From positions 1-64,000 of the IMG/VR virus record IMGVR_UViG_2599185230_000001: a stretch of DNA of 64,000 nt; one strand, given 5' to 3'. This document shows positions 1-64,000 of the stretch, in pieces. A program made the translations under genes and the position numbers. Source of the stretch: a virus. Lineage: Duplodnaviria > Caudoviricetes. The notes under the pieces are model-generated. The model made no database searches. It was given only the letters and a program-made list of their open reading frames with translations, and was not told the DNA's origin. Every line of letters starts with the position of its first letter. Positions within the stretch are counted from its first letter, which is position 1.

Positions 1-63
1 TTGCTATGTTTTTTCTCTACCAAAAAACAACATAGCAAAGCTGGCTTCTGCCGAAGCCTTTTT

Positions 64-88
64 AAAAACCCTGCTTTCGCAGGTTTTT
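64..88. terminator. Intrinsic terminator, possibly bidirectional
   Basis: AAAAAC-CCTGC-TTTC-GCAGG-TTTTT. Confidence 0.65.
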
Positions 89-396
89 ATTCGGGTGATC
101 TCCGACACCCGGGACCGGCGGGCGGCGAATAGTGAGACCCCATCTTAAACCGTGTCCCTTTAAACGACCTCCATCACTACCGTGATGGCGCGTATATGGC
201 GCGGGACCCTATGACGCCGTTGGTCCGGATGGCTTATGCCATCCCCGGATTATTAGCAGTTACCACTGCCACGGGTTCTAACGAACCCTCCGACTAACCT
301 GGTATCTACCAAGTGAAAATTAAACGGCAACTTCGTTGCCCATTGATCACTATGATCACTTTCCCCTTTCGGAGTGGCCCGGCTTACGCCAGGCCA
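64..396 (-). ncRNA. Candidate large structured ncRNA (or ssDNA structure), family unknown
   Basis: No ORF. About 11 consecutive short hairpins; minus-strand loops include GUAA, GAAA, GUUA, GGUA. Four G-U wobbles work only on the minus strand. Ends in a GAAA hairpin plus U tract. Confidence 0.55.
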
Positions 397-468
397 GTTA
401 ACTTACAATTAATATTTCTACCTCACCAGTAATCGTGGTCGTTTTCTTGGATATCTAGGATTTTTAGG

Positions 469-858
469 TTAGGCAGATTGAGAATGTTCATTGGATATCA
501 CATTAAATAATCTTTCAGTTTCTCTTTTATGCCATCTACCATGTCTTAAATATTTCATGTGAGCTATTTCGTGGCATATAAGTCCTTCTAATGATTCAGG
601 TTCTAGTTTAGGCCATGAATTTGCGCCTCTTATTCCCTGGCTCCAGCGATGATCACAATAACATTCATGGATGAAAAATTCATCTACAGTTATTTGATAT
701 ACTTTTTTATTTTCATCGGCATATGCAATACCTAAAGCATTTTCATATCCTTCAACCTTTCCGTGGTCATAAGCAAGAATAGGAATGATTATGTTAAATT
801 TCAACTTAATATTGGTAACTATATCGTCAAAATACTGTTGTTCCTGTTCTGTTAGCAT
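469..858 (-). CDS. HEXXH zinc metalloprotease-like protein (SprT/YgjP-like)
   Basis: ICHEIAH...HG..H motif; GGGAG SD. Confidence 0.6.
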   Translation of the reverse strand: MLTEQEQQYFDDIVTNIKLKFNIIIPILAYDHGKVEGYENALGIAYADENKKVYQITVDEFFIHECYCDHRWSQGIRGANSWPKLEPESLEGLICHEIAHMKYLRHGRWHKRETERLFNVISNEHSQSA

Positions 859-955
859 TTAAAACTCCCTCATTACTAAAGATTTATCTGATCAACACTG
901 TAATCCTGAAAGCCGGTTTTTAGTTAATACCACTAGGTGCTCATTCATCATCTTT

Positions 956-1013
956 ATACCGGCCTACTAGCCGGTATTCCCTCCCTTCGAATTGGATTTA
1001 CCGGCCTTCCGGC
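956..1013 (-). promoter_or_regulatory. RBS-switch repeat, variant copy (CCGGC stems)
   Basis: Minus strand: GCC-GGAA-GGCCGGUA...GGGAGGG A AUACCGGC-UAGUAG-GCCGGUAU AAAG AUG; followed only by a 19-codon ORF. Confidence 0.55.
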
Positions 1014-1025
1014 TTGGTTATTAGA

Positions 1026-1430
1026 TCATTTTTTTAGCCTTTCGGCAAAATACATATAACCATTATCGCCGCAACATTCTTTACAAGCTACGCTTCCATT
1101 ATTTGCACATGTTGGACAGGGATTAAGCGGATCTGTTTTCATGCTATTATCATGTTTCTGAACCCAACCAAGTGCATCTTCGCCGGTATAGGCATAGCCG
1201 TCAGCAACACTATCAATACCACCAACGTCCTTGCGGTCCTTATGGTAGATCTCAATGATACCTGCATTTAAATCCATCCAATAATAGCTATTTGAGTGAA
1301 AGTAGAAACCGATTCCGCCGGCCTCATACCAGCCGGCTGCTTTAATAGTTTCTTCCGCCGCTTTCATCCGTAGGGATTCCTGTTCTGATGTCTCACGCAT
1401 CAGGTCTTCATGAGTCAGCTTCTTAACCAT
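1026..1430 (-). CDS. Hypothetical protein with C-terminal Cys cluster
   Basis: Start moved to ATG 1430 after AAGGAGG; CPTC...CKECC. Confidence 0.6.
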   Translation of the reverse strand: MVKKLTHEDLMRETSEQESLRMKAAEETIKAAGWYEAGGIGFYFHSNSYYWMDLNAGIIEIYHKDRKDVGGIDSVADGYAYTGEDALGWVQKHDNSMKTDPLNPCPTCANNGSVACKECCGDNGYMYFAERLKK

Positions 1431-1443
1431 AAGCCCAACCTCC

Positions 1444-1830
1444 TTACTTTTGAATGAATTCAGAAATATGCGGTACCTTAACTTTTTCAAGCTTGCTCTC
1501 GCAAAGAGGGCATTTATTATTACTTTCATCCAAGCTGAAAACTTCACCGCAGCTTGTACACTTATATTCGGACACCTGCTTTACACTGGTTTTTATGGCA
1601 TTCCAGCACTCTAATAGCGGGCCGGCTACGTGCAAGATTTCATTTTCGATAAGTTGCTGGTTTCCGCTGCGCAACGCGCCAAGGAGATGCCCCATATGTT
1701 CCCCGGCAATCACTCCCCATTCTATAGGCTTGCGCTCGTCATCCTCTTTATTACTGCCGTGCACTTCGCGGTTGATTTCTTGCTGTGCTAAAACGGCTTT
1801 TATAAAGCTTTGGGCTTCTTGTAACGTCAT
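1444..1830 (-). CDS. MazG-like helical protein fused to a zinc ribbon
   Basis: W..IAGEHMGH...ENEILHVA resembles MazG-like W..IL.EEVGE...EL.QVA; CxxC...CPLC tail. Confidence 0.45.
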   Translation of the reverse strand: MTLQEAQSFIKAVLAQQEINREVHGSNKEDDERKPIEWGVIAGEHMGHLLGALRSGNQQLIENEILHVAGPLLECWNAIKTSVKQVSEYKCTSCGEVFSLDESNNKCPLCESKLEKVKVPHISEFIQK

Positions 1831-1913
1831 TTAATATACCTCCTATTCTCTACCCCTTAAAGGGGTGGTCCAGCATTCATATAATTATCCTCTCCACCAT
1901 GTTCTTTTAAATA

Positions 1914-2231
1914 TTAAGCACCAAGGTGCTTTGCACATGCTAACGCAGCTTTCGCAGCAAACTCAAAACCTTGATAAGTCACCCCAAATAAGGCTACTTT
2001 CCTAATTTCATCAACATTTGCAACTTCAATTAATATATAATGCCCCTCATATCCAGTTGACGGGTAACATACAAGCCAGCTATATTCCGGGAATTTCTGT
2101 TCCGGATCTACAGAAGGTAGAGTATCAAAATATTCTTCCGGATAACAATCTTCACTTTTAAGACGTTTTTCAAGCTCCTTTAAGACTTCACCGATAGTTT
2201 TATTTTCAATTTCAATTGGCTTTACTTTCAT
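1914..2231 (-). CDS. Hypothetical protein
   Basis: 105-aa ORF with AGGAGG SD, co-oriented with neighbours. Confidence 0.6.
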   Translation of the reverse strand: MKVKPIEIENKTIGEVLKELEKRLKSEDCYPEEYFDTLPSVDPEQKFPEYSWLVCYPSTGYEGHYILIEVANVDEIRKVALFGVTYQGFEFAAKAALACAKHLGA

Positions 2232-2382
2232 TAATGGTTTGTCCCTCCTGTATTCTGCGCCCAGTGGGCGCAGTTTTTATTTGCACCCACCGGGGGAATA
2301 CTGACAATAGAGCTTGTTAGTAGCTTGTTATCATAGTTAAGCTAAAGCTGGCTACAAAATCTGCCAATTGCTTACAGGTCTT

Positions 2383-2775
2383 TTATGCCCATTCAGCTCT
2401 TTTGTAGGCAGGTAGTTCTCCTACAATTTCACCGGCAAGATCATTTGCCAGTCTATCCATGTCTTTAAACAGCTGCGATTTTGGCACATCGCCTTCCATG
2501 CATTGGTACAAAAATCCTCTCAGGGACTTATATACCTGCACTTTACTTTCTGGCTGACATTTGTATTTATACAAGTTTAATGGATTGTTTTCTCCGTAGC
2601 GTTGATCTATTGCTCTGACGTTCATGGCCCAAAGGTTTTGCCCGAGCTTATTCGGTTCTCCTTTGTAAGCGTCCGAAATTGCCGGATAGTAATGATAGAT
2701 AGTGTCTATAAGCTTGCCATGGATAAATGTTACAATCCGGTCGATTGTTTCCTTCCCGACGATATATGCGCTCAT
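2383..2775 (-). CDS. Hypothetical protein
   Basis: Start moved to MSAYIV (2775) after GGAGG. Confidence 0.6.
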   Translation of the reverse strand: MSAYIVGKETIDRIVTFIHGKLIDTIYHYYPAISDAYKGEPNKLGQNLWAMNVRAIDQRYGENNPLNLYKYKCQPESKVQVYKSLRGFLYQCMEGDVPKSQLFKDMDRLANDLAGEIVGELPAYKRAEWA

Positions 2776-2864
2776 ATTCCCTCCACCTACTGCGAGCCGG
2801 ATGGCCCAAATGCAGTAGGCCACCCGTTTTTATTGCTCCGGTGGTGGGCATATTTTATTAACCG

Positions 2865-3605
2865 TTAAATATATCCTTTAGCTTTAAAACTCACAAACTT
2901 GCTATCTCCGATCACCAGGTGATCTAATACATTGATACCAATAATATTACCTGCCTCAATTAGGCGTTTGGTAACCTCTATATCTTGCTGGCTGGGTGTT
3001 GGATCACCGCTGGGATGGTTGTGGACCAATACTAATCCCGCCGCGCTACGCCTTACGGCATTTTTATAAAGCTCTCTGGGGTGAATCGGTGAAGAATTCA
3101 ACGTGCCGATAGAAATTGTTTCCCGGGCTATTACTTGGTTTTTTGTGTTTAGCAACAGAGCCCAAAAGTGCTCCCGGTCCAGGTAACGCATTTCTTCCAT
3201 CACCAGGGCTGCAGCGTCTTCCGGAGATTTTATAAATGGTAAATCCTCCGGCATGAGCTTGGTCATGCGTCGGGCAAGCTCAAAGGCAGCTGCAAGGCGT
3301 ATCGATTTCTCTATACCTATACCAGGCAAATTCAATAATTCTTCAGATGACATCTGGGCAAGTGCCCGAAGTCCCTGTTTCATCAAAAATTCCATTGTTT
3401 CATCGGGTATAGGTCCAAGAATGCAACCTAGTACGCCAAACAGTTCACTCGACTCAACACCATACCGAATAGCTTCTTCCCTGACTTGTAAGGACAGTGT
3501 TCTATGAACGCTTCCTACCGGTCGTTTCACTTTCAAATCCCGTGAGCTTGGCACTTCTTTGGTATATTGTTTTAACTCCTCTTCACTCCACAGCATATTT
3601 TGCAT
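2865..3605 (-). CDS. radC: RadC family JAB-domain protein
   Basis: HhH GIG motif; EHF..LLLN.KN; HPRE; HNHPSGDPTPS..D; LDHLVIG. Confidence 0.95.
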   Translation of the reverse strand: MQNMLWSEEELKQYTKEVPSSRDLKVKRPVGSVHRTLSLQVREEAIRYGVESSELFGVLGCILGPIPDETMEFLMKQGLRALAQMSSEELLNLPGIGIEKSIRLAAAFELARRMTKLMPEDLPFIKSPEDAAALVMEEMRYLDREHFWALLLNTKNQVIARETISIGTLNSSPIHPRELYKNAVRRSAAGLVLVHNHPSGDPTPSQQDIEVTKRLIEAGNIIGINVLDHLVIGDSKFVSFKAKGYI

Positions 3606-3611
3606 GATTAC

Positions 3612-3676
3612 GGATACGGGCTGCTGCCCGTATCCAATCCCTCCTTTCGGATGATTGGTCTACGGGCGCACGCCCG
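3612..3676 (-). promoter_or_regulatory. RBS-switch repeat upstream of radC
   Basis: AAAGGAGG-GAUU-[GGAUACGGGC AGCA GCCCGUAUCC]-GUAAUC-AUG, with upstream complementary arm. Confidence 0.7.
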
Positions 3677-3710
3677 GTTATCACTGATACAAATTAATCA
3701 TTTATAATGA

Positions 3711-4055
3711 TTAATCAAACTTCAAAAATTGCTCTACCATTTCTAAATCTTCTTCTCTCTTTTTCCTAAAATACTCATCTTCATCATACTTAAAGTATAT
3801 TAAGGTAAAAAATCTTACATTTTCTAAACACACAAACAACTGACAACTTTTATCACTATACACTTCACTATCAAAATCCAAATCATACTTTTTAACATAT
3901 TCAACAAAATTTTTTGGACTTAAGGCAAAACTTATTCTAATTCTGTCATTACGTTCTATATTAACATTGCAACTATATGACTCAACCTCTTTTAAAATTT
4001 TATTTAAATTTGCAGCACATTTATTGGAAATATTAAGAATCTCATTCAGATTCAT
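3711..4055 (-). CDS. Hypothetical AT-rich protein
   Basis: ORF with AAAGGTGG SD before ATG 4055. Confidence 0.55.
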   Translation of the reverse strand: MNLNEILNISNKCAANLNKILKEVESYSCNVNIERNDRIRISFALSPKNFVEYVKKYDLDFDSEVYSDKSCQLFVCLENVRFFTLIYFKYDEDEYFRKKREEDLEMVEQFLKFD

Positions 4056-4069
4056 TTTTAAACCACCTT

Positions 4070-4654
4070 TCAAAACTCTCTATTGAAGCTATTTAAAGCC
4101 ATCATCTGAATTTCAGCGTTGCTGCTTAATAAACACTCAACCAAGTACTCATAATAGTCAACTTTGTGCAGCAGCCCTGCTAAATCGCAGTGTGCTTGAT
4201 AACCGCCGGCTGCAAGTGAGTAATTAATTGTCCGCACAAGCAGCGACAGTGTTTCGTAAGCTTTATCCAACCTCTCGCATAATATCCGTTCCTTTTCCCG
4301 TTTCTTGGCTTGCTGCATTATCTTTCGGCGGGATGCCGATGATAGCGGCTTATTTACTTCAATACCAAAATCCCGGGCAATCATTCGTGCAGCCTCAATT
4401 AGTTCTAAATTGAATATTTTGGCTACTAAATCGACCCCATCGCCATGCTCACCACAGCCGAAGCATTTCCATGTTCCGTTTGGGAAAACAACGAAAGACG
4501 GTGAGTGATCATCATGAATCGGGCACCGAGCCGCCCAACGCCTACCGCGCTTCTTTAGCTCGACAATGTTATAGCGATTAATAATCTCCACAATATTTAT
4601 CTGTTTAACAAGTTGAAATATATTAATTCGCTGTGTTTCATTTGCAGCGCGCAT
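4070..4654 (-). CDS. CHC2 zinc-finger protein (DnaG N-terminal domain, no TOPRIM)
   Basis: CPIHDDHSPSF...WKCFGCGEHGD. Confidence 0.85.
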   Translation of the reverse strand: MRAANETQRINIFQLVKQINIVEIINRYNIVELKKRGRRWAARCPIHDDHSPSFVVFPNGTWKCFGCGEHGDGVDLVAKIFNLELIEAARMIARDFGIEVNKPLSSASRRKIMQQAKKREKERILCERLDKAYETLSLLVRTINYSLAAGGYQAHCDLAGLLHKVDYYEYLVECLLSSNAEIQMMALNSFNREF

Positions 4655-4721
4655 ATTATCACCTCACCGTATTTCTCTCCTTGTTTTTGTAATTTCGCTT
4701 TATTTTGTAATTAATTTGAAT

Positions 4722-4860
4722 TATAATTATGGGTAAGTGGGGGAGGGCTAGCTCCCCCAACAAGAGGTGTTCTATTTGGAATGGCGATTGGGAGATTTCC
4801 CTTTCGCTTTTCTCTTTTTCATTACGGTAGCTATTGCAGCCAAAGCCGTAATGATTTGAG
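4722..4860 (+). ncRNA. Putative antisense antitoxin RNA (3' end uncertain)
   Basis: TATAAT at 4722-4727, then a TGGGGGAG/CTCCCCCA hairpin, convergent with the toxin 3' end. Confidence 0.35.
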
Positions 4861-4906
4861 AAATCAGCTTAAGGTAGTCCGCCACTATGATCAGCCAATC
4901 CCGCAT
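4772..4906 (-). CDS. Candidate type I toxin (44-aa hydrophobic peptide, basic tail)
   Basis: MRDWLIIVADYLKLISQIITALAAIATVMKKRKAKGK...; SD lies inside a CCUCCUUCC/GGAAAGGGGG hairpin. Confidence 0.55.
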   Translation of the reverse strand: MRDWLIIVADYLKLISQIITALAAIATVMKKRKAKGKSPNRHSK

Positions 4907-5051
4907 AGGTATCACCCCCTTTCCTCGGAAGGAGGCCCCACTTACCCAAAAGTTACGTCTTAACACAAAAGGAGAACGCACGGGGTAATTCCCCGAAATT
5001 CGTTCTCCTTAACTCATGGCCGTTCGGCCTATCTTTCTTTTTACCCTGCAA

Positions 5052-5486
5052 TTAAAGCTCTTTTACTTTAATTGCGAACCACGCAATGCCATCCTTCATA
5101 ACATTATAACTGATCTCAAACCTCTTATTTTTACCGTCTTGTAATGCCTTACCAACACCATTTTTAGCAATAACAACCTGTTTTTCGCAACCGTTTTCAA
5201 CCTGGCAAGTAGCCCTGGTATTACCGTTTTTGGTTGTTTCTATTTCAGTAACAGTGACCCGGGCTACCAGGTTTTCCTTTTCTTTCTTCTCTCCACCTTC
5301 ATTTTTTGGAACCGGATCATTCTTAATCTCGGTATCCGCTGCCGGTTGTGACACAGGTACTTGGACACCAGCCAAGTTTGTAAACACACCAGACACCGCA
5401 AACATGCGGCAATCACTACCGTTCCAAGCCATACACGCATCTTGCAAACATTCGGTAAACCCTTTAAAAGGACACATTTTTTTCAT
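5052..5486 (-). CDS. Hypothetical protein (N-terminal Cys motif, possible OB-like C-terminus)
   Basis: CPF..FTEC..DACMAW...C motif. Confidence 0.6.
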   Translation of the reverse strand: MKKMCPFKGFTECLQDACMAWNGSDCRMFAVSGVFTNLAGVQVPVSQPAADTEIKNDPVPKNEGGEKKEKENLVARVTVTEIETTKNGNTRATCQVENGCEKQVVIAKNGVGKALQDGKNKRFEISYNVMKDGIAWFAIKVKEL

Positions 5487-5492
5487 TCTTTC

Positions 5493-5557
5493 AGATACGG
5501 GCCGTGCCCGTATCCATTCACCTCCATTAAAAGATGGTTGGATTCGGGCAATTGCCC
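5493..5557 (-). promoter_or_regulatory. RBS-switch repeat
   Basis: GGAGGUG-AAU-[GGAUACGGGC ACG GCCCGUAUCU]-GAAAGA-AUG. Confidence 0.7.
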
Positions 5558-5586
5558 CAAATATCTAAAAATACACCAGTTTTCTT

Positions 5587-5967
5587 TTAATACATCAACT
5601 CTGTTAACTCTTCGTCAGTTGCTTTTATACACCTATTGTAAAAATTTGAAAACTCATCAGGTTTAAAACGCCTCACTGTGATACTTTCAAACGGTAATGC
5701 ACCGCGAATAACCAGCCATTCATCACCGCCATCAACCTGGTTGATGAAAGCTATATTCCCAAGGTAAAATGCTTGCGCTAAACACCAATTTCCCTTACTA
5801 ATTTCAAAATATAGCTCTTCTAAAGTATCGCAACGGTAAAAGGATTCTTTTGTAAATGGTGGATCATAAGAATCCCTAATCCAAGGATTATTGTTACCTA
5901 TTTCCAACCATTTTTGAATTAATTCCTGATAGTCACTTTCTTTTGACTCTATCCGCAATTCTTCCAT
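5587..5967 (-). CDS. Hypothetical protein
   Basis: Likely start ATG 5967 just downstream of the switch hairpin. Confidence 0.6.
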   Translation of the reverse strand: MEELRIESKESDYQELIQKWLEIGNNNPWIRDSYDPPFTKESFYRCDTLEELYFEISKGNWCLAQAFYLGNIAFINQVDGGDEWLVIRGALPFESITVRRFKPDEFSNFYNRCIKATDEELTELMY

Positions 5968-5976
5968 GATAATGCC

Positions 5977-6044
5977 GGATACGGGCCACGCCCGTATCCA
6001 ATTCACCTCCCTAAAAAGATGTTTGGATTCGGGCTTCACGGCCC
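5977..6044 (-). promoter_or_regulatory. RBS-switch repeat
   Basis: GCCCGAAUCCAA-A-CAUCUUU-UUAG-GGAGGUG-AA-UUGGAUACGGGC-GUG-GCCCGUAUCC. Confidence 0.7.
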
Positions 6045-6209
6045 TTTTCCCATTTTTTTTACCAGGACAATCCTAAGCTATTATGAACCGCCTTTCCCTC
6101 CATTTTTTCTTTATACAGACACTTGGTCTGTTAGGTCCGGGTGGCCCCAATTGCAAACCACCTGCTTTTTCTTGCCCAGTGATAGATTTATAATAAATTA
6201 ATTTTCGCC

Positions 6210-6586
6210 TTAGTTCTTTAAAGCACCCATTTGATTCGCCAGGACCCAAAGGGCTTTATTAAGCTTTATATTGTTATCAATTGACTTTACCGGTCTCGTC
6301 GATACCCTTCTTCCGGAAACGGATCTGCCGCGCTGGCCGCCCTTGATTACGTTTTCCTGTACCCGGTTAAAGGTGCTCCAAAGGTCTTCCCTTTCGTCAA
6401 CCCGACGGCGAGACGATAGTGCTTGAGCAGAAGAAATTGGAGCCTTCTCTATATCGTCGTACTTTAGAGTTAAGGCTGCCGCAGCAAAAGCTTTAGCTTC
6501 CGGAAGAGTCAATTGCGTTGACTTCATCGTTTCCACTGACTCTTGGGCTGTATCAAAATCATCGACAATACTATAAGCGGCATCTA
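6210..6586 (-). pseudogene. DUF932/DUF945 (YafZ-like) protein, C-terminal half only, cut by the prophage end
   Basis: RR.D...DLWSTFNRVQEN.IKGG..G....GRR..TR.V.SID..IKLN.ALW; similarity stops at the phage end. Confidence 0.85.
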
Positions 6587-6633
6587 TGTAGCCGCGCAGA
6601 ATTTTTGGCAAACATTCTCAAAATTTTTGGCAA
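6587..6633 (+). repeat. Prophage end (methylase side) with two transposase-binding repeats
   Basis: TGTAG at 6587; CAGAATTTTTGGCAA 6597-6611 and CAAAATTTTTGGCAA 6619-6633. Confidence 0.8.
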
Positions 6634-6756
6634 AAATAAGAACTGATTCTTAAAAGATGCAAAATCAAGGACCACCTATCTTAATCCTCGTAGCAGGGTT
6701 AATTGTTATTAATAAATCTATCTAAGATTAAAATGCCCGTTAATATAAACAGGCAC

Positions 6757-7020
6757 TTAATATAATTTTCGATTTTGTTTTATGGATCTATTACCACTTG
6801 TTAATCTTTTCCTTTTGGGGATATATTCTAAGATGTCTGACACTTCACATTCTAAGACTTCACATATCTTATCAAGATGATTAAGATTTATTCTTTCTAC
6901 TAACTCGTGATAATAATCCCCTATTGTGCTCGGTCGGATTCCTGTTCTCCGGGCCAGTTCTGCCTGAGTCCACTTACGCTCTCCAAGGAGTCTCGATAAA
7001 TGTATTTTAATCACGTACAA
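6757..7020 (-). CDS. XRE/Cro-C1 HTH regulator (YozG-like)
   Basis: L..LL.ERKWTQAELARRTGIRPSTI...I.L..LDKICEVLECEVSDIL. Confidence 0.85.
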   Translation of the reverse strand: MYVIKIHLSRLLGERKWTQAELARRTGIRPSTIGDYYHELVERINLNHLDKICEVLECEVSDILEYIPKRKRLTSGNRSIKQNRKLY

Positions 7021-7121
7021 TCACCCCATTTCGGGGAAATTGTATCACCGTGAGTTATTGTCTAAGTTAATATGTTATAAAATCACGAAATACGTTATTT
7101 AAACTTTAAAAAAAATTAAAT

Positions 7122-7877
7122 TTAATAGTTTCTAATTATTAACTCTTTATATTGATGATCTGCATAGTTATATCTAATATTTAGATTATTACTCCGGCTT
7201 ACAGCTACAATATTAAAATTTTTATATAGCTCCCGAACTTGAGTGCAATCGTTATATGTCAAAATAAACTTACCTTTGATATTAAGCAGTATCTCCCTGA
7301 GCTTTGCATGTTCTTCATGTTGAAATACGGCTGAGTAATATTTTTCGGTACCATAATAAGGTGGATCTAAATAAAATAGAGCTGCAGGTCTGTCGTAGAC
7401 ATCTAATAAGCTATCGTATGGTTTGTTCTCCACCACTACACGGGAAAGCCGCTGTTGGACTTGATTTAAATAGTTGGTCATACCCATAATATCTTTTGGT
7501 CTACAACCGTAATTACGGCAGTTGCTACCGTAACTGTTTTTAATGATCATGAAGAACCTCGCTGCCCGTTGGATATCCGTAAGACCTCTGACTGTATTTT
7601 GGGCTAGATAATCTTCAAATAATTCACGGCAGTTTAGAATATAGCTTAGTTCCTTTTGAACCTCCGAACAATGGTTTTTTACGCATCTAAATAAGTTTAC
7701 CAGGTCCGAATTGAGGTCGTTATAAACTTCAAATTCTGCGTGTTTGTCCCGGTAAAACAGCACCCAGCCAGCACCACCAAATACTTCGATATACCTACCA
7801 AAGTTAGGTGGAAACCTCTTTACGATTTCTGCCCGGAGGAGCCTTTTACCGCCAATCCAGCTAAGAAAACTGTTCAA
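7122..7877 (-). CDS. D12-class N6-adenine DNA methyltransferase (Dam family)
   Basis: W.GGK; Y.EVFGGAG; ND.N; YLDPPY; TTG start after AAAGGAG. Confidence 0.93.
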   Translation of the reverse strand: MNSFLSWIGGKRLLRAEIVKRFPPNFGRYIEVFGGAGWVLFYRDKHAEFEVYNDLNSDLVNLFRCVKNHCSEVQKELSYILNCRELFEDYLAQNTVRGLTDIQRAARFFMIIKNSYGSNCRNYGCRPKDIMGMTNYLNQVQQRLSRVVVENKPYDSLLDVYDRPAALFYLDPPYYGTEKYYSAVFQHEEHAKLREILLNIKGKFILTYNDCTQVRELYKNFNIVAVSRSNNLNIRYNYADHQYKELIIRNY

Positions 7878-7989
7878 GATGTCACTCCTTTGCATATATT
7901 AAGTTCTTTATGTTGACCCCGTCTAACTAGGGTCCGCTTGGACTCTTCGAATTGGCACCTCCATTATTAATAATTAATTAAAGTTGGTA

Positions 7990-8025
7990 ATAATCCAGGC
8001 CGCAAGGTGGCGCGACCTGGATTAT
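7990..8025 (-). promoter_or_regulatory. 14-bp stem-loop upstream of the methylase
   Basis: AUAAUCCAGGUCGC-loop-GCGGCCUGGAUUAU; U-G pair valid on the minus strand only. Confidence 0.5.
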
Positions 8026-8031
8026 ACATAC

Positions 8032-8298
8032 TTAAATACCTACCTGTGCCAAAACTGCTTGCACCATAGCAGCAGTAGCTTTATCAAGTTCAGCCAGGGG
8101 AATACCGTCGTTTCGGTTGCCACCGAAATAAACTTCGCGGTTGCCATAGTCAAACACAGTCTCGCCGCCCACTACAGGGTATCCAAACTCGTGTTCACCA
8201 GTGTAATCCACTATCTCGCTGTGTGCAAACCGCTGAGCCATCTCCAAACTGTTAACTACATGCAGAACCCCATACTTGTCACGATATGCTTTAGCCAT
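8032..8298 (-). CDS. Hypothetical phage protein
   Basis: 88 aa, AAGGAGG SD. Confidence 0.7.
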   Translation of the reverse strand: MAKAYRDKYGVLHVVNSLEMAQRFAHSEIVDYTGEHEFGYPVVGGETVFDYGNREVYFGGNRNDGIPLAELDKATAAMVQAVLAQVGI

Positions 8299-8377
8299 TT
8301 TTTATCCTCCTTGTTTTTATTTTAGATAGTTAAGTGACGACCACCAGTTTGTGCCGATAACCACCTCCTTCAGAGTA

Positions 8378-8402
8378 ATAAAAATAACGCCTTTCGGCGT
8401 TA
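8378..8402 (-). terminator. Intrinsic terminator after the tail-fibre module
   Basis: UAACGCC-GAAA-GGCGUUA-UUUUU. Confidence 0.75.
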
Positions 8403-8434
8403 CTGCTTATGTCGTCTTTTAATCCTACTGCGCA

Positions 8435-8605
8435 TTACTTCCCGAACTTCGTTTTCTTCTGCTTCCATTCATCCTGTAGCCTGGCAACCTCGTCCGTTTC
8501 GCCCAGGTCCTGAGCTTCACGGATTTTTTGCAGGTACTTTTCCCGCTCTTCTTCATAAGTTAGCTCAACCGTAAACTTATTACCTTCTTGTTTTACTTGC
8601 GGCAT
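8435..8605 (-). CDS. Small phage protein (56 aa, not in ORF track)
   Basis: MPQVKQEGNKFTVELTYEEEREKYLQK...; TAATG coupling to the upstream gene. Confidence 0.65.
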   Translation of the reverse strand: MPQVKQEGNKFTVELTYEEEREKYLQKIREAQDLGETDEVARLQDEWKQKKTKFGK

Positions 8606-8991
8606 TAGCTAACCACCACCTTGATACTAACATTATCGACACTAGAATTCGTTGTTCTAATTTCGAACTCACCAGGTGTCGTGCTTGAAAACTGGATTGT
8701 TGCTACCCCATCTACAGGGGCTATTTCAGCTACTTCACCAGCTACGCTCACCTTAAACGGTACGATGTTCGCCGGGTCATTAAAATGCCGCCCCTGCTGC
8801 AAATCAAACAATTGCCATTGTAAGACAACGTTAACCGTTTCGCCCAGGGTGGCGGTCGTTTTATCGGGTGTAAGCGCTATTTTTTCAGACGTTGTATAGG
8901 GTTCCTGAATGATTGCCTTACCGCCTGGTTGGTTGTCTGATATGATTTCTATAGTTTTTAACACTTGCCCATTAGCTAACACTTCAAACAT
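8605..8991 (-). CDS. Tail-associated beta-rich (Ig-like) protein
   Basis: Follows tail fibre; DGVATIQFSSTTPGEFEI pattern. Confidence 0.6.
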   Translation of the reverse strand: MFEVLANGQVLKTIEIISDNQPGGKAIIQEPYTTSEKIALTPDKTTATLGETVNVVLQWQLFDLQQGRHFNDPANIVPFKVSVAGEVAEIAPVDGVATIQFSSTTPGEFEIRTTNSSVDNVSIKVVVS

Positions 8992-9004
8992 AAATACCAC
9001 CCCT

Positions 9005-9931
9005 CTATGTTAAGGCATAATCAGCAAAGGCATCTAAAGAAAAGGAACCTTCAATGGTAGCACGTATTTCTACCTTTAATGACGAATTAAACTTTACTCT
9101 TGGAACTATATCCATTCTCCTGCTATTATCACTAAAACCTGTTATTATGTCAGCAATGTTATGATCAACTGTACTTGCAACACCATCTACCGTTATTCTA
9201 AAATCAAATTTGTCACTTGTTTGGGCTGAATGTATTCCAGCTACACGGTTTAAAACCCCACTACCTGACGCTATATTTAACACTGTATACCACGTATTCA
9301 AAGTAGGATTATCTATAGTAACTGCGGCTACTCGCGGCTGCGTAACAACCACTCCCACGTCTTTCCACCCCCCATCGTAATATTGGAGTTGACCATTCAC
9401 AATTTGGAAGTCAATCCCGTCTACTTTATCTGCATTTAAGTTAGTACACTTTGTTCCGTTACTTACGGGAATATTTCCGCTCGCATTGCCTGCGTTTTTA
9501 GCATCAAGCAGGTCGGCATCCAAACCACTGCCGGAACCATCAACAGTTTTAATTGCCGCTAGTATTTCAGCTGCCGTTTGATCACCTGTTGCTCCCGCTT
9601 CGATGCCGTTTAGCTTGCTTTTATCAGTAGCTGACATAAAACCAGCGACAGCGGTAGTTGCGGCTGGGTGTTCGGAGCCGCCTGCCCCGACGTGACTTTC
9701 AGGTGCTGCCCCTGCCTGTGCTGCTGTAACTTGGTGCGGGTTCGCAGTATCGGCCTTATGCGCATCAATATTCTGTTGCGCTGCTACCGCAGTTACCCCG
9801 GCAGCGGCAGCAGCATCAGCATTTTGTTTCATTTGTGTATCAACGACATCCCAGTTATCCTCGGTCTGAGTTATGTCCGGGAGATCTGTTAACTCCCTCT
9901 TTTTGAAACCGTAATTAGTTGTTTGTTGCAT
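9005..9931 (-). CDS. Tail fibre protein
   Basis: TTNYGFKK; NPHQVTAAQ; AGFMSATDKSKLNGI; DGSGSGLDADLLD; NLNADKVDG fibre motifs. Confidence 0.85.
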   Translation of the reverse strand: MQQTTNYGFKKRELTDLPDITQTEDNWDVVDTQMKQNADAAAAAGVTAVAAQQNIDAHKADTANPHQVTAAQAGAAPESHVGAGGSEHPAATTAVAGFMSATDKSKLNGIEAGATGDQTAAEILAAIKTVDGSGSGLDADLLDAKNAGNASGNIPVSNGTKCTNLNADKVDGIDFQIVNGQLQYYDGGWKDVGVVVTQPRVAAVTIDNPTLNTWYTVLNIASGSGVLNRVAGIHSAQTSDKFDFRITVDGVASTVDHNIADIITGFSDNSRRMDIVPRVKFNSSLKVEIRATIEGSFSLDAFADYALT

Positions 9932-9942
9932 TGTATCCCTCC

Positions 9943-10878
9943 TTACGCATCAGTCACATCAACCGTAATAGTGTAGGATTGTCCTACATTAACCGGATTA
10001 GGGTTAATAGTTACAGCGGTTACCACTGGCGCCGAAGTATCTAGATTTACTGTACGGATAATTGATGTTGTCTTTCCTGCCCGGTCAGTAGCTGTCACAG
10101 CTATTGTGTTTGCACCCTCGACCAGGGTTAAGTTTTTACTAAAGTTACCTTCTGTGTCAATTGTAATAGTTCCCTGGTCAACGTTATTTAACTTAATAGT
10201 TACCGTGACGGGGCTACTGGTTTCATCATTGGTGTTACCGGTAACAGTCAAAGATGATGTATTCTGCCAAGAGTTATCCGCAGGATTGGTTATTGTTAAT
10301 GTTGGCGGCACTGTGTCAACTGTAAATGTCCTACTTGCTTGTGTCGCAGCGTTACTATCATTATCCTGCACATTTATGGTAATGGTGTGGCTTCCATCGG
10401 ACAAAGGAGTTTGCGGAGTGTAAGTGCAATCATAACCACCTGATACTGTAGTTACGCTCATGCCTGGCGACGTATTAGTAATCGCTGTTCCGCCGTCAAT
10501 TTTAAGTTGCAAGCTACTGATTTTAACCCCGGAACCGTTTGTTTCATCACGTAACCGGAATGTTATCGCAGGTGTGTTGTTTGATAAAAATGCGCTGGCC
10601 GCGGGGGTAGTGATAGTAATAGTTGGCTTGGTCGTCTCTTTAACAAACAGTTTTAATTGACCGCCAAGACTTGAATCAGTATCGTCAACTGTTGTAATAT
10701 TACCGGCTAAATCTTTTGCCTCTATAGTTACTGGATAATAGTGGCCAGCATTTACGTTAAAACTTGTTATATTAGGAGCTGCTATTGTTCCCTCATATTT
10801 ACCCGTGCTTTGATTTTTTGTTAATGTGACCCATGTTCCGTTTATTTTTGCTCGCACCGTATCAACTGCCATTTTCAT
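9943..10878 (-). CDS. Bacterial Ig-like repeat structural protein
   Basis: Thr-rich tandem Big-type domains (LSDGSHTIT, DTVPPTLTITNP, L.EGANTI.VTATD.AG). Confidence 0.8.
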   Translation of the reverse strand: MKMAVDTVRAKINGTWVTLTKNQSTGKYEGTIAAPNITSFNVNAGHYYPVTIEAKDLAGNITTVDDTDSSLGGQLKLFVKETTKPTITITTPAASAFLSNNTPAITFRLRDETNGSGVKISSLQLKIDGGTAITNTSPGMSVTTVSGGYDCTYTPQTPLSDGSHTITINVQDNDSNAATQASRTFTVDTVPPTLTITNPADNSWQNTSSLTVTGNTNDETSSPVTVTIKLNNVDQGTITIDTEGNFSKNLTLVEGANTIAVTATDRAGKTTSIIRTVNLDTSAPVVTAVTINPNPVNVGQSYTITVDVTDA

Positions 10879-10887
10879 CCCCCTTTC

Positions 10888-11145
10888 CTAAAAATCTTTT
10901 AATTCTTGCCATGAGCTTAAACCATTTTTAACATCATCCCAGGTAGCATAAAGACTGTATACTCCTGCCCAATTGTTTTCCACTAAATCAACTTTTATGT
11001 CGACCGATTGGCTAATTAAAGTTGTTTGTGTCAGCTCCCGCCAATCAGAACAGTTGTTTTTCAAGTTTTGCCATGTCAAATCCCTTTTCCTTACCTCATC
11101 CCAGGCATAAGTTGTTTGTAGCTGGACGTCAATTATCTTTATCAA
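10888..11145 (-). CDS. Small Trp-repeat tail protein
   Basis: Repeated TW..VK....W..L motif. Confidence 0.65.
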   Translation of the reverse strand: MIKIIDVQLQTTYAWDEVRKRDLTWQNLKNNCSDWRELTQTTLISQSVDIKVDLVENNWAGVYSLYATWDDVKNGLSSWQELKDF

Positions 11146-11156
11146 GATTATCCCCC

Positions 11157-11918
11157 CTACTGTGGCGGGATGTAGTTTTTAACAACTTGCCAGGTTCCAG
11201 ACTGAGCTACGTTTGCCCAATCTGCAAAGTTTTGTTTGATATCATTCCATGTTGAGTACCAGCGGCGGACAGATAAACCAATATGAGTCGGTACCTGGGG
11301 CTTTAAAGCTCGTTCAACATCCGGAAATAAGTACACATCACCATTATTCGGTGGTAGAATTTTTACATTCAAAACAGAATTTTCAAAGGTTACTATCGCA
11401 TCGCCGCCGGTAAAAGCATTGACCATAGTTTTTATTTTTGCTTCATTAAGTTTACCTTGTCCTCTAAGAGTAGCAATCAAAAATGATTTCCGTTGATCAA
11501 GCGTGCCGGTAGGGACAATTTTTAATCTTCTTTCCCATTCTTGTATTCGAGTTTCAGAAGCTGACATTATGTAGGCATCATTTATTGCAATCTGTATATT
11601 ATCCAGAAAACGGTCTATTTCGTGCCCCTGACTTTCTAATATGTTCCGTATTAGAATAGAATCATGTAAAAACCTCGGTAGATATTGCAGCATTCGCTGC
11701 GCAGCGATACTTTTACCCAGTACAATTAATTTAAGCAATTCACCAAGCTCTCGGTCATCAGTACCTATTATGGTAATTAAACCGTTATCGGATTGCACTG
11801 TTATTGTAATGGGATATACTCCACCATAGGCAGGCGCAGCAATAAGCTTCTCCCAGGTGCCATTGCTCTGTTCCTCCAGGTAAATATCCTGGCCGTCTAT
11901 CGTTACTTTTACGATCAT
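11157..11918 (-). CDS. Baseplate protein XkdU/YmfQ (DUF2313) with N-terminal Ig-like extension
   Basis: YLP.F...WE..L.I....TL.QR...P.H; follows baseplate J. Confidence 0.75.
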   Translation of the reverse strand: MIVKVTIDGQDIYLEEQSNGTWEKLIAAPAYGGVYPITITVQSDNGLITIIGTDDRELGELLKLIVLGKSIAAQRMLQYLPRFLHDSILIRNILESQGHEIDRFLDNIQIAINDAYIMSASETRIQEWERRLKIVPTGTLDQRKSFLIATLRGQGKLNEAKIKTMVNAFTGGDAIVTFENSVLNVKILPPNNGDVYLFPDVERALKPQVPTHIGLSVRRWYSTWNDIKQNFADWANVAQSGTWQVVKNYIPPQ

Positions 11919-13000
11919 GTAACCACCGTCCATGTCGTAGTGCCCAATTCCGGTATCTGCTCAGACGTAAGAGTGATATCTATAGTAGCTCCATTAAGTA
12001 ATAGGTTTTGGACCTGATCAACTGCTGACACCGCAAGTATGGCAGCCCCTATCCCTATATAAGTTACTGTATTTTTAACGTACGCCAACTCTGATAAATA
12101 GGAAATTAACGCATCATCAACACCACTAAGTTCGCTGTATCCTTCCGCGAGTACTAAATTGGCACTAATTTCAATATTAACCCTATTTGCCGATGTAACG
12201 GTTACCTTTGATCCGATTGGGGCCACACCGTTGCCAAGACCCTCAGATCCGGGGTCCATGTACTCCTGAAAGTCTGCTATCAATCCCGCGCTTGCAACTT
12301 GGTTTTCCGCATCTAATATTGATAACTTTACGGTATTAGGCCCATTCCAAAGCGGAAATACTTTTGCGCGTCCAATGCCAGGGTATTCTCTTGCCCATTT
12401 TTTATACTGTGCTATATTTCCATCTATTGCTTTATTACCTATTTCATCGAAATAACGATCTCTGAAATTATCATCTTTTTCCTCATTCTCACCTTGGTAA
12501 GTAGGTTCTGGATTATTTACCGATGTAACCCCAGGAATAGGTGCTGATAAAACTGTAATACTATTGGCTGGAACATTGCCGTCAGCTCCGGCCTCAATCG
12601 CTGTTATATTCGCTAGAGCTGACCCGGAACTATCAATTACCACTTCTTCATCTACTACATACTCCACGCCGCTTTGTGTGGATACGATTGATCCCGCCGG
12701 TATAACAGCCCCTTCCGTGCCATTAAATACTACTTTTCCGATTGCAGGGCTTGCTGGAACCCTTACAATACCCATTTCCGCTGCCCTTTTATCTAAATTC
12801 TCCCCGTCGGCATCTCCTGCAAAGGTCTGCTGATAGGCTATATCTAAATTTATATATGCCTGAGCCAATTCAATAGCAACTGGGCATAAGGCGTCCCAAA
12901 TATAAGATCCTTCTGATTTATCAATATCATCTGGCACCCTAGCCAACATCCGGGCCAAAATCTTCTCTTCGGTTTCATCAAGGAAATTCGGCAAGGGCAT
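11915..13000 (-). CDS. Baseplate J / XkdT protein
   Basis: D..EGS..WDAL.P.A.E; LD.RA.E.G..R; G..GNV; E.D...R.R; GN...Y..WA. Confidence 0.9.
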   Translation of the reverse strand: MPLPNFLDETEEKILARMLARVPDDIDKSEGSYIWDALCPVAIELAQAYINLDIAYQQTFAGDADGENLDKRAAEMGIVRVPASPAIGKVVFNGTEGAVIPAGSIVSTQSGVEYVVDEEVVIDSSGSALANITAIEAGADGNVPANSITVLSAPIPGVTSVNNPEPTYQGENEEKDDNFRDRYFDEIGNKAIDGNIAQYKKWAREYPGIGRAKVFPLWNGPNTVKLSILDAENQVASAGLIADFQEYMDPGSEGLGNGVAPIGSKVTVTSANRVNIEISANLVLAEGYSELSGVDDALISYLSELAYVKNTVTYIGIGAAILAVSAVDQVQNLLLNGATIDITLTSEQIPELGTTTWTVVT

Positions 13001-13455
13001 TATCCACTCACCACCTGTGTTGTAATTTCTACTTTGTCACCCCGTACGGTTATTGCATCAAACGTTACATATACAGTGCCACTCTCCCAGACGAACTTAA
13101 AATTTATTATATCTGCCGTACGTGGGTCAACCATTAAGGTTTCAGTGGCTATTCGTTTTATCTCGCTTTCGTTTCCAGCCCGGGTAAGGTTGCGTCGAAT
13201 TAAGTCCTCAAACTCCTGGCCGTAACTGCGGCTGTATATAAGATGCCGATAACGCGACGTTAATAGCGCTTTATAGCACCATTCAACATATGCCTGGATA
13301 TCGTCAGCCGTAGCAACTTTTCCCGTCGTAGTCTGCACAAAATCCCCTTTTTCAAAATCAAAGCGCCAGGACCTGGGGAATTTCACCTGGCCAGTACTCT
13401 GTTCAGTTATTTCTTGACTCGATGCAATCGCTTCCGTTGGGAAAAGGTTGGGCAA
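13000..13455 (-). CDS. XkdS/DUF2634 baseplate wedge protein
   Basis: W.FDF..GDF; KAL.T.RY...IYS..YG.E; E.L..DPR. Confidence 0.85.
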   Translation of the reverse strand: MPNLFPTEAIASSQEITEQSTGQVKFPRSWRFDFEKGDFVQTTTGKVATADDIQAYVEWCYKALLTSRYRHLIYSRSYGQEFEDLIRRNLTRAGNESEIKRIATETLMVDPRTADIINFKFVWESGTVYVTFDAITVRGDKVEITTQVVSG

Positions 13456-13456
13456 A

Positions 13457-13855
13457 TTAACTCACCACCTTGGCCACAATAACAGCATCCTGGCCGCCGT
13501 TAACCGGTACTGCAAGTACCCGGTCCCCCGGCTTAAGGCCGGTCTTTAGTTCCAAGCGTACCTGATCAATTATTGACGCCTCAAATTCAAACGTTGCCGT
13601 TCCCGTAACTGCCCCGCCAAGGCTATCCTTTAATCCTGATTGAGTTCCGGTAATAGAAAAGTCCGGTAGGTACATCTTAACCAGCCAATCAGCAAGCAAG
13701 TAATCCTGTATTTCATGCTTGAATTTATCCAGTTTAATACCAGTTGCAGTTATGGTGCCCAATTCGCACGGAACCCCGGCAACAGCCTTTGCGGCATTGC
13801 CGGTCATCCGCATTTCCAGCACAGAGACCAGCTCTTTAAACGGGTCTGGTGGCAT
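13457..13855 (-). CDS. XkdR/DUF2577-like baseplate spike protein
   Basis: ELGTI...GLKPGDRVL; position. Confidence 0.7.
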   Translation of the reverse strand: MPPDPFKELVSVLEMRMTGNAAKAVAGVPCELGTITATGIKLDKFKHEIQDYLLADWLVKMYLPDFSITGTQSGLKDSLGGAVTGTATFEFEASIIDQVRLELKTGLKPGDRVLAVPVNGGQDAVIVAKVVS

Positions 13856-14837
13856 AGAAGTTCCTCCTTACATAAGATTCTTCGGCCAATTCCAAAGTCA
13901 TACGCCCAGGACTGCCCAACTCGTGCTTCACTGAAACAACCAGCAAAGGCCAATCGTTTAAATGAACTTTGTCACCAGCGCGGATAGTGTTAATATCAAT
14001 ACCAATTACAGGAATGGTTTGCTGTACCCCGGCAAGCATTTCTTTTGCAGATTGTTTGGCATCCGCAACGGTAGTTATTTTACTGTCCTGGATGACTTTT
14101 TGAATGGTACCGAGCTTGGCGGTATCACCCTTTTCCAGTGCTAGTACCGGTGACCGTCCTTCCTCCTGGCCGGCGCCCAATACTTTTACTTGAGTGACGG
14201 CCCCCTCCAGGGTCCGGCGTTGATTTACTTCTTCTACATTTTGTCCAGTTTCCAATGCCCAAACCGTCTTATTGGCACCAAGTTCAAACAGTTCAAGACC
14301 AGACGGCGTCATCCGGGGGCGATACATCTTGCCGCCCTTTTTTACCGTTTCTTGTAAATCAGTTAAAATCATGTTATATATGGGCTGAGCCCTATATATA
14401 GCCTTGGCCAGTTGCACCCCGGTATTTGGTATTTGACCAAGAGGTATTCCCCAATCAGCAGCATATTTTTTCAGGCGCTGCGCAGCGGTCTGGCCGGCAG
14501 GGAAGAGGTATTCGTCTTCGGATTTTGCTATATATATAGACTGATCATAAACTATTACTGGTAGGTGTTTTTGGCCCCGAGTAATGCTGTCACAATCCCA
14601 GACAACTCCTGGATGGAGAAGATAGACCATGCTTGACCCGCCAAATGGTATTCCGGAAACACGTATTTCCTGACCTGGGTTTATTCCCGGAAAATCAGGT
14701 GTTACAACAATTTTTACAGTAGCCTTATATGCTATTTCGCCAAGCGAGTCCTCCAGGGTAATACTCTCCAGCAGTTCACGGAGGTAATACCTGTTTGCCA
14801 GTACGACTTCATATTTGTTTAATCCCGGTGAAATCAT
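13836..14837 (-). CDS. XkdQ/YqbQ baseplate hub protein
   Basis: Size, position after LysM protein, IRAGD.V motif. Confidence 0.8.
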   Translation of the reverse strand: MISPGLNKYEVVLANRYYLRELLESITLEDSLGEIAYKATVKIVVTPDFPGINPGQEIRVSGIPFGGSSMVYLLHPGVVWDCDSITRGQKHLPVIVYDQSIYIAKSEDEYLFPAGQTAAQRLKKYAADWGIPLGQIPNTGVQLAKAIYRAQPIYNMILTDLQETVKKGGKMYRPRMTPSGLELFELGANKTVWALETGQNVEEVNQRRTLEGAVTQVKVLGAGQEEGRSPVLALEKGDTAKLGTIQKVIQDSKITTVADAKQSAKEMLAGVQQTIPVIGIDINTIRAGDKVHLNDWPLLVVSVKHELGSPGRMTLELAEESYVRRNFYATRPV

Positions 14838-15490
14838 GCCGGCATCACCAGTTTCATGCCCGGGATGATTAGATCCTTATTGGGTCCGATTGTTTCTTTG
14901 TTGGCCTCATAGATTGCTTGCCATTTGGAACCGTCTCCATATGCCAGCTTTGCTATGGCCCATAAAGTATCTCCAGGCTTTACAGTTTGTATTTTGGGTA
15001 CCGGCTTAACGTCTACCCTTGGCCTTGGTTGGTTCTGGGCAACGCCAGCTGTAGAAGCGGGGAAGGCCGCCTCTGCAGTTGTCCTAACCTTAACCTCACG
15101 CCAGGTGCGGCAGACCAATTCATAATATACGTCCCCCGGTTCACCACCTTTAAATGTGGTGTTATGCACAGCTAACAGCACCAGGACATTAATAATTGTG
15201 TCGGTAATTAGTAAACGGATAGGCTTTTCGCTATTCATCCAGGACGTAAGTTGGTTCATGCCTTCCTGCGGATCTGGAATATCCTGATAGCTGCAATATG
15301 AATCGTAATAGGCAGGAAAAAAAGAAGAGAAGGAAATCTCCTTCACTTTTTCACCTGTGGGAAAATCAACTTCTCCCAGATTTATGATATTGATCGTTTC
15401 ATATTGTTTTTCCCGCCGGATAGTAACTTCAGACGGATTTACCGGTAACTGAAGCTGCGGACCGGCGGGGTCTATGAGGTAGAACTCCAT
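14834..15490 (-). CDS. XkdP-like LysM tail protein
   Basis: LPVNP; SFFP; TVKPGDTLWAIAK..YGDGSKW..IY.AN. Confidence 0.9.
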   Translation of the reverse strand: MEFYLIDPAGPQLQLPVNPSEVTIRREKQYETINIINLGEVDFPTGEKVKEISFSSFFPAYYDSYCSYQDIPDPQEGMNQLTSWMNSEKPIRLLITDTIINVLVLLAVHNTTFKGGEPGDVYYELVCRTWREVKVRTTAEAAFPASTAGVAQNQPRPRVDVKPVPKIQTVKPGDTLWAIAKLAYGDGSKWQAIYEANKETIGPNKDLIIPGMKLVMPA

Positions 15491-15527
15491 TAAAACCACC
15501 AAGTTTCATTGTTTCTAGTAATAATGA

Positions 15528-16157
15528 TTAACTTGTTTTAACCAGCTTAATATAAACAAAGCTAACCTTTGATGTTTTACCTTCGTCTACCGTTCGCCAA
15601 TCATCGCAGTTAACCATAACATCATATTCCCTCAAAGGCGAACCATAATCAAAATATTTAAAAAGTCTTTGAGCCGAAGTACCCTCTGCGCCGTCCACAC
15701 CTTCAAGGCCAAGTTCCGTTAACAATTTCATTACATCATCAGGAACTTCTTTTAGAGCATATTCATCACTCGGGCCATAAACATAGTCTTCTTTTGGTGT
15801 TATATCAACAGATGCTGGTAGATCCATGAACAGCGTTATTTCAATATCGAATTCTGGGGTCTGATAAACCAACACTACCGTATCTGAATCTTTATTTTCT
15901 TGCCTACTAGGTTTTCCCAAGAGAGAAACTATATCGTTATAATTTTTATTAAGAATTTCCGGTACATCAAAAACTAAATCAATTTGTGGTTCGCTTTTTG
16001 GAGTGTTAACGTTACTCTCTACGTTACTACTAACCTCTGTGTCATTAGTCGAATTGCTTTCGGCATTTTTATCCGTATTTTGCACCTTTCCACATCCAGA
16101 TACTATAAGCATTAAAATAGCAGCCGTCAATAATAGATACCATAATTTGCTTTTCAT
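15528..16157 (-). CDS. Acidic lipoprotein (moron)
   Basis: Signal peptide with lipobox VSGC, then Ser/Asn linker. Confidence 0.8.
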   Translation of the reverse strand: MKSKLWYLLLTAAILMLIVSGCGKVQNTDKNAESNSTNDTEVSSNVESNVNTPKSEPQIDLVFDVPEILNKNYNDIVSLLGKPSRQENKDSDTVVLVYQTPEFDIEITLFMDLPASVDITPKEDYVYGPSDEYALKEVPDDVMKLLTELGLEGVDGAEGTSAQRLFKYFDYGSPLREYDVMVNCDDWRTVDEGKTSKVSFVYIKLVKTS

Positions 16158-16220
16158 TGCACAACCTCCATTCTAAAAAATTGGATAGAAACTTCTATAC
16201 AAAGTTAATTTTTACCTCTT

Positions 16221-18908
16221 TTATTTCGGGATATTATTTAATATTGACTTTAACTTTTTCACAATTTCACTGGCCACCTGCTCTACAATTCCATCTAACT
16301 CCTCTTTAGAGTTCACTATAATTTGTCCAACAAGTCCGGCAAGATCAAAGTTAAGATATATCTTCGGAGCACCGCTAACAGCATCCGTAGCCGGCATAGG
16401 TGATGGAACGGTACCAGAAAAACCACCCATTGCATACTGCTTAACCCCAATTACTTCCCCAGCCTGTTGCCAAAGTCTAAATGCCCGGTCTCTTTTAGTT
16501 GGCGATAATGGAATAATAGCCTCCGGTCCGGCCTCGGCCACCAGACCTAAGTGTGGTCGTGTGAGAATGCCTCCAAAAGCATGAGCTTCATAATCAAAGT
16601 GCTTAAAATCAGCAACACTCGTTTTGATAGGTTCTAAAGCTTTTATCCCAGAAAATGCAATTAACTTTGCACTAGCGAAATCTACAGCTTGTGCTAAAGT
16701 CGTAAATGCCTGCATTAAATTATTTTGCGAGTTAATCACAAAGCCATTTGACGTAATAATATCTCCCTGGCTATTCAGGTAAACCTGGCCTGTTTGAGCA
16801 ATGCGCTCCTGCTGTTTACTTGCAGCCTCACCAGACTTAGCTAGTTTTTCATTAGCATCAGCAGCAGGAGATTTATCAAAAAGTTTCCCTGCAGTCCATT
16901 TGCCGCCAATATAACCAGCTAAACCACCCAAAGCGCCTCCAATGGCTGTACCGATACCAGGTAGGATTGCCGTACCAATGCCAGCACCTATTTCAGCACC
17001 TGCCCATCCTCCGCCCAGACCAAACGCCGCCTTGCCAGTAGCAGTAACTTTATTTTCCGCTTGCGCAATACCAACCGCCTCACCGGCAATTGCCAAAGGC
17101 CAGGCTAGCTTACCGATTACCTTACTTGCCGTTGATAAACCGCTACCCAACGAACCTAAAACTCTACTTGATGTTGCAATTTCCGCTGCAGGAGTAGCAG
17201 CCCCTGATGAGGCGGCTGGTAGTACTTCCCGAAGGATATTGCCAGATGGCCCATATATTATTCTTGAATTTTGCGCTGATGTGTTTGCTGCAGCTGCTAC
17301 TACCGAACTCCTTGAGGCAGTATTAGCAGCATTAGCCACCATGTCTGTGGTTCTGGAAGCAGCGTTCACGGCCCCTGCACCATATGTTGCCCTGGCTATA
17401 CTGGCAGCCAACGGATTAGTTGTTTCCAGAGCGGCAATCCTTGCAGCATTTCTTGTGTTCATCCAGGTATTGATCGTTCTACCTGCGTTCGCAAGCCCCC
17501 TACCGGCACCCCATGCGCCACGCAATACCATGCCGCCACCGAGCAATCCGGCACCCATGGCAAGTCCGGCAGAACCGATAATATTACCATGTAGAGCTGC
17601 ATCCACAGATCCTTTAGCCATCCCACCCAATGCTGTAATCCATGCTCTAGTTGCTATCTCGGCCAGCTTAATAAATAATTCTTCAACTCGCTTTCCTCCC
17701 GGTCCGGATACCCAGGTGTTCATATCATCAACCATCTTATCAAGGGCTTTTGAGATATCCTTCATAATGAAATCTACTTTGCCGTCAAAACTTAACTCCT
17801 GAAATTCCGGATTATCAAGATACCTCACCCGGATATACTCGAAGGCCCTTTCCATTTTCGAAAGAACTGCATCTGCCGCTTGGCCACCAAATTTGACCAA
17901 GCTATCTTTCCATCTTTCTATCGTCTTTTCATTTTTATCAAACCAATCAGTTATTTTTCGGAGGCGTGGATTTATCTCTTCTAGAGATCCAACGCCAGCT
18001 TGACGGAATAATGTCTTGATTGTATCAGTAATGGTGCTAAATCGTCCGGTAGCTGTTTGTGACAGCTTTTCAGCGCCACCAGCAAATTTTTGCTCGGCTT
18101 TTTCAAGGAATCCAACCCAACCACCCAGGGTTTTAAATTCTTCCTGGGTCATTTTCATGCTAAATTCCTTCATACGCTCAAACTCACCCATTTGCGCATC
18201 AGCAAGCGCTTCCATGGCATCCTGTACAGTTTTTCCCGGTGTTAATGCAGCCATATCTCCTGCCAGAGATACCATCTGTTTGGCCATTGATATATCACCG
18301 CCGCTAATACCTATACCGCGGCTCATGGCTGGAAATAAATCTCCCATTTCAAAAGGAGTCTTGGCAGCAAAACTATTCAACCAATTAGTTACTTCTTGTG
18401 CTGCTTTCTTATTACCGCCCAGCCAATGCTCCATACTAACTTGTTGGATCTCAAAATCCATAGCTGCGCCGATAGTTAGTTTGCCAACTCCATACACCCC
18501 GGCGCCAGCCCCTAACAAACCAAGTGGACTGATAAGCTTAGTAATTATTCCACCGGTCATGTCTCTAGCTTGAATAGCAACTGTAACAGTCCTGTGTCCA
18601 ATACGATCTATAGTGTTTATAATTCTCCTGGCAGGCTCGGTGAAGCGGTCCCTTAACCGGACGAATGGATTAGCTTCCATCCTATTTAGATTGCGGTTTT
18701 GTGATTCGATAATCCTGGCTGATCTTGTATAATGATCTTCCAGCCTGACGGATGGGGTAGCTACGGACCTGTTTAGAACTTGCGATTGCCTTGTAATTCT
18801 TTCAAAAACTGTACGTAATCTTTCTTCTGCAGCCTGTGCCCGTCTGATTGCTTCCTCATCTTGAACGTCGATAACAATGTCATACCGGTAAATCTCTCTT
18901 TCAGCCAT
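16221..18908 (-). CDS. Tail tape measure protein
   Basis: 895 aa, Ala/Gly rich; A.KTPFE; A.GG...AEAGPEAIIPL. Confidence 0.9.
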   Translation of the reverse strand: MAEREIYRYDIVIDVQDEEAIRRAQAAEERLRTVFERITRQSQVLNRSVATPSVRLEDHYTRSARIIESQNRNLNRMEANPFVRLRDRFTEPARRIINTIDRIGHRTVTVAIQARDMTGGIITKLISPLGLLGAGAGVYGVGKLTIGAAMDFEIQQVSMEHWLGGNKKAAQEVTNWLNSFAAKTPFEMGDLFPAMSRGIGISGGDISMAKQMVSLAGDMAALTPGKTVQDAMEALADAQMGEFERMKEFSMKMTQEEFKTLGGWVGFLEKAEQKFAGGAEKLSQTATGRFSTITDTIKTLFRQAGVGSLEEINPRLRKITDWFDKNEKTIERWKDSLVKFGGQAADAVLSKMERAFEYIRVRYLDNPEFQELSFDGKVDFIMKDISKALDKMVDDMNTWVSGPGGKRVEELFIKLAEIATRAWITALGGMAKGSVDAALHGNIIGSAGLAMGAGLLGGGMVLRGAWGAGRGLANAGRTINTWMNTRNAARIAALETTNPLAASIARATYGAGAVNAASRTTDMVANAANTASRSSVVAAAANTSAQNSRIIYGPSGNILREVLPAASSGAATPAAEIATSSRVLGSLGSGLSTASKVIGKLAWPLAIAGEAVGIAQAENKVTATGKAAFGLGGGWAGAEIGAGIGTAILPGIGTAIGGALGGLAGYIGGKWTAGKLFDKSPAADANEKLAKSGEAASKQQERIAQTGQVYLNSQGDIITSNGFVINSQNNLMQAFTTLAQAVDFASAKLIAFSGIKALEPIKTSVADFKHFDYEAHAFGGILTRPHLGLVAEAGPEAIIPLSPTKRDRAFRLWQQAGEVIGVKQYAMGGFSGTVPSPMPATDAVSGAPKIYLNFDLAGLVGQIIVNSKEELDGIVEQVASEIVKKLKSILNNIPK

Positions 18909-19089
18909 TCAAATCACCACCGCGCATAACCTTCTGCTTGTATTTTTTCTCAAATTCAACCCTTATGGCGGCGAATATAAACCTTTTTTCCTTTGCCGGA
19001 AGCCGCCAAATCTCTCCCGGGGTTTTACCCAGAGCTTTGGCAGCTTCCCACAGCATAAACGCTATTCGTCGCCCTCGGATAAGTTTTTT
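18901..19089 (-). CDS. -1 frameshift extension of the tail chaperone (gpGT-like)
   Basis: Slippery A AAA AAC at 19083-19089; -1 frame open (LIRGRRIAFMLWEAAKALGKTPGEIWRLP...) to TGA at 18901. Confidence 0.75.
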   Translation of the reverse strand, partial: KKLIRGRRIAFMLWEAAKALGKTPGEIWRLPAKEKRFIFAAIRVEFEKKYKQKVMRGGDLNG

Positions 19090-19505
19090 ATTTGATCAAT
19101 TTCCTTGGTTGAATTGTAGAAGCCTGATAAATCCATCACAATATCAACTAATTGCATTATTTCTCCGGAAAGTAATACCCTTTTGATTACCTGCTCGGCT
19201 CCGGAAGCCCGGTATTTCGACAGCAACTCGGGATGGTTCCAACGGACATTTTTATCATCGCCGATGGCAATGGTGGCCTCTGCAATCACAGCCCTGTTAT
19301 ACCTTTTGCGGTCAAGTTTTTCAATTTCTTCCCCGCGTACCTTTTCAATATTTGTATATTGCTTTTGCAGTTTTTCCAACTTGTCTTCCTTTAGACCCTG
19401 CAGCGTAAAAGAGAGACCTATGCGGGAAATTCCCACAGTCTTCTGCGGAATATTATCTTCCTCACTGGCCGCAAACAGTTTATCCAAAATAGCCTTTTCG
19501 TTCAT
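19062..19505 (-). CDS. Tail assembly chaperone (XkdN-like)
   Basis: W..PELL...LL.GEI...V..LSGF; position. Confidence 0.8.
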   Translation of the reverse strand: MNEKAILDKLFAASEEDNIPQKTVGISRIGLSFTLQGLKEDKLEKLQKQYTNIEKVRGEEIEKLDRKRYNRAVIAEATIAIGDDKNVRWNHPELLSKYRASGAEQVIKRVLLSGEIMQLVDIVMDLSGFYNSTKEIDQIKNLSEGDE

Positions 19506-19509
19506 TGGT

Positions 19510-19941
19510 TTACGCCTCCTCAATAGGATCAAGCAATTCATACCCAGTAAAAGTGAACGGTATTTCTTCCGTTACAAGCTCATTTGGTTTGAAATTCGCC
19601 AGGATAATCTTATCAAAGCTGACGTTTTTAAGCCTAATACGTTCAGCTCCGTATGCTTCCGGGTCATCCAGTTTAGTTATCAGTTCCGTCTTGGTGGGAA
19701 CGCCCCGGGCGCCTTGCGCCCAGGCATGCCTCTGAATCATTGCGCTGGTCACTTTAAAGCCGGTAATAGTCCCGGTTCCTGAAAGTCCGATAACCTTTTT
19801 ATGCAACCACCTGTCGCCGGACAAGCGGACATCGGCTTTATCAATAGTCACCTCAGCCGTAACTGCATTGACATTTTGTTGGTGCTCGCCGTTTTCCCAA
19901 AGCTCACCATAAGAGCCGTTTACAATGCGTTCAACATCCAC
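19510..19941 (-). CDS. Tail tube protein (XkdM-like)
   Basis: NG.YG.LW; GTGT; KLDDP...G.ER; E.PFTF. Confidence 0.9.
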   Translation of the reverse strand: MDVERIVNGSYGELWENGEHQQNVNAVTAEVTIDKADVRLSGDRWLHKKVIGLSGTGTITGFKVTSAMIQRHAWAQGARGVPTKTELITKLDDPEAYGAERIRLKNVSFDKIILANFKPNELVTEEIPFTFTGYELLDPIEEA

Positions 19942-19956
19942 TGATAATCACCGCCT

Positions 19957-21396
19957 TTAATAACGGATAATGCCGGTGCCGAAGATTTTTTCCATGCTAT
20001 CAATCACCCGGGCATTCCATTTCCAATAAAATTCATCACCGAGAGCATTGGCCTGCAGTTCAGTGTCAACTTCCACTGTAAAGTCGCCATTTATCAGGGT
20101 AGGAGCCAGGGTTTCAAAATATTTCTTAATGGCGGAAAGCAGCGCCGCCTGCCCATCGTTATTATTGAGCACCTTACCAATGTAATTATCATGGGCAGCC
20201 TGGGTTGTATCCACATCAATAGCATCAATGATCCTGATGATCTTAATCTTTTTCCATGCATCATCCTGGTCTTCTGACAGGGTGGTAAGGGTATTGATAC
20301 CTCTTTCAATAATTACCTTTTCGCCATCATGCATTAAAACCAGCGTACCGGCCCGAAGGGCACTCACGAATTGGTTATCCGTTAGCCTGGGCTGCACGTC
20401 ATCAAACGGTGTTACTGCATAAGTTAGGCTTTCGCGCAGCGCCTGGCCGGTGCCTTTGCTGGCTATATAGCAGGCCACCATACTGCTGGGATATAACACC
20501 CCGTCCAACTGAGCGCTAACCCCAACATTTACAATACCTTCATAATTAAAGCCGTTGGACCTGGCATTAGCTACAGTAATATCAGCATCATCAGTTGCCG
20601 ACCCGCCAAGGTAGGCGATAATCTTTTTACCTTCATTGCGCAGCCGGGCAACCCAGGCGGCCACCGAAGTCTGGAGCGCCGCGTCGGTAGCCCCGTCCAA
20701 AGTAAAGGCGTTGAAAATTCTGGCCTCAAAAACCGACATTGCGTCAATATAATCAGCATTAACAACTCCGGCACTGCCATCATTGCCACCGGCCAGAGGC
20801 TGGCTAACCACATTAGCAATGGTGCCGGCTCCATTATCCAATTTTGTGGCATCAATCCAAACGTTTTGAGAGTTTCCATTAATTGCGGCCACAGCATTAT
20901 CTACCACTGAAACCCCTTTGTCAAAGGTAAAGACAAATAGCTCAGTGGTATTCTCATAAAGGACAAGATCCTGTTTATTTACTGAATCAACCAGGTTCTC
21001 TCTGGTAGTTACTTTAAAACCTCTGGTTGTGGGATATTTGGAATCAATTTTTAGCACATTTGCCGCAGCGCCATCTTGCAGATTAATACTTGCCTTGGCT
21101 GCTACCCCATCCACTAAGCGGTATGCCAGGACGGTTTTAATACCGCCGAGCAAGGCCAGGCGTATACACGGGTAGGCGGTGTAATTACCTGTATCCTCAA
21201 TGTTGTAGGTATCTTTCAGCTCTTTCTCGGAGGTAATTTCCTTTATTTCCTTCGCAGGCCCCCAGTTGGCCTTTACCGGCATGGCCAATATGCCCCTTAC
21301 ACCAGGTTGAATTGCCGCCAGGGCTGCCGCAACAAAACGCATATAAAACCCCGCACGTTCAGGTTTATCCGTTTCAGACCAGGTTCCACCAGCCAT
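19957..21396 (-). CDS. Tail sheath protein (XkdK-like)
   Basis: MAGGTW; R.G.Y..F; WGP; GINT.T; KI..IR..D. Confidence 0.92.
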   Translation of the reverse strand: MAGGTWSETDKPERAGFYMRFVAAALAAIQPGVRGILAMPVKANWGPAKEIKEITSEKELKDTYNIEDTGNYTAYPCIRLALLGGIKTVLAYRLVDGVAAKASINLQDGAAANVLKIDSKYPTTRGFKVTTRENLVDSVNKQDLVLYENTTELFVFTFDKGVSVVDNAVAAINGNSQNVWIDATKLDNGAGTIANVVSQPLAGGNDGSAGVVNADYIDAMSVFEARIFNAFTLDGATDAALQTSVAAWVARLRNEGKKIIAYLGGSATDDADITVANARSNGFNYEGIVNVGVSAQLDGVLYPSSMVACYIASKGTGQALRESLTYAVTPFDDVQPRLTDNQFVSALRAGTLVLMHDGEKVIIERGINTLTTLSEDQDDAWKKIKIIRIIDAIDVDTTQAAHDNYIGKVLNNNDGQAALLSAIKKYFETLAPTLINGDFTVEVDTELQANALGDEFYWKWNARVIDSMEKIFGTGIIRY

Positions 21397-21624
21397 TTAT
21401 TTCACCTTCTTATTCATAAATTTCTTAACAGCCTGCTTCACTTCGGCTACGGTAAATTCATTTGCCGTATTACCGTGCAGGGCGCCGATCACCACTTCGG
21501 GAGGCACTTTAAATATGGCTTGCGCATTGGCAACCAAATCTTTTTTGGGATATTTACATTCAACCGGACCAGCGACTGTTTCTTTTTTAGCAATGTTTTC
21601 CTTGGTAATTTCACTTGCTGGCAT
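21397..21624 (-). CDS. Small phage protein preceding the sheath
   Basis: Coupled ORF; F.V..EV..GAL....FTV.E...A...F motif. Confidence 0.7.
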   Translation of the reverse strand: MPASEITKENIAKKETVAGPVECKYPKKDLVANAQAIFKVPPEVVIGALHGNTANEFTVAEVKQAVKKFMNKKVK

Positions 21625-21639
21625 TTAAGAACCACCACC

Positions 21640-22482
21640 TTAACTAATTGTTCCCCGGCTGCCAACGCGCATCATCAACGGCACATCGGCTGCCGGCCTG
21701 CTGGTATATCTGAAAAGGTTAAAAGTAAGCTGTCCCTTGGATATCGCATCCGCCTTAAAATCACAGGACGGATTCTGAATCGTCATATAAGTCCTGTCCT
21801 CCAGGTTCAGCGGTATCTTAATGCTTTCTTCCAGCTTTCCAAGCAATAGCAGCGCCGCCTGCATTTCATCATTAGGCGTACGGCCAAGTACATGTCCGCT
21901 TATTTGACGCACAACCTTATAAATTGCCTTACCAGCATTTTCAGACCTGTATCCGGATAACCGCCATAAAACCGAAGGCCGCATATATCCACGCGGCCAG
22001 CGGTTAACATATATTGTCCAATCCTGACCGATAGTTTGCGCCGTCCAGCTTGCCAGCGCAGTAAGCCATGGATCATCCTGCACCGTTTCCGGTACCTGGC
22101 CAGGACGCAGGGCCATGACTGTAAAGCGCAGGCAGCGTGTCAGCACATCCCATTCGTCTACGACAGTGTCGTCGCCCAAAACACCTTGATACATAAGAGT
22201 AAACGCATCATTATCCAGAGTTTCAAGCCTGGTATTATGCATAGCTGCCACTGTATCATTGCCCAGTTGATCAAGATCACCAAATGTTGTCCTGGCCACA
22301 CAAGGCCATATCTCAACATGACGTTGAAAGTTTACCCAAGAGCTTTTATCATCTTCAGAACCAAGTCTTAGCACCAGATATGGTTTAACGGTCTTGGCGC
22401 CGGCGGCATGTGGTTCATAAACCCGACCACCAATAGCGGGGAGGGAGGTGGCTAATTTTTGCCTTATTGTCTCTCGCACCAT
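21640..22482 (-). CDS. Tail completion/terminator-like protein
   Basis: Position between neck and sheath genes. Confidence 0.6.
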   Translation of the reverse strand: MVRETIRQKLATSLPAIGGRVYEPHAAGAKTVKPYLVLRLGSEDDKSSWVNFQRHVEIWPCVARTTFGDLDQLGNDTVAAMHNTRLETLDNDAFTLMYQGVLGDDTVVDEWDVLTRCLRFTVMALRPGQVPETVQDDPWLTALASWTAQTIGQDWTIYVNRWPRGYMRPSVLWRLSGYRSENAGKAIYKVVRQISGHVLGRTPNDEMQAALLLLGKLEESIKIPLNLEDRTYMTIQNPSCDFKADAISKGQLTFNLFRYTSRPAADVPLMMRVGSRGTIS

Positions 22483-22931
22483 CAACCCTCCCAATAATCC
22501 TGAATAGTTTGCTTCAGGCGATTCTTATGACTTTCAAGGGTCGGCTTTATAATCGGCTTTGCTTTCATACCCTTAATTTGCCGCACCATCAGAGGCTTGC
22601 TTGGATCTTTTGGATTGGGAATGCCGGGAATAACCAGTACTCTCGCATTAACCGGTTTTATAGGCTGCCGGGAAGGCCCGAATATCCCGGTGCCTTCCTC
22701 CAACATTGGTCCGTAATCCTTTCCATGGGCCAGGTATAGGTGAAACCCGTCACTCTCCAGGTCCACACCGGAATGAATAGCCTGCCTGGCATGCCCGGTC
22801 TGATCATTCCATGGAGCGTTTTGCTTGGCATATTGCTCCAGATTCCCAGCCCAGGCATCAAGTAAACCATGAAAACCGGCCATTTTCTGCCGCATAAACC
22901 GTGCTACGCTCCCCCCAATATTCATACCCAT
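22482..22931 (-). CDS. HK97 gp10-like neck protein
   Basis: AK.NAPW.D.TG.AR; Y...LE.GTG; G.KA.P. Confidence 0.8.
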   Translation of the reverse strand: MGMNIGGSVARFMRQKMAGFHGLLDAWAGNLEQYAKQNAPWNDQTGHARQAIHSGVDLESDGFHLYLAHGKDYGPMLEEGTGIFGPSRQPIKPVNARVLVIPGIPNPKDPSKPLMVRQIKGMKAKPIIKPTLESHKNRLKQTIQDYWEG

Positions 22932-23311
22932 CAGCTCACCAACTCCAAAGCTGCCTGGTAGCCTACCACTTGGCCTTGAACTATTTGGGGCTGCACAGAT
23001 ACTATGTTAAATGTACCGATACCAATAATTGTGAATTCATCAGTGATATTAGAGCCCTGCCTCAGATCAGCCTGCCAGTCGGCCAATAACCCCCAGCCAT
23101 CAGCAATATCCTTATTGCCAACCAGGTGCGAAACTGTTTTAGTGCTATCTCCAACCTGGAATATCCGAACGTTTAAAGGGCCAATTTGAGATGAAACATC
23201 CGTAAAATGGCCTTCCGTTTCCAGCTTTTCCGTCCGGTTAATGATAATAGTTACCGGGTTTTGATTAATTGACCAGATAATATTATTTCTCCTTGTTGTC
23301 ACCAAATCCAT
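22931..23311 (-). CDS. Head closure/head-tail joining protein
   Basis: Size and position. Confidence 0.6.
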   Translation of the reverse strand: MDLVTTRRNNIIWSINQNPVTIIINRTEKLETEGHFTDVSSQIGPLNVRIFQVGDSTKTVSHLVGNKDIADGWGLLADWQADLRQGSNITDEFTIIGIGTFNIVSVQPQIVQGQVVGYQAALELVS

Positions 23312-23670
23312 TATATTACCCCCGGTTTAGTCAATTTGAGAATGACGCCGGAAGATACCTTACCATTAGTTGCCGATGTGCCTAGAGAAGTGTATTGGTT
23401 AGCCATAGTTATAGCGTGAGCCAATTGATCCTTCAGTGACGTCAGATCATATTTCTCCTGACCCACGCTGTAACTTTCAATATCGCCCTGCAGTAGGCTG
23501 GCCTTAATAATCCACCCCTTGCCGGCAGCTTGGTAAACATTTTCCGCTTCCGTCAGCAGCTCATCCAGCTCCGATTCCAGGAACCTGGTGTCAGTCTCCG
23601 TACCTCCGGCAGGAATAATCTCATTCAGATATTTTCTAAGCCTGATTCGCAATTCTGCAGTAGAAGTCAT
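23311..23670 (-). CDS. Head-tail adaptor protein
   Basis: F...ELD.LL; ESYSVG.E.Y; follows capsid. Confidence 0.65.
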   Translation of the reverse strand: MTSTAELRIRLRKYLNEIIPAGGTETDTRFLESELDELLTEAENVYQAAGKGWIIKASLLQGDIESYSVGQEKYDLTSLKDQLAHAITMANQYTSLGTSATNGKVSSGVILKLTKPGVI

Positions 23671-23697
23671 CAACAGCACCGCCTTTCTGCAACATTA

Positions 23698-24744
23698 TTA
23701 GGCAGGCAGAGTTAGCTCTTCCACTGCATTGGCGGGGGAGGCAATCACACCGCGCCGCGCCCGGCCCACCATGGCATCTTCCACTAACCTGGTTATATCT
23801 GCTCCGGAAGCGTCAATGCGCAGATCATGCTTAACCAGCTCCCGGAAATATTTCTGACCCTCGATAAGGTATGCCTTGCCGGAATCCACGCCTGAATAGT
23901 CGTAAGTCTTTTCTCCAACCACCGCGCTCCAACCATCATAAAAAATAAGAGTATCAATCTGACTGATGGCGGGATAGATGGTGCCGCCGATTTGCATGCG
24001 CTGCAGGCATTCCTCGATATCCCAGCGATTACTGGAATGGGCCAGTAGAATATTGGGACGCCGCGGGCTTCTGGTATCCGTGTTCTTGTCCAGGGACGCA
24101 TGAATCAACCCGGCCTTGATGGTATTGCGGAGCTTTTCCAACTTTGTAGCGCCGGCAGCATCCGCTGCAGTTTTGTTTTTGGCCGCATAATTGAATTTTA
24201 TAATGGGGCTTAAATGAATATGGTTCAGCAAAGCGTTATATGCTTCACCAAAAGACCTATTGGCCTCGGCCATCTCCCAGGTCTTATCGTACAGCACCAT
24301 ATCCTCGGTCCACTGCAGCCCGGCGGCGCAAGTGATAATCGGCACGGTATCTTTGACACCGATCTTGCGGGTACCGAACTTAACTTCCTCCAGCTCCGCA
24401 TGCACCAAAAAAATCACCTGAGCTCCGGTAAAAGGCTTAACATCAACAAACTCAGTGAAATTAGCATCTTCCGTCCGGCGATAAATGGGAGTATAGAGTA
24501 AAGGAACGCTCTCGCGGCCCAGTTCCAAGTCAATTACTGATTTCTGCACCACATTTTCCAGCCCGGCAGGAGTGGTGATCATTTCACCCACAGGATTGGC
24601 CAATTCAAAAACTTCCATCTCTCCATTAACAATTTTCTTCTTGACCGACTTAATCTCACCACTGGGGGAAACGTAAAGCACATCCGCCTCAATGGTTTGC
24701 TTGCGTCGATCTTCCTTCAGAATTTCACTGCTTATGATTTTCAA
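23698..24744 (-). CDS. Major capsid protein
   Basis: 348 aa after scaffold and decoration genes. Confidence 0.7.
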   Translation of the reverse strand: MKIISSEILKEDRRKQTIEADVLYVSPSGEIKSVKKKIVNGEMEVFELANPVGEMITTPAGLENVVQKSVIDLELGRESVPLLYTPIYRRTEDANFTEFVDVKPFTGAQVIFLVHAELEEVKFGTRKIGVKDTVPIITCAAGLQWTEDMVLYDKTWEMAEANRSFGEAYNALLNHIHLSPIIKFNYAAKNKTAADAAGATKLEKLRNTIKAGLIHASLDKNTDTRSPRRPNILLAHSSNRWDIEECLQRMQIGGTIYPAISQIDTLIFYDGWSAVVGEKTYDYSGVDSGKAYLIEGQKYFRELVKHDLRIDASGADITRLVEDAMVGRARRGVIASPANAVEELTLPA

Positions 24745-24759
24745 AGCTTTCCACCTCCA

Positions 24760-25185
24760 TTAATGGGCCAGGACCTGCGGCCCAAGCTTAAGCCAGATAA
24801 CATTATTGGTGTCCTTGGCCTGGGTCACACGGCCCACGGGCCGGTTCTGTGGATTTCCGCTGGCATCATTGTTTGGCGCTGTAGTCAATAGACCGGTACC
24901 AACCGACCAATATATCTTGTCGCCCTTATCAAATGCGTCCGCCACGGTTATCTGACTGTTTTCATATTCCGCCGGCTCAATATTTAAAGTCACTTCCGCC
25001 GGTACCGAACCGGATGCAACTGCAGAGCCCTTGTAGCTGATAACATTGCCGTCAGCATCGGTTTTTATTGATTGCACCGCCATGCCAAAAAAACCATCCA
25101 ACAAGTAAAAATTACCCTGCGTGATGACCGTGCTTGCCGGCACGCTAACCACCACGGATTGACCGTCACTAACTTTTCTACCCAT
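24760..25185 (-). CDS. Capsid decoration protein (DUF2190-like)
   Basis: G.FG.A; F..GD.IYW; VG.V. Confidence 0.7.
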   Translation of the reverse strand: MGRKVSDGQSVVVSVPASTVITQGNFYLLDGFFGMAVQSIKTDADGNVISYKGSAVASGSVPAEVTLNIEPAEYENSQITVADAFDKGDKIYWSVGTGLLTTAPNNDASGNPQNRPVGRVTQAKDTNNVIWLKLGPQVLAH

Positions 25186-25198
25186 GATTCTTACCTCC

Positions 25199-25381
25199 TT
25201 AGCTTAAAACTTGTACCTGCTGTGAAGCCGGCTTTCCGTTTGACAACACCTTTGGCCCGGGCTGTTGTGCCGGCGTGTTCTTGATTATGCCCTGGCGGCT
25301 GACAGGACGGTTTTCAAATTTACCGCCGGCGCCATTACTGACGAATGATTGTGACTGGGGATTGAACCTGACCAGACTCAT
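25199..25381 (-). CDS. Small low-complexity protein
   Basis: 60 aa, ATGA overlap with the upstream stop, fills the gap. Confidence 0.45.
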   Translation of the reverse strand: MSLVRFNPQSQSFVSNGAGGKFENRPVSRQGIIKNTPAQQPGPKVLSNGKPASQQVQVLS

Positions 25382-26499
25382 ATAGACACCTTCCTGGCCA
25401 CCAGCATACCGCCTGACTCTTTCGTTTTCTGCCCGCCGCCGATATACGCAGGCCGGTCAATAAGCAACTTACTCAAAGCATCTTTTAACGCCTGGTCATT
25501 CAGTACCTTATCAATTTCACCGGCAACCTGTTCTTTAGTAGCGCCTTCCGGGATGGCCAGCATCTTTTTAACAAGTGACTGGGCAATTTCACCACTGACT
25601 TTTTCTTTAATGACCTGGTCAATCAGCTCAGCCTGGCCGGCTTTTTTCTTCTCTTCCAGAGCTTCATTAGCTTCCTTGGCCCGGGCCAATACATCCATCT
25701 CACCTGTAATCCCCAGTGCTTCCCGAACTTTACCCAGCAATTCCTCGTTACCTTTCATAGCCTCAAGCCATTTTGCGTCCAATTCTCCGGCCAGAGACGA
25801 GGCTGTCCAGCCCATTTCGCCGGCCAACTGGCCCATGGTGATTTCCCGGCCATTAAGCATTTTTTTCAACACTGCAATCAGTTCCTGAAAATTCATATGT
25901 TGAGCACCTCCAATAATTTGATCCATCTCTCCCGTGGCCACAATGCGCGTCGGCATCCCGGCCCGGTCCAGAGGCGTCCAGTCAATGGACATGGGCATAT
26001 AATCCACTACTTGCGTTTCCCCGGCGACTTTTATGAGTTTCGGAATACCAAAGATAGAAACTTGGTTGATACGGTTGGACCTGATCCACCGTTTCAAGTC
26101 TTTAGCCGCAGCATCAACCACACCTCGAAAATAGGCCTTTCCGTCCTTCCAGGCAGCGCCTACCCAGTGAGTTACAGGTGGTTTAAACTCACTTTCCACA
26201 TCTTCAGGCTTCTGATGCCCCAAGAAGCCTGAAAGTGTCTTTTCCTGGACGTGCTTGACGATGGCTTGAATAGCTTCCGGTTTGTAATTCCAGCCTCGTT
26301 TGGACCTACCAGCCGGTACTTCCATCACAACTTCCAGCGGGTCTTCATCTCCGGCTTTAAGGGTTGTCAAGTCTACCCCAGGCGCTAATGGTATATCATC
26401 CGGCTTTATTTCACCGGAAATGCCGGCCTGGAGATAAACCACCGGCTCATTATGGCCGGCCATTTCTCCAACCGGTTGTAACAACCAAAATACCTGCAT
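25378..26499 (-). CDS. Prohead protease/scaffold (Mu I/Z position)
   Basis: N-terminal GFLGH...VSIFG domain, C-terminal coiled coil with repeated GEM motifs. Confidence 0.65.
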   Translation of the reverse strand: MQVFWLLQPVGEMAGHNEPVVYLQAGISGEIKPDDIPLAPGVDLTTLKAGDEDPLEVVMEVPAGRSKRGWNYKPEAIQAIVKHVQEKTLSGFLGHQKPEDVESEFKPPVTHWVGAAWKDGKAYFRGVVDAAAKDLKRWIRSNRINQVSIFGIPKLIKVAGETQVVDYMPMSIDWTPLDRAGMPTRIVATGEMDQIIGGAQHMNFQELIAVLKKMLNGREITMGQLAGEMGWTASSLAGELDAKWLEAMKGNEELLGKVREALGITGEMDVLARAKEANEALEEKKKAGQAELIDQVIKEKVSGEIAQSLVKKMLAIPEGATKEQVAGEIDKVLNDQALKDALSKLLIDRPAYIGGGQKTKESGGMLVARKVSI

Positions 26500-26770
26500 A
26501 AATTCACCTCCCTGCAAATTGGTAAAAAAATAAAAGCCCTTTAAAAGGCTCTTACTCCCAATTAACTTATTACAGATTAAATTTTAGGCTCATACACAAG
26601 AGCTGGTTACAAATTTCACTGGCCGCTTAAAAGCCGTTTTAAGCCACCTTTTTTATATAGGTAGTATGTTTACACCTAAATAACTTTTTACCCCCGTGAT
26701 CACGCGTGATCACGGCCTTAGAATTGATTTCAAACTTTACCCTTACCCCTTTATTTAGTCTTTCAACTGA
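26500..26770. other. Central intergenic region, candidate strong gyrase site
   Basis: Contains the prophage midpoint (26569); alternating AT/GC tracts; 22-bp palindrome at 26694-26715. Confidence 0.45.
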
Positions 26771-27118
26771 TTACTCACTTGATACATGTCCGATAAACTC
26801 AAATGCTTCTTTCGGAGTCACCCCATTCCATAGGTCAGACATAGCGAGCATTGGAAATAATGCTCCTGTAAGATAAGTAATAAAACTCTCTGAGGGCTGA
26901 CGTTTAACCAAACCCGTCTGCTTAACCTTTTCAGCAGCCAAATGCAGCATTTCGTGTAATAGGATATGATGTTTACCAACCGGATGTTGGTCAACCTCGA
27001 TACCAATTTCACCTGTTTTCCGGTCAAAATAACCAAGCTTACCGCTAAGTGATTTTTCAACCACTGGTAGTAATTGCCCCGGGGCAGCAATTATACTTTT
27101 CGGTAGTGGATTCGCCAT
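26771..27118 (-). CDS. Small HEXXH protein
   Basis: G.F......I.I...HILLHEMLH...E. Confidence 0.65.
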   Translation of the reverse strand: MANPLPKSIIAAPGQLLPVVEKSLSGKLGYFDRKTGEIGIEVDQHPVGKHHILLHEMLHLAAEKVKQTGLVKRQPSESFITYLTGALFPMLAMSDLWNGVTPKEAFEFIGHVSSE

Positions 27119-27187
27119 TTATAATCAACACCTTTATGTGTTATTCGCCCCTACAAAAGATGCCGTAATCTTCTCCGCTAAGACCAT

Positions 27188-27421
27188 TTAGGGAATACGA
27201 GAAAAACCCCGGAAATCTCCCGGCGGGTCGTATAAGTTCCTGACGCCTCGTTTCATCACCGCCACCATATGCCGGTTAACCTCATCGGGAAGCTGGTTAA
27301 ACTGTATATCCGGGTACAACCCCGGAAAAGTTGCCTTTAAAACTTCCTTACAATCTTCAAACGTACCGGCTTGCATAAAGCGCTTAAGCGCATCGTCAGG
27401 CATATTAAGCTTCTCCCGCAT
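27188..27421 (-). CDS. Small protein overlapping the MuF stop (candidate immunity protein)
   Basis: 77 aa, coupled to MuF. Confidence 0.5.
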   Translation of the reverse strand: MREKLNMPDDALKRFMQAGTFEDCKEVLKATFPGLYPDIQFNQLPDEVNRHMVAVMKRGVRNLYDPPGDFRGFSRIP

Positions 27422-29021
27422 CGCCCATCAGCCTCCTGATAAATTCAAAAAGCAAAATATCTCTTGCCTTTAAATTTTCCGGATTAAAAATGTATTCCCT
27501 ATAACCTTCTGCAAAGTACTCTCTTAAACTCCGAGGATTAAAGAACCATTTTCCGCTTTTTTGATATATCAGCCCTAATTCTTCCAGCAGGCAGGATTGA
27601 TAAACACTTATAAATTTATTAATTTCCCTATGTTCCAAACGCAAGAATGGTTTTTGAAAGCCAACCTCTGTAACAAAATTGGCAAGGGTTATTTCTTCCA
27701 GCGGTATACCATTCTCCAAAACCTCAATAAATTCCTTCTTATGGTAAACCTGTAGGAAATCCTCTATGGCATGCCCGGTCTCATGTAAAACGTCTTCCAC
27801 CCCAACATCTTTAGTCAGCAAGTACATTTTACCCAGCCTGTCATAGCGGGACCAACCTTCAGTCCATCCTGTGGCAACCTGGACACCCATCGCTTTCAAA
27901 ATATCAATATGATTATCCGGCAGCTTTTCCAGCGCCTGGCTGATTACTTCCCTGTCCGCTGCATCATCATAATCAGGTGTCATGTTATATATAGGCAATC
28001 CCTTAACTTCAGCATCAGGCTGTCTATGTACCCGCTGAAACCAGCTTTCAATCCTGGCAGTTTCAACGCTCGGACCTTGTTGTTGCCAGCTTTTAAGTTT
28101 TTTCAAAAGCTCCTCCGGCTGCTCATGTACAGCAACAATGGTGCATAAACAATTTGGATGAGGATATTCCGGCTCGCTGCCCGGCGCATAAACACCATGC
28201 CCAAGACCTTCGTCATGATCGGCGTAAGCATCACAGATATCAGCTATCGGATGGGAACTGCTTAAAATCCATTTGACACCTTTGTAGCTGGGTGAATTAC
28301 GGCCTGATTCCACAACACCCTTCCAGTATGCCTTGCTGGTCTCCGCTCTGGCCAAACGCAGCGCCTCATATGAAATATCCTTGGGTATCCTGTTTTGCAG
28401 CCGTTTCATCATATCAGGATAGTCTTCCACCAGAGTTACGGCATCTTTCCGCACATACTGCTGCAGCAGTTTAGCTGTCTCAATCGCACTCTGGCCGGTT
28501 GCTACCGCCTCCTCCAGGATATTCTGGATCGCTTCCCGTGACTTTTCACCCTGCTGCCAAATCCGGTCGGATAGCTTCAGCCCTTTGGTGTGCTGGCGCC
28601 ACATGGCTTCAACTGCCCGATTATTGACCCGGTAGAAAGATGACCTAATATCATCATCAATCTTTACCCCGCCGCCCTCCAGAAGCTTTATGGTAATTCC
28701 GGATGAAATGCCTGCGCCGGCTTCCACTGCATCCTGAATATCCCGGCGCAAGGTGGAGTTTAACCCATCGCGCAGCTTATCCGCCTCACCCAGCAGCATT
28801 TGCTCCACGTTTCGCAAGTGGGACTTCTTAAACGGCGTCAAAGGATTAGCCTTAGCCGTATCCTTAACCCTGGCGGCCACCCTGTCCGCCAGGCGAATAT
28901 ACCTATTCCTTATCTCAGGGTCCTGGCGCTCCCGGATGGCAATATACTTTTTCCTGGCCTCCAGGGCAAACCTGGTATAGGCGCCGGAGACATCCTTGGT
29001 TTGGGTGATTTCATCAGCCAT
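27405..29021 (-). CDS. MuF head morphogenesis protein with C-terminal zincin domain
   Basis: LSDRIW; RLARAE; C...A; HPNCLC; then HETGH...REYFAE. Confidence 0.85.
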   Translation of the reverse strand: MADEITQTKDVSGAYTRFALEARKKYIAIRERQDPEIRNRYIRLADRVAARVKDTAKANPLTPFKKSHLRNVEQMLLGEADKLRDGLNSTLRRDIQDAVEAGAGISSGITIKLLEGGGVKIDDDIRSSFYRVNNRAVEAMWRQHTKGLKLSDRIWQQGEKSREAIQNILEEAVATGQSAIETAKLLQQYVRKDAVTLVEDYPDMMKRLQNRIPKDISYEALRLARAETSKAYWKGVVESGRNSPSYKGVKWILSSSHPIADICDAYADHDEGLGHGVYAPGSEPEYPHPNCLCTIVAVHEQPEELLKKLKSWQQQGPSVETARIESWFQRVHRQPDAEVKGLPIYNMTPDYDDAADREVISQALEKLPDNHIDILKAMGVQVATGWTEGWSRYDRLGKMYLLTKDVGVEDVLHETGHAIEDFLQVYHKKEFIEVLENGIPLEEITLANFVTEVGFQKPFLRLEHREINKFISVYQSCLLEELGLIYQKSGKWFFNPRSLREYFAEGYREYIFNPENLKARDILLFEFIRRLMGDAGEA

Positions 29022-30559
29022 TATTGATTACCACCGGCCAACTCCCTGTCGATCCGAGCTTTTTGCTCATCCAGGAACTGGCTGTCCTCCAGCCGCTGCC
29101 GCAGCAACCTAGTCTTCATAATCCGCTCCCGTTCCCCGGGCACTTCCGGATCATCGCTTATATAATCATTCATGGTATTAACAAACTGTTTCAAAAATTC
29201 AGTAGCAGCCTCATCACTCATAATCTCAGCTTCAAGAGCCGTCTTCAGGGCTTCAGTTACATTTTTCAGGATCTCAACCACTTCTTTTTCATCCCTGGGA
29301 TCAACCTCGTCCCACTCTAACACCGTGGCATAGGAGCCGGCCTTTTTATCACCGGCCAAGTCCGTCAAGGCCAGCACGATCCGGGCCAGCCGCTGCCAGC
29401 TCTCGGTAAACTGTTCCCGCTTCCGGGCAATCTTACGCACCAGAATGGGCATTTGCTCTTTAACCGAACTTAAAGAGCTGGGAGTATGCACTCCAAAAGC
29501 AAACTCAGGCGTTTCCGATGTGTCCACGATACAGTAGAATAGGAATTTCAAAAGCTCCGTGGTATCACCGATAGCACTTTTAACCTCAATGAATTCGGCA
29601 TCTTCATCTTCACTAAACAAAAAAAACTCATGACCATCCAAGCTGATGGTGCCGCCCTGGCTGGCAAAAGCATAAGGGTCGCTAATACCAAAATTGTTAC
29701 GCAGAAATCCGGCCAAGTCCTTTATCGTAAATTTCAACCTTGGCGTACTATGCATCTTGCTACCCTGCAGTGCATGCAGCAACACATCATGGTAAGCCTT
29801 TAAAAATGGCTCAATCGGCTCTAAGTCACTCTGACCGAATTCTTTAGTATCGTCACCTTCGTTTTTGAAGTGGACAATAGGGATAAAGCCCCAGGGGTTG
29901 TCTTCCTCTATATAAGACGCCAAGCCCGCCGGGATATCTCCTGATATCCCGATAACTCTTCTGGTGGCTGAAATCCTTTGCGTCACCAAGGCCCTTTTGG
30001 CATTATCAAGGTCATCAAGCCAATCGTAGGCCGCTTGGATCACATATTCTTTAACCTGGTTATTATTAAGCGGGTCCTTAATAATTTGCACTACTTGTTC
30101 AGGCGGCAGCATATTAAATATCAGCCTTACTTTTTGCTCGGGATAGAGAGCTTGCTCGTGATTTTCCTCCCTGGTGATCCAAACAAACCAGTCACCGTCC
30201 CGCATGGCATTGCGCTGCACCTGCATCATTCGCGAGGTGTTATTGCTGAAAAAATCATCCAGTACCTCCTGGGCCGTTTCGTCTTCAGACTTAAATCTCG
30301 GCACACCCATAAAGCCGGCAGTGGTATTGATTACACCTTTGGAAAAGCCGGCGCCAAGTTTATATTTATCGTCAGTATTGTCATACAGCGCCCTGGCCCG
30401 GGCATAATCAACCCGGCTGGAATCAAGCTTATAGGCTGAAAAATATGACCCGGTCCGCAGAGCCCAAAAGGAGGTAAAAACACTAAAAGCGTTACGCAGC
30501 TTGGAAATCTCACCGGCAGCCCTTTTGTACCATGCAGCTTTATTAACGGTTTTTCTCAT
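29021..30559 (-). CDS. Portal protein
   Basis: NPWGFIPIVHFKN...G.SDLE; follows terminase. Confidence 0.88.
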   Translation of the reverse strand: MRKTVNKAAWYKRAAGEISKLRNAFSVFTSFWALRTGSYFSAYKLDSSRVDYARARALYDNTDDKYKLGAGFSKGVINTTAGFMGVPRFKSEDETAQEVLDDFFSNNTSRMMQVQRNAMRDGDWFVWITREENHEQALYPEQKVRLIFNMLPPEQVVQIIKDPLNNNQVKEYVIQAAYDWLDDLDNAKRALVTQRISATRRVIGISGDIPAGLASYIEEDNPWGFIPIVHFKNEGDDTKEFGQSDLEPIEPFLKAYHDVLLHALQGSKMHSTPRLKFTIKDLAGFLRNNFGISDPYAFASQGGTISLDGHEFFLFSEDEDAEFIEVKSAIGDTTELLKFLFYCIVDTSETPEFAFGVHTPSSLSSVKEQMPILVRKIARKREQFTESWQRLARIVLALTDLAGDKKAGSYATVLEWDEVDPRDEKEVVEILKNVTEALKTALEAEIMSDEAATEFLKQFVNTMNDYISDDPEVPGERERIMKTRLLRQRLEDSQFLDEQKARIDRELAGGNQ

Positions 30560-30565
30560 TTAAGC

Positions 30566-32305
30566 TCACCTATATATCCGAAGTTTTTTAAGCACATCCA
30601 AAAGACTTTGGTCAACCTGCTGCTTAGTCCTTGCCAAAGTGCGGCAGGCTTCCAGAGCGTCAGGGCCGTCGTCATTCGACGCCATGGGAAAGAACTTCAA
30701 TTGTTCTAAAAGTCGCTTATGCCTGGCATTAAATTTGATGTAGCGGTTCTTGATATCAGGCTGCAAAGTTTGAATGCGGCCATATTTATCACCTGTTTGA
30801 TTAATCTCTTCAATAGGCAGATAAATACCTTCCTCAGCACTGCGCCGAGCCAATACTTCCTTTAGGTACCACTGAAACTGGTTGGTCTCACAACCGAACA
30901 AGGTATAACCACGACCATATGTTAGCTTCAGCCAGCGTTCCTTTTCCAGAATATCCTCAATTATTTGATCCGGATGACGTCGCTCAATATCGGCATCCAG
31001 GTCATACAAATATCCTGTCTGAATATCCCTGGCCAATGTAATAATACAGGAAAAGTCGCTTTTTTTCTTCTTGCCTTTGCCCCCCAGGGAGGGGTCCACA
31101 AAACCAAAGAAACGGTACCGTTTTTCCCTAAAATCAATAGCGGCTTCATTGTAGTATTCAAACCATTCTTCTTGAAACAAACAATCATCCTGGTTGATCG
31201 GCTCGTTCTGATACTCACTGTTGAATGATGCTTCACCTTCAGTTACTTTGTCCACCATCAACTTATAATAAGAATTCTTGTCTTCCCAAAGCACCTTGGT
31301 TCCTTGAAGCATCTTATCACGGTTGGACATAAAAAAGGACCGTGCGTCTTCTTCATGGTTCTCATTGGAAAGATCAATATAAATCTCTTCCCATTGATCC
31401 CAAAGGTCTTGCCGTTGGGCGAAAGAAAGAACAGCTTTATACTTAACGGTCCTGTATCCCGGGTTATTTAATATCTTAGCCAACAAGCTGTCATAATGAA
31501 GTAAGGTACCTATATAAATAAAATCTGTGTAACTGTCGCCGGCCTTGCTTACCGCTTTGAAATACCAATTGTTCAGCTTTTTTCTTTGTTCAGGTGTATT
31601 GACGTTTTCATCATTCTCAATATCATCAAGAACAATTAAATCAGGACGCCAGTTACGATGTTTCCGGCCCCTGATTTTTTTCCCTGAACCTATAGCCTCA
31701 ACCTTGATATCAGCGGAGGTGAGTAATACGTTATTACGCCAAACCTTTCCCACCAGGTCGCCAAAGTCTTCACGAATGGCCTCGTTTTCCTCCAGCTCCT
31801 CCCGGATGCTTTCAAGGAAGCCCTCAGCTTGCTCAGAGGAATCGGAGATAATCACAATGTAGTGTTTATATTCGTAAAGAACTGCATGGGTGGTATCTTT
31901 AAATGTAACGTTTGTGGACTTGGCGTGCCCACGTGGTGCCGCAATTGCGCGTTTGCATCCCGGCAGTTTGCTTATTTTTTTGCCAATATTTTTGAGAATA
32001 GCAGACTGGTTTTTTAAAACACCATCTTGCCATATGGCATCCAGTTCCCTGTGAAAATCAGGAGTTTGGCGGCTGAAGTAGTGGGGGAAATATGCTTTCC
32101 CGAAATACTCCAGATCGATAGCCCCAAGCTTTTTTCTTATCCCGTGTTTGCCGGTCAGGGGCTTTCCATCCCGGTAGTCTTGCAAAAGCTTCAAACGCTC
32201 GGGCGAAGAGTCCCTCTGCAGGTATTTCTCCATGAGCATTTTTAGCTCTTCCACCCCCTGGTGCACTTCCAGGTTTCGTTCCCTGATGTCTTTTAAAATG
32301 CTCAC
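30566..32305 (-). CDS. terL: Terminase large subunit
   Basis: APRGHAKST; RPDLIVLDDIE; VDPSLG; DDGPDALE; GTG start at 32305 after GGAGG. Confidence 0.95.
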   Translation of the reverse strand: MSILKDIRERNLEVHQGVEELKMLMEKYLQRDSSPERLKLLQDYRDGKPLTGKHGIRKKLGAIDLEYFGKAYFPHYFSRQTPDFHRELDAIWQDGVLKNQSAILKNIGKKISKLPGCKRAIAAPRGHAKSTNVTFKDTTHAVLYEYKHYIVIISDSSEQAEGFLESIREELEENEAIREDFGDLVGKVWRNNVLLTSADIKVEAIGSGKKIRGRKHRNWRPDLIVLDDIENDENVNTPEQRKKLNNWYFKAVSKAGDSYTDFIYIGTLLHYDSLLAKILNNPGYRTVKYKAVLSFAQRQDLWDQWEEIYIDLSNENHEEDARSFFMSNRDKMLQGTKVLWEDKNSYYKLMVDKVTEGEASFNSEYQNEPINQDDCLFQEEWFEYYNEAAIDFREKRYRFFGFVDPSLGGKGKKKKSDFSCIITLARDIQTGYLYDLDADIERRHPDQIIEDILEKERWLKLTYGRGYTLFGCETNQFQWYLKEVLARRSAEEGIYLPIEEINQTGDKYGRIQTLQPDIKNRYIKFNARHKRLLEQLKFFPMASNDDGPDALEACRTLARTKQQVDQSLLDVLKKLRIYR

Positions 32306-32423
32306 TTGACCACCTCCATCCCCGGGCATAGCTTCGCCATCCAACACTTTCCTTCAAAGTGCAGCACTTTACTTCGTTTGTTCTCGTAGCGCCACGTCAC
32401 CGCCGAAACAGGTGCCGCTTTAC
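32306..32423 (-). promoter_or_regulatory. Structured RNA between the NusG paralog and terL
   Basis: CACC-U-GU-UUCG-GC-GGUG hairpin; AAAGUG/CACUUU/AAAGUG alternative pairing; AUGGC-GAA-GCUAU hairpin. Confidence 0.6.
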
Positions 32424-32918
32424 TTACGATGCCTGAATAAACTCAATCCCGAGGTTAACCTCCATTTCTTTCTGAAAGAGCGTTAACCTGACCTTTGCTC
32501 TTCTTTTGCGCTTATCAATCTTTACAATATAGCCTTCCATGCCCGTAAGCGGGCCGTTAATAACTTTAATTGATTCGCCGATTTCCAGGGTGGACAATCC
32601 AACCAATTCATCATCCTTACACAACCACAAAACATTAGCCATTTGATCATCAGGCACTGGAATGGGTCTGTGGTGAGCTAAAAAATTGATGACACCTGCT
32701 ATTCGCCTGGCCGCATAATAATTCTTTTCATCCAGATCCATTTGCACAAAAACATACGATGGGAAAAGAATTCTGACGACTTCCCTAAAAGTACCCTTGT
32801 GTCGTTCAATAACTTTTTGCCTGGGCGCCAGGGCATTTATGCCGGGTAGATCCAGAAGCAGCTTCTCCTTGATAGTGGTTTCTTCCCCAGTCATGACGTG
32901 GAGCACATACCATTTCAT
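32424..32918 (-). CDS. NusG paralog, LoaP-like antiterminator
   Basis: NGN: WYVLHV.TG.E, LFPSYVFV; KOW: GPL.G.EG.IVKIDKRKRRAKV. Confidence 0.9.
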   Translation of the reverse strand: MKWYVLHVMTGEETTIKEKLLLDLPGINALAPRQKVIERHKGTFREVVRILFPSYVFVQMDLDEKNYYAARRIAGVINFLAHHRPIPVPDDQMANVLWLCKDDELVGLSTLEIGESIKVINGPLTGMEGYIVKIDKRKRRAKVRLTLFQKEMEVNLGIEFIQAS

Positions 32919-33484
32919 GATTCTTCAGCTTCCAATCTTTCAGCCACTCTGTTGGCTACCTGGATCAGCCTTTCACACAATTCAGGCTCCACTCCTTCAA
33001 GCTCTGCATAAACTTCCTTCTTAAATTCCGCCAGGGCAATTTTAGCTTCCTGAGCCAGGTCGGCCCTAATTCTATCCTTATAAACCTTAGTCCTCGACAG
33101 AGCCACCATTACCCGGGCCGCCTTATCCAGGGGCATCTCATCCCATTCCTCTTGGGCCTGGGCCAACTTCTTGGTTAGCTCACCGCTCATGATCTGCAGC
33201 GCCCCTTCGGTATAGTCGGCATCGGGATTTTTCTTAATTGCCTCAATCAACATCCTGGTTTGTTCCTGGGCCTCCAGCAGCCTTTGGGTAGCGTGATTGG
33301 TTCGCAGCGCATATCTGCCGATAGCGCTTTTGGAGATGTCATACCCTTCGGACTTTAGGTGCTCGGATATATCATTGTACGTATTATTGGTATCCAGAAG
33401 CATAGCCTCAACTTTTAATTTCAGCTCTTCCGGCAGCTCATCCACTTTAGACCTTGTTCTTGTCCGTTGCCTTTGCTCACCCAC
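32915..33484 (-). CDS. Mu gp27-like (DUF3486) putative terminase small subunit
   Basis: R.RSKVD.LP...Y..I...L...GY.ISKSA.GRY. Confidence 0.85.
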   Translation of the reverse strand: MGEQRQRTRTRSKVDELPEELKLKVEAMLLDTNNTYNDISEHLKSEGYDISKSAIGRYALRTNHATQRLLEAQEQTRMLIEAIKKNPDADYTEGALQIMSGELTKKLAQAQEEWDEMPLDKAARVMVALSRTKVYKDRIRADLAQEAKIALAEFKKEVYAELEGVEPELCERLIQVANRVAERLEAEES

Positions 33485-33798
33485 TAGATGTCAACTCCCG
33501 GATCATCTTTGTGGCCCTCAACCAGTAATTCTCCCTCCGGGGTTAGCCTGATCATGGCATCGTTTAAATAAGCAGTGTAAGAGGTCACCTTATCGTTGGT
33601 GTACTCAATATAGCCCCTTTTCTCCAGATAGTTTAAATACACAGAAATGTCGGGGGAGATAATTATTCCATCCCTTAGCATGACATTTACCAATTGGCGA
33701 CATAGCAGGCTATTGTTATGTCCTTTTACAAGTGACCGGATAATATAGCCTCTAACTGCGGCGTTCTTAGCAGCCATCTGCTGTCCGCCTTCAATCAC
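33484..33798 (-). CDS. Mu gp26-like winged-helix protein
   Basis: L.YL...GYI...LT..G..LVEG...DPGV; start uncertain. Confidence 0.7.
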   Translation of the reverse strand: MIEGGQQMAAKNAAVRGYIIRSLVKGHNNSLLCRQLVNVMLRDGIIISPDISVYLNYLEKRGYIEYTNDKVTSYTAYLNDAMIRLTPEGELLVEGHKDDPGVDI

Positions 33799-34087
33799 GC
33801 CTACCACCCCTTTCAATTGTTAGATATTCCAGCAGCTTATCCAGCTTTTTATCCATACCGGTTATTTTCCGGTCAACCGCATTCATGGCAGCTGCATGAT
33901 CTTCCCTGGTGGTATAGATAAAAGGCAGGTCACTTTTTAGGTTATTTAATTTATCCTCCACATCCTGAACCCGATTCTCGTTCTCCTTCATTCTGATTTT
34001 CAGGTCATTCATAGTGGTTTTTAAAAAATAACCAATTATGCCTATTCCAATCATTGTGGCCGTTTGCATCATCCAGCCAAAGTCCAT
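33791..34087 (-). CDS. Membrane-anchored coiled-coil phage protein (Mu gp25 position)
   Basis: N-terminal TM helix, LP..Y..RED motif. Confidence 0.65.
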   Translation of the reverse strand: MDFGWMMQTATMIGIGIIGYFLKTTMNDLKIRMKENENRVQDVEDKLNNLKSDLPFIYTTREDHAAAMNAVDRKITGMDKKLDKLLEYLTIERGGRRD

Positions 34088-34513
34088 TTAGATAGCACCT
34101 TCCTTGATTTCCAGCACCTTGGCTTCAATGGTGTTCCTAATGTATGCGTCAACGTCGCCCAGGGTAGCTTTCAAAGCATTTACATACTCAGGCTCCATAG
34201 TCTTCTTAATTTCATTAAATGCAACTTTTGATAGTTCGATCAAATCTTCCTTACTCTTGACGCCGTCTTTAACAGCCTGCCGCATCTCCTTAGCCACGGT
34301 TTGTTCAATTTTCTTAACAGTCTTTTCAGCTACATCATCCAGTCTAAAAATAGCATCATGGATGAGCCCGCGCTCTTCTTCGCTATCGATTTTGTTGGTC
34401 TCGGCAACCAATTTATCTGTCATTTTTTTAATGCCATAGATAGCGATCGAAGCAAGTAAAGTTAATACTGCCAAAGACAAATTGTACAAAAAATCCTGCA
34501 CTAACCCTTCCAC
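34088..34513 (-). CDS. Holin-like protein (LL-H type)
   Basis: N-terminal TM; V..IEQ; IEAKV.E.K. Confidence 0.6.
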   Translation of the reverse strand: MEGLVQDFLYNLSLAVLTLLASIAIYGIKKMTDKLVAETNKIDSEEERGLIHDAIFRLDDVAEKTVKKIEQTVAKEMRQAVKDGVKSKEDLIELSKVAFNEIKKTMEPEYVNALKATLGDVDAYIRNTIEAKVLEIKEGAI

Positions 34514-34540
34514 TATGGTCCACCTCCTTTCTTTATAAAA

Positions 34541-34579
34541 TAAAAAAATACCGGCAAGGCTTTTGCCTATACCGGTATT
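34541..34579 (-). terminator. Terminator after mor, overlapping a candidate late -10 (TAGAAT)
   Basis: AAUACCGGUA-U-AGGC-AAAA-GCCU-UGCCGGUAUU-UUUUU. Confidence 0.75.
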
Positions 34580-34631
34580 CTACTAATTTTGGCCGTAAGT
34601 TTATATTCCAAGCACTTCTAAGAATTAACTC

Positions 34632-34973
34632 TTATGAAGCATCTTGTTCATCTAAACCAAACCCGAAATCCAAGAGAGTTAATTGACCGTCATTAGCTGG
34701 ACCACATATTTCAACTATCCAGCGCTCACTTAAATTATATTTTTTGGCAAGTTCGGCATGATTATAACCATTAAACTCCTTTTTAATGTTAATATCCCTG
34801 GCCGGCCTTAAAAATGTATCTGCTTTTGGTATATAAATCGTTTTACCACCTAATATCTTAGCCAGCTTAATAAAATTCTCAATTCCGATTATCTCAGCCA
34901 GCTCTCTATAAGAATCAGGAATCATATCCAGAGTCAGATCATTTATCCAACTTTCTAGCACCAACAGGATCAC
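34632..34973 (-). CDS. Mor/C-family transcription activator
   Basis: IG.E...KL....GG..IYIPK...RD..I..EFNG.N..ELAKKYNLSER. Confidence 0.9.
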   Translation of the reverse strand: MILLVLESWINDLTLDMIPDSYRELAEIIGIENFIKLAKILGGKTIYIPKADTFLRPARDINIKKEFNGYNHAELAKKYNLSERWIVEICGPANDGQLTLLDFGFGLDEQDAS

Positions 34974-35027
34974 CCCCTATTATATGCCGAAAAAGGTTTA
35001 AAGGAAATGCCTTGTTTTTAATTGACA

Positions 35028-35840
35028 CTATTTCTGCGTACTAACCCCAACTTTATTCAGCACATACTCAATGGTACGTCGCATAAATACTGCACTTTCC
35101 GCTCTTGTAGTTGGCTTATCAGGATAAAATTTATTATCTTTATAACCTGAAACAAGTCCTTCTTTAGCTAACCACTCAATGTCACCAGCGGCATAGTGTC
35201 CTATAATATCCTTGAACATTGACAAAATCTCCTCCTTAAATTTTGTGTTCCACCATCCTTCATTTCCGTAAGACTCGTTAAAATCCACATTAATTCCCGC
35301 TAAAGCTTGATCGTTTTTATATTGATATATGTTTACATATTGGCTTTTTTTGCCCTGTGACCAAGCGTAAGTTTGCCAAAAGTTATTAACTACACCACGT
35401 CTGGCCATCTCCTCAACCACGTTAAATGAGCCATAAACACCAATATTATAATCAACTAAAACGCTGGCAGCTGCACCTAGATATTGTTCAATTACTGAAT
35501 AGTCTTTTGGTTGAGCATCATAATCCACTGCAAAATAAATAACTGTGCCTTTGGGCTGACCAATCTCCAAGGCCTCTTTGAGTGCTAGTGCCCCGTCAGC
35601 TTTTCCAGCGGCTGCACCACCAGTAGACCGGTTTGCTGATGTTTCAAACACGCTTATTATATTTAATCCGGCAGTGGTAATAGCTTCAGCCTCCTGTTTA
35701 GTAAGACGCTTCCATGCCATTGACGGAGTATTAGGCACTAAATAACGGCAAATAAACTTCATCCCGGTGGCTGCTATTGTCTTTGCTGTTTCAACAGTTA
35801 GCGGCGTGGCGCAATCAATACCTTTCATATTATTATTCAC
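35028..35840 (-). CDS. Endolysin: DUF1906 glycoside hydrolase plus SLH domain
   Basis: G.D; RYL; IYFAVDYD; GVYG; WQT.AWS; F.DI.GH.A...G.VSGY.D..F.PD...TRAE. Confidence 0.85.
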   Translation of the reverse strand: MNNNMKGIDCATPLTVETAKTIAATGMKFICRYLVPNTPSMAWKRLTKQEAEAITTAGLNIISVFETSANRSTGGAAAGKADGALALKEALEIGQPKGTVIYFAVDYDAQPKDYSVIEQYLGAAASVLVDYNIGVYGSFNVVEEMARRGVVNNFWQTYAWSQGKKSQYVNIYQYKNDQALAGINVDFNESYGNEGWWNTKFKEEILSMFKDIIGHYAAGDIEWLAKEGLVSGYKDNKFYPDKPTTRAESAVFMRRTIEYVLNKVGVSTQK

Positions 35841-36246
35841 CGTCCTTTTTCTCTCTTATTAATTCAATGGAGCTATTGTTCTTGATTAAATGGCTTTTTA
35901 ATGACCTAAACGATGACCAATATGGTAGATAGTAAGTATATTTAGCTTCAGGATCTTGAAGACCGCGCAAACGCTTTGATATTTTTTTCATTGCAGCCTT
36001 ATGTTTTTGATTATAAACTGATTTTTTCACTGGGCAACAAAAGCGCCGCCTCTCTTCGCAATCATCCAATAACCATTTATACTCAAATATACCATTTACA
36101 TATACTATTATCCCATTCTTCATTTGACTGAGTCTTTTCAAAACAAGTGCAACCTTATACCCATCACATTTCAGCTCAACGTGACTAAATATAGATTGCA
36201 ATTGTTGTTCAACTTCTTTCCAATCTTCATTAGTCAATTTAACCAC
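35833..36246 (-). CDS. Hypothetical phage protein
   Basis: ORF in middle operon with SD. Confidence 0.7.
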   Translation of the reverse strand: MVKLTNEDWKEVEQQLQSIFSHVELKCDGYKVALVLKRLSQMKNGIIVYVNGIFEYKWLLDDCEERRRFCCPVKKSVYNQKHKAAMKKISKRLRGLQDPEAKYTYYLPYWSSFRSLKSHLIKNNSSIELIREKKDGE

Positions 36247-36254
36247 ATCCTTAT

Positions 36255-36671
36255 TTACTTGAACTGGTTAATTCCAATCAACTCTCTTACGGGAACTCCT
36301 GCTTTCTTCAGAGGAAACCACACATCATAGTAAAACATGTGTCTAAAGTATCCCCTGGCATAACGTATACTTCCGTCGCCATAGTCACTAAAATTTTCCG
36401 GCCTTCTAATGTCTAACGGGTTACCCTGGAACAGAGCAAGTTTTATGCAAAAAGCAAAAGTGTGACCGGTTCCGCGCCCCTCGATGTAACATTTTCCGTC
36501 ATGGTTATGACTCAACCTGGCACCCTCAAAATTTCCACTACCGAAAACTACACACGGGCATATATATAATGGATAATCCTTTCCATGAAAAATGAAGTCA
36601 ACTTGCCATGGATAGAGTTTCACACCAAGGGCACGTTCTATTAATTCCAGCGGTACCATTTGTTCGCGCAT
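36255..36671 (-). CDS. Hypothetical phage protein
   Basis: ORF in operon with SD. Confidence 0.65.
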   Translation of the reverse strand: MREQMVPLELIERALGVKLYPWQVDFIFHGKDYPLYICPCVVFGSGNFEGARLSHNHDGKCYIEGRGTGHTFAFCIKLALFQGNPLDIRRPENFSDYGDGSIRYARGYFRHMFYYDVWFPLKKAGVPVRELIGINQFK

Positions 36672-36713
36672 AATTCACGTCCCTTTTTTAAATGTTTTTG
36701 GTTGAAATGTTCA

Positions 36714-37241
36714 CTAAGCCGCTTCCTTCTGCAATTCCTCCCGCAACACATCTGCCAACCTGGGCAGTAACTTTTGCCCAAACGCCTTGATGTCGGAAGG
36801 ATAATCGTAGCAGGCAAATTCGTGGGCTTCATCAATTTTCGTCTCGTCGTGCCAGCGAGTGAAATCTATTACCGATATAAAATTATGTTCATATTCCTTT
36901 ATCAGGTCCCATTCTTCTCTGGCAAATTCCTTTGAGTAAGAACCGTCGCGGCGGTAGTACAGGATATGTTCTTTAATTGACTTAATGGTGTTTTCTCCAT
37001 CAAACTCCTTTTCTTGTCCTTGAAAAAGCTTTTTAATGTAATACTCGTTATCTGAACCATGTTTAATGTCGATGAAAAATTCCCGGAAGTCCTTACAGCC
37101 GTGATGTGTCCACTTAAAGGCATAATTGCCATAATCGGTTACTGCCGCAAACATCCCAGTGGAGTCTAGGAGGAATATTCCCCAACCTTCGATGCTGTCA
37201 ATAGGTGGCAGTGAATATCGCCAGAACTTAATATCGCTCAA
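36714..37241 (-). CDS. Hypothetical phage protein
   Basis: AAGGAGG SD; D.G.Y.F.W motif. Confidence 0.7.
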   Translation of the reverse strand: MSDIKFWRYSLPPIDSIEGWGIFLLDSTGMFAAVTDYGNYAFKWTHHGCKDFREFFIDIKHGSDNEYYIKKLFQGQEKEFDGENTIKSIKEHILYYRRDGSYSKEFAREEWDLIKEYEHNFISVIDFTRWHDETKIDEAHEFACYDYPSDIKAFGQKLLPRLADVLREELQKEAA

Positions 37242-37302
37242 ATCTTAATCCTCCTTTGTTTCACACTTTTTAGCTCCTGCCGTTCCCTGGTTGTACTGTG
37301 AA

Positions 37303-37539
37303 CTAAGCTTCCTGTATATCTTCAATCTCTGTCAAAAGTATGTTAGTAATATTGCCATCCTCATCCGCAATAACAATTTTATCGTCAAGTATTTCATAAA
37401 TCTCTGCCGCATGACAACTGCCATCTTTTGTCCAAATGTCTGCCGAATCATAGGGACCTAATTCAAAATTATCATCCATTTCGTCGCCCTGATTGGTGTC
37501 TTTTTCAACAAAAAGCTTTTTGACAACGTCTAATTTCAT
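37303..37539 (-). CDS. Small acidic hypothetical protein
   Basis: AAGGAGG SD; very Asp/Glu rich. Confidence 0.65.
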   Translation of the reverse strand: MKLDVVKKLFVEKDTNQGDEMDDNFELGPYDSADIWTKDGSCHAAEIYEILDDKIVIADEDGNITNILLTEIEDIQEA

Positions 37540-37581
37540 ACATTTTCCTCCTTCGCATTCTTTTAGCTACTACGCAGAGCA

Positions 37582-37821
37582 TCAATTGTGTCGTTTTCCA
37601 CGCTTCTTTTGCCACTTATTTTGAGAAAGGAACTTTTTAAAAACCTTCTTATCAGCATCACTACTCAGCACCAGCACATGACATTTTAAGTCCTGGTTAT
37701 ATCGAATTTGCCTTCGGTCTTTACCTAAAGCCTCGCAGATCCAAAATATCTGACGCCTTACTTCACCGGCTATGTAGACCGTACCATTGTTGTCATTGTA
37801 AATATCAATTGCAGCGCTCAT
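37582..37821 (-). CDS. Hypothetical phage protein
   Basis: Coupled to the upstream ATPase. Confidence 0.6.
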   Translation of the reverse strand: MSAAIDIYNDNNGTVYIAGEVRRQIFWICEALGKDRRQIRYNQDLKCHVLVLSSDADKKVFKKFLSQNKWQKKRGKRHN

Positions 37822-38666
37822 TACAATATCCCCTTAAACCGGTAATCCAGGGCCAGTGGGTCTTCATCCTCACGGAGGAGCATTTTGCCCAGGTACATCT
37901 TGCCCGTATGCTGATTCCTGGTCTTTTCAAAGAGCCTGCCAGCCGTAGCCTTGGAGAGAAAACCAATCAATTGGTGAAAGTATTCGCTGGTGTAGATGAT
38001 AGGGAGCTGCTTCCGGTACCGGTAATCTACAATCCCGTAAAACTCTTTAATCCATGTATCTTTCTGGCTTTCCTTGCACACATCATCAATAATTAAAAGA
38101 TCGCAAGTATAAAGCTTTTGCCTGATTTCGTCTACCTTGTATGCTTCGTCTGGCTTATTGTAATAGGACAGCCATTCAGAAAAACTTTGGACCCAGTTAA
38201 AGAACATCGGGCAAATTCCCAACTCAATAAGGGGAAGGACGGCAGCAGTGGCCAGGTGAGTCTTACCGCAACCAGAGGTGCCCAATAGTCCCATCCAAGG
38301 GGACCCTTGCAGGCTTTCGCCACGTTTCACCCTGGCTACTAATCCCTTTGAATACTCCCTGGCGATGCTATACGCATTAACCACTCGGCGATCCGTATCA
38401 TTAATGTCGAAGTTGTCAAAATTCTTGTGGATGAATTCATCGCTGATATTGCAGGATTTTAGAAGCTTTTGCAGTTTTCTTCGCTCCATACACTTGCAGG
38501 GATAGGCTACATTCAGGCCTGGGTCGTCGATTACACCATTATCCTGGCACAGGTCGCACTCATATTCCGGAGAGTCTCCGTTTAAAGGCTTCTTCGGCTC
38601 TTGAGTCACGCTTACCGGACGGCTTTGCCGCTTCAGCAGTTTTTCTTGAATCGTGATCCCCTCCAT
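37821..38666 (-). CDS. DnaC/IstB-like AAA+ helicase loader
   Basis: C..C.D.G...C.C; F.NF; GTSGCGKTHLA; DLLIIDD; I.DYRY...PI.YTS. Confidence 0.88.
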   Translation of the reverse strand: MEGITIQEKLLKRQSRPVSVTQEPKKPLNGDSPEYECDLCQDNGVIDDPGLNVAYPCKCMERRKLQKLLKSCNISDEFIHKNFDNFDINDTDRRVVNAYSIAREYSKGLVARVKRGESLQGSPWMGLLGTSGCGKTHLATAAVLPLIELGICPMFFNWVQSFSEWLSYYNKPDEAYKVDEIRQKLYTCDLLIIDDVCKESQKDTWIKEFYGIVDYRYRKQLPIIYTSEYFHQLIGFLSKATAGRLFEKTRNQHTGKMYLGKMLLREDEDPLALDYRFKGIL

Positions 38667-38916
38667 GGACTGAACCACCTCTCAGATTTCTCAAAATGCC
38701 ACGAGTGTAATTCTCTCTTATATGGGGGTATTTCTCAATGTGAATTTTTAAGGCTTTAATCACTACTTCCGGGTCAAACTTAGCCCAGTATTCCAGCTCC
38801 TTTTGCTTGATACCAACGGATACTCTATTGCTCCTTCTGGTGAAGCGGATAGTATCCCAATAATCAGCGATAGTTTTCTGCTGATCTGGCGTATATCTTT
38901 CAAGGAGTTTTTCCAC
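38560..38916 (-). CDS. DnaD-like/replication-initiator-like small protein
   Basis: EVV..AL...Y..GILRN motif; overlaps the DnaC-like gene. Confidence 0.5.
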   Translation of the reverse strand: MEKLLERYTPDQQKTIADYWDTIRFTRRSNRVSVGIKQKELEYWAKFDPEVVIKALKIHIEKYPHIRENYTRGILRNLRGGSVHGGDHDSRKTAEAAKPSGKRDSRAEEAFKRRLSGI

Positions 38917-39310
38917 TGCCGGCTGCCTCCCTTTGCATGCGCTTTTTCATAGCCTTTAAAGCTTCAATTACATCACTGGCCTGACTAAATTTTAAATATC
39001 TTGGATGACTGACCCCCTGCCTGTTCTCCAAAAAACCGCGCAGCCGCCTGGGGTTATCTTTCCAGCCCAACTCCTCAGCCAGCTTATTAATTTGCCACAC
39101 TTGCTTACCGGTTGCTCTGTCAGCGGTAGTGGTGTGGCCAAGTATCTGATTTAGCCGGTCAATCACCCTGATGCCCTGTCTCTTAGTTAGGGCCTTAATG
39201 CTTTCAGAGCCGGTCACCGCAGTGACCAGCTCATGAAGCACCTCATTATCAAGACCGGCTTCTCTTGCCAGGGCAAATATCTTCTTAATTTGATCATAGC
39301 TTATTTTCAT
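38900..39310 (-). CDS. gemA: GemA/Mu gp16 (DUF1018) protein
   Basis: QIK.I.....GLD...L....TG..S...LT; QA..VIEALK.M..R. Confidence 0.8.
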   Translation of the reverse strand: MKISYDQIKKIFALAREAGLDNEVLHELVTAVTGSESIKALTKRQGIRVIDRLNQILGHTTTADRATGKQVWQINKLAEELGWKDNPRRLRGFLENRQGVSHPRYLKFSQASDVIEALKAMKKRMQREAAGSGKTP

Positions 39311-39316
39311 GGGGCA

Positions 39317-39949
39317 TCACCTTCGTCCTTCGTATTCCAATCCGACACTGATACCAGCTTCGATGAAAACAGCTTTTTTAATTTGCGCTATTTGTTCGTC
39401 AGTAAGCTCTCCGAAGAACCGATCCACCAGCTCAAAGTTTTTATATAACCTGATATAGTGCAACTCTTCTTCACAATCTCCCAACACACCAACACTTTCA
39501 AGCACCTTTTTGTCTCTTAAGTAATCGCCTTTCAACTTCTTTTTGACTGCCTTAATTGCTTTATCATCCAATTCTAGGACTTCCAGTACTTGTTCGATAG
39601 ATATTTCATCGCTGTAATCATCATTGCAAAGGGCAATTAAAGCTTCTTTAAATCTTGATTCCGTTTCATATTTGATTTCTTCTTTACGTGTGATCTTAGC
39701 TTTTGCGATTTCCCCTAACACTTCGACCAGCCGATTAAAGTTATCAATATCAAGCTTTTCCTTATGAACCACGTTAAAACTACCATATAGCCCGAAAATT
39801 TGCATAAACTTCAGGTTTTTATTATCCATTTCCTCATAAGCCGCATTGGTAAGTTTGGCTTTTAACTGATCTAAGGTCTTTTTATCCTTTTTCATTTTCT
39901 TTTCCAAGGAAATGGCCTCATCAACCAAGCTGAATAATTCCTCTTGCAT
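39317..39949 (-). CDS. Hypothetical coiled-coil protein (Gam position)
   Basis: ATG 39949 after GGAGG. Confidence 0.6.
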   Translation of the reverse strand: MQEELFSLVDEAISLEKKMKKDKKTLDQLKAKLTNAAYEEMDNKNLKFMQIFGLYGSFNVVHKEKLDIDNFNRLVEVLGEIAKAKITRKEEIKYETESRFKEALIALCNDDYSDEISIEQVLEVLELDDKAIKAVKKKLKGDYLRDKKVLESVGVLGDCEEELHYIRLYKNFELVDRFFGELTDEQIAQIKKAVFIEAGISVGLEYEGRR

Positions 39950-39951
39950 GT

Positions 39952-40206
39952 CTAACCCTCCCTGGTTTTCTCGTTCATCATCCGCAAGCAGCCCGAGCAA
40001 ACAAACCGTCCTGCGTGAGCGATAAGATCAACATCAGACTTACAGAAAACACATTCACCTTGAATACGCTTTAAAACAATACTTCCCTCGTTGTTGACGC
40101 TAATACGAAACCGTTCTCCGCTATCAATACCAAAACTGCTGCGGCGCATGGCTGCTGGTAGCGTGATAGAGCCGCTTTTACTAAGCTTTTTGTTAAACTG
40201 CTCCAA
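39952..40206 (-). CDS. AbrB/MazE/SpoVT DNA-binding protein
   Basis: K.....G.ITLP..MRR..GI; C.FC...C..C tail. Confidence 0.85.
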   Translation of the reverse strand: MEQFNKKLSKSGSITLPAAMRRSSFGIDSGERFRISVNNEGSIVLKRIQGECVFCKSDVDLIAHAGRFVCSGCLRMMNEKTREG

Positions 40207-40210
40207 TCGC

Positions 40211-40345
40211 TTACTCCTCCTCTTTAAAAGTTTTAACTGCATGACCATCCTCGCACAGCATCACCAGACCAGCTTCCCGGTAAAGACTGTCCAACTCACA
40301 AATGCTAATATTGTCCAAGACACACTCCACTGCTGCCATTGCCAT
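40211..40345 (-). CDS. Small protein (44 aa, not in ORF track)
   Basis: AAGGTGG SD; MAMAAVECVLDNISICELD... Confidence 0.55.
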   Translation of the reverse strand: MAMAAVECVLDNISICELDSLYREAGLVMLCEDGHAVKTFKEEE

Positions 40346-40368
40346 AAATAGCACCACCTTCCGTATTT

Positions 40369-40578
40369 TTAATAAGCAAATGCAATCATCTTAATGCATC
40401 CGGCCGCCGGTACAAAATGAATCTCACCGTCATCCAATTTAACTATCACCGTACCGGCCACGCCGCGCTCTACCTGGTACCCCTCAGCCGTCTTTTCCCG
40501 GGCCAAATCATTTAATTCCCGGGGCATCGTGATCACATCGTTAACCGCCTTACAGATCGATTCATGGACTTTCTTCAT
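40369..40578 (-). CDS. Hypothetical phage protein
   Basis: 69 aa after MuB. Confidence 0.6.
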   Translation of the reverse strand: MKKVHESICKAVNDVITMPRELNDLAREKTAEGYQVERGVAGTVIVKLDDGEIHFVPAAGCIKMIAFAY

Positions 40579-40589
40579 AACCGTGCCCC

Positions 40590-41552
40590 CTAAAGCATCA
40601 TCATATTGCTTGCTTTGGCGATAGTATCCAGGGTGATCTCCGTTATACCTTCACCGTCCTGGCCATCCATCAGCCGGATGATATTATTCAGTGTCCTGTC
40701 CATCAGCCTGAAACAACCGGTTTGGCTGTTGGTCGCCCTTTTGATCATTTCCTGCAACGCCTCATCCGTAAACGGGAAGGGCTCCAGGTACTCCATAACT
40801 TCTTTTTTGGTCAGCCCTTGTAGGGAGTAATAGTTGTCCACCCGGTTGGCAAACCGTGCCAAGTACCCTTTAACTTGTGACTCCAGCTTTGGCTCACCGG
40901 CTACGACCAAGCCTACATCCGACTGATCAAATATAGAGCGCAATATTTCCATTTTCTTTTGGGTGTACTTGCTGATTAGCTTATCCGCCTCATCTATAAT
41001 CAACAAATAGCCTTTATTAAAGTTAAAAAACTCCTTAATACCGTTTACCCGCTTCCAAATGGTGCCGTACCCGGAAGGGATGCCCAATGCCTTCTCAATT
41101 GCCTCTACCATATCGCGACAACTCATAATATCGTCACATTCCACATAGGCAACTCGAGGCATCTTAGTGTAATATTCCAGAGTGCGGCTCTTGCCGTAGC
41201 CAGATTTTCCAACCACAACACCAAGTCCGGTAAAGTCCTGGCAGGTGCTACATACAGCGATGATGCCGGAGGCATCCCGGCTTTCAAAAAACTCTGGTTT
41301 TTGCAACTTTGGCGCTTGGGTTATAGGTGTAACGACCTTACCGCGCTCCCGAAGAAACTGAGTAAGTTTTGCCTGAATATCGGTGGTATCGCTTTCATAC
41401 TTGCCATTTAAGTACCTTGAAAGTGCTGTTCTATGGTAATTTATTTCTCTGGCCACTTCCGTAATGGTCAATCCGCTTTTCTCCATAAAATCCTTAGCCA
41501 TTCTGGCCACATCCTGCGGCGCAATGGAATAAATCTTTGCAGCAGCTTCCAT
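40590..41552 (-). CDS. MuB-like transposition ATPase
   Basis: N-terminal HTH; GKSGYGKS; LLIIDEAD; LR.I.D. Confidence 0.92.
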   Translation of the reverse strand: MEAAAKIYSIAPQDVARMAKDFMEKSGLTITEVAREINYHRTALSRYLNGKYESDTTDIQAKLTQFLRERGKVVTPITQAPKLQKPEFFESRDASGIIAVCSTCQDFTGLGVVVGKSGYGKSRTLEYYTKMPRVAYVECDDIMSCRDMVEAIEKALGIPSGYGTIWKRVNGIKEFFNFNKGYLLIIDEADKLISKYTQKKMEILRSIFDQSDVGLVVAGEPKLESQVKGYLARFANRVDNYYSLQGLTKKEVMEYLEPFPFTDEALQEMIKRATNSQTGCFRLMDRTLNNIIRLMDGQDGEGITEITLDTIAKASNMMML

Positions 41553-41570
41553 TTATTTATCCCTCCGTTT

Positions 41571-43646
41571 TTATCCCAGTTTACGGAGCACAGCCAATGC
41601 TTTCTCCGCTTTTTTTCGATAAAATTCATTGTCTAACTGGTCATTATGCTTCTTATTCCTAACCTCATCCTTAAACTGCTTATCTTCCGGCAGGGCAACC
41701 ACATTGTCAACCGGTTTTTTGCCTTGCTTCTTAATGACAAAACCGCCCACCGTATCACTTGGCCCGTTGACATGCTGGTTGATGCGCTGTTCAAATGGGG
41801 TAGTGTATTCCTTGATGCGTTCTCTGTCCCGCTTAAGCTGCCTGTGCTGGGCCTTCATGTGCTCTTCCAAAGCCTTTTGAGGTACCTTTGGAGCAATTAA
41901 GAGCAGATCCTGACTTAAAGCCTCGCAGATTTTTTTGCCGTCTAAGGTGTAAACATACAACCTAGTCACATCTTCCTGGTCCCAACGAATATCTACTTTG
42001 TCGCCGATGTAGTCACATAACTCGTCCGCCCGGTACTCATAACCAAACTTATGGATTCCGGTGTTATAAACATGGACCCGGTCGGCCCTCATCATCAACA
42101 TACTGGCGTATGACCTAGGCGGCGCCGGCTTATAATAGCGCTCTTCGGCATTAGCGAACAACTCGGCAGGCTTTCTCCATTGTTCTTTTGCCTTTTTTAA
42201 GCCTTTGTGGTCCTTCTGGTGATACTTCTCATTGAGCCACTTCTGCCACAGTTCATAAAATTCTTCCAGTGTTAGCAGCTCATCCCGCTCCAGCATTCCC
42301 TTAATATCTTTTCTGACTTTACCCGCGGTGCGCGAGCCGGTTAGCGTTCCGGTGTAACTGGCCAACCATTTACTAAACTCACTGCACACTATGCCGAAAA
42401 AACGTTCGATATATGCCTTGCTCCATGGCTGATAAGGCAGGCTTCGAATATCATCCTGGATGCCAACGCTTTTGTAAAAGCCTACCGTCTCACTATCGAA
42501 GCTGACCCGATATTTGCGTTTGCGGCCCGTTAGGGTTTCGGCGGTGTATTCCTTCCCGTTGTCGATGTTGATCCATTGAGGAACCCCGCACGGTTTACCG
42601 CCAATTTCGTTGTAGATCATCTTTAGAATGGACTGCTTCATGATTTCAGCGTTGGCGTGTAAGCACATTACACTGCTGGGAATGGCCCTGCTTCTAATAT
42701 CTACCCAGGCCACCAGGTTGGGCTTGATGGCTGTTACCTTCCCATTAGGGTGTGTATACTTCACCCAATCGTCAAAGGTATGAACATCGCCTTGGACAAG
42801 CCCCATCACCGGCAGGGATTTAGAATCACGGGAAGCCTTGACCATAACTTTATTCCGGTATTCCCTGGCGCCTCTAGCCGCTAAGAAATGGGCATTTTTG
42901 CCCCGTTTTTCCTCCATCAGATAGTTTACATACCTGGCCACCGTCTGGTAGGAGGGGTAAGGCCAACCATTCTTTCCAGCGACTTCCTCCATCTTTTCGT
43001 AAAGCATCTCAACAGTGCTGTTATTGGCAGCAAATTCCTTATCAAACCACAGATTTTCAATGAAAGCCCTTGCTCTATCAGTCAGTGAAGGAAAGGTGAA
43101 TCGCTGTTTAGGCTTCCGGCACAAGGCTAAAACCTTGAAAAAATCATAATTTTTACCGTCTTCCTTGTTTAACTTCACGGCCCAGGCGCTTGCCTCCAGG
43201 TAGTTTTCCGCCTGCCGGTATAAGGTTCGTAGGCTTATCCCTTTTAAATCAGCGAACTCCTGGGCAAACTCGGTGCGGTTATCACCGGCGTAATTCAGAA
43301 ACTCCTGAACGGTCTTGGTGAATTCCACCGCCTTGTAATACTGGCCGCCATGGTTTTCGACGTACCAGTTTAATTCCACATCGACATACCATGGCATGCT
43401 GTTCGTTATCCGTTTATCAACCACAACATCCCCCCCTTCAATGCTTTGGGCTTCCTTATGCGCCCTTCGCGCTTTTTTCGAAAGGGAGGATACGGCAACC
43501 AGAACCCGCTCTTTGCCGCCGTTTACGGCTGGCTCTGTTTTGGTCTTAAAGGCTTCGGGATTGCGCTTCATGCGTTGAATTAGGGTGTTATACTTGATAC
43601 CCTCGTATTCCGCAGCCTCTTCCAGCGTGATATAAGCATCTGCCAA
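41571..43646 (-). CDS. MuA-like DDE transposase
   Basis: QGDVHTFD; IDNGKEY; KAYIERFF; Mu-transposase C-terminal G..V.IRWD..D. Confidence 0.95.
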   Translation of the reverse strand: MADAYITLEEAAEYEGIKYNTLIQRMKRNPEAFKTKTEPAVNGGKERVLVAVSSLSKKARRAHKEAQSIEGGDVVVDKRITNSMPWYVDVELNWYVENHGGQYYKAVEFTKTVQEFLNYAGDNRTEFAQEFADLKGISLRTLYRQAENYLEASAWAVKLNKEDGKNYDFFKVLALCRKPKQRFTFPSLTDRARAFIENLWFDKEFAANNSTVEMLYEKMEEVAGKNGWPYPSYQTVARYVNYLMEEKRGKNAHFLAARGAREYRNKVMVKASRDSKSLPVMGLVQGDVHTFDDWVKYTHPNGKVTAIKPNLVAWVDIRSRAIPSSVMCLHANAEIMKQSILKMIYNEIGGKPCGVPQWINIDNGKEYTAETLTGRKRKYRVSFDSETVGFYKSVGIQDDIRSLPYQPWSKAYIERFFGIVCSEFSKWLASYTGTLTGSRTAGKVRKDIKGMLERDELLTLEEFYELWQKWLNEKYHQKDHKGLKKAKEQWRKPAELFANAEERYYKPAPPRSYASMLMMRADRVHVYNTGIHKFGYEYRADELCDYIGDKVDIRWDQEDVTRLYVYTLDGKKICEALSQDLLLIAPKVPQKALEEHMKAQHRQLKRDRERIKEYTTPFEQRINQHVNGPSDTVGGFVIKKQGKKPVDNVVALPEDKQFKDEVRNKKHNDQLDNEFYRKKAEKALAVLRKLG

Positions 43647-43829
43647 AATCCTCCGTCTCCTTTACGCAAGGAGGGTATCCGTAGTACAATGTAACCGAAC
43701 AGGTTCCCTGTTCTGCGCCTGCGGGGTGCCTTCGGCTAAAAGGGAGGCGAAGGCACTCCGTTTTTATTGCCAACTTTTTTGATAATACCGGCGCACAAAT
43801 CACGAATACACTCCTTCAATTTTGTATCA

Positions 43830-44153
43830 CTACACCTTTTCAGTCTGGCTAAGCTTTTGTTGGACAATCTCCGGACCACCGTTTATAAGATCTTCCATTC
43901 TGGAAATCTCCAGGCGCAAATATTCACGCATGCTATTCAAAGCTTCGATACCAGCCTTCTTCATGTTCGCCCAGGCGAAGAAATCATCAATTTCGCGCTT
44001 TATATCATTTTGGATTAGCTTTTCCTTTTGACGGTATTCGGATAGCTGCTTCTTTAAAAAGTTAGCTTTATCTTCCGCTGATAAGTTACTTTCATCACGG
44101 CCGAGTTTCTGATTCATAGCCGTCAATTCACTTAGAAATACTTCAGTGTTCAC
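43830..44153 (-). CDS. Hypothetical coiled-coil protein
   Basis: ORF in early operon. Confidence 0.6.
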   Translation of the reverse strand: MNTEVFLSELTAMNQKLGRDESNLSAEDKANFLKKQLSEYRQKEKLIQNDIKREIDDFFAWANMKKAGIEALNSMREYLRLEISRMEDLINGGPEIVQQKLSQTEKV

Positions 44154-44169
44154 TTACTTATCGCTCCCC

Positions 44170-44379
44170 TCATGCTATTTTTTGGATTAACTCCTCGTCG
44201 AGACCAAGGGCTCTAATAATGTCAGGGAGATACTTTTTGCCCGATCTTTCGCCGTATAGCACCAGGTGCAGGTATTTCACGTTCATTCCTACTATTTCAG
44301 CCAGCCATACCTGGCTCTTGTTAATGTCGATCAGGCGCTTCTTTATGACTTTGCCCAAAGGTGATAGCTCTCGTCCCAC
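44170..44379 (-). CDS. Ner/Cro-like HTH regulator
   Basis: LSPLGK.IKKRLID...SQ.WLA...G....YL..VL.G.RSG.KY; GTG start at 44379. Confidence 0.75.
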   Translation of the reverse strand: MGRELSPLGKVIKKRLIDINKSQVWLAEIVGMNVKYLHLVLYGERSGKKYLPDIIRALGLDEELIQKIA

Positions 44380-44696
44380 CTTGATCCCTCCTTTCACCAT
44401 TGGTCTTGCAGAACCAGATAAAACCACCTCCCGTGAGTTAACGTTTCTTGTCTCTTTTTCTTCGGTTGCCCGAATCAGTAGTTTTCCTGGGTAAACCTTT
44501 ATTGCCGCCAAAATGGCAAATCTCACAACTATCTACCCGCTTGGGACACTTAAATCTGCACTCGTTATTAATATCTAAAGTGCGAAACATACATCTGCAT
44601 CCGGGGTATTGACCTAAAAACCCCACAAGCATCGCCATGGCCATACCCCCTCGTGTAATTTGATTAGTAACCAAATTTTCGGTGCAGTTTTTACTG

Positions 44697-44963
44697 CTAT
44701 ATCGCCAAACCTCCAACAAAAAACCTAGCATCCATGCCGGCATAAGCCGGCCACCCATCAATTGTCTTAACCTCAATATCAGACTCGCTTAGACGCTGCC
44801 ACTGGCCGTCATTACAAACTTCCAAAATTGCGCCTGGCGCGACCGGCATTAAATCGCCGCTATCCAGCTGAATAAAAACCCCGTCTTCAATTACCAAATT
44901 CCCAACCTGCCAACCGTCAAGAATATTAGCTGTTTTCCTGATGCTGTCTGCTAACAAAAACAC
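44697..44963 (-). CDS. DUF5348-like protein
   Basis: G..LEV...GQW...G..AR pattern. Confidence 0.5.
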   Translation of the reverse strand: MFLLADSIRKTANILDGWQVGNLVIEDGVFIQLDSGDLMPVAPGAILEVCNDGQWQRLSESDIEVKTIDGWPAYAGMDARFFVGGLAI

Positions 44964-45003
44964 GTCATCGCCATCCTTCCTTTGGGAAATCCGATTTAGG
45001 AAT

Positions 45004-45210
45004 CACCCACTTTTGTGGGTGCCTTGAAAATTTTTAATCACCTCCATAATTTTCTTTTTTTCGCACTGCCTACCTGATAGAATGTTGTTGTGGTATATGA
45101 ATCTATCATTTCAATTATACCACACGCTTGTGGGGTGTCAATAAAAATCCCCACGATTATGGGGTTAAATACCCAACAACCAAGGGGTTTAATACCATAC
45201 GTTTGTGGGA
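45004..45210. promoter_or_regulatory. Early promoter with five repressor operators
   Basis: Minus-strand TTGACA (45136-41) N16 TATAAT (45114-19); CCMCAC-N4-GTGGGG-like sites at 45005, 45120, 45149, 45172, 45195. Confidence 0.8.
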
Positions 45211-45222
45211 AGGGGGAGAGCT

Positions 45223-45927
45223 GTGTCTGAAAAATTTGGGAAGCGACTTAAAAAGGCTCTTAAACAAGCCGGATACACCCAGGCTAAGGCCACAGAAGAA
45301 CTTGGACTTTCTAAAAATGCTATAACTAATTATGTATCTGGTAGAATTCCTGATACTTTAATACTTTACAAACTTGCTAATTTATGTAATGTATCAATGG
45401 AATGGTTACTGTCCGGCAAAGAAACAAAAGCTGCTGGGAAAGCACATTTGGTTGAAGAAGCAGTTAGAAGATACGCGGTCGCCCAGCCTAAAATAATCGA
45501 AGTACCGGCAGGTGTAACAGTCCGTTATGCCGGTGAAACAGTGATGATCACCGATAAAGCAATGATGCTGGAAGACATTCGTGAAGCACTGGAAAAGGGT
45601 GTTGATGGTACGGGTTACCCCGAACTTACTAAAGAGCTGACCCATCTGGAATACCGGGAAAAAGAACAACTGGTTATTGTAGTAATTAAAGGTACTAAAA
45701 AGGGCCAGTTTATAACTAATAAGGAGGACGAAGAACTGCTGCCGTTATCGAGTGAAGAGCGGCAAATACTCTTAAAGTACCGATTGCTTGACGCCAGAGA
45801 TCAGTGTGATATCAAAGAAATTATTGACATGAAATATGAAAGAATGGTTAAAAGGGGAAGATCATACGGCTCCGGGAGTGGAGGAATAGGAAGCGGGGAA
45901 GAGGCGGCTGCTAAAGAATACGCCTAA
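45223..45927 (+). CDS. Prophage repressor (XRE HTH)
   Basis: FG.RLK..LK..G.TQ...LGLS...I.NY..G...VSMEWLL.G; divergent from the early operon. Confidence 0.88.
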   Translation: MSEKFGKRLKKALKQAGYTQAKATEELGLSKNAITNYVSGRIPDTLILYKLANLCNVSMEWLLSGKETKAAGKAHLVEEAVRRYAVAQPKIIEVPAGVTVRYAGETVMITDKAMMLEDIREALEKGVDGTGYPELTKELTHLEYREKEQLVIVVIKGTKKGQFITNKEDEELLPLSSEERQILLKYRLLDARDQCDIKEIIDMKYERMVKRGRSYGSGSGGIGSGEEAAAKEYA

Positions 45928-46526
45928 TTTTTTAACCCTAAATGATATATTTTTATATCTTTTTCAATTTTTCACATTAATATCGGAAGTAACTCGCTAA
46001 ATGATGTCACTTTGCTACGGCCTTTTTTAAGCTGCTGAAGACTAGCCGAAACCAGCATGAATACTGCAATGTGACAGGTTTTTTTGAAAATCACTAAAAT
46101 GTCACTTTGCTTATAGCCTTTTGGGGCTATTTTTCTAGTGTTTTAATCACGTTTTATTCACGCCGTTAACGCGCATTCACGCGACGGCGTTTTTTTATAA
46201 ACCCTGTAACCCCTGATTTTAAATGCTTTCAATTTCTCTTTAAGCTTTTCGCGTGATTCATTCACGGTCATTCACGCCAGCGTGATCACGCCCTGGCGGT
46301 TTTAATTGACCGGCACTCGTGGTAAACTAATGTAAGGGCAAACAAAAAAGCGCTTATCCCTAATGCAGCAAGGCTTCCAGCGCTTTTGCCTCTTTTTTTT
46401 AAAATTTACCTGACAATAAATGTATTCTCAAAATAATTGTTCGCCGTTTTTTAATAAATCCCACCTAATCCCTTGTCATCTCTGTGTTTCCCACCCTTTC
46501 CCGGTTCATCTTTTCTAGTAAACCTA

Positions 46527-46551
46527 TTGTCAGTTATTTTGTTAATCTACA
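46527..46551 (-). repeat. Prophage end (repressor side)
   Basis: Minus strand TGTAGATTAA-CAAAATAACTGACAA aligns with the other end TGTAGCCGCG-CAGAATTTTTGGCAA. Confidence 0.8.
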
Positions 46552-47404
46552 CCCATGCCAACTTTTCCACCGCATGCTCCAAATCCTGAACCGACGGCCT
46601 GGTATACCTGGCCGTTGTATTAAGATCAGCATGCCCCATTAACGCGGCCACCCTGTCCAGGCTTTCCCCGGTATCCACGAGCATTTTCCCAAAGGTGTGT
46701 CGCAGCATATGCGGAGTGACATCCACCCCTGCTAACCGTGCGTATTTTGTTAGTACATTCTCGGCAGACCTAGTTGTGATATGTGCACCCCGGCGACCGG
46801 GAAATAACCACCCCGATTTCGCTTCATTTACGTACACATCCAATATTCTGCGCACTGTTACGTTTAGCGGTACCTCCCGATATTTATCTCCTTTGCCCTG
46901 ACGGATAATAACAAATCCGGAACGTTCACGAAGAGTTATGTCTTCAATTCGCAATGAAACAGCTTCAGATATTCGTAAACCGGTATGTAAAAGCAACATA
47001 ATCAGTGCAGTATCCCTCTCCTTACCATATTTTTGAACTGCTCTGATTAAAGCTCCAAGTTCCCTCCGGTCAAGCCATCGTGGGGCATTTTTTTGCTCCT
47101 GTACCCTTTTGATACCCGTAGCCGGGTTGGTTTTAACTAAATCCACAATACATGCCCAGGTGAAAAAGCTATTAATTACATCCAGGGCATGATTGACCGT
47201 GGCCGGTTTTTTCTTCTGATTGATAAGGTTGTTGCGATAATTGGCTATATCCAGGGCAGTTACGGAACGGGGATCGAACCGGCCATAGGTTTGGGCCAAC
47301 CACCCGGCAAACCGGTGTATCGTCTGCATATAAGAGCGCACGGTACGTTGGGATAGGCCCCGCCCCTGCAAGTTCGTTTTGAAATTACTTAAAAATTTTT
47401 CCAC
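46547..47404 (-). CDS. Tyrosine recombinase (XerC/D-like); stop codon supplied by the phage end
   Basis: TGLRISE; GKG.K.R; PHMLRHTF; MGH....T..Y. Confidence 0.93.
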   Translation of the reverse strand: MEKFLSNFKTNLQGRGLSQRTVRSYMQTIHRFAGWLAQTYGRFDPRSVTALDIANYRNNLINQKKKPATVNHALDVINSFFTWACIVDLVKTNPATGIKRVQEQKNAPRWLDRRELGALIRAVQKYGKERDTALIMLLLHTGLRISEAVSLRIEDITLRERSGFVIIRQGKGDKYREVPLNVTVRRILDVYVNEAKSGWLFPGRRGAHITTRSAENVLTKYARLAGVDVTPHMLRHTFGKMLVDTGESLDRVAALMGHADLNTTARYTRPSVQDLEHAVEKLAWV

Positions 47405-47483
47405 TTTTCACTCCTTTCCTTATTAACCGCATAAAGGTGATTGATCCTATAGGTGTTCCTCTTGAATTTGCATATCTGTTCTT

Positions 47484-49427
47484 TTAAACAGCCATCTGTT
47501 CAAGTAATTGTGCCATAGTCGTTATATTAACGGCCGTTGTCATCTCGGGAATATTCGCCCTCACTAGCGCGGTAGCAACAGGGGGACATACGGCGTTACC
47601 ACATCTAGCGACTTGGGCAGTCTTGCTGTACGCTTTGCCGAGATAGTCCCTGTCAATCATGTAATCCGGCGGAAAGCCTTGAGCGTTGTAAAGCTCGCGC
47701 GGAGTCAGCATCCGCATGCCGATATCCGCGATAAAATACGCAGTACCATTTATCCAGAGAAGGATTACTTCATCGTCGGCTAAAATATAGCTACAGTATT
47801 TATTTAACAATGCACGTATCTTCGGCCAGTTTTTAAGATCTGCTCCTGGCATGGCTTTTACAAGAGTCGTATATACCGTCCCGAACTCACCGCCACCAGC
47901 TGTTAATGTTTGCAATGGCTCATGCGGAATTTGCCCAATATTTGTTCCCTTGAATTTAATAATGTGTGAAGTAACAACAGCCGTATGACTGTTGCAGAGT
48001 TGGGTGTTTACCGGTTCTTCCACGCTTCGCGCAACACTCGCTTTGCCGTGGAATTCGGATAGCACTGCTGTTGTTAATGCCTCCCGATCTTTTGACGTTA
48101 TTGTGTGGCATGGGCTATCCATATCGTGACCATGCTTTTCAGTACCGAAATATTTAACTATCTGAGCAGCCGCCAACCCATAGCGGTTAGAACCATCAAT
48201 GGTCATAATAGGAATCGCAAGGTTTTGTCCTCTGACGTACTCCTGCTTTTTTTCGCTGTGATACTGGATCAGGGAGGGCATTATAAGCATTTGACTTCCG
48301 GAACTGGTTACCGTGTTCATCGGCACCCTCATGTCTGTTCCACTCGCGTTCTCATGATTATGCATGTAGAAGGGGGTTATCACCGGCGCTGCTACTCCGT
48401 ATCCATGCTTTGCCGTAACAGTCTGCATAACGTCGTCAATGCTGCCGCCCCTAAATCCACCCGAATGATTTGTAATTACAATAAAAGGTTTACCACTCCT
48501 GATCGTGAATTTATCCACACCACGCGCCACCCGCTTTAGTGTGTTATCCGCCAAGGGACGGACGGCATTGACACCGTACTGCTCCTTAATCTCTGCCTTG
48601 CTGGCGAAAATAGACGGGCAAGGGATTGACCAGTTAATGATCTCGGCGGCGCTGCGCCATTTTGGCAGGCTGTTTTTTCCGTCCCGCGAGTGTGTTGGTT
48701 TCGGCTTAACAATCGGTTGCCCGTCGCACCGAAACACACCGAAATATCGCTTGCGGATTGTAGGCGCTCCATAGTCCGCTGCTACAAGTTCCCAGCCGTC
48801 GTAATCGTAGCCAAGCCCCCTGATAAGGCGCTGTGCGTCTGGACTGAACGGCGCGATGTGCAGGAACTCGCAAGCTTCCATCAGCGCAGGGTGATCAGGC
48901 TCAATACCGGTCGTCAACATACCAATGAATGCCTTGAAAGTCTCTCCAACGTGATCCGGATCGGGATACCACTTACCATCCGACCGCTGGATCAGCGGTC
49001 CCCAGGTCTGGATCTCCTCGACGTTCTCCATGAACATAACACGAGGCCGAACGGCAAGTGCCCACCGAAGGATAACCCATGACAGGCCGCGAATTTTCTT
49101 TTCGACCGGTTTTCCACCCTTCGCCTTGGAAAAATGTCGGCAGTCCGGGGAGAACCAAGCAATGCCGACCGGCCGACCGGCGCACACCTTAACTGGATCG
49201 ACGTCAAATACGTCCTCCTGCAGGTGCTGTGTATAGGGATGATTTGTACGGTGCATTCTAATCGCGTCTGGATCGTGGTTGACGGCGATCGTCACCGGCG
49301 CGCCGGTCGCTATTGATATACCCGTGTCGGCTCCGCCTCCACCAGCAAAGTTTACGACGGTAATCTCATCAAAAAGGATCTCCTGTGCTTTCAAGCACGT
49401 ATTTATCATCATCTCGTCCTCCAGCAT
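47484..49427 (-). CDS. C5-cytosine DNA methyltransferase (phage type, orphan)
   Basis: FAGGGG; SPDC; MENV; R.R; RML..REL..AQGFP; GNAV. Confidence 0.93.
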   Translation of the reverse strand: MLEDEMMINTCLKAQEILFDEITVVNFAGGGGADTGISIATGAPVTIAVNHDPDAIRMHRTNHPYTQHLQEDVFDVDPVKVCAGRPVGIAWFSPDCRHFSKAKGGKPVEKKIRGLSWVILRWALAVRPRVMFMENVEEIQTWGPLIQRSDGKWYPDPDHVGETFKAFIGMLTTGIEPDHPALMEACEFLHIAPFSPDAQRLIRGLGYDYDGWELVAADYGAPTIRKRYFGVFRCDGQPIVKPKPTHSRDGKNSLPKWRSAAEIINWSIPCPSIFASKAEIKEQYGVNAVRPLADNTLKRVARGVDKFTIRSGKPFIVITNHSGGFRGGSIDDVMQTVTAKHGYGVAAPVITPFYMHNHENASGTDMRVPMNTVTSSGSQMLIMPSLIQYHSEKKQEYVRGQNLAIPIMTIDGSNRYGLAAAQIVKYFGTEKHGHDMDSPCHTITSKDREALTTAVLSEFHGKASVARSVEEPVNTQLCNSHTAVVTSHIIKFKGTNIGQIPHEPLQTLTAGGGEFGTVYTTLVKAMPGADLKNWPKIRALLNKYCSYILADDEVILLWINGTAYFIADIGMRMLTPRELYNAQGFPPDYMIDRDYLGKAYSKTAQVARCGNAVCPPVATALVRANIPEMTTAVNITTMAQLLEQMAV

Positions 49428-49484
49428 ATTTTTTAAACGCGCATTAATTTCTATTAATTTCTTTGTGGTTTTCTTATGCGAAGT

Positions 49485-49513
49485 AAAAAACCCCCGTTAA
49501 ACAGGGGGTTTTT
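49485..49513. terminator. Bidirectional terminator-like hairpin
   Basis: AAAAAACCCCC-GTTAAACA-GGGGGTTTTT. Confidence 0.55.
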
Positions 49514-49768
49514 ACAACTTATCCGAAGTTTTTAGCCTTATTTCTTCGTATAAGACCTCTTATTCAAATTTTTTGTTTTAGTGACTTTTTCCGACAAACT
49601 TTAATACTAGATTTGTGATAAAATTAAGGAAAGTTTTTATCAATGCAATATTTATCCAATTTTTTATATTTGTTCTAGGAACTAATACTACCCTATTATA
49701 TAAGACATCTCTTTTTTAATTATTTATAATTAAATCTTTAGTAATTTATTAGAATTAGTGGGGTAAAT

Positions 49769-50446
49769 ATGACATACATATTCAAGGTAATTTCAAGGAA
49801 ATACTATCCATTCATGATAATTACATGGCTTGTTGCTGGCTTCATAACAATGTCCATTTCACAACCTCTTATTGGCCACAACATAAACAATATTTTAGAA
49901 CAATTTACTCCCTTCAATATTCGAGTTATTCCTTTTGCCTATTTTTTACTTACAATTATAATGTCGTTTATCTCCTTAAATTACGGTCAAGAAATAAACG
50001 AGACTATTATTAAAAAACTAATACTATATCGTTTACAGATTAGAGAGAGTGATCACCTATCATCGGAATATTATGAAGATCTACTATCGTATTGGAAGCA
50101 TTACACAAAACAATTTCAAATGCAGGTTATAAATAACAATGAATTATCTGCAGAGCTATTAGATTTTGAAATTAAAAATCATATTTTAAAAACTTCAACT
50201 CTATGGAATTTTGCTAGGGCGTTTTTCTCTATCATTAGTCACATTTCCGTTTATTTATTATCTTTTTTAATTTTAATAGACATAAACTGGATTTTGATTT
50301 GTTGCTTTTCACTAATAACACCACTGCTACTATATATACATTTTTACTTTTCCGGTTTCTTTTCTCGGCAAAAAGTCGAAACAAGTTCATTCATAATTAA
50401 ACTCATAAGTCCTTGGGAGTTTCATGATACCATTAATACTTACTAA
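49769..50446 (+). CDS. AT-rich membrane protein (about 4 TM helices)
   Basis: Two hydrophobic pairs flanking a soluble loop; very low GC. Confidence 0.6.
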   Translation: MTYIFKVISRKYYPFMIITWLVAGFITMSISQPLIGHNINNILEQFTPFNIRVIPFAYFLLTIIMSFISLNYGQEINETIIKKLILYRLQIRESDHLSSEYYEDLLSYWKHYTKQFQMQVINNNELSAELLDFEIKNHILKTSTLWNFARAFFSIISHISVYLLSFLILIDINWILICCFSLITPLLLYIHFYFSGFFSRQKVETSSFIIKLISPWEFHDTINTY

Positions 50447-50521
50447 AACTGAATAAAAAGCAAAAATATATAGAAGAATTACCAAACTTATAATAAATGC
50501 AAACATTTTATTTCCATCCAC
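50387..50521 (-). CDS. 44-aa hydrophobic peptide (not in ORF track)
   Basis: AGGAGG SD, GTG start; MDGNKMFAFIISLVILLYIFAFYSVLVSINGIMK... Confidence 0.4.
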   Translation of the reverse strand: MDGNKMFAFIISLVILLYIFAFYSVLVSINGIMKLPRTYEFNYE

Positions 50522-50671
50522 GAACTATACCTCCTAAATTTCTTGCCAGTTCATAATCACTCTATCGGCACACTTTGTACAGTCTCCTATTTGCCCACCG
50601 AGCAAAGCGTTCAAGATAGGAAGCAGCATCTTTATAAAGAATTACAAATTATTAAATCAGAGTCTGATGCC

Positions 50672-50794
50672 CTAACCTCTATAAACGGTAGCACGAACCG
50701 TACCCGGTTTAAGTTTCTGGTTCCGAAGCACTGTTTTGCTGACCAGATTCTTCGGAACATCGCTCCAACTTCTATAGTGTGGAAGATTTGGCAC
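50672..50794 (-). pseudogene. 40-codon ORF, probable gene remnant
   Basis: MPNLPHYRSWSDVPKNLVSKTVLRNQKLKPG... then early TAG. Confidence 0.35.
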
Positions 50795-50864
50795 GTCGAC
50801 CATCCCTTTTATAATATCTTTTTATATCCTTGACACCGCCGCACTATAATGAACATAGCGTTAT

Positions 50865-51053
50865 TTATTTACTGCTTGCCTTTCCTCCTGGTACCAAGCG
50901 ATTTGGGTACCAAGTGATTTGTTCCTTATAGAAAGCCACAATATGCTCATCGAGTTCCTGGCTAGCGCTCACGACTTCGGAGCTTACTAAAGAACCTTTA
51001 GTAGCGTATAATTTTAGCCGTGCACTCTCAATTTTCTGGTCAATATTTTCCAA
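50865..51053 (-). CDS. Spo0E-family aspartyl-phosphate phosphatase
   Basis: IE..R..L...VV..SQELD..I signature; TTG start after GGAGG. Confidence 0.8.
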   Translation of the reverse strand: MENIDQKIESARLKLYATKGSLVSSEVVSASQELDEHIVAFYKEQITWYPNRLVPGGKASSK

Positions 51054-51071
51054 ATAAGACACCTCCCTATA

Positions 51072-51108
51072 ACAAAAATAGCCACAAACCTTCGAAAAGG
51101 TTGGTGGC
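51072..51108 (-). terminator. Terminator directly upstream of the Spo0E-like RBS
   Basis: GCCAC-C-AACCUU-UUCG-AAGGUU-U-GUGGC-UAUUUUUGUU. Confidence 0.7.
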
Positions 51109-51563
51109 ATCCAATTTTTAACAACCACTTTTATTACGCTGTATTACGCCGCCCCTTCCGGGGCCTGGCTAAAACATTCGCATGTACCTTCTTCTTCTTC
51201 TGCCGGCTTGAGTGCCCTGGGTCTTAGCCTGCGGATGAGAATTCATTCTTCAATTTCACTTTGCTGGTAACTACATGCTTCAGGTGCTATGATTTTTAAT
51301 TAGGGACGTTAACAATTATACTTTATTTTTTTGAGCAACGTTGACCCAAATTTATTTTTTATCATTCGAAAGTTGAAACCGGTGTAGATTTATTTATACA
51401 CGTTGTTTATGGAATAGTTTCTGCTTATTTTGGTAAAAAATAAACTAATTTCAGATAAGGTAAACAGTATAATTATTTAGATTAGATGTAGTTTTTTTAT
51501 CATTTTTTTATTACTATTAAAGTTAATGCTACCATGCCTTAACAGCCGGGGGGATAACCAACT

Positions 51564-52016
51564 TTGGATAAAAAAAAGCTGGTCCATAAGCTTAAGGAGT
51601 TTTCAGCATTGGAAGCTTATCAGGTAAAACTTTACCAATCTCAAATACAAGCACTTGAAGATCCACATATCAAGCATGTATATGAAAGATTTGTTGTTCG
51701 GGAAAAAGAACACCGAGACTTTATAACACAACAGCTTGAAAACCTTGGCGTAGGTATCAATTTGGCGGGTCCGTCTTTTACGCTTGCCGGTATTGTTTCT
51801 GGAAAGACACTAGACCTCTTGAGCCTTAAAGATCGGTATAAGCTCGGTATAGCAGTCGAACATAAAGCCGTCCAGATGTATCATGAGTTTATTGAAATGA
51901 CACGCCATGATCCCGAATTGTCAGAGTTAAATAAGAAACTGGCATATTTTATGGTTGATGAAGAGCAACACGAATTCTGGTTTAAGGAACATCTTACAAG
52001 ATTGGAACATGTATAA
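51564..52016 (+). CDS. Ferritin-like di-iron protein (rubrerythrin/Coq7-like)
   Basis: E...Y..Q; E.EH; E..A...Y; DEEQH. Confidence 0.8.
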   Translation: MDKKKLVHKLKEFSALEAYQVKLYQSQIQALEDPHIKHVYERFVVREKEHRDFITQQLENLGVGINLAGPSFTLAGIVSGKTLDLLSLKDRYKLGIAVEHKAVQMYHEFIEMTRHDPELSELNKKLAYFMVDEEQHEFWFKEHLTRLEHV

Positions 52017-52255
52017 ACTACTTGTTTAAGAAGATTATAAATTATTAACGACAAATCTTTTTAAAATCAAAAAAGCTAATAAATCTATTTTAAAGATAAT
52101 ATTCTCTGAATCTATTGAGCCATAACCGTCGCCTCCGTGCTTAACCCTTTTTTAAATGCTTCTTTGAGCACATCCCATAATGTAAACATAAAAACACTCC
52201 AAAAGAACCAATAAGATATAACCCCTCATAAAAAAAAACCGGCGTTAACCGGTTC

Positions 52256-52420
52256 TCAAGTTTGTTTAGAAATTTTAACATCCAAATATACTCGTACATA
52301 CTCAGAATTTCTATTTTGATACTGGGTCGATTCAGATAGAATGCGATAACCTTTCTCACGAAGGCTCAGGATCATTCTTTCCACTTCTGCAGGGAGACCC
52401 TGAAGACGGATTTTTACCAT
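52256..52420 (-). CDS. DUF3970-like small protein
   Basis: MVKIRLQG...EV...IL.ES..Y.NR....VRVY; AGAGGAG SD. Confidence 0.65.
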   Translation of the reverse strand: MVKIRLQGLPAEVERMILSLREKGYRILSESTQYQNRNSEYVRVYLDVKISKQT

Positions 52421-52460
52421 TTCAAAAACTCCTCTATTTTCATTTAAAAAGTTAATAAAA

Positions 52461-52940
52461 CTATTGTCCATTAACAGCCTGCATAATTGCCCGGAGACCA
52501 GCATCCTGTAAGCCGCCGCCTTTGCCGCGCTTTCCTCCGCCAATCGAAACAGGTTCTTTTGCATATGTAACTTCCACGTTATATTCACGTAATTTGTTCT
52601 TCTGGCGGTTACGCCTTTGTCGGCGCTGGCATTTGCGCTTATTCAACCAACCTTCTATACCGCCAATTTCATATAACCTACTGTAACTCATGTCAAGTAC
52701 GTGAGCTAAAGCCCTTACTCCATCATGCCCACAGTTTTTCATCATGAATCTAACCATAATGGTTCTCATTTCAGGCTCAAATTTCCATGCTGTTTGAATT
52801 TCAGATTTAGTACCTAATATCTCAGTCAATACCATCCCTCCCGTATAATGCCTTTTTACTACGCACTCTCCAAGGGGCCGGCATGACAATCCGACCCCGT
52901 ACGACAGCGCATAATAACGCTGTTTTTTATGAATAAACAT
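52461..52940 (-). CDS. Hypothetical HTH-like basic protein (true start probably near 52830)
   Basis: Internal GGAGG SD; VRALAHVLDMSYSRLY helix-turn-helix-like segment. Confidence 0.45.
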   Translation of the reverse strand: MFIHKKQRYYALSYGVGLSCRPLGECVVKRHYTGGMVLTEILGTKSEIQTAWKFEPEMRTIMVRFMMKNCGHDGVRALAHVLDMSYSRLYEIGGIEGWLNKRKCQRRQRRNRQKNKLREYNVEVTYAKEPVSIGGGKRGKGGGLQDAGLRAIMQAVNGQ

Positions 52941-53515
52941 GATTGCGCTATAACAGCGGCGATATCCTTTGACCCTTTACGGGGAGCTCGTCAAGCCCCG
53001 TTGCCGATATACGGTGGGGGAGCTCTTAGCATCTATGCGCCTGGTTATTAATTCACGTGGTATTTGATAACACATAATTTAGATCCGCATAAATTTATCT
53101 ATTCTCAAACCTCCGCGAAAAATAAACCATTTGCTTCGCCGTTCATTCCCGGCTCTCTTTGCCGATATCTGCCAAAACTATTATTATCAATCATCTTCCC
53201 GCCAGGCAACGGTTTTTCAACCAGTAACGTGACGGGGTTCTAATGCAATTGTCAGGGATCAAACCGGCTTGCGGCCACCGGTAAACTGCTCCCGGTTACC
53301 GGATGGGAGCTTCCTGTTTTTATTTATGTAAATTACACATGATGTTTACAGGCATAACATCGGACGGTTCACGCCCTACTGCCGATTTTGACGGCACGCC
53401 TTCGGGCAGTTTGTCGCTGCCCGGGGGCCTACTGTCAAGATAGGCTATTAATTTCCTCCCCCCTACCCCCCCCGCCAAGCATCAATAGACTATACCGCAT
53501 TTGATAAATTCAATA

Positions 53516-54060
53516 CTAATTCCCTGAGATCATGGAACGCTTTTTCCAACCTGCTACTGTAACCGGGTTCACTTCCAGTTCACTTGCTACTTGCCTTAGT
53601 GATTTCCCCTCCGCCCGCATTTCCAATGCCTTTTCCCTGATTTCTTCCCTGGCTTCTTCACGCTGTGCCTCCAGGTCTGATACCCAGTTTTGCACCGTCT
53701 GCCGGGTCACTCCCATAACATTCGCTATCTCTCTGTCACCGGCCTGGTCCCGTACCACCGCCTGACCAGTTCTCTCATCTCACCCCTAGTTAGTGGTTTG
53801 CCGTGATGCAGGTTCAATTCTACTGCCCGGGCAGCTGGGTCATCCGGATTTTCAATTATAACTTCTACGTCATCCGTACCTATTTGTATGCATGCTTCAA
53901 AACGGTGCCGTCCATCCAGGAGTCGGTTATCCCGGGTTATCACTATTGGCGGAAATTTTGCGCCAGCAGCCATGGCCTCGCGGTAGCGCTCGACTGTATC
54001 CGGATCGAAATTCGTTCTCGGGTATATGGTTTCGTCGATGGCGATATTATTTATTTTCAT
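53516..54060 (-). pseudogene. ParB/Srx-domain plus HTH protein split by a frameshift
   Basis: FPPIV...LLDGRHR..A; removing 2 nt from ACAGAGAGATAGCG (~53730) joins it to EIANVMGVTRQTV.NW. Confidence 0.75.
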
Positions 54061-54100
54061 ATGTATTCACTTCGCAATATAGGAAAATTAATGGCATCTT

Positions 54101-54343
54101 TTAGATAGGTGCTTGCTCTACACGAGAGTTAACCTCATGATCTTTCTTATCCCTGGTATTATTTAAAAGGGAAATATCACGAATAACAGCCTCTGCAATT
54201 AGTCGCTTCATCATCTGGTAACCCTGGTTTATGGCCAACTGATCTCGATCCTTAGGGGGTACTTGATAAGTTTTGATTTTTATTGATTCGCAACGCGATT
54301 TACGTGCCACAGGGCACCTCTCCTTATTGCGCATTTTAAACAA
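54101..54343 (-). CDS. Hypothetical protein
   Basis: ORF with internal AAGGAGAGG SD. Confidence 0.45.
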   Translation of the reverse strand: MFKMRNKERCPVARKSRCESIKIKTYQVPPKDRDQLAINQGYQMMKRLIAEAVIRDISLLNNTRDKKDHEVNSRVEQAPI

Positions 54344-54453
54344 ACATTTACCCCGGGTCCGACACGCATTTACATTAATTTTTAGGTCGCCGTGGTAAGA
54401 TATAATTACGCTTGTGATTCTTAAAAAGCTGGATATTTTACTTAGCTACTAAA

Positions 54454-54660
54454 CTAATCAATTGATTTGTTGATTTGCTTCATTATTATGGCCCTGGCTA
54501 ATCGACCTGCCCAAGGTACCGCACAATCGTCTCCTATCCACCAGCGGCACCTGCTTTGTTTACATGGCTGGTCTATTGGCATTAACCCAGCAGTGTTATC
54601 TTTAAGGTAAGCAGTTAATACCGGACAAATTTTGGCATGGCGATCTTTTTTAGGTTCCAT
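54454..54660 (-). CDS. Small Cys-rich hypothetical protein
   Basis: KICP...C....C.WW...CA; AAGGAG SD. Confidence 0.65.
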   Translation of the reverse strand: MEPKKDRHAKICPVLTAYLKDNTAGLMPIDQPCKQSRCRWWIGDDCAVPWAGRLARAIIMKQINKSID

Positions 54661-54677
54661 TGTTAAGCTCCTTTTAG

Positions 54678-54893
54678 TTAACTGGCTTGCTCTTCGAGAA
54701 GGTCGGTAAGCTTTACACCAAGAGTAGCTGCCAGTTTCACCGCTTCATTTATATCAGGCAATAGTTTACCAGTTTCCCAATCCGAAATAGTTGTTTGTGG
54801 CTTGTTAACTAACCGGCCTAATTCCAGTTGCGACAGCTTCTGTTTTTTACGAAAGTATCTGAGCTGAGCTCCAAACACTTCATCCACCTCCAT
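54678..54893 (-). CDS. Cro-like XRE HTH
   Basis: LSQ.EL...V......IS.WE.G...P. Confidence 0.85.
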   Translation of the reverse strand: MEVDEVFGAQLRYFRKKQKLSQLELGRLVNKPQTTISDWETGKLLPDINEAVKLAATLGVKLTDLLEEQAS

Positions 54894-54904
54894 TTAACAT
54901 GTTA

Positions 54905-54990
54905 AACGATATTTCGTTATAGTCAACGAAAAACCGTTAACTGCACCTAAAAAAACTAATGTAAAATAGTTTAAATAACGATATTCCGTT
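54905..54990. promoter_or_regulatory. Three AACG-N6-CGTT operators
   Basis: 54905-18, 54925-38, 54977-90 between divergent HTH genes. Confidence 0.75.
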
Positions 54991-55006
54991 AAAAGGAAAA
55001 TTTGCC

Positions 55007-55348
55007 ATGGATATTAATGAACACATTATCAAGCTTCGGAAAGAAAAAGGTTATAGCACAACCAGACTTGCCAAACTGGCTGGCATCGCACAATCAACAT
55101 TACGTGAAATCGAACTTGGTAATACTTCACCAACGTTTGATACTATAAGAAAAATTAGTATTGCATTGGGGGTACCCCCGTTTGTTTTTGCTATAGATCC
55201 CGATTTTCAACCACCTGAGTTATCAGAGTTTTTGCTTGCGGGAACCTCTCTTGAGTTTCGTCGCATAGTATTGAAGTTAAAACAATTGCCACCAGACAAG
55301 CTTAAAATTCTCGAATCAGTTTTAGATACATGGGTTGAATCTAACTAA
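55007..55348 (+). CDS. XRE repressor
   Basis: LRKEKG.S...LAK.AGI.QSTL..IE.G...P. Confidence 0.85.
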   Translation: MDINEHIIKLRKEKGYSTTRLAKLAGIAQSTLREIELGNTSPTFDTIRKISIALGVPPFVFAIDPDFQPPELSEFLLAGTSLEFRRIVLKLKQLPPDKLKILESVLDTWVESN

Positions 55349-55383
55349 ATCCTCACCGCCACTAAACCGAAAGGAGAGCAACC

Positions 55384-55671
55384 ATGACTAATGAAGAATT
55401 CCAAACATTAGTACTCCAACACTTTCAAAAGGTTTATGAGAAATTAGATTCCGTTGATAAACGCCAAATTAAATTAGAAAATGTAGTTACTCGCATAGAA
55501 ACCGACCACGGCGAAAAACTTAGTATCCTTTTAGACGGCCATGAGCAAAAAACTCAAATACTTGACCGCCACACCGAGCAACTTGACCGCATTGAAAGTA
55601 AAATCGAAAGCCACGACATCCAAATTTCCGTGCTGGATAAAACCAAAGCTAATAAGCGTAAAGCAAAGTAA
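55384..55671 (+). CDS. Coiled-coil hypothetical protein
   Basis: Heptad-rich; AAAGGAG SD. Confidence 0.7.
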   Translation: MTNEEFQTLVLQHFQKVYEKLDSVDKRQIKLENVVTRIETDHGEKLSILLDGHEQKTQILDRHTEQLDRIESKIESHDIQISVLDKTKANKRKAK

Positions 55672-55764
55672 TCCTATTGGCATTAACCCGGCAGTGTTGT
55701 CTTTAAGATAAGCAGTTAATACCGGACAAATTTTGGCGTGGCGATCTTTTTTAGGTTCCATGGG

Positions 55765-56031
55765 TTAGCTTCCTTCAGTGCCTGTATGTCTTTTACCACC
55801 ACTACATACATGTAATGGTTTATCCAAAAAAATATATTCATTATAGTCAAGTCCATTTTTCTTGCAAAATTTCATAAACCTTCCTAGAAATTTAGGACCT
55901 GCTACACTTTTGGTATTCAATACCCTATGTAATTGAGCAACGTCAACTTCAAGCTGACGGGCAAACTCATGATAATTACCTTCAGCATGTATAGACATCA
56001 ATTTTTTCACTTTTTCTTTATTTAAAAACAT
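55765..56031 (-). CDS. Cro/Xis-like HTH
   Basis: FARQL.V....L.RVLN...G.KF. Confidence 0.7.
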   Translation of the reverse strand: MFLNKEKVKKLMSIHAEGNYHEFARQLEVDVAQLHRVLNTKSVAGPKFLGRFMKFCKKNGLDYNEYIFLDKPLHVCSGGKRHTGTEGS

Positions 56032-56046
56032 TATTACACCTCCAGG

Positions 56047-56150
56047 TATTACATGTAATCAACATTGATTACATGTAATACTATAACACTGCCATTACAT
56101 GCAGTCAATGGATTTTTTAAAAAAAGTTGGTCATTGATTGCAATCAATGA
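56047..56150. promoter_or_regulatory. Operator palindromes of the ImmR-like switch
   Basis: TATTACATGTAATCAA-CA-TTGATTACATGTAATA and TCATTGATTGCAATCAATGA. Confidence 0.75.
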
Positions 56151-56199
56151 TTTTGTTATATAATATGTACTATAGGTAAAAGGAGTAGGAGATATCTAT

Positions 56200-64000: not shown

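Follow-up and report, generated by a model that had tools for sequence, protein, structure and literature searches.

The hairpin-dense stretch at positions 64 to 396 of the virus record IMGVR_UViG_2599185230_000001 raises the question of whether it is a non-coding RNA complete in itself or part of a larger structure, and of the strand and the kind of genetic element through which it acts. We analyzed it within the window, i.e., the whole stretch of 64,000 nucleotides that begins at position 1 of that record, and together with related loci.

Hairpins of the Window and Their Strand Preference

All eight minus-strand hairpins that a sequence-only reading had quoted were located (Table 1: the hairpins between 227 and 396, save that at 344–358, plus the one at 171–188), and they contained the four G-U pairs it had counted. 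The GUUUAA linker was found three times on the minus strand, as had been claimed (G at 325, 165, and 150), and not on the plus strand, with 0.06 copies expected from base composition. Both extra hairpins noticed at 1–58 were also found, and the hairpin followed by a U-run at 70–83 was confirmed. Of the 333 nt of this stretch, 133 lie within the eight quoted hairpins; the remainder is mostly paired in the minimum free energy (MFE) fold, including a long-range helix (helix 5 of the multibranch domain) that was 100% paired in the alignment and carries a C-G to U-A double change in genome G089.

With RNA parameters, the minus strand of 64–396 folded at −143.4 kcal/mol (z −5.50), and none of 100 shuffled sequences was equally good; the plus strand gave −129.1 kcal/mol (z −5.08). 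With DNA parameters, the values were −76.0 (z −6.57) and −70.4 (z −6.22), respectively. The G+C content of the hairpin stretch was 0.53–0.58, compared with 0.31–0.42 in the following kilobase. The structure had been described as strand-specific, and this was borne out for the minus strand, which is the gene-sense strand: an alignment of three genomes contained 33 G-U versus 6 A-C cells, with pairing falling to 88.1% when read on the opposite strand, and seven arrays contained 40 G-U versus 12 A-C cells. In agreement, the sense-strand MFE was lower than that of the antisense strand in 7 of 7 arrays and then in 12 of 12. The motif GGTAG occurred 12 times on the sense strand of the array and its complement CTACC not once. 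The structure is, therefore, under selection on the gene-sense, non-template strand.

Table 1. Coordinates of the hairpins and neighboring reading frames in the window.
Feature	Position	Strand	Evidence or remark
Last ORF upstream of the array, 129 aa, with the letters HEIAH	469..858	− (array strand)	No Pfam family matched
Conserved 133–134-aa protein with C-terminal Cys pairs	1026..1430	−	Directly precedes the array in C38, G001, G059, and G049
Upstream half of the hairpin array	1..410	−	410-bp block, 100% identity across the ends of contigs C5, C38, and C52
Hairpin P1, UGGCCUGGC-GUAA-GCCGGGCCA	375..396	−	Internal U-G pair retained in 5/5 aligned homologues
Hairpin CUCC-GAAA-GGGG	363..374	−	One U-G pair; CCCC/GGGG in homologues
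Hairpin UGAUCA-UAG-UGAUCA	344..358	−	Fold
Hairpin GGCAAC-GAA-GUUGCC, then GUUUAAUUUU	326..340	−	Terminator-like score on the sense strand
Hairpin CUUGGU-AGAU-ACCAGG	298..313	−	G-U pair replaced by G-C in one metagenome variant
Hairpin GGGUUC-GUUA-GAACCC	273..288	−	Fold and alignment
Hairpin GGCAGU-GGUA-ACUGCU, loop GGUA	255..270	−	Helix 3; compensatory change in 3 pairs
Hairpin GGAUGGC-AUAA-GCCAUCC	227..244	−	Helix 4; metagenome T230>C turns A-U into G-U on the minus strand
Multibranch domain, long-range helix GGACC (226–222)/GGUCC (116–112)	112..226	−	Includes the c(GGUA)g hairpin at 171–188
Hairpin GGGUG-UCGGAGAU-CACCC	93..110	−	Helix 11; nearly invariant in G028 and G089
A-run, CCUGC-GAAA-GCAGG, U-run	64..88	both	Intrinsic-terminator-like on either strand; helix 12, 2 compensatory pairs
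Hairpin GGCUUC-GGCA-GAAGCC, loop GGCA	43..58	−	Terminator-like read on the plus strand; helix 13
Most of an 18–21-bp hairpin, loop with GGUAG	1..42	−	Cut by the window/contig end; C52 369–414; helices 14 and 17

Extent of the Array and Its Genetic Setting

The stretch had been taken for a self-contained unit of about 330 nt ending at the GAAA terminator. This did not hold, because the array runs past the terminator and off the start of the window. Base 1 of the window is the end of contig C5, and the array strand carries on into contig C52 (C4 is 91% identical to it), where about 365 nt more of hairpins, further c(GGUA)g hairpins among them, reach as far as the next gene's ribosome-binding site. 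The whole array measures some 775–860 nt (about 0.8 kb) with about 24 hairpins, and 64–396 is part of its upstream half. A perfect 26-bp inverted repeat with an 8-nt spacer lies at C52 457–516; it is conserved in genomes G028 and G089, and no U-run follows it. The block of 410 bp is identical in C5, C38, and C52, with flanks of C5 and C38 that are merely 74–89% identical. The genome of the window (G000) held no copies outside the contigs of the element, and none of the hairpin-dense stretches elsewhere on C38 and C5 was similar to the array.

The carrier is neither a rolling-circle plasmid nor a phage: judged by its gene content, the host is a conjugative element with an inserted Mu-like prophage. 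The element encodes a coupling protein, a VirB4-like ATPase, topoisomerase III, ArdC, and RadC, and the ArdC-like and RadC genes adjoin the array. Contig C38 carries, nearly all on one strand, genes for a T4 coupling protein, topoisomerase III, a VirB4-like ATPase, and an SLT+M23 hydrolase, as well as two Tad-like ATPase/platform sets, a ParM-like protein, and a terminal integrase. C5 is homologous to C38 at 1–5.6 kb and at 46.5 kb, and the Mu-like phage lies in between. In genome G101 the gene order is identical, with topoisomerase III, the coupling protein, the array, and a tyrosine-recombinase-like (TR-like) gene.

The array occupies everything from the end of a co-directional transfer/establishment block of more than 60 kb, at the stop codon region of its last gene, to the ribosome-binding site of the TR-like gene; in C38 it begins about 20 nt past the upstream stop codon, and it ends in the ribosome-binding site and ATG of the TR-like gene. 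When contigs C5, C38, C52, and C4 were searched for three Pfam relaxase families, none was found there: PF03432 was present only on C37, and PF03389 and PF02486 nowhere. The TR-like protein showed no detectable homology to known relaxases, and its closest plasmid relatives were recombinases of small Clostridium perfringens plasmids, 24–25% identical and not annotated as relaxases. The array, a non-coding region of inverted repeats directly upstream of the TR-like gene on contigs without the three searched relaxase families, is a candidate oriT region only.

Related Arrays Share a c(GGYA)g Loop

Related arrays were found in 14 of 162 genomes of the order, and the arrangement of array plus TR-like gene recurs in at least seven of its families, with the TR-like gene following the array at 9 of the 10 related loci examined. 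A search of the genome contigs with the neighboring protein returned only three loci. Position, orientation, and neighbor of the array are fixed across families, between which the arrays are 83–86% identical with compensatory changes. The sequence-only reading had asked whether homologs carry such changes. In the three-genome alignment, 135 pairs were 94.8% paired and 16 of them were compensatory, against 6.6 ± 2.0 in shuffled alignments (0 of 500 as good) and 1–6 in slid controls, a count that comes from three sequences and from a structure taken from that very alignment. Sister arrays share a core of about 450 nt with many invariant unpaired bases and compensatory change in 18 of 101 pairs.

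Most loops had been described as G-N-N-A; this is true but too loose, since the hallmark shared by the whole family is the c(GGYA)g tetraloop, found on the sense strand only. Among 139 tetraloops, GGTA accounted for 62, GGCA for 14, and GGAA for 8. Nine arrays contained 82 GGYA sites, 5–16 per array, most often as CGGTAG (39) or CGGCAG (18), and outside the closing c...g the sequence was near-random, with no extended consensus. Stem sequences drift while pairing is kept, and loops converge on c(GGYA)g. The array is also the densest cluster of GGTA-loop hairpins in the 5.2-Mb genome, with nine in 800 nt over a background of 0.255 per kb per strand. Other clusters of such hairpins in the genome (4–5 per 800 nt) were considered and set aside; by eye they are coding-like, lack hairpin arrays, and look like chance.

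Could the hairpins be REP- or MITE-like palindromic repeats, selfish or neutral, that do nothing for the element and have simply accumulated where an intergenic gap tolerates them? Whole hairpins are gained and lost in modular fashion, and hairpin P1, used as a metagenome probe, gave eight matches, five of which were ordinary terminator-like hairpins in unrelated contexts, the other three being arrays (L026, L029, and L032). However, the motif is clustered rather than dispersed, the setting of the array is constant across families, and the identity between families comes with compensatory changes, so that we consider this explanation hardly credible. In the metagenomes, one contig showed a deletion of 106 nt; the 3′ domains differ among genomes. 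In two runs labelled as RNA-Seq, pieces of the stretch turned up solely in the form of long contigs, which are probably DNA.

Known Families and Rejected Identities

The statement that the element belongs to no known family stood up to the Rfam check that had been proposed for it: no Rfam 15 family matched at or near its gathering score, and the element is non-coding. The families covered included tmRNA, RNase P, 6S, group I/II introns, OLE, GOLLD, ROOL, HEARO, and raiA. For positions 1–3000 of the window at E ≤ 1, the only match was SorX (E 0.51), whose 18.1 bits fall short of the gathering score of 46.6, and seven homologous or flanking loci at E ≤ 0.1 gave one chance miRNA match. ARAGORN detected no tmRNA, and no tRNA matched. 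Moreover, no match was obtained in 50,697 phage records, in viral contigs queried with the neighboring protein or with two DNA patterns, or in a plasmid collection of 72,556 records searched with blastn in distant mode at E ≤ 0.01.

Other identities were set aside. The 410-bp repeat at contig ends near an integrase-like gene suggested an attP site or a host RNA gene represented by its 3′ end; both were discarded because element genes stand on both sides of the array in G001, G011, G059, G049, and G101 and in a metagenome contig of 52.5 kb. A telomere-resolution site was considered from a weak ResT/TelK Pfam match (E 0.0028, below the cut-off) and the 26-bp palindrome, but the integrase family matched far better. 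A group II intron was considered from the GUGCG-like start of sister arrays and received no Rfam support. Lastly, a CsrB/RsmZ-type sponge disagrees with the loop counts given above, as CsrA-type sponges present GGA loops (A(N)GGA) and not GGYA.

A Candidate Transcribed Insulator and Leader

We tentatively favor, at somewhat less than even confidence, the reading that 64–396 is the upstream half of a cis-acting hairpin array of about 0.8 kb that works as a transcribed insulator and leader. Sigma-70-like sites were absent from the sense strand, which had two terminator-like sites; the antisense strand also had two of the latter. With no promoter-like site on the sense strand and co-directional genes on either side, the position of the array suggests that it is transcribed both as the tail of the upstream operon and as the leader of the TR-like gene. 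Its RNA would form an orientation-specific insulator, made of the two sense-strand intrinsic terminators, many stable hairpins, and the 26-bp stem, that may halt RNA polymerase, possibly antiterminated, at the end of the transfer operon; the structured leader may also gate expression of the TR-like gene, with the GGYA loops as repeated docking sites for a putative factor. Candidate readers of the loop are the TR-like protein, a CHC2 zinc-finger protein (4070–4654 of the window), the Cys-rich protein of 133 aa (1026–1430), host NusG, and RNA polymerase.

The terminator TerR offers a partial parallel. The long stem of this operon-end terminator makes it resistant to antitermination, and its function did not depend on loop sequence (PMC10325885). 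In both TerR and the array, an unusually long stem (15 and 26 bp, respectively) stands where a long conjugation operon ends. However, TerR is a single hairpin with a U-tract, whereas the 26-bp stem of the array has no U-run, which speaks against an insulator, and is accompanied by some 20 further hairpins. Since an insulator needs no specific loop sequence, the strong preference for GGYA is not explained by insulation alone and calls for an added, putative factor. Even if the region were merely an operon-end insulator, its annotation would be useful. The region is neither a phage non-coding RNA, nor an att site, nor a gene.

Among the nearest analogues, to none of which the array is homologous, are the SGI1 sgm-sRNA, the ops hairpin, and EGeRS1 (establishment gene regulatory sequence 1) of the pLS20-family conjugative Bacillus plasmids. 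EGeRS1 is described as a promoter-less, G+C-rich region of 400–600 bp packed with inverted repeats, which blocks read-through in its native orientation only; the copies of pLS20 and pBS72 are 62–95% identical to one another, and the authors leave open whether it acts as RNA or ssDNA (PMC8708921). The array shares with that description its G+C richness, density of inverted repeats, lack of a promoter, direct contact with a ribosome-binding site, and location in a Gram-positive conjugative element. On the other hand, EGeRS1-B of pLS20 had no blastn similarity to the array in the plasmid collection, which includes pLS20, and it contains no GGTA and folds better on the antisense strand, the array being the opposite on both counts; the analogy is, therefore, functional only. 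Moreover, EGeRS1 is present at 4–5 copies per plasmid ahead of establishment operons, while the array occurs once per element, ahead of the TR-like gene and behind ArdC/RadC. Large Gram-positive conjugative elements carry long structured non-coding regions, of which the array is an independent, non-homologous example. It offers a sharper handle, with one loop, c(GGYA)g, in 5–16 copies on one strand beside a TR-like gene (9 of 10 loci), and such a defined loop makes the question of the mode of action testable. The array also joins three fields: control of establishment genes, atypical TR-like relaxases with an RNA cofactor, and reading of non-template hairpins by the NusG family.

Possible Action as Single-Stranded DNA

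The loop itself leads to a different explanation. GGUA has a pyrimidine at loop position 3 and is, hence, not a GNRA loop. A stable d(cGNNAg) class of DNA loops is described, and c(GGTA)g taken as DNA fits this class, which favors a reading at the DNA level. The array may act as single-stranded DNA of the putatively transferred (sense) strand, serving as an sso or priming platform or as an oriT or termination signal read by the TR-like protein as an atypical relaxase; after nicking, the sense strand would enter the recipient, and hairpins with loops of the d(cGNNAg) type would fold at once. We hold this explanation, whose single-strand origin or ssDNA structure the sequence-only reading had also named, to be possible, if on the unlikely side. 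The host is a conjugative element, its contigs lack the three searched relaxase families, and the TR-like gene lies downstream of the array at nearly all loci. In addition, the 26-bp perfect inverted repeat, also present in G028 and G089, resembles a recombinase core site. Cassettes carrying an sso are exchanged between elements, and the 410-bp block is likewise identical in two elements with differing flanks.

Known systems supply further arguments. TR-like relaxases exist (TcpM, MpsA, and MobK); MobK binds its cognate oriT, and in pIGRK a predicted mobK promoter lies inside the oriT1 region (PMC8152469). The oriT of SGI1 is upstream of mpsA (PMC9299015). The transferred strand of pLS20 is the non-template strand of its establishment genes (PMC8708921). 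ICEBs1 has a functional, orientation-specific sso of stem-loops (PMC4595007). Like the sso's (ssoA/T/U/W of rolling-circle plasmids and sso1 of ICEBs1), the array is a non-coding set of stem-loops, and like sso1 it lies in a conjugative element of the Bacillota. The ICEBs1 sso is orientation-specific in its action on the displaced or transferred strand (PMC4595007); the array, a putative sso, has a strand asymmetry of structure. However, known sso's are about 200 nt long with three defined stem-loops (PMC4595007), in comparison with 0.8 kb and about 24 for the array, and the plasmid collection, which is expected to include known sso's, gave no similarity. It also weighs against this explanation that both strands fold almost equally well with DNA parameters (−76.0 versus −70.4) and that, among plasmid proteins, those closest to the TR-like protein are recombinases rather than annotated relaxases.

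A wider version of this proposal, which we regard as unlikely, takes the array and the TR-like gene together as a new kind of DNA-processing module of conjugative elements. A multivalent platform of ops-type c(GGYA)g hairpins, borne either by the transferred strand or by a long RNA comparable to sgm-sRNA of SGI1, would be the substrate or cofactor that brings in the putative atypical TR-like relaxase, or else a host factor, so that transfer is started, finished, or primed. If true, it would be the first case of one small, specifically read hairpin loop serving in 5–16 copies as a nucleic-acid scaffold for conjugation.

A Possible Stand-Alone RNA or ops-Like Signal

The array, or a processed part of it such as the piece of about 330 nt that ends at the terminator at 70–83, might instead be a structured RNA acting on its own, in trans as a multivalent sponge for a GGYA-binding protein or as a cofactor of the TR-like protein; the sequence-only reading had already suggested a protein sponge, and we judge this quite unlikely. 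SGI1 sets a precedent, as it requires sgm-sRNA, whose gene is flanked by oriT and by mpsA, the gene of the TR-like relaxase, and which has a primary transcript of 650–700 nt with processed forms of 330–450 nt (PMC9299015). In SGI1, and possibly here too, an RNA-encoding region of several hundred nucleotides, with terminator-like inverted repeats inside, adjoins a TR-like gene of a mobilisable element (PMC9299015). SGI1 is, however, proteobacterial, so a sequence relation is not expected, and neither a hairpin array nor a GGYA motif is described for it; sgm-sRNA has a mapped promoter of its own, none being seen for the array, and MpsA is a relaxase, the TR-like protein here a putative one. Also in line with a stand-alone RNA are the loop identity kept at the 82 GGYA sites while stems drift, the multibranch domain closed by a compensated long-range helix, and the core of the sister arrays with its invariant unpaired bases. 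Nevertheless, the sense strand has no promoter-like site ahead of the array, the array extends past the terminator, the GGYA-binding protein is putative, and the GGA loops of CsrA-type sponges do not agree with GGYA. Furthermore, whole hairpins are gained and lost between copies, as one would rather expect from a loose array than from a single folded RNA.

Finally, some copies read GCGGTAGCG, a 9-nt match to the ops sequence. The c(GGTA)g hairpins could, accordingly, be ops-like, i.e., non-template DNA in the transcription bubble read by a NusG-family or other elongation factor, although we think this very unlikely. In ops, the non-template strand forms a hairpin in which the C3:G8 stem closes the loop G4-G5-T6-A7, and RfaH contacts the loop bases only (PMC5995543). 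The identical motif is found in the array, on the non-template strand only, and the likeness is to this minimal unit, a C:G-closed GGTA tetraloop read as ssDNA (PMC5995543). RfaH-type control is an established feature of long operons acquired by horizontal transfer. However, no specialized NusG paralogue tracks the arrays: eight of the nine other array-bearing genomes had one NGN-domain gene, and the second such gene in the genome of the window sits within the Mu-like phage. The ops element is a single RfaH-dependent sequence of 12 nt in operon leaders with flanking pause determinants, whereas the array has 5–16 copies on long stems at the end of an operon, and around its loops the extended 12-nt consensus is missing.

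A sense-strand hairpin array that continues past the window edge

All eight hairpins quoted in the sequence-only reading of window 64-396 were found on the minus strand (see table), the four G-U pairs it claimed lay within them, and GUUUAA, reported as threefold, occurred three times on this strand and never on the plus strand, the expectation from composition being 0.06. With a G+C content of 0.53-0.58, the stretch forms an island in adjoining DNA of 0.31-0.42. The RNA fold of these 333 nt reached -143.4 kcal/mol on the minus strand (z -5.50; none of 100 shuffles did as well) and -129.1 on the plus strand (z -5.08), and DNA parameters gave -76.0 (z -6.57) and -70.4 (z -6.22), respectively. 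The sequence-only reading could not match it to a known family; a search of Rfam 15 likewise gave no match (top score SorX, 18 bits, threshold 46.6), and ARAGORN found no tmRNA.

The same reading had the element end at a GAAA terminator, and this did not hold: the terminator, at window 70-83, lies in mid-array. Window 1-410 was 100% identical to the ends of two other contigs of the same genome (G000), C38 in the same orientation and C52 as reverse complement, and window 1-95 was identical to the end of a third, C4. C52 and C4, 91% identical to each other, both extend the minus strand on the downstream side of the element, with about 365 nt more of hairpins in the sense direction, including two long ones (see table) and a series of short ones, up to the GGGGGG-N5-ATG of the next gene, which is the 3' limit. 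The unit is therefore an array of about 775-860 nt with about 24 hairpins. The assembly breaks here, with C5 (the window's contig) or C38 on one side and C52 or C4 on the other, because G000 contains two related conjugative elements that have a 410-bp block exactly in common, with flanks 74-91% identical.

The array structure belongs to the gene-sense strand. When the G000 array was aligned with those of G028 and G089 (465 columns), the 135 consensus pairs were paired in 94.8% of cells, against 88.1% on the complement, with G-U in 33 cells and A-C in 6. Both-sided changes were found in 16 pairs, compared with 6.6 ± 2.0 in shuffles (0 of 500 reached 16), a count from three sequences with the structure taken from the same alignment; with partners slid by 1-3 columns, it was 1-6 pairs. 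Window 226-222 and 116-112 form a long-range GGACC/GGUCC helix that closes off a multibranch domain. It is 100% paired, with one C-G pair replaced by U-A in G089, and would be superfluous in local repeats of the cruciform type. Across seven arrays, G-U outnumbered A-C by 40 to 12, and the minimum free energy (MFE) was lower on the sense strand in 12 of 12 arrays. Metagenome variants, read against the MFE fold, mostly preserved pairing on the sense strand: Watson-Crick pairs became G-U through T230>C, G248>A, G227>A and G223>A, a G-U pair became G-C through A312>G, and one change, A349>G, broke a loop-closing pair. This is a real, conserved and sense-strand-specific hairpin array with a distinctive loop motif, and the view of it as junk repeats is hardly credible.

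Positions of array hairpins, the sister core and genes of the Mu-like phage
Feature	Position	Strand	Context
Hairpins quoted earlier	375-396, 363-374, 326-340, 298-313, 273-288, 255-270, 227-244, 171-188	minus	Window array
Hairpin, 18-21 bp	Cut by window edge		Continuation of array
Perfect 26-bp stem, 8-nt loop	C52 457-516		Continuation of array
Sister core	L013 3550-4010 and homologues		Sister-array alignment A5
Tape measure	16221-18908		Mu-like phage
Sheath	19957-21396		Mu-like phage
Terminase	30566-32347		Mu-like phage
MuB-like protein	40590-41552		Mu-like phage
MuA-like transposase	41571-43646		Mu-like phage
Repressor	45205-45927	+	Mu-like phage

The GGYA loop

In MFE folds of 12 arrays, some of them close relatives of each other, 139 of the 219 hairpin loops were tetraloops, among which GGTA (62), GGCA (14), GGAA (8), GTAA (7) and GGGA (4) were counted, and 95 were closed by a 5'C-G3' pair. 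Nine less redundant arrays contained 82 GG(T/C)A sites closed by two or more pairs, including CGGTAG (39), CGGCAG (18), TGGTAA (9) and TGGTAG (7), and the positions beyond were near-random; the loop stays constant and the stems vary freely. The window's array had GGTAG 12 times and CTACC never, and GGTA 17 times within 860 nt (genome mean, 4.2 per kb per strand). Nowhere else in the 5.2-Mb genome did GGTA-loop hairpins cluster as densely (9 within 800 nt here, versus 0.255 per kb per strand); the next-densest clusters showed no hairpin array and looked by eye like ordinary coding sequence.

The unit cGGTAg fits the d(cGNNAg) class of stable DNA tetraloops, and GGUA is not a GNRA loop. G at the second loop position and Y at the third are narrower than loop stability would give, which points to a reader of the loop, and each of the five readings weighed here needs an added putative reader to account for GGYA. 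[quoted passage not shown] An ops-like loading site is nevertheless improbable, since eight of nine other array-bearing genomes have a single gene with a NusG-family (NGN) domain; the second such gene of G000 is within the Mu-like phage.

Relatives and modularity of the array

Related arrays were found by DNA search in 6 of 61 genomes, by a second search in 9 of 162, and with a sister-type query in 12 of 162, all counts including G000; the union of those listed was 14 of 162 genomes, in 7 of 20 families. When metagenomes were scanned with the window 375-396 hairpin (P1), eight matches came up, three of them arrays, and a 52.5-kb bovine-gut contig carried the entire region with 16 differences in 888 nt. 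No related array was found in the phage, viral-contig and plasmid collections searched, and searches on the motif and on EGeRS1 found no account of such arrays in the literature collection covered.

The arrays are built of modules. G001, G011, G059 and G049 have the 5' hairpins of the window copy, whose 3' domain (window ~1-290) was 82-86% identical to G028 and G089, both of other families, and 90-95% identical to part of another metagenome contig; a further one is missing window 248-353. In the sister type (G001, G011, G051, G049, G059, G045, G060, G090 and metagenome array L026), a core of about 450 nt stands in place of the 3' domain. This core, which had no match in Rfam, showed compensatory change in 18 of 101 predicted pairs and many invariant unpaired bases, in long stretches such as AACG..GAUGACCAGGA and CCGGUCG.GAGCG, and has the look of a large structured RNA of its own.

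A recombinase-like neighbour and the readings of the array

The place of the array is fixed beside a tyrosine-recombinase-like (TR-like) gene in a family of conjugative elements. Downstream of the window's array this gene (PF00589, E 8e-15; only eight database relatives) is on the same strand, and a DUF3268 zinc-finger gene and a Gp49/HTH pair come after it. A TR-like gene was found downstream at nine of ten loci (C52, C4, G089, G001, G011, G059/G049, L026, metagenome array L032 and G101), a count that leaves out G103, G104, G051, G045, G060 and G090; in G059/G049 one extra ORF intervenes, and in the exception, G028, the downstream ORFs on the contig are all on the opposite strand. The G001 and G101 proteins were 60% identical; that of G001 matched the C52 recombinase in its catalytic tail (E 2e-4) and the C52 DUF3268 protein in its N-terminal domain (41% identity, E 6e-24). 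In G101, a one-contig genome, the order topoisomerase III, coupling protein, array, TR-like gene is conserved. L014, the second locus in a record titled Desulfotruncus alcoholivorax, has the 133-aa gene, the P1 hairpin alone and then the Gp49/HTH pair; both array and TR-like gene are absent, as expected if they are one module. Between array and TR-like gene, loci L040, L041 and L036 (G101, G103, G104) contain many direct and inverted TGTCCGGACA-like words, which may bind a protein as operator, partition or accessory oriT sites and are absent from the window's array copy.

The first-ranked reading, held tentatively, is a transcribed insulator and leader, because the array lies between co-directional genes without a promoter of its own and has two sense-strand terminator-like sites, and because there is a functional precedent. 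EGeRS1 of pLS20-family plasmids, as described in PMC8708921, is 400-600 bp long, inverted-repeat-rich, promoter-less and 51% versus 38% G+C, and stops read-through in its native orientation only, by a mechanism that its authors left unexplained. EGeRS1-B lies upstream of an ArdC-like gene in the pLS20 sequence, but it has no similarity to the array, no GGTA, and a better fold on the antisense strand (-322.6 versus -267.4), whereas arrays prefer the sense strand; the resemblance is of kind, not descent. The operon-end terminator TerR owes its resistance to antitermination to a long stem (PMC10325885); the longest stem of the array, 26 bp, is not followed by a U-run.

Action on the transferred strand, as a single-strand origin (sso), in priming or in association with oriT, ranks second and is possible, if less probable than the insulator and leader. 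In its favour are the palindrome, a loop of DNA type and the neighbouring TR-like gene. The pLS20-family transferred strand is the non-template strand (PMC8708921), sso1 of ICEBs1, with about 200 nt and three stem-loops, acts as a single-strand origin in an orientation-specific way (PMC4595007), and oriT adjoins the genes of the TR-like relaxases TcpM, MpsA and MobK (PMC8152469). The TR-like protein showed no demonstrable closeness to a known relaxase, and three canonical relaxase Pfam families gave no hit on C5, C38, C52 or C4. SGI1 additionally requires sgm-sRNA, encoded between oriT and mpsA (PMC9299015); a trans-acting RNA, sponge or cofactor, ranks third for the array and is unlikely.

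The conjugative element and its inserted phage

The window is more than a prophage. A Mu-like transposable myophage, which also encodes a portal and a MuF-like protein, spans roughly 6-46.5 kb, and C5-C38 homology is confined to C5 1-5.6 kb and again 46.5 kb, on either side of the phage, which thus sits within another element. The second NGN-domain gene of G000 (164 aa, 72 bits, window 32424-32918, minus strand), just upstream of the phage terminase gene, is a candidate antiterminator of the phage late operon.

C38 shows that the element is conjugative: it encodes a T4 coupling protein, topoisomerase III, a VirB4-like ATPase, an SLT+M23 cell-wall hydrolase, two Tad-like ATPase/platform sets, a ParM-like protein and a terminal tyrosine integrase, nearly all of them on one strand, and C38 has an HTH_36 protein as well. 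RadC, an ArdC-like zincin, a CHC2 zinc-finger protein and small conserved proteins neighbour the array. A 636-aa ORF of group II intron-type reverse transcriptase, identified by eye (L016, from C38, 2447-5149), directly adjoins the C38 ArdC-like gene, of which the ArdC N-terminal domain matches the last third only, and the intron may interrupt this gene. Tandem ~40-nt units at C38 20900-21300 (L017 ~900-1300), GGTGGTG/CACCACC-rich with internal inverted symmetry, overlap the replication-initiator-like HTH_36 ORF and could represent iterons or else repetitive coding sequence. Window 3711-4073, with a G+C of only 0.25-0.27 and a 120-aa ORF between the RadC and CHC2 genes, is probably a recent insertion. 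The sole tRNA of the window is a tRNA-Cys (GCA) at 60030-60104 on the minus strand.

Follow-up and report, generated by a model that had tools for sequence, protein, structure and literature searches.

A family of mRNA leaders with a split ribosome-binding site and two predicted, competing folds before genes of conjugative elements

Why does a conjugative mobile element carry the same folded leader of about 75 bases before four of its genes, radC included? The leader lies near the start of the window, by which is meant the whole 64,000-nucleotide stretch analysed here, and an earlier note on this DNA had read its copies as a translational switch built around the ribosome-binding site (RBS). 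The four minus-strand modules were found where they had been described, each with a mini-hairpin, an arm2, a strong Shine-Dalgarno sequence (SD) and a hairpin between SD and AUG, and the covariance model detects them within the genome at E-values of 5e-10 to 8e-19. From 5' to 3', a copy consists of a GGGC/GCCC-type mini-hairpin (arm1:arm2) whose arm2 is also complementary to arm3, an SD hairpin (X) that is anti-SD or GAAA-capped and holds the SD, and an SD-AUG hairpin (arm3:arm4) that measures 8-12 bp in the window copies. Arm1 resembles arm3, and arm2 resembles arm4. The count of four proved too low for the genome as a whole, where the scan returned 10 model matches comprising 7 sense copies and 3 short antisense hairpin matches at the same sites. 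The other three sense copies lie on contig C38, and all seven fall into two gene clusters, on the coding strand and at start codons. The features of the window are listed below with bounds from the covariance model, bit scores under models R1 and R2, minimum free energies (MFE; here and below, energies are nearest-neighbour estimates at 37 °C unless another temperature is given) and z-scores against dinucleotide shuffles, which run from -3.2 to -6.1 for the four copies.

892-951, minus strand: 19-codon open reading frame (ORF) behind copy A
946-1017, minus strand: leader copy A, the CCGGC variant (R1 50.5 bits, R2 46.1 bits); arm1 1009-1013, arm2 999-1005, SD GGGAGGG 979-985, arm3 969-978, arm4 956-964, first AUG 949-951
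2865-3605, minus strand: radC, 246 aa, behind copy B (Pfam RadC PF04002, E 1.3e-48)
3603-3678, minus strand: leader copy B, 5' of radC (R1 81.5 bits; MFE -41.4 kcal/mol, z -6.1); arm1 3672-3676, arm2 3661-3667, 5' half of X with anti-SD 3649-3658 (GAAA loop), SD 3640-3644, 3' half of X 3634-3639, arm3 3626-3635, arm4 3612-3621, AUG 3603-3605
5052-5486, minus strand: gene for a Cys-rich protein of 144 aa (MKKMCPF...), behind copy C
5484-5561, minus strand: leader copy C (R1 74.6 bits; z -6.0); arm1 5554-5557, arm2 5539-5549, anti-SD CAUCUUU 5530-5536, SD GGAGGUG 5519-5525, arm3 5506-5516, arm4 5494-5502, AUG 5484-5486
5587-5967, minus strand: gene for a protein of 126 aa (MEELRIES...), behind copy D
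5968-6046, minus strand: leader copy D (R1 69.3 bits; z -3.9); arm1 6041-6044, arm2 6023-6034, anti-SD 6015-6021, SD 6004-6011, arm3 5990-6001, arm4 5977-5986, AUG 5965-5967 just beyond the model match
6246-6584, minus strand: C-terminal half of a DUF932 gene (PF06067 positions 117-227 of 227 only, E 2.5e-13)

Copy A carries the concerted change from CGGGC to CCGGC that had been pointed out before: it reads CCGGC/GCCGG in all four arms where the others read CGGGC/GCCCG, and its paralogue on contig C38 has the same CCGGC/GCCGG in all four. The 19-codon ORF behind it is probably the remnant of an 81-aa gene, whose homologues follow the same leader type at loci L053 and L051. Neither the 144-aa nor the 126-aa gene has a Pfam family, and the former has orthologues behind the same leader in many relatives. 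The DUF932 fragment, directly upstream of copy D, belongs to a gene cut at its 5' side. In a Pfam scan of 46 proteins (45 downstream ORFs and one neighbour), the matches were ArdcN (ArdC-N) in 8, RadC in 7, DUF6573 in 3, DUF3854 in 2, DUF6782 in 2 and a C5 methylase in 1, and a gene of the VirD4/TraG type lies 3-10 kb from the leader on the same strand in the 7 clusters checked. Together with the position at ORF starts, this context bears out the earlier placement of the leader at ribosome-binding sites and assigns the genes to conjugative elements. Each leader type tends to go along with orthologous genes.

The leader is one member of a family that sits at start codons and is strand-specific. 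The R1 search of 240 kb of fetched loci returned 88 full-length sense matches, of which 85 were kept; an ORF of at least 30 codons begins within -9 to +3 nt of the match end in 80 of these, and the ORF start is exactly the model's terminal AUG in 64. Sense matches score 32-81 bits and antisense matches at the same sites 20-32 bits, the sense strand folds better in 76 of 85 copies (by a mean of 4.8 kcal/mol), and 10-11% of pairs are G-U. Searched through relatives with a covariance model, as the earlier note had advised, the family appears in 46 of 151 genomes of the host's class (R2), with its clusters on the same strand and with Desulfoscipio geothermicus and a Peptococcaceae bacterium among its members; R2 gave no match on 78 unrelated pattern-hit loci. 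In all, conjugative elements of anaerobic Firmicutes carry well over 100 copies of this leader. It was rightly held to be uncatalogued, as none of the Rfam 15 covariance models reaches its gathering score in the window or gives a match at E<=10 when run over positions 1-9000.

Across the family, the effective spacing between SD and start codon is constant. The linear SD-AUG distance has a median of 34 nt (range 27-43), and the hairpin between them, with a median length of 10 bp (range 6-14) and a median energy of -19.3 kcal/mol, leaves an unpaired remainder with a median of 10 nt (IQR 9-11) despite the varying hairpin size (n = 80 throughout). When folded, it takes about 24 nt out of the distance. 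The spacing thus approaches normal only with the hairpin folded, as had been claimed, the remainder being 4 + 6 nt in copy B, 5 + 6 in C, 4 + 7 in D and 2 + 4 in A. The SD itself is very strong, often AAGGAGGUGA. Strong conservation through compensatory changes agrees with the earlier view that selection keeps this hairpin: pairing holds in 99.4% of arm3:arm4 cells, and in 9 of 10 pairs both sides have changed, while none of 500 shuffles reaches the observed value and slid controls are 27-62% paired. Covariation is also strong at the distal arm3:arm4 pairs, although these have no partner in the long hairpin described below.

A distant SD brought to working distance by an intervening hairpin recalls T4 genes 25 and 38, and the comparison made in the earlier note holds for both the over-long linear distance and the stable shortening hairpin. 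In the review account of the split translation-initiation regions of T4 (Nivinskas et al. 1999; Malys and Nivinskas 2009, as reviewed in PMC3014915), the hairpin cuts the SD-AUG spacing from 22 to 5 nt in gene 38 and from 27 to 11 nt in gene 25; in the leader it does so from a median of 34 to 10 nt. The T4 cases are single genes with no known competitor arms, whereas in the leader arm1 and arm2 offer an alternative long hairpin, the SD sits in a hairpin of its own and the device recurs in well over 100 copies. The split RBS, so far an oddity seen in two T4 genes, would gain a family whose natural variants number well over a hundred and whose diversity is a ready-made mutational series.

The rival pairing, arm2 with arm3, has also left its mark on the family. 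Arm2 carries the exact complement of its own arm3 5-mer in 62 of 85 copies and the complements of other classes in a mean of 0-19% of cases, depending on the class; the matching spans the seven classes CGGGC, GGGCC, CCGGC, CGGCC, GCGGC, AGGCC and GACGG. Matched arm2:arm3 duplexes average -17.4 kcal/mol as against -13.0 kcal/mol for permuted partners (z -13, 0 of 2000); the permutation statistics given here overstate significance because the sequences are related. On a structure-blind MAFFT alignment, arm2:arm3 is 74% paired compared with 35-47% when slid, its double-change cells number 50 compared with 28.4 +/- 4.4 in shuffles, and 6 of 6 pairs of hairpin X covary; RNAalifold predicts zero pairs on the MAFFT sub-alignment. 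Column-wise support for arm2:arm3 is moderate, with 63% pairing on alignment A3, hardly above shuffles, and 76% on the R2-fitted alignment A5. The complementarity could partly be a by-product of two look-alike hairpins kept for another reason; arm2 matches arm3 also outside the stretch that pairs with arm1. Because arm2 changes in step with arm3 in seven or more sequence classes, selection seems to act on the competing long hairpin too. As far as sequence can tell, both pairings are conserved and both folds look selected, which is in keeping with the earlier proposal that the 5' arm of the SD-AUG hairpin pairs alternatively with an upstream arm, arm2:arm3 covarying along with arm3:arm4.

In the proposed scheme, fold A would consist of three successive hairpins (arm1:arm2, X around the SD and arm3:arm4), and in fold B the pairings arm2:arm3 and arm1:arm4 would stack on X to give one long hairpin. 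The two had been expected to be nearly isoenergetic, which the calculations contradict: the long hairpin, which spans about 20-25 bp interrupted by small internal loops, is the MFE structure in 79 of 85 copies. On average it is 5.2 kcal/mol more stable than the best three-hairpin state, and co-transcriptional folding is predicted to produce it as well. The MFE structure of the window copies is one long hairpin in which arm1 is also paired with arm4. A masking of the upstream arm by the mini-hairpin survives in part, in that arm1:arm2 exists, but arm3 is predicted to break it up across a barrier of about 3.5 kcal/mol, arm2:arm3 being the MFE pairing in 69 of 85 transcripts cut after arm3; arm1 would then close the long hairpin via arm4. 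The hiding of the SD in the long stem likewise stands only halfway, as the SD is partly paired there but partly paired in both folds, with pairs at 3 or more of the 5 SD bases in 66 of the 85 three-hairpin states and 61 of the 85 MFE structures. The states therefore differ mainly by SD-AUG geometry and not by SD masking, and the ON fold would still need hairpin X (median -6.9 kcal/mol alone) to open. Direct-path barriers have a median of 16.4 kcal/mol from A to B and are about 22 kcal/mol from B to A, values from Findpath's heuristic search of direct refolding paths, so that the lowest real barrier may be lower. With fold B formed co-transcriptionally and a barrier of this height behind it, fold A might rarely exist unaided. 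When arm1 is removed in silico, only 33 of 85 copies form arm3:arm4, and the energetics therefore suggest no simple trigger. An RNA thermometer was rejected because the calculated fold balance does not shift with temperature, the mean state difference being -4.7, -4.5, -4.4 and -3.9 kcal/mol at 25, 37, 55 and 65 °C.

On balance, with confidence a little better than even, we favour the reading that each copy is a cis-acting mRNA leader that gates translation initiation through a split RBS with two folds. Fold A, which leaves 4 + 6 unpaired nt between SD and AUG, would be the only geometry that lets an SD-bound 30S subunit reach the AUG, whereas fold B, with the SD at its apex, the AUG at its foot and a duplex between them, would be OFF. 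Since the long hairpin is predicted both during transcription and at equilibrium, the leader is probably OFF by default, in a translational lock from which some cue would have to tip the RNA into A. Candidate triggers are a 30S subunit capturing the apical SD, a factor of the element or host, and a ribosome that covers arm1 as it ends the upstream cistron, which would be possible in about a quarter of copies (only 21 of 82 have an upstream stop codon 12 nt or less from the element). The identity of the ON fold, the switching itself and the trigger are what we infer from this model. As the leader stands 5' of anti-restriction and establishment genes, its likely purpose would be silence in the resident element and coordinated expression when needed, and it probably gates the translation of genes that the element needs in a new host. 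A more specific version is put forward tentatively: a ligand-free, self-contained two-state RBS, locked co-transcriptionally and translatable only once a ribosome or a new-cell cue has refolded it to the hairpin-bridged split RBS. If true, this would be a translation-level 'arrival gate' for the anti-restriction and establishment genes of conjugative elements, and the four-arm design, with both folds apparently selected and no visible ligand pocket, would offer a small testable model of ligand-free RNA switching. A dedicated RNA device before each gene (ArdC, RadC, methylases, DUF932 neighbours) would add a new control layer for horizontal gene transfer, acting on the timing of anti-restriction and establishment genes on conjugative elements of Gram-positive anaerobes. 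Another possible use of the leader is as a module in the synthetic control of translation.

The dominance of the long hairpin, both as the MFE structure in 79 of 85 copies and as the predicted co-transcriptional product, would also suit a constitutive structured RBS or mRNA punctuation without switching, in which the hairpin sets a low fixed rate, stabilises the message or forms an RNase III-type processing site between early-operon cistrons. Early genes of T7 have RNase III sites between them, the elements here are intercistronic and repeated along one strand, and no conserved loop or junction hints at a ligand pocket. This explanation is nevertheless judged unlikely, because the strong covariation of distal arm3:arm4 pairs that lack a long-hairpin partner and an unpaired remainder kept close to 10 nt indicate a second fold bridged by a hairpin; cleavage on the 3' side of the long hairpin would, moreover, sever the SD from its ORF.

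The likeness of the hairpins might instead be due to a binder, with arm1:arm2 and arm3:arm4 as twin binding sites for a trans-acting regulator such as an element RNA-binding protein, an sRNA or a small ligand. With many copies per element, such a regulator could exert coordinate control, and a GC core is common to both hairpins in most members. We consider this quite improbable, since loops and stems vary among copies of one element (A is unlike B-D, and there are several classes per cluster) where a sequence-specific binder should freeze them, and a binder of shape only needs no matching hairpins; the arm2-arm3 match also extends past the arm1-pairing part, and no riboswitch-like conserved core is visible. 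A function as single-stranded DNA in conjugative transfer, as a priming site or ssDNA promoter, would draw on the conjugative nature of the host elements, on one-strand hairpins that could also form in transferred ssDNA and on a hairpin-dense non-coding stretch after the cluster on the same strand. It is very improbable given a consensus SD in every copy, which ends 5-7 nt before the start codon in unpaired, constant spacing, as well as frequent G-U pairs, copies at which no promoter-like hexamers were found, and several copies per few kb, unexpected for an origin. The faintest prospect is that of a selfish dispersed repeat of the REP or MITE kind, which the mere repetition of the element would suggest, or of an upstream-ORF (uORF) attenuator starting at a UUG or AUG just past the SD (a start-like codon lies within 10 nt in 60 of 84 copies), given that 80 of 85 copies abut an ORF start, that all 7 sense copies of the genome sit at start codons in two coding-strand clusters, with relatives alike and leader types following orthologous genes, and that the start-like codons fall only 1-4 nt past GGAGG in 58 of 60 copies, are absent from 24 of 84, open frames of 4 to 288 codons (19 of 60 in frame with the gene) and lie in a region that evolves by base-pair compensation and not by codon conservation.

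Among known leaders, the radC RNA motif RF01754 occurs in the 5' UTRs of radC, integrase, methyltransferase and anti-restriction genes. Like the present leader, it thus precedes radC as well as anti-restriction or DNA-modification genes on mobile elements. Identity with it was rejected, as its model has no match in the window at gathering score or at E<=10 over positions 1-9000, and none at E<=1 in 59 kb from related loci that hold many copies; the architecture of the leader is assumed to differ. The table of Weinberg et al. 2010 (PMC2864571) gives Proteobacteria as the taxonomic range of RF01754, whereas the leader family occupies 46 of 151 genomes of the window's own class. At the leader copies there is no Rfam match to STAXI (RF01728) or traJ-II (RF01760). 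These two are structured elements found by ssb, topoisomerase, anti-restriction or transfer genes of mobile DNA, and the leader, together with the radC and STAXI motifs, suggests a general rule in which establishment genes of conjugative elements would be gated at the ribosome-binding site.

The four-segment scheme of 1:2 and 3:4 against 2:3 pairing is shared with the ermC and cat leaders, whose arms decide RBS use in this way but which depend on a leader peptide and on a stalled ribosome, and keep the SD masked within the 3:4 hairpin. The present leader has no conserved uORF, its SD lies between arms 2 and 3, and its 3:4 hairpin would activate instead of mask; a leader-peptide attenuator of the erm/cat type was rejected on the lack of a conserved uORF and the upstream stop within 12 nt in only 21 of 82 copies. 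In hok mRNA and the MS2 maturation gene, translation is set without a ligand by which of two mRNA folds is present. Unlike these, the predicted co-transcriptional product of the leader is already the stable closed fold, so a simple 'open while nascent' timer is unsupported by the calculation. A riboswitch or other ligand-binding leader was rejected because loops L12 and L34 and the linkers vary in the alignment, where the conserved unpaired letters are essentially the SD and the GAAA tetraloop. An intrinsic terminator or transcription attenuator was likewise set aside, there being no minus-strand terminator-like site at any copy; after arm4 come purine-rich sequences, for example GUAAUC or GAAAGA, and then the AUG.

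The leader occurs in four copies in the window, all on the minus strand and all following one plan, which bears out the earlier note's proposal of a four-copy module with a hairpin between its Shine-Dalgarno (SD) sequence and the AUG. Three further copies lie on C38, another contig of the same genome.

Leader copies in the window (covariance-model bounds)
946-1017, minus strand, leader copy A
3603-3678, minus strand, leader copy B, before radC
5484-5561, minus strand, leader copy C
5968-6046, minus strand, leader copy D

The 5' end of the leader is a GC mini-hairpin of 4-5 bp (arm1:arm2), which is followed by a linker and then by a second hairpin, X, which carries a strong SD sequence as its 3' half. 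An anti-SD tract closes X in copies C and D (CAUCUUU paired with GGAGGUG), and UCC-GAAA-GGA together with CCAAUC:GAUUGG closes it in copy B. The third hairpin, arm3:arm4, has 8-12 GC-rich base pairs in the window copies and is followed by 4-7 unpaired bases and the AUG, near which these copies have no second strong SD. Compared with dinucleotide shuffles of their sequences, the window copies have much more stable folds (z -3.2 to -6.1).

Related copies were collected with a covariance model, R1, built from six copies. R1 matches in 34 of 101 related genomes (E<=0.1), typically with several same-strand matches in a span of a few kb. On 240 kb of fetched clusters it gives 108 matches; 88 of them are full-length and in sense orientation, and the other 20 are short, antisense and limited to the palindromic hairpin. 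The hairpin-only matches are left out of the member counts, and three weak full-length matches were removed by eye (L042:1501-1572, without an AUG; L045:1501-1561, without the arm3:arm4 hairpin; and L056:1663-1730, without arm1 and arm2), leaving 85 members. An open reading frame (ORF) of at least 30 codons starts -9 to +3 nt from the match end in 80 of these members, and in 64 of the 85 its start is exactly the last three positions of the model; the homologs thus adjoin gene starts and are not scattered away from ribosome-binding sites, a possibility the earlier note had raised.

In the 80 members, the SD core is separated from the start codon by a median of 34 nt (range 27-43), a distance spanned by a hairpin of median length 10 bp (range 6-14) and median energy -19.3 kcal/mol. 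Unpaired nucleotides account for a median of 4 + 6 = 10 nt of this distance (IQR 9-11) whatever the size of the hairpin, and the spacing is therefore near normal only when the hairpin is formed, as had been claimed for the window copies. Hairpins bridging the SD and the AUG are also found in the split initiation regions of phage T4 genes 38 and 25, where, as described in PMC3014915, a spacing of 22 nt is shortened to 5 nt and one of 27 nt to 11 nt, respectively, and disruption of the hairpin reduces translation. The T4 regions are without competitor arms, whereas the leader has both arm1 and arm2.

The arm3:arm4 and arm1:arm2 hairpins were evaluated on the R1-fitted alignment, which is fitted to the tested structure and takes in 20 antisense hairpin rows. 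Arm3:arm4 is 99.4% paired, with double-sided changes in 9 of its 10 pairs, and arm1:arm2 is 89.4% paired; none of 500 shuffles reaches the observed values, and slid controls give 27-62%. G-U pairs are common and non-pairs are rare. Folding favours the sense over the antisense strand in 76 of the 85 copies, and a second covariance model, R2, scores the same sites at 32-81 bits in sense and 20-32 bits in antisense. The G-U pairs, sense folding and R2 scores together indicate that the structure is a property of the mRNA-sense strand. Pairing of the 5' flank with the distal part of arm4, the spacer and the AUG is marginal (-3.07 vs -2.58 kcal/mol, z -2.8) and is not claimed.

The minimum-free-energy (MFE) structure of the window copies is a single long hairpin, in which arm2:arm3 stacks on X and arm1:arm4 closes the whole. 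This structure is the MFE in 79 of the 85 members and lies on average 5.2 kcal/mol below the best state with three hairpins, so that the alternative long stem described in the earlier note is retained, but not its expectation of two nearly isoenergetic states. An exact complement of a member's own loop-proximal arm3 5-mer is present in the arm2 region of 62 of the 85 members, and complements of other classes are found there in a mean of 0-19% of cases, depending on class. Concerted change of all four arms is seen in seven arm classes. Matched arm2:arm3 duplexes average -17.4 kcal/mol, compared with -13.0 kcal/mol when permuted (0 of 2000 permutations as low), which is comparable to arm3:arm4 (-19.3 vs -12.9 kcal/mol). 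The match between arm2 and arm3 extends past the stretch paired to arm1, in most cases interrupted by a single conserved mismatch or bulge. For this reason arm2:arm3 never quite reaches the strength of arm3:arm4.

Column-wise tests of arm2:arm3 are weaker than these class-wise comparisons. On the R1-fitted alignment 63% of cells are paired, hardly above shuffles, a result that stands as weak and is likely due to register shifts between arm classes. The R2-fitted alignment gives 76% with antisense rows included, and RNAalifold, run on the MAFFT-aligned arm2-to-arm3 sub-region, predicts 0 pairs. On the structure-blind MAFFT sub-alignment, arm2:arm3 is 74% paired compared with 35-47% when slid, with 50 double-change cells against 28.4 +/- 4.4 in shuffles, and all six X pairs show compensatory change. 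These sequence comparisons are good evidence for selection on X and on one or both of the cross-pairings arm2:arm3 and arm1:arm4, with statistics that are inflated by relatedness. The earlier note's view that both folds look selected finds its firmer support in the tracking of arm3 by arm2 across classes. The distal arm3:arm4 pairs have no partner in the long hairpin, which argues that the three-hairpin fold is in use, and the concerted four-arm change would be useless in the three-hairpin fold, which argues the same for the long hairpin.

In the proposed mechanism, the three-hairpin fold, in which 10 unpaired nt on the two sides of a hairpin foot separate the SD from the AUG, would be translatable, and the long hairpin, in which largely double-stranded RNA of approximately 34 nt parts the two, would be locked. 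In both folds part of the SD is paired (the median for X alone is -6.9 kcal/mol), and the folds therefore differ in geometry and in the clamping of X, not simply in SD masking. For transcripts cut after arm3, arm2:arm3 is the MFE in 69 of the 85 members and lies 5.3 kcal/mol below arm1:arm2 plus X, with a barrier of ~3.5 kcal/mol. Arm2:arm3 may accordingly form on the nascent RNA, after which arm4 would meet a free arm1. Because these nascent-transcript calculations favour arm2:arm3, the locked long hairpin is the likely default. Between the complete folds, the median barrier along the direct path is high, at 16.4 kcal/mol when starting from three hairpins and 21.9 kcal/mol in the opposite direction. 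Of the ON/OFF translational switch put forward in the earlier note, the split ribosome-binding site and the two selected folds are supported; switching, the identity of the ON fold and the trigger are inferred.

Several candidate triggers were examined. In silico removal of arm1 leaves the folds near balance, with arm3:arm4 in 33 of 85 members and arm2:arm3 in 52, and loss of arm1 was thus set aside as the flip. A stop codon no more than 12 nt upstream, a position at which a terminating ribosome could cover arm1, is found in only 21 of 82 copies and is not a general trigger. A specific binder is unlikely, as it would require conserved loops and the loops of the leader are not conserved. An RNA thermometer is rejected by a calculated fold balance that is steady across temperature. 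Attenuators of the erm/cat type share the four-arm logic of the leader but require a leader peptide; this peptide is absent from the leader, and the reading in which translation starts in an upstream ORF right after the SD was rejected. No promoter belonging to the individual copies was found 5' of them.

Among 151 genomes sampled from the class, R2 matches in 46, all labelled as the same order or closer; in the phylum outside that order it matches in 2 of 147 sampled genomes, both of one family. A degenerate-pattern scan of genome contigs returned at least 120 stretches, of which 80 loci (L081-L160) were taken for an R2 check. The pattern proved too degenerate, as only two of the 80 are true members (Desulfoscipio geothermicus DSM 3669 and Peptococcaceae bacterium BRH_c8a) and R2 gives no match on the 78 unrelated loci. 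A plasmid collection holds no match to window 1-6600 (megablast) or to copy B (blastn), and viral contigs hold no exact match to a pattern that covers the C-type SD/arm3 junction only and so carries little weight. No Rfam 15 family matches at the leader copies, in agreement with the view that the leader is uncatalogued, and the main-text literature searched holds no description of it. The radC motif (RF01754) shares its gene context with the leader, but its covariance model gives no match at the leader copies; PMC2864571 lists it for Proteobacteria. The leader is a real, uncatalogued and lineage-restricted cis-regulatory family with a split ribosome-binding site and two selected folds.

The gene downstream of copy B is radC (Pfam RadC, E 1.3e-48), and two other downstream ORFs in the window are without a Pfam family. 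Copy A precedes only a 19-codon ORF (window 892-951, minus strand), which is probably a decayed gene, as its start resembles those of the 81-aa proteins carried behind the same leader type by relatives (L053 and L051). A Pfam scan was performed on 46 proteins, comprising 45 of the 80 downstream ORFs, hand-picked to reduce duplicates, and the ORF at window 469-858. It identified ArdC-N (8), RadC (7), DUF6573 (3), DUF3854 (2), DUF6782 (2) and C5 DNA methylase (1), with no Pfam family for the remaining proteins. In seven clusters (G000:C38, G065, G073, G045, G292 and two of G072), a VirD4/TraG-type coupling-protein gene is located 3-10 kb away in the same orientation. These genes and the Pfam context indicate that the carriers are conjugative elements, with the leaders at the starts of their genes, and the Pfam context further indicates that the genes served are of an anti-restriction or establishment kind.

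The cluster comes after the C-terminal half of a DUF932 gene (window 6246-6584, minus strand; Pfam positions 117-227 of 227). The genome has no second DUF932 match, and the arrangement is consistent with the gene having been cut by insertion of the neighbouring, putative Mu-like prophage. The gene at 5052-5486 is followed by a strong, terminator-like hairpin and U run (window 4971-5010, minus strand), and the cluster is therefore probably more than one transcription unit. Beyond this hairpin, the small ORF at 4772-4906 encodes a hydrophobic peptide with a basic tail. Two more genes of the cluster, at 2383-2775 and 1914-2231, are preceded by leaders of another kind (window 2776-2860 and 2232-2300, minus strand), in which a GC-rich hairpin is immediately 5' of a normally spaced SD and which are matched by neither R1 nor R2.

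The cluster's last gene is immediately followed by a hairpin-dense non-coding stretch (window 64-396, minus strand) that ends in terminator-like hairpins; window 1-470, which holds it, folds with an MFE of -184.7 kcal/mol (z -6.5). No Rfam family matches the stretch, which may serve the element as a single-strand origin or be one of its structured ncRNAs. The sole Rfam match in the window above the gathering score is a tRNA gene (60033-60104, minus strand; 69.7 bits). In the paralogous gene cluster on contig C38 (L065, G000:C38), a group II intron is located at 3118-5749 on the minus strand, with Rfam matches to Intron_gpII (56.2 bits) and group-II-D1D4-5 (47.6 bits).

Follow-up and report, generated by a model that had tools for sequence, protein, structure and literature searches.

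What does the spacer between the gene for a phage-encoded NusG paralog and the terminase large-subunit gene (terL) do, and could it be the site at which that paralog acts? We addressed this question in a 64,000-nt stretch of viral DNA, referred to here as the window, in which all genes around the locus lie on the minus strand. The locus is part of a transposable, Mu-like prophage. This prophage shares with phage Mu, in which Mor is followed by C, a Mor-family activator, a gp27-like gene, MuA/MuB-like genes and a myovirus tail, and differs in that a LoaP-like gene separates its gp27-like gene from the terminase gene; Mu is not known to have a NusG paralog. The first-pass annotation had placed the paralog between these two genes and had invoked Mor activation; profile matches confirmed the placement and showed a Mor-family gene upstream (Table 1). 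The stop codon of the gp27-like gene overlaps the LoaP-like start codon as ATGA. Across 71 viral loci, the LoaP-like gene is preceded without a gap by a gp27-like gene in 58, and a Mor match is found upstream of it in 58/71. The terL start is a GTG (32303-32305), preceded by the Shine-Dalgarno (SD) sequence GGAGGTG (32311-32317). This start is backed by the relatives L001, L002 and L012, and alternative in-frame starts are blocked by stop codons in L001 and L012. Because terL starts at GTG 32305, the spacer spans 32306-32423, which upholds the length of 118 nt given initially.

The product of the gene in front of the spacer belongs to the LoaP family of NusG paralogs, as judged from profile and structure comparisons. 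Against the NCBIfam model antiterm_LoaP (NF033641), the window ORF scored 163.3 bits (cut-off 125) over model positions 1-165 of 166, whereas the rival models for NusG (82.3 bits), UpxY (81.8 bits, cut-off 100) and RfaH (56.5 bits, cut-off 144.5) each remained below their own cut-offs. Pfam detected the NGN domain (5.8e-20), together with a weak KOW match of 17.5 bits, under the cut-off of 22.3. The PHROG family phrog_6386, "transcription antiterminator", matched at 7.7e-35, and the best solved structure was 8f5g, to which residues 2-161 were aligned (E 2.2e-26). The full-length alignments to the LoaP model and to 8f5g gave the arrangement of an NGN and a C-terminal KOW domain in ~165 aa. The initial description as an NGN-KOW, LoaP-like protein was thus borne out, and the basic KIDKRKRRAK stretch that it mentioned was found in the ORF. 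The gene also adjoins a long putative target operon (terL plus ~24 kb of head and tail genes, as far as the terminator 8383-8404), and a UNCG-type hairpin (UUCG) occurs in the transcribed leader of that target. Of the NCBIfam models, LoaP scored best with the window protein and with 10/10 representatives of other phage clades, and its cut-off was exceeded by five of these 11 proteins. No second LoaP above the cut-off was found in the host genome. Among known phage genomes we found no close relatives; the 30 records with NusG-like matches all showed <60% identity.

Residues R39, G42, G122, L124 and R/K140 were invariant among 55 distinct phage LoaP-like proteins. E38-R39 and I134 of the window protein fall in matching motifs of 8f5g, the correspondence with the BvLoaP numbering E40/R41/I143 being our mapping; among the 55 proteins R39 was kept in 55/55, E38 in 20/55 and I134 in 31/55. 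The glutamate of the ER pair (E38 in the window) is presumably the equivalent of BvLoaP E40, and its retention in only 20/55 tells against the loading-site reading given below. E40, R41 and I143 are described as RNA-binding residues of BvLoaP in PMC12691694.

Table 1. Features of the locus and of the late region (coordinates refer to the window)
Feature	Coordinates	Strand	Basis or remark
Strong terminator, likely late-operon end	8383..8404	(-)	-12.3 kcal/mol, z = -4.0
Intrinsic-terminator-like hairpin with U-tract, in late region, 5.8 kb beyond the element; candidate target	26524..26550	(-)	Read from sequence
terL	30566..32305	(-)	NCBIfam terminase models; phrog_38 (terminase large subunit) 8.4e-110
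RAGATH-28-like element, whole match	32319..32417	(-)	Covariance model R2
GGAUGGCGAAGC tail	32331..32342	(-)	Near-invariant in family; core GCGAAGC 32331-32337, candidate ops-like element on the non-template strand
P2, hairpin CACUUU-GAAGG-AAAGUG, candidate pause hairpin	32345..32361	(-)	Fold and A7 covariation
Upstream AAAGUG copy	32365..32370	(-)	In window; outside the conserved element
P1, UUCG (UNCG) tetraloop hairpin CACC-U-GU[UUCG]GC-GGUG with one-base 5' bulge	32398..32414	(-)	Fold and alignment A7
LoaP-family NusG paralog, 164 aa, NGN + KOW, basic IDKRKRRAKV patch	32424..32918	(-)	NCBIfam, Pfam, PHROG, PDB
Mu gp27-like gene	32915..33484	(-)	PF11985 2e-31; directly upstream of LoaP-like gene
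Weak terminator-like site between mor and next gene	34553..34567	(-)	-5.9 kcal/mol, z = -0.7
Mor-family activator gene	34632..34973	(-)	PF08765 8e-18

The bulged UUCG hairpin proposed for 32398-32414 refolded there, as ((((.((....)))))) at -4.6 kcal/mol. Its stability was that of shuffled sequences (z = -0.16; 77/200 shuffles folded as well), and the folding energy of the whole 118-nt spacer was uninformative (z = +0.81). P2, formed by CACUUU and the downstream AAAGUG, reached -6.5 kcal/mol (z = -4.4; 0/200 shuffles). Thermodynamics alone is insufficient here, and the element is placed beyond chance because it is conserved and covaries in relatives. The suggestion that CACUUU (32356-32361) pairs with either of two AAAGUG copies (32365-32370 and 32345-32350) held for the downstream pairing, which is preferred by the fold, but not for the upstream copy, which is absent in L017, L018 and L012. 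A switch between the two copies was rejected on these grounds.

Alignment of the family (A7, 53 distinct element sequences) indicates that the spacer contains a cis element that is conserved and includes a genuine UNCG hairpin. Helix cells in A7 were paired in 92.9% of cases, compared with 69.4 ± 1.1 in shuffles, none of which (0/500) reached the observed value, and cells with changes on both sides numbered 142 vs 44 in shuffles; slid controls were just 33-54% paired. P1 was paired in 93.4% and showed both-side changes in 6/7 pairs. The P2 pairs also covary, and the P2 helix ends 3 nt before GCGAAGC in 53/53 sequences. Both helices thus covary strongly and the structure is conserved, which was the outcome of the covariance model across relatives called for in the first-pass annotation; this, together with the retained UNCG loop, substantiated the UUCG hairpin. 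As aligned, the P1 loops were UUCG (43), UACG (4), UGCG (4) and UCCG (1), with one misaligned. The loop-adjacent pair was G-C in 53/53, and the next pair A-U or U-G in 52/53. By our own tally of the per-pair table, the A7 helices contain 57 G-U wobble cells, and therefore fit a structure of the sense strand.

The most conserved part of the element was the tail GGAUGGCGAAGC, each of whose 12 positions was conserved in at least 50/53 sequences. A GC-NNN-GC core was kept in 52/53 family members, and the GCGAAGC core was followed by N-Y-R (Y 40/52, R 40/52). The GCGAAGC hairpin initially noted before the terL SD is present, but its description as a small hairpin falls short, since it belongs to this most conserved part and has an ops-type core, GCG-N-AGC. 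Two further pairings were tried and rejected. For a pseudoknot between the UNCG loop and the CGAA of the tail, loops with UACG, UGCG or UCCG keep CGAA, and GGCGCAGC occurs only in L025 and L028, of which L028 has a UUCG loop. For a third hairpin between the tail GGC and a downstream GCC, the C is invariant, and the base meant to pair with it is G in 26, A in 14 and U in 12 sequences.

Comparison with Rfam motifs indicates that the spacer element is a diverged copy of RAGATH-28, a motif that reportedly goes back to Weinberg et al. 2017. The Rfam model RF03052 matched the window over its full length (1-85) at 32331-32416 with 21.3 bits, below the gathering score of 45.3 and, at genome scale, close to noise (E 0.37; runner-up 20.0 bits). 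The closest relatives scored 27.1 and 25.0 bits, and the gathering score was reached by 7/20 more distant loci, always at the position after the LoaP-like gene. We built our own covariance model, R2, with the window's clade left out. It matched the window copy with 22.6 bits (E ~0.007), followed by window matches of at most 12.8 bits, and this was its only match in the whole genome. In the same order and with the same spacing as in RAGATH-28, the window has a P1 with a UUCG-type loop, P2, and the 3' AUGGCGAAGC (10/10 bases); a CAUA-type linker is a further likeness. The window clade differs in its upper stem, GU/GC and not GA/UC, its one-base bulge, its linker GAGAACA, and its scores of 21-27 bits. 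Because it lies under the Rfam gathering score, the window copy was filed as a diverged relative of RAGATH-28 and not as a member.

Rfam files RF03052 as "Gene; sRNA", without function or partner. NusG and terminase do not come up in the main text of PMC5737381, reportedly the first description of the RAGATH motifs. In a literature search that extended to the main texts of this paper and of the mBio 2025 LoaP paper, we found no publication that connects LoaP or phage NusG paralogs with RAGATH-28 or with an ops-like GCGAAGC. Canonical RAGATH-28 was not found in 151 sampled genomes of the phylum, in a run in which the control genomes also gave no match.

The element and the LoaP-like gene were linked in both directions. 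From the protein side, 73 loci with phage context were collected by protein alignment, 67 of them with at least 300 nt downstream; from the motif side, 58 viral stretches were collected by DNA pattern alone, 54 of them with at least 600 nt upstream. In 61/67 phage loci, GGATGGCGAAGC (at most two mismatches) lay within -60 to +600 nt of the LoaP-like stop codon. A LoaP-like ORF lay upstream on the same strand in 54/54 motif-found stretches, and the 53 distinct elements had a LoaP-like gene in front in 53/53, the proteins forming 16 clusters at 50% identity; these counts come from related, non-independent sequences and overstate the support. The proposed location of the site, after the gene for its own factor and ahead of the packaging and structural genes, therefore recurs in related phages across the 16 protein clusters. 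The gene downstream of the element varies, being terS, one of two unrelated terL types, or a methyltransferase. Furthermore, eight chromosomal LoaP genes have the 3' module (hairpin and AUGGCGAAGC) 36-301 nt in front of them, and their proteins, together with that of L094, score 157-194 bits with the LoaP model; the two such genes that were checked head polysaccharide clusters. Since the downstream gene varies and the 3' module precedes chromosomal LoaP genes, the element follows LoaP and not the terminase. It is no general LoaP site, because an R2 match or GGCGAAGC was found in 0/7 other LoaP loci among 401 sampled genomes of the phylum, of which 8, including the one that holds the window, have a LoaP gene. 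In L014 and L015, a high-GC 18-mer match occurs in an identical sequence present twice, with just ~160 nt upstream, and may be a chance match.

Neither the name of the protein, which automatic annotation already supplies, nor the principle that LoaP works with a UNCG hairpin, which has been published, is new. According to PMC12691694, LoaP binds a UNCG hairpin in the dfn and mln leaders; antitermination there depends on this hairpin and is aided by a downstream pause. The phage locus shares with the Bacillus velezensis system the protein family and a target-operon leader whose transcript contains a UNCG-tetraloop hairpin. A terminator comes next in about half of the phage loci, which would reproduce the dfn order of hairpin, pause and terminator. 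The factor here differs in being phage-encoded and in having terminase and structural genes as its putative targets. The site differs in lying downstream of the factor's own gene, whose stop codon it overlaps in some clades, and in carrying the invariant GGAUGGCGAAGC, a string that the mBio 2025 LoaP paper lacks in its main text.

RfaH of Enterobacteria acts mainly against Rho. In a way that resembles the proposed phage site, this specialised NusG paralog is brought to the paused polymerase by a small non-template hairpin with GCG..AGC stems; the window protein differs in its low RfaH score, and the RfaH ops pause is described as lacking a pause hairpin. PMC11685472 gives the RfaH ops hairpin as GCGGTAGC and the UpxY consensus as YGCGNAGCR, and presents ops sites as pause and recruitment sites with a pause hairpin upstream; the Bacteroides fragilis PSE ops, CTGCGAAGCATA, was defined experimentally and has a hairpin directly upstream. 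Measured against these accounts, the core of GGAUGGCGAAGC (GCGAAGC) equals the core of the PSE ops and fits the GCG..AGC stems of ops hairpins, and it lies on the non-template strand. The phage element and B. fragilis UpxY/opsX thus have in common a NusG paralog and a pause hairpin, in the phage a candidate one, followed by GCG-N-AGC, here GCGAAGC with N-Y-R. They differ in several respects. The paralog is of another family, no UpxZ-like partner occurs here, and opsX has no extra UNCG hairpin. The flanks of the phage core do not fit the Y...R of that consensus, and the gap between P2 and the core is one base wider than that after the hairpin region of the PSE sequence as printed.

With a probability of roughly 0.7, we read the RAGATH-28-like element as a cis loading site made up of an RNA hairpin of the LoaP type and a pause module of the ops type, which would serve as a lambda-Q-like late switch. 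Judging from the sequence comparisons, it is probably the point, directly ahead of the terminase and structural genes, at which RNA polymerase takes up the LoaP-like factor. The UNCG hairpin P1 would be the nascent-RNA signal, the kind of RNA bound by LoaP proteins, and P2 a second hairpin at the position of the pause hairpin, directly before GCGAAGC. In GGAUGGCGAAGC followed by N-Y-R, the GCGAAGC core would form an ops-type mini-hairpin, as read by RfaH or UpxY on the non-template strand of the paused polymerase. Transcription from upstream, either Mor-dependent or by read-through, would produce the gp27-like and LoaP-like proteins; polymerases crossing the site would then pause and pick up the factor, and, once loaded, would resist intrinsic terminators through the terminase, head and tail genes.

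A more general form of this proposal can be put forward only tentatively. RAGATH-28 may be read twice, once in the nascent RNA through its UNCG hairpin, in the manner of LoaP, and once in the non-template DNA strand through GCGAAGC, at a pause stabilised by a hairpin, in the manner of RfaH/UpxY, with Mu-like Bacillota phages that carry their own LoaP using it as a lambda-Q-like switch. If so, the site would join two signals regarded in the literature as alternative means of recruitment, the RNA hairpin of LoaP and the ops DNA hairpin of RfaH/UpxY, and such a two-part site would be a mechanistic link between RNA-recruited and DNA-recruited NusG paralogs. With both signals in one site, the way in which NusG paralogs find their operons would become testable on an element of ~90 nt with many natural variants. 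The orphan Rfam motif RAGATH-28 would gain a protein partner and a testable function. Mu-like Bacillota phages (16 protein clusters in the loci seen) carry, as a group, their own NusG paralog along with its putative site, which would add a layer of processive antitermination absent from the late control of Mu.

We weighed the loading-site reading against several others. It is unlikely, in our assessment, that the ops-like DNA and pause module (P2 and GCGAAGC) recruits the factor by itself, with the UNCG hairpin serving RNA stability, processing or 3'-end punctuation of the LoaP-like gene. Such a division would agree with the tail being the most conserved part, with the 3' module being the sole part common to the chromosomal LoaP leaders, which have a different 5' hairpin, and with the clades L032, L033 and L093, which keep the tail and have a poor P1 score; moreover, Class-1 UpxY recognition proceeds via the NGN domain and DNA, not hairpin RNA, according to PMC11685472. 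Against it stand the UNCG loop, kept with all four N variants, the conserved G-C and A-U or U-G pairs beneath it, and the published binding of UNCG hairpins by LoaP proteins. Decidedly less probable is that RAGATH-28 works independently of LoaP, be it in the cis-regulation of terminase expression, in RNA processing or as a small RNA, and is linked to LoaP by gene order only. The linkage over 16 protein clusters with a varying downstream gene, the 3' module before chromosomal LoaP genes in polysaccharide clusters without a terminase, and the variable distance to the next start codon all argue against this reading, although the Rfam entry names an sRNA without function, the element always precedes packaging genes in phages, and the window element ends 13 nt before the terL SD.

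The sequence d(GCGAAGC) forms an unusually stable DNA mini-hairpin, which, with the position adjoining the terminase genes, would suit a DNA-level site between the gp27-like gene and terL, either for pac/terminase recognition or as a replication-type hairpin. We consider this very improbable in view of the 57 G-U wobble cells in the helices and the constant location on the coding strand; the element also occurs in chromosomal LoaP leaders without phage genes and is conserved across unrelated terminase types. Hardly conceivable, finally, is a conserved small upstream ORF (AUG GCG AAG C...) translationally coupled to terL, even though in the window AUGGCGAAGC begins a frame of 12 codons, the stop of which overlaps the GTG start of terL. 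This candidate was ruled out by frame length and phase, which differ among relatives, by the replacement of AUG with AUA, ACG or GUG in L047, L036, L145 and L088, by the absence of an SD in front, and by the invariant third positions.

The gene for lambda Q lies immediately upstream of its own engagement site (qut/tR'), which includes a promoter-proximal sigma-dependent pause. The phage locus resembles this arrangement in the order of antiterminator gene and engagement site, and in the terminator that precedes the late genes in many relatives; the proteins are unrelated, and no promoter is needed here between gene and site. A terminator-like hairpin was found within ~200 nt after 25/53 elements, compared with 151/1763 background windows. 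In the subgroup of the window (window, L012, L017, L018, L019, L020, L025 and L088), a terminator-like site within 200 nt of the element was found in 0/8. Because terminator-like sites are not enriched at 18000-37500 (13 found vs 18.9 ± 4.3 in shuffles), target terminators in the window rest on one candidate, at 26524-26550. Missed by the consensus terminator scan, this hairpin folds within 26522-26556 at -11.8 kcal/mol, with an 11-bp stem and z = -3.3.

The LoaP-like NusG paralog that the first-pass annotation had placed between a gp27-like gene and terL was identified there, with an NCBIfam antiterm_LoaP score of 163.3 bits (cut-off 125) and a PF11985 neighbor. In this region, every gene is on the minus strand. 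The rival NCBIfam models all remained under their own cut-offs (NusG 82.3, UpxY 81.8, and RfaH 56.5). Pfam detected the NusG NGN domain (5.8e-20) and a weak KOW match, and PHROGs assigned the protein to phrog_6386, 'transcription antiterminator'. The nearest solved chain, 8f5g, aligned over residues 2-161 and has the motifs IER.KG and IDKRK.RAKV in common with it. The LoaP name is already given by automatic annotation. The prophage region also encodes MuA-like and MuB-like proteins, an HTH repressor, an SLH-domain lysin, and a tail sheath; by its gene content, the prophage is a Mu-like transposable myovirus, and the SLH domain of the lysin suggests a host with an S-layer. We found no second LoaP above the cut-off in the host genome, where the prophage copy is the only one. 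The sole other NusG-family gene of the host (contig C27, 815-1318 (+), locus L227; LoaP-model score of 93 bits, under the cut-off) is presumably the housekeeping NusG.

Features of the window and of related loci
Feature	Location	Strand	Details
Terminator	8383-8404	-	
Internal terminator	26524-26550	-	-11.8 kcal/mol; 250-nt gap before head genes
Perfect 22-nt palindrome	26694-26715	-	CCGTGATCACG/CGTGATCACGG; same 250-nt gap
terL	30566-32305	-	GTG start behind GGAGGTG; start backed by relatives
GCGAAGC	32331-32337	-	read from sequence
Bulged UUCG hairpin	32398-32414	-	sequence and fold
LoaP-family NusG paralog	32424-32918	-	164 aa; Pfam, NCBIfam, PHROGs, PDB matches
Mu gp27-like gene	32915-33484	-	PF11985, 2e-31; stop overlaps LoaP-like start
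Mor-family gene	34632-34973	-	domain search
Phage lysin	35028-35840	-	Rv2525c-like glycoside hydrolase domain and SLH domain
Small Cys-rich ORFs	L034 3480-3668; L038 3498-3683; L062 3491-3667; L073 2884-3045		
Upstream-leader loci	L114, L121, L124, L133, L135, L141, L148, L152		

Because terL starts at GTG 32305, with which relatives agree, the spacer measures 118 nt, as had been claimed, and the features described for it are all present: the bulged UUCG hairpin, CACUUU plus two copies of AAAGUG, and GCGAAGC. The folding energy was not distinct from that of shuffles (whole spacer, z = +0.81; UUCG hairpin, z = -0.16). The Rfam model RF03052 (RAGATH-28, a motif already known in Rfam) matched the spacer at full length but weakly, scoring 21.3 bits (gathering score, 45.3), with identity in the 3' ten bases; genome-wide, this match ranks top yet near noise (E = 0.37; runner-up, 20.0 bits). 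Since neither folding energy nor the Rfam score is decisive, the case against a chance resemblance rests on the relatives. In two viral contigs whose proteins are 70% identical, the spacer has the same architecture and likewise matches RAGATH-28 weakly. The exact 18-mer of the window tail also occurs in L014 (12875-12892) and L015 (6300-6317), which are the same sequence, a high-GC viral contig end with little upstream DNA.

A protein-alignment scan yielded 71 viral and 80 genomic loci. Among the viral loci, a gp27-like gene lies upstream of the LoaP-like gene in 59 (directly so in 58) and a Mor gene in 58, while terL of the window's type lies downstream in only 12. Phage context was seen in 73 loci, 67 of them with at least 300 nt of downstream DNA; GGATGGCGAAGC, with at most two mismatches, was found near the LoaP-like stop in 61 of these 67, the remaining six having variant tails or being cut short. 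The RAGATH-28 gathering score was reached in 7 of the 20 loci tested, always at this post-LoaP position. Conversely, a search with the canonical motif as a DNA pattern matched 58 viral stretches, and a LoaP-like ORF was located upstream on the same strand in all 54 motif-found stretches with at least 600 nt upstream. The 53 distinct elements each follow a LoaP-like ORF, the proteins forming 16 clusters at 50% identity and 30 at 70%, and the genes after the element vary (terS-like, two unrelated terL types, or a methyltransferase). As judged from these sequences, the element goes with LoaP, not with the terminase.

We built one covariance model of the element, R1, from one clade and a second, R2, from 55 matches of R1; the window's clade is in neither. 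With R2, the copy in the window (32319-32417(-)) scored 22.6 bits (E ~0.007), the remaining window matches reaching at most 12.8 bits, and this copy was the single R2 match in the 5.2-Mb genome. The structure conservation that the first-pass annotation had proposed checking across carrier prophages was borne out: 92.9% of cells were paired in the 53-sequence alignment, versus 69.4 ± 1.1% in shuffles (0/500 reached the observed value) and 33-54% in slid controls, and although fitting to the model biases the alignment towards structure, both controls are still far off. Both-side changes numbered 142 cells, versus 44 in shuffles.

In the first hairpin, P1, the lower stem is followed by one or two bulged bases on the 5' side and then by two fixed pairs (G-C in 53/53; A-U in 45 or U-G in 7); the loop reads U-N-C-G, and all four bases occur at N. 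Exactly three bases separate the end of the second hairpin, P2, from GCGAAGC in 53/53. Every base of GGAUGGCGAAGC is conserved in at least 50 of 53, and after the tail come N, Y (40/52), R (40/52), and a C-rich stretch. In L051-type loci (e.g., L051 3494-3510), L090, L091, and L092, the LoaP-like gene end overlaps the element start, because its TGA sits within the P1 loop region (UUGAUUCGUC). In L089 (3589-3612), L091 (3502-3525), and L092 (2735-2758), the tail folds with the next bases (GGCGA-AGC-UCGCC, U-run after), so that the conserved core is part of a short terminator-like hairpin. In several phage clades, the LoaP-like gene and the element are separated by a small ORF of 53-62 aa that is rich in Cys (C..C...CP..C pattern), and its product could conceivably act as the factor's partner; L028 has a small, basic ORF of another kind at this place, as does, by eye, L003.

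Of the genomic loci, 73 lacked phage context, and R2 matched nine of these at E <= 1. The genes of all nine score above the curated LoaP cut-off (157-194 bits). One locus, L094, has the phage-type order, gene first and element downstream; in the remaining eight (174-194 bits), a hairpin and AUGGCGAAGC lie 36-301 nt upstream of the LoaP gene. The two chromosomal loci checked both head polysaccharide clusters. These eight leaders and the phage element have in common a linker (GUCAUA), a hairpin, and AUGGCGAAGC-N-Y-R-CC; the 5' hairpin of the leaders (AAAUCGUCGC...) is unlike P1, and the tail is often followed by a U-run. LoaP genes can also lack the element: among 401 sampled genomes of the phylum, eight had a LoaP gene, and the seven loci besides that of the window showed neither an R2 match nor GGCGAAGC. 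In L228, L229, and L231, which lack the RAGATH-28-type module, the upstream regions have in common a conserved stretch (…UGUUGUAAACGGUCACUAAAGAAGGA…) and a terminator-like hairpin; this may be another type of LoaP leader.

According to excerpts of PMC12691694, LoaP proteins bind a hairpin of the UNCG type in the leaders of dfn and mln; antitermination depends on this hairpin and is aided by a pause further downstream. In RfaH/UpxY recruitment, according to excerpts of PMC11685472, the polymerase is paused and presents a small hairpin of the non-template strand whose stems are GCG..AGC (RfaH, GCGGTAGC; UpxY, YGCGNAGCR). Bacteroides sites have a pause hairpin immediately before them, as does the PSE ops, CTGCGAAGCATA. 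Compared with the PSE ops in these excerpts, the phage tail, GCGAAGC plus N-Y-R behind P2, has an identical core and a nearly identical geometry. If Y were the pause position, the core would lie at -9 to -3 and the P2 end at -13, by the numbering we infer. We consider it likely (probability about 0.7) that the phage carries a LoaP together with the factor's own loading site, placed ahead of the packaging and structural genes. The factor and site, alike in logic to lambda Q, would act on the late genes in a lambda-Q-like manner through putative binding, pausing, and read-through. A bipartite site read as RNA plus DNA is a plausible but tentative proposal, with binding and pausing predicted, and is the newest part of the account. 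In the part of the literature that our search covered, no paper connected RAGATH-28 and LoaP, and none reported an ops-like core in LoaP leaders.

A terminator-like hairpin with a U-tract was found within ~200 nt after 25 of 53 elements, versus 151 of 1763 background windows of the same loci, the rows not being independent. The window's own subgroup has no such site within ~200 nt after the element, and in the window the terL SD lies 13 nt past it. Terminator-like sites showed no overall enrichment in the window. Only one of the internal terminators found there is convincing; it precedes the head genes and resembles the post-element terminators of relatives. The operon probably ends at the terminator at 8383-8404(-). 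The 22-nt palindrome lies upstream of both an AT-rich promoter-like stretch and the internal terminator, and may mark an operator or a second late promoter region.
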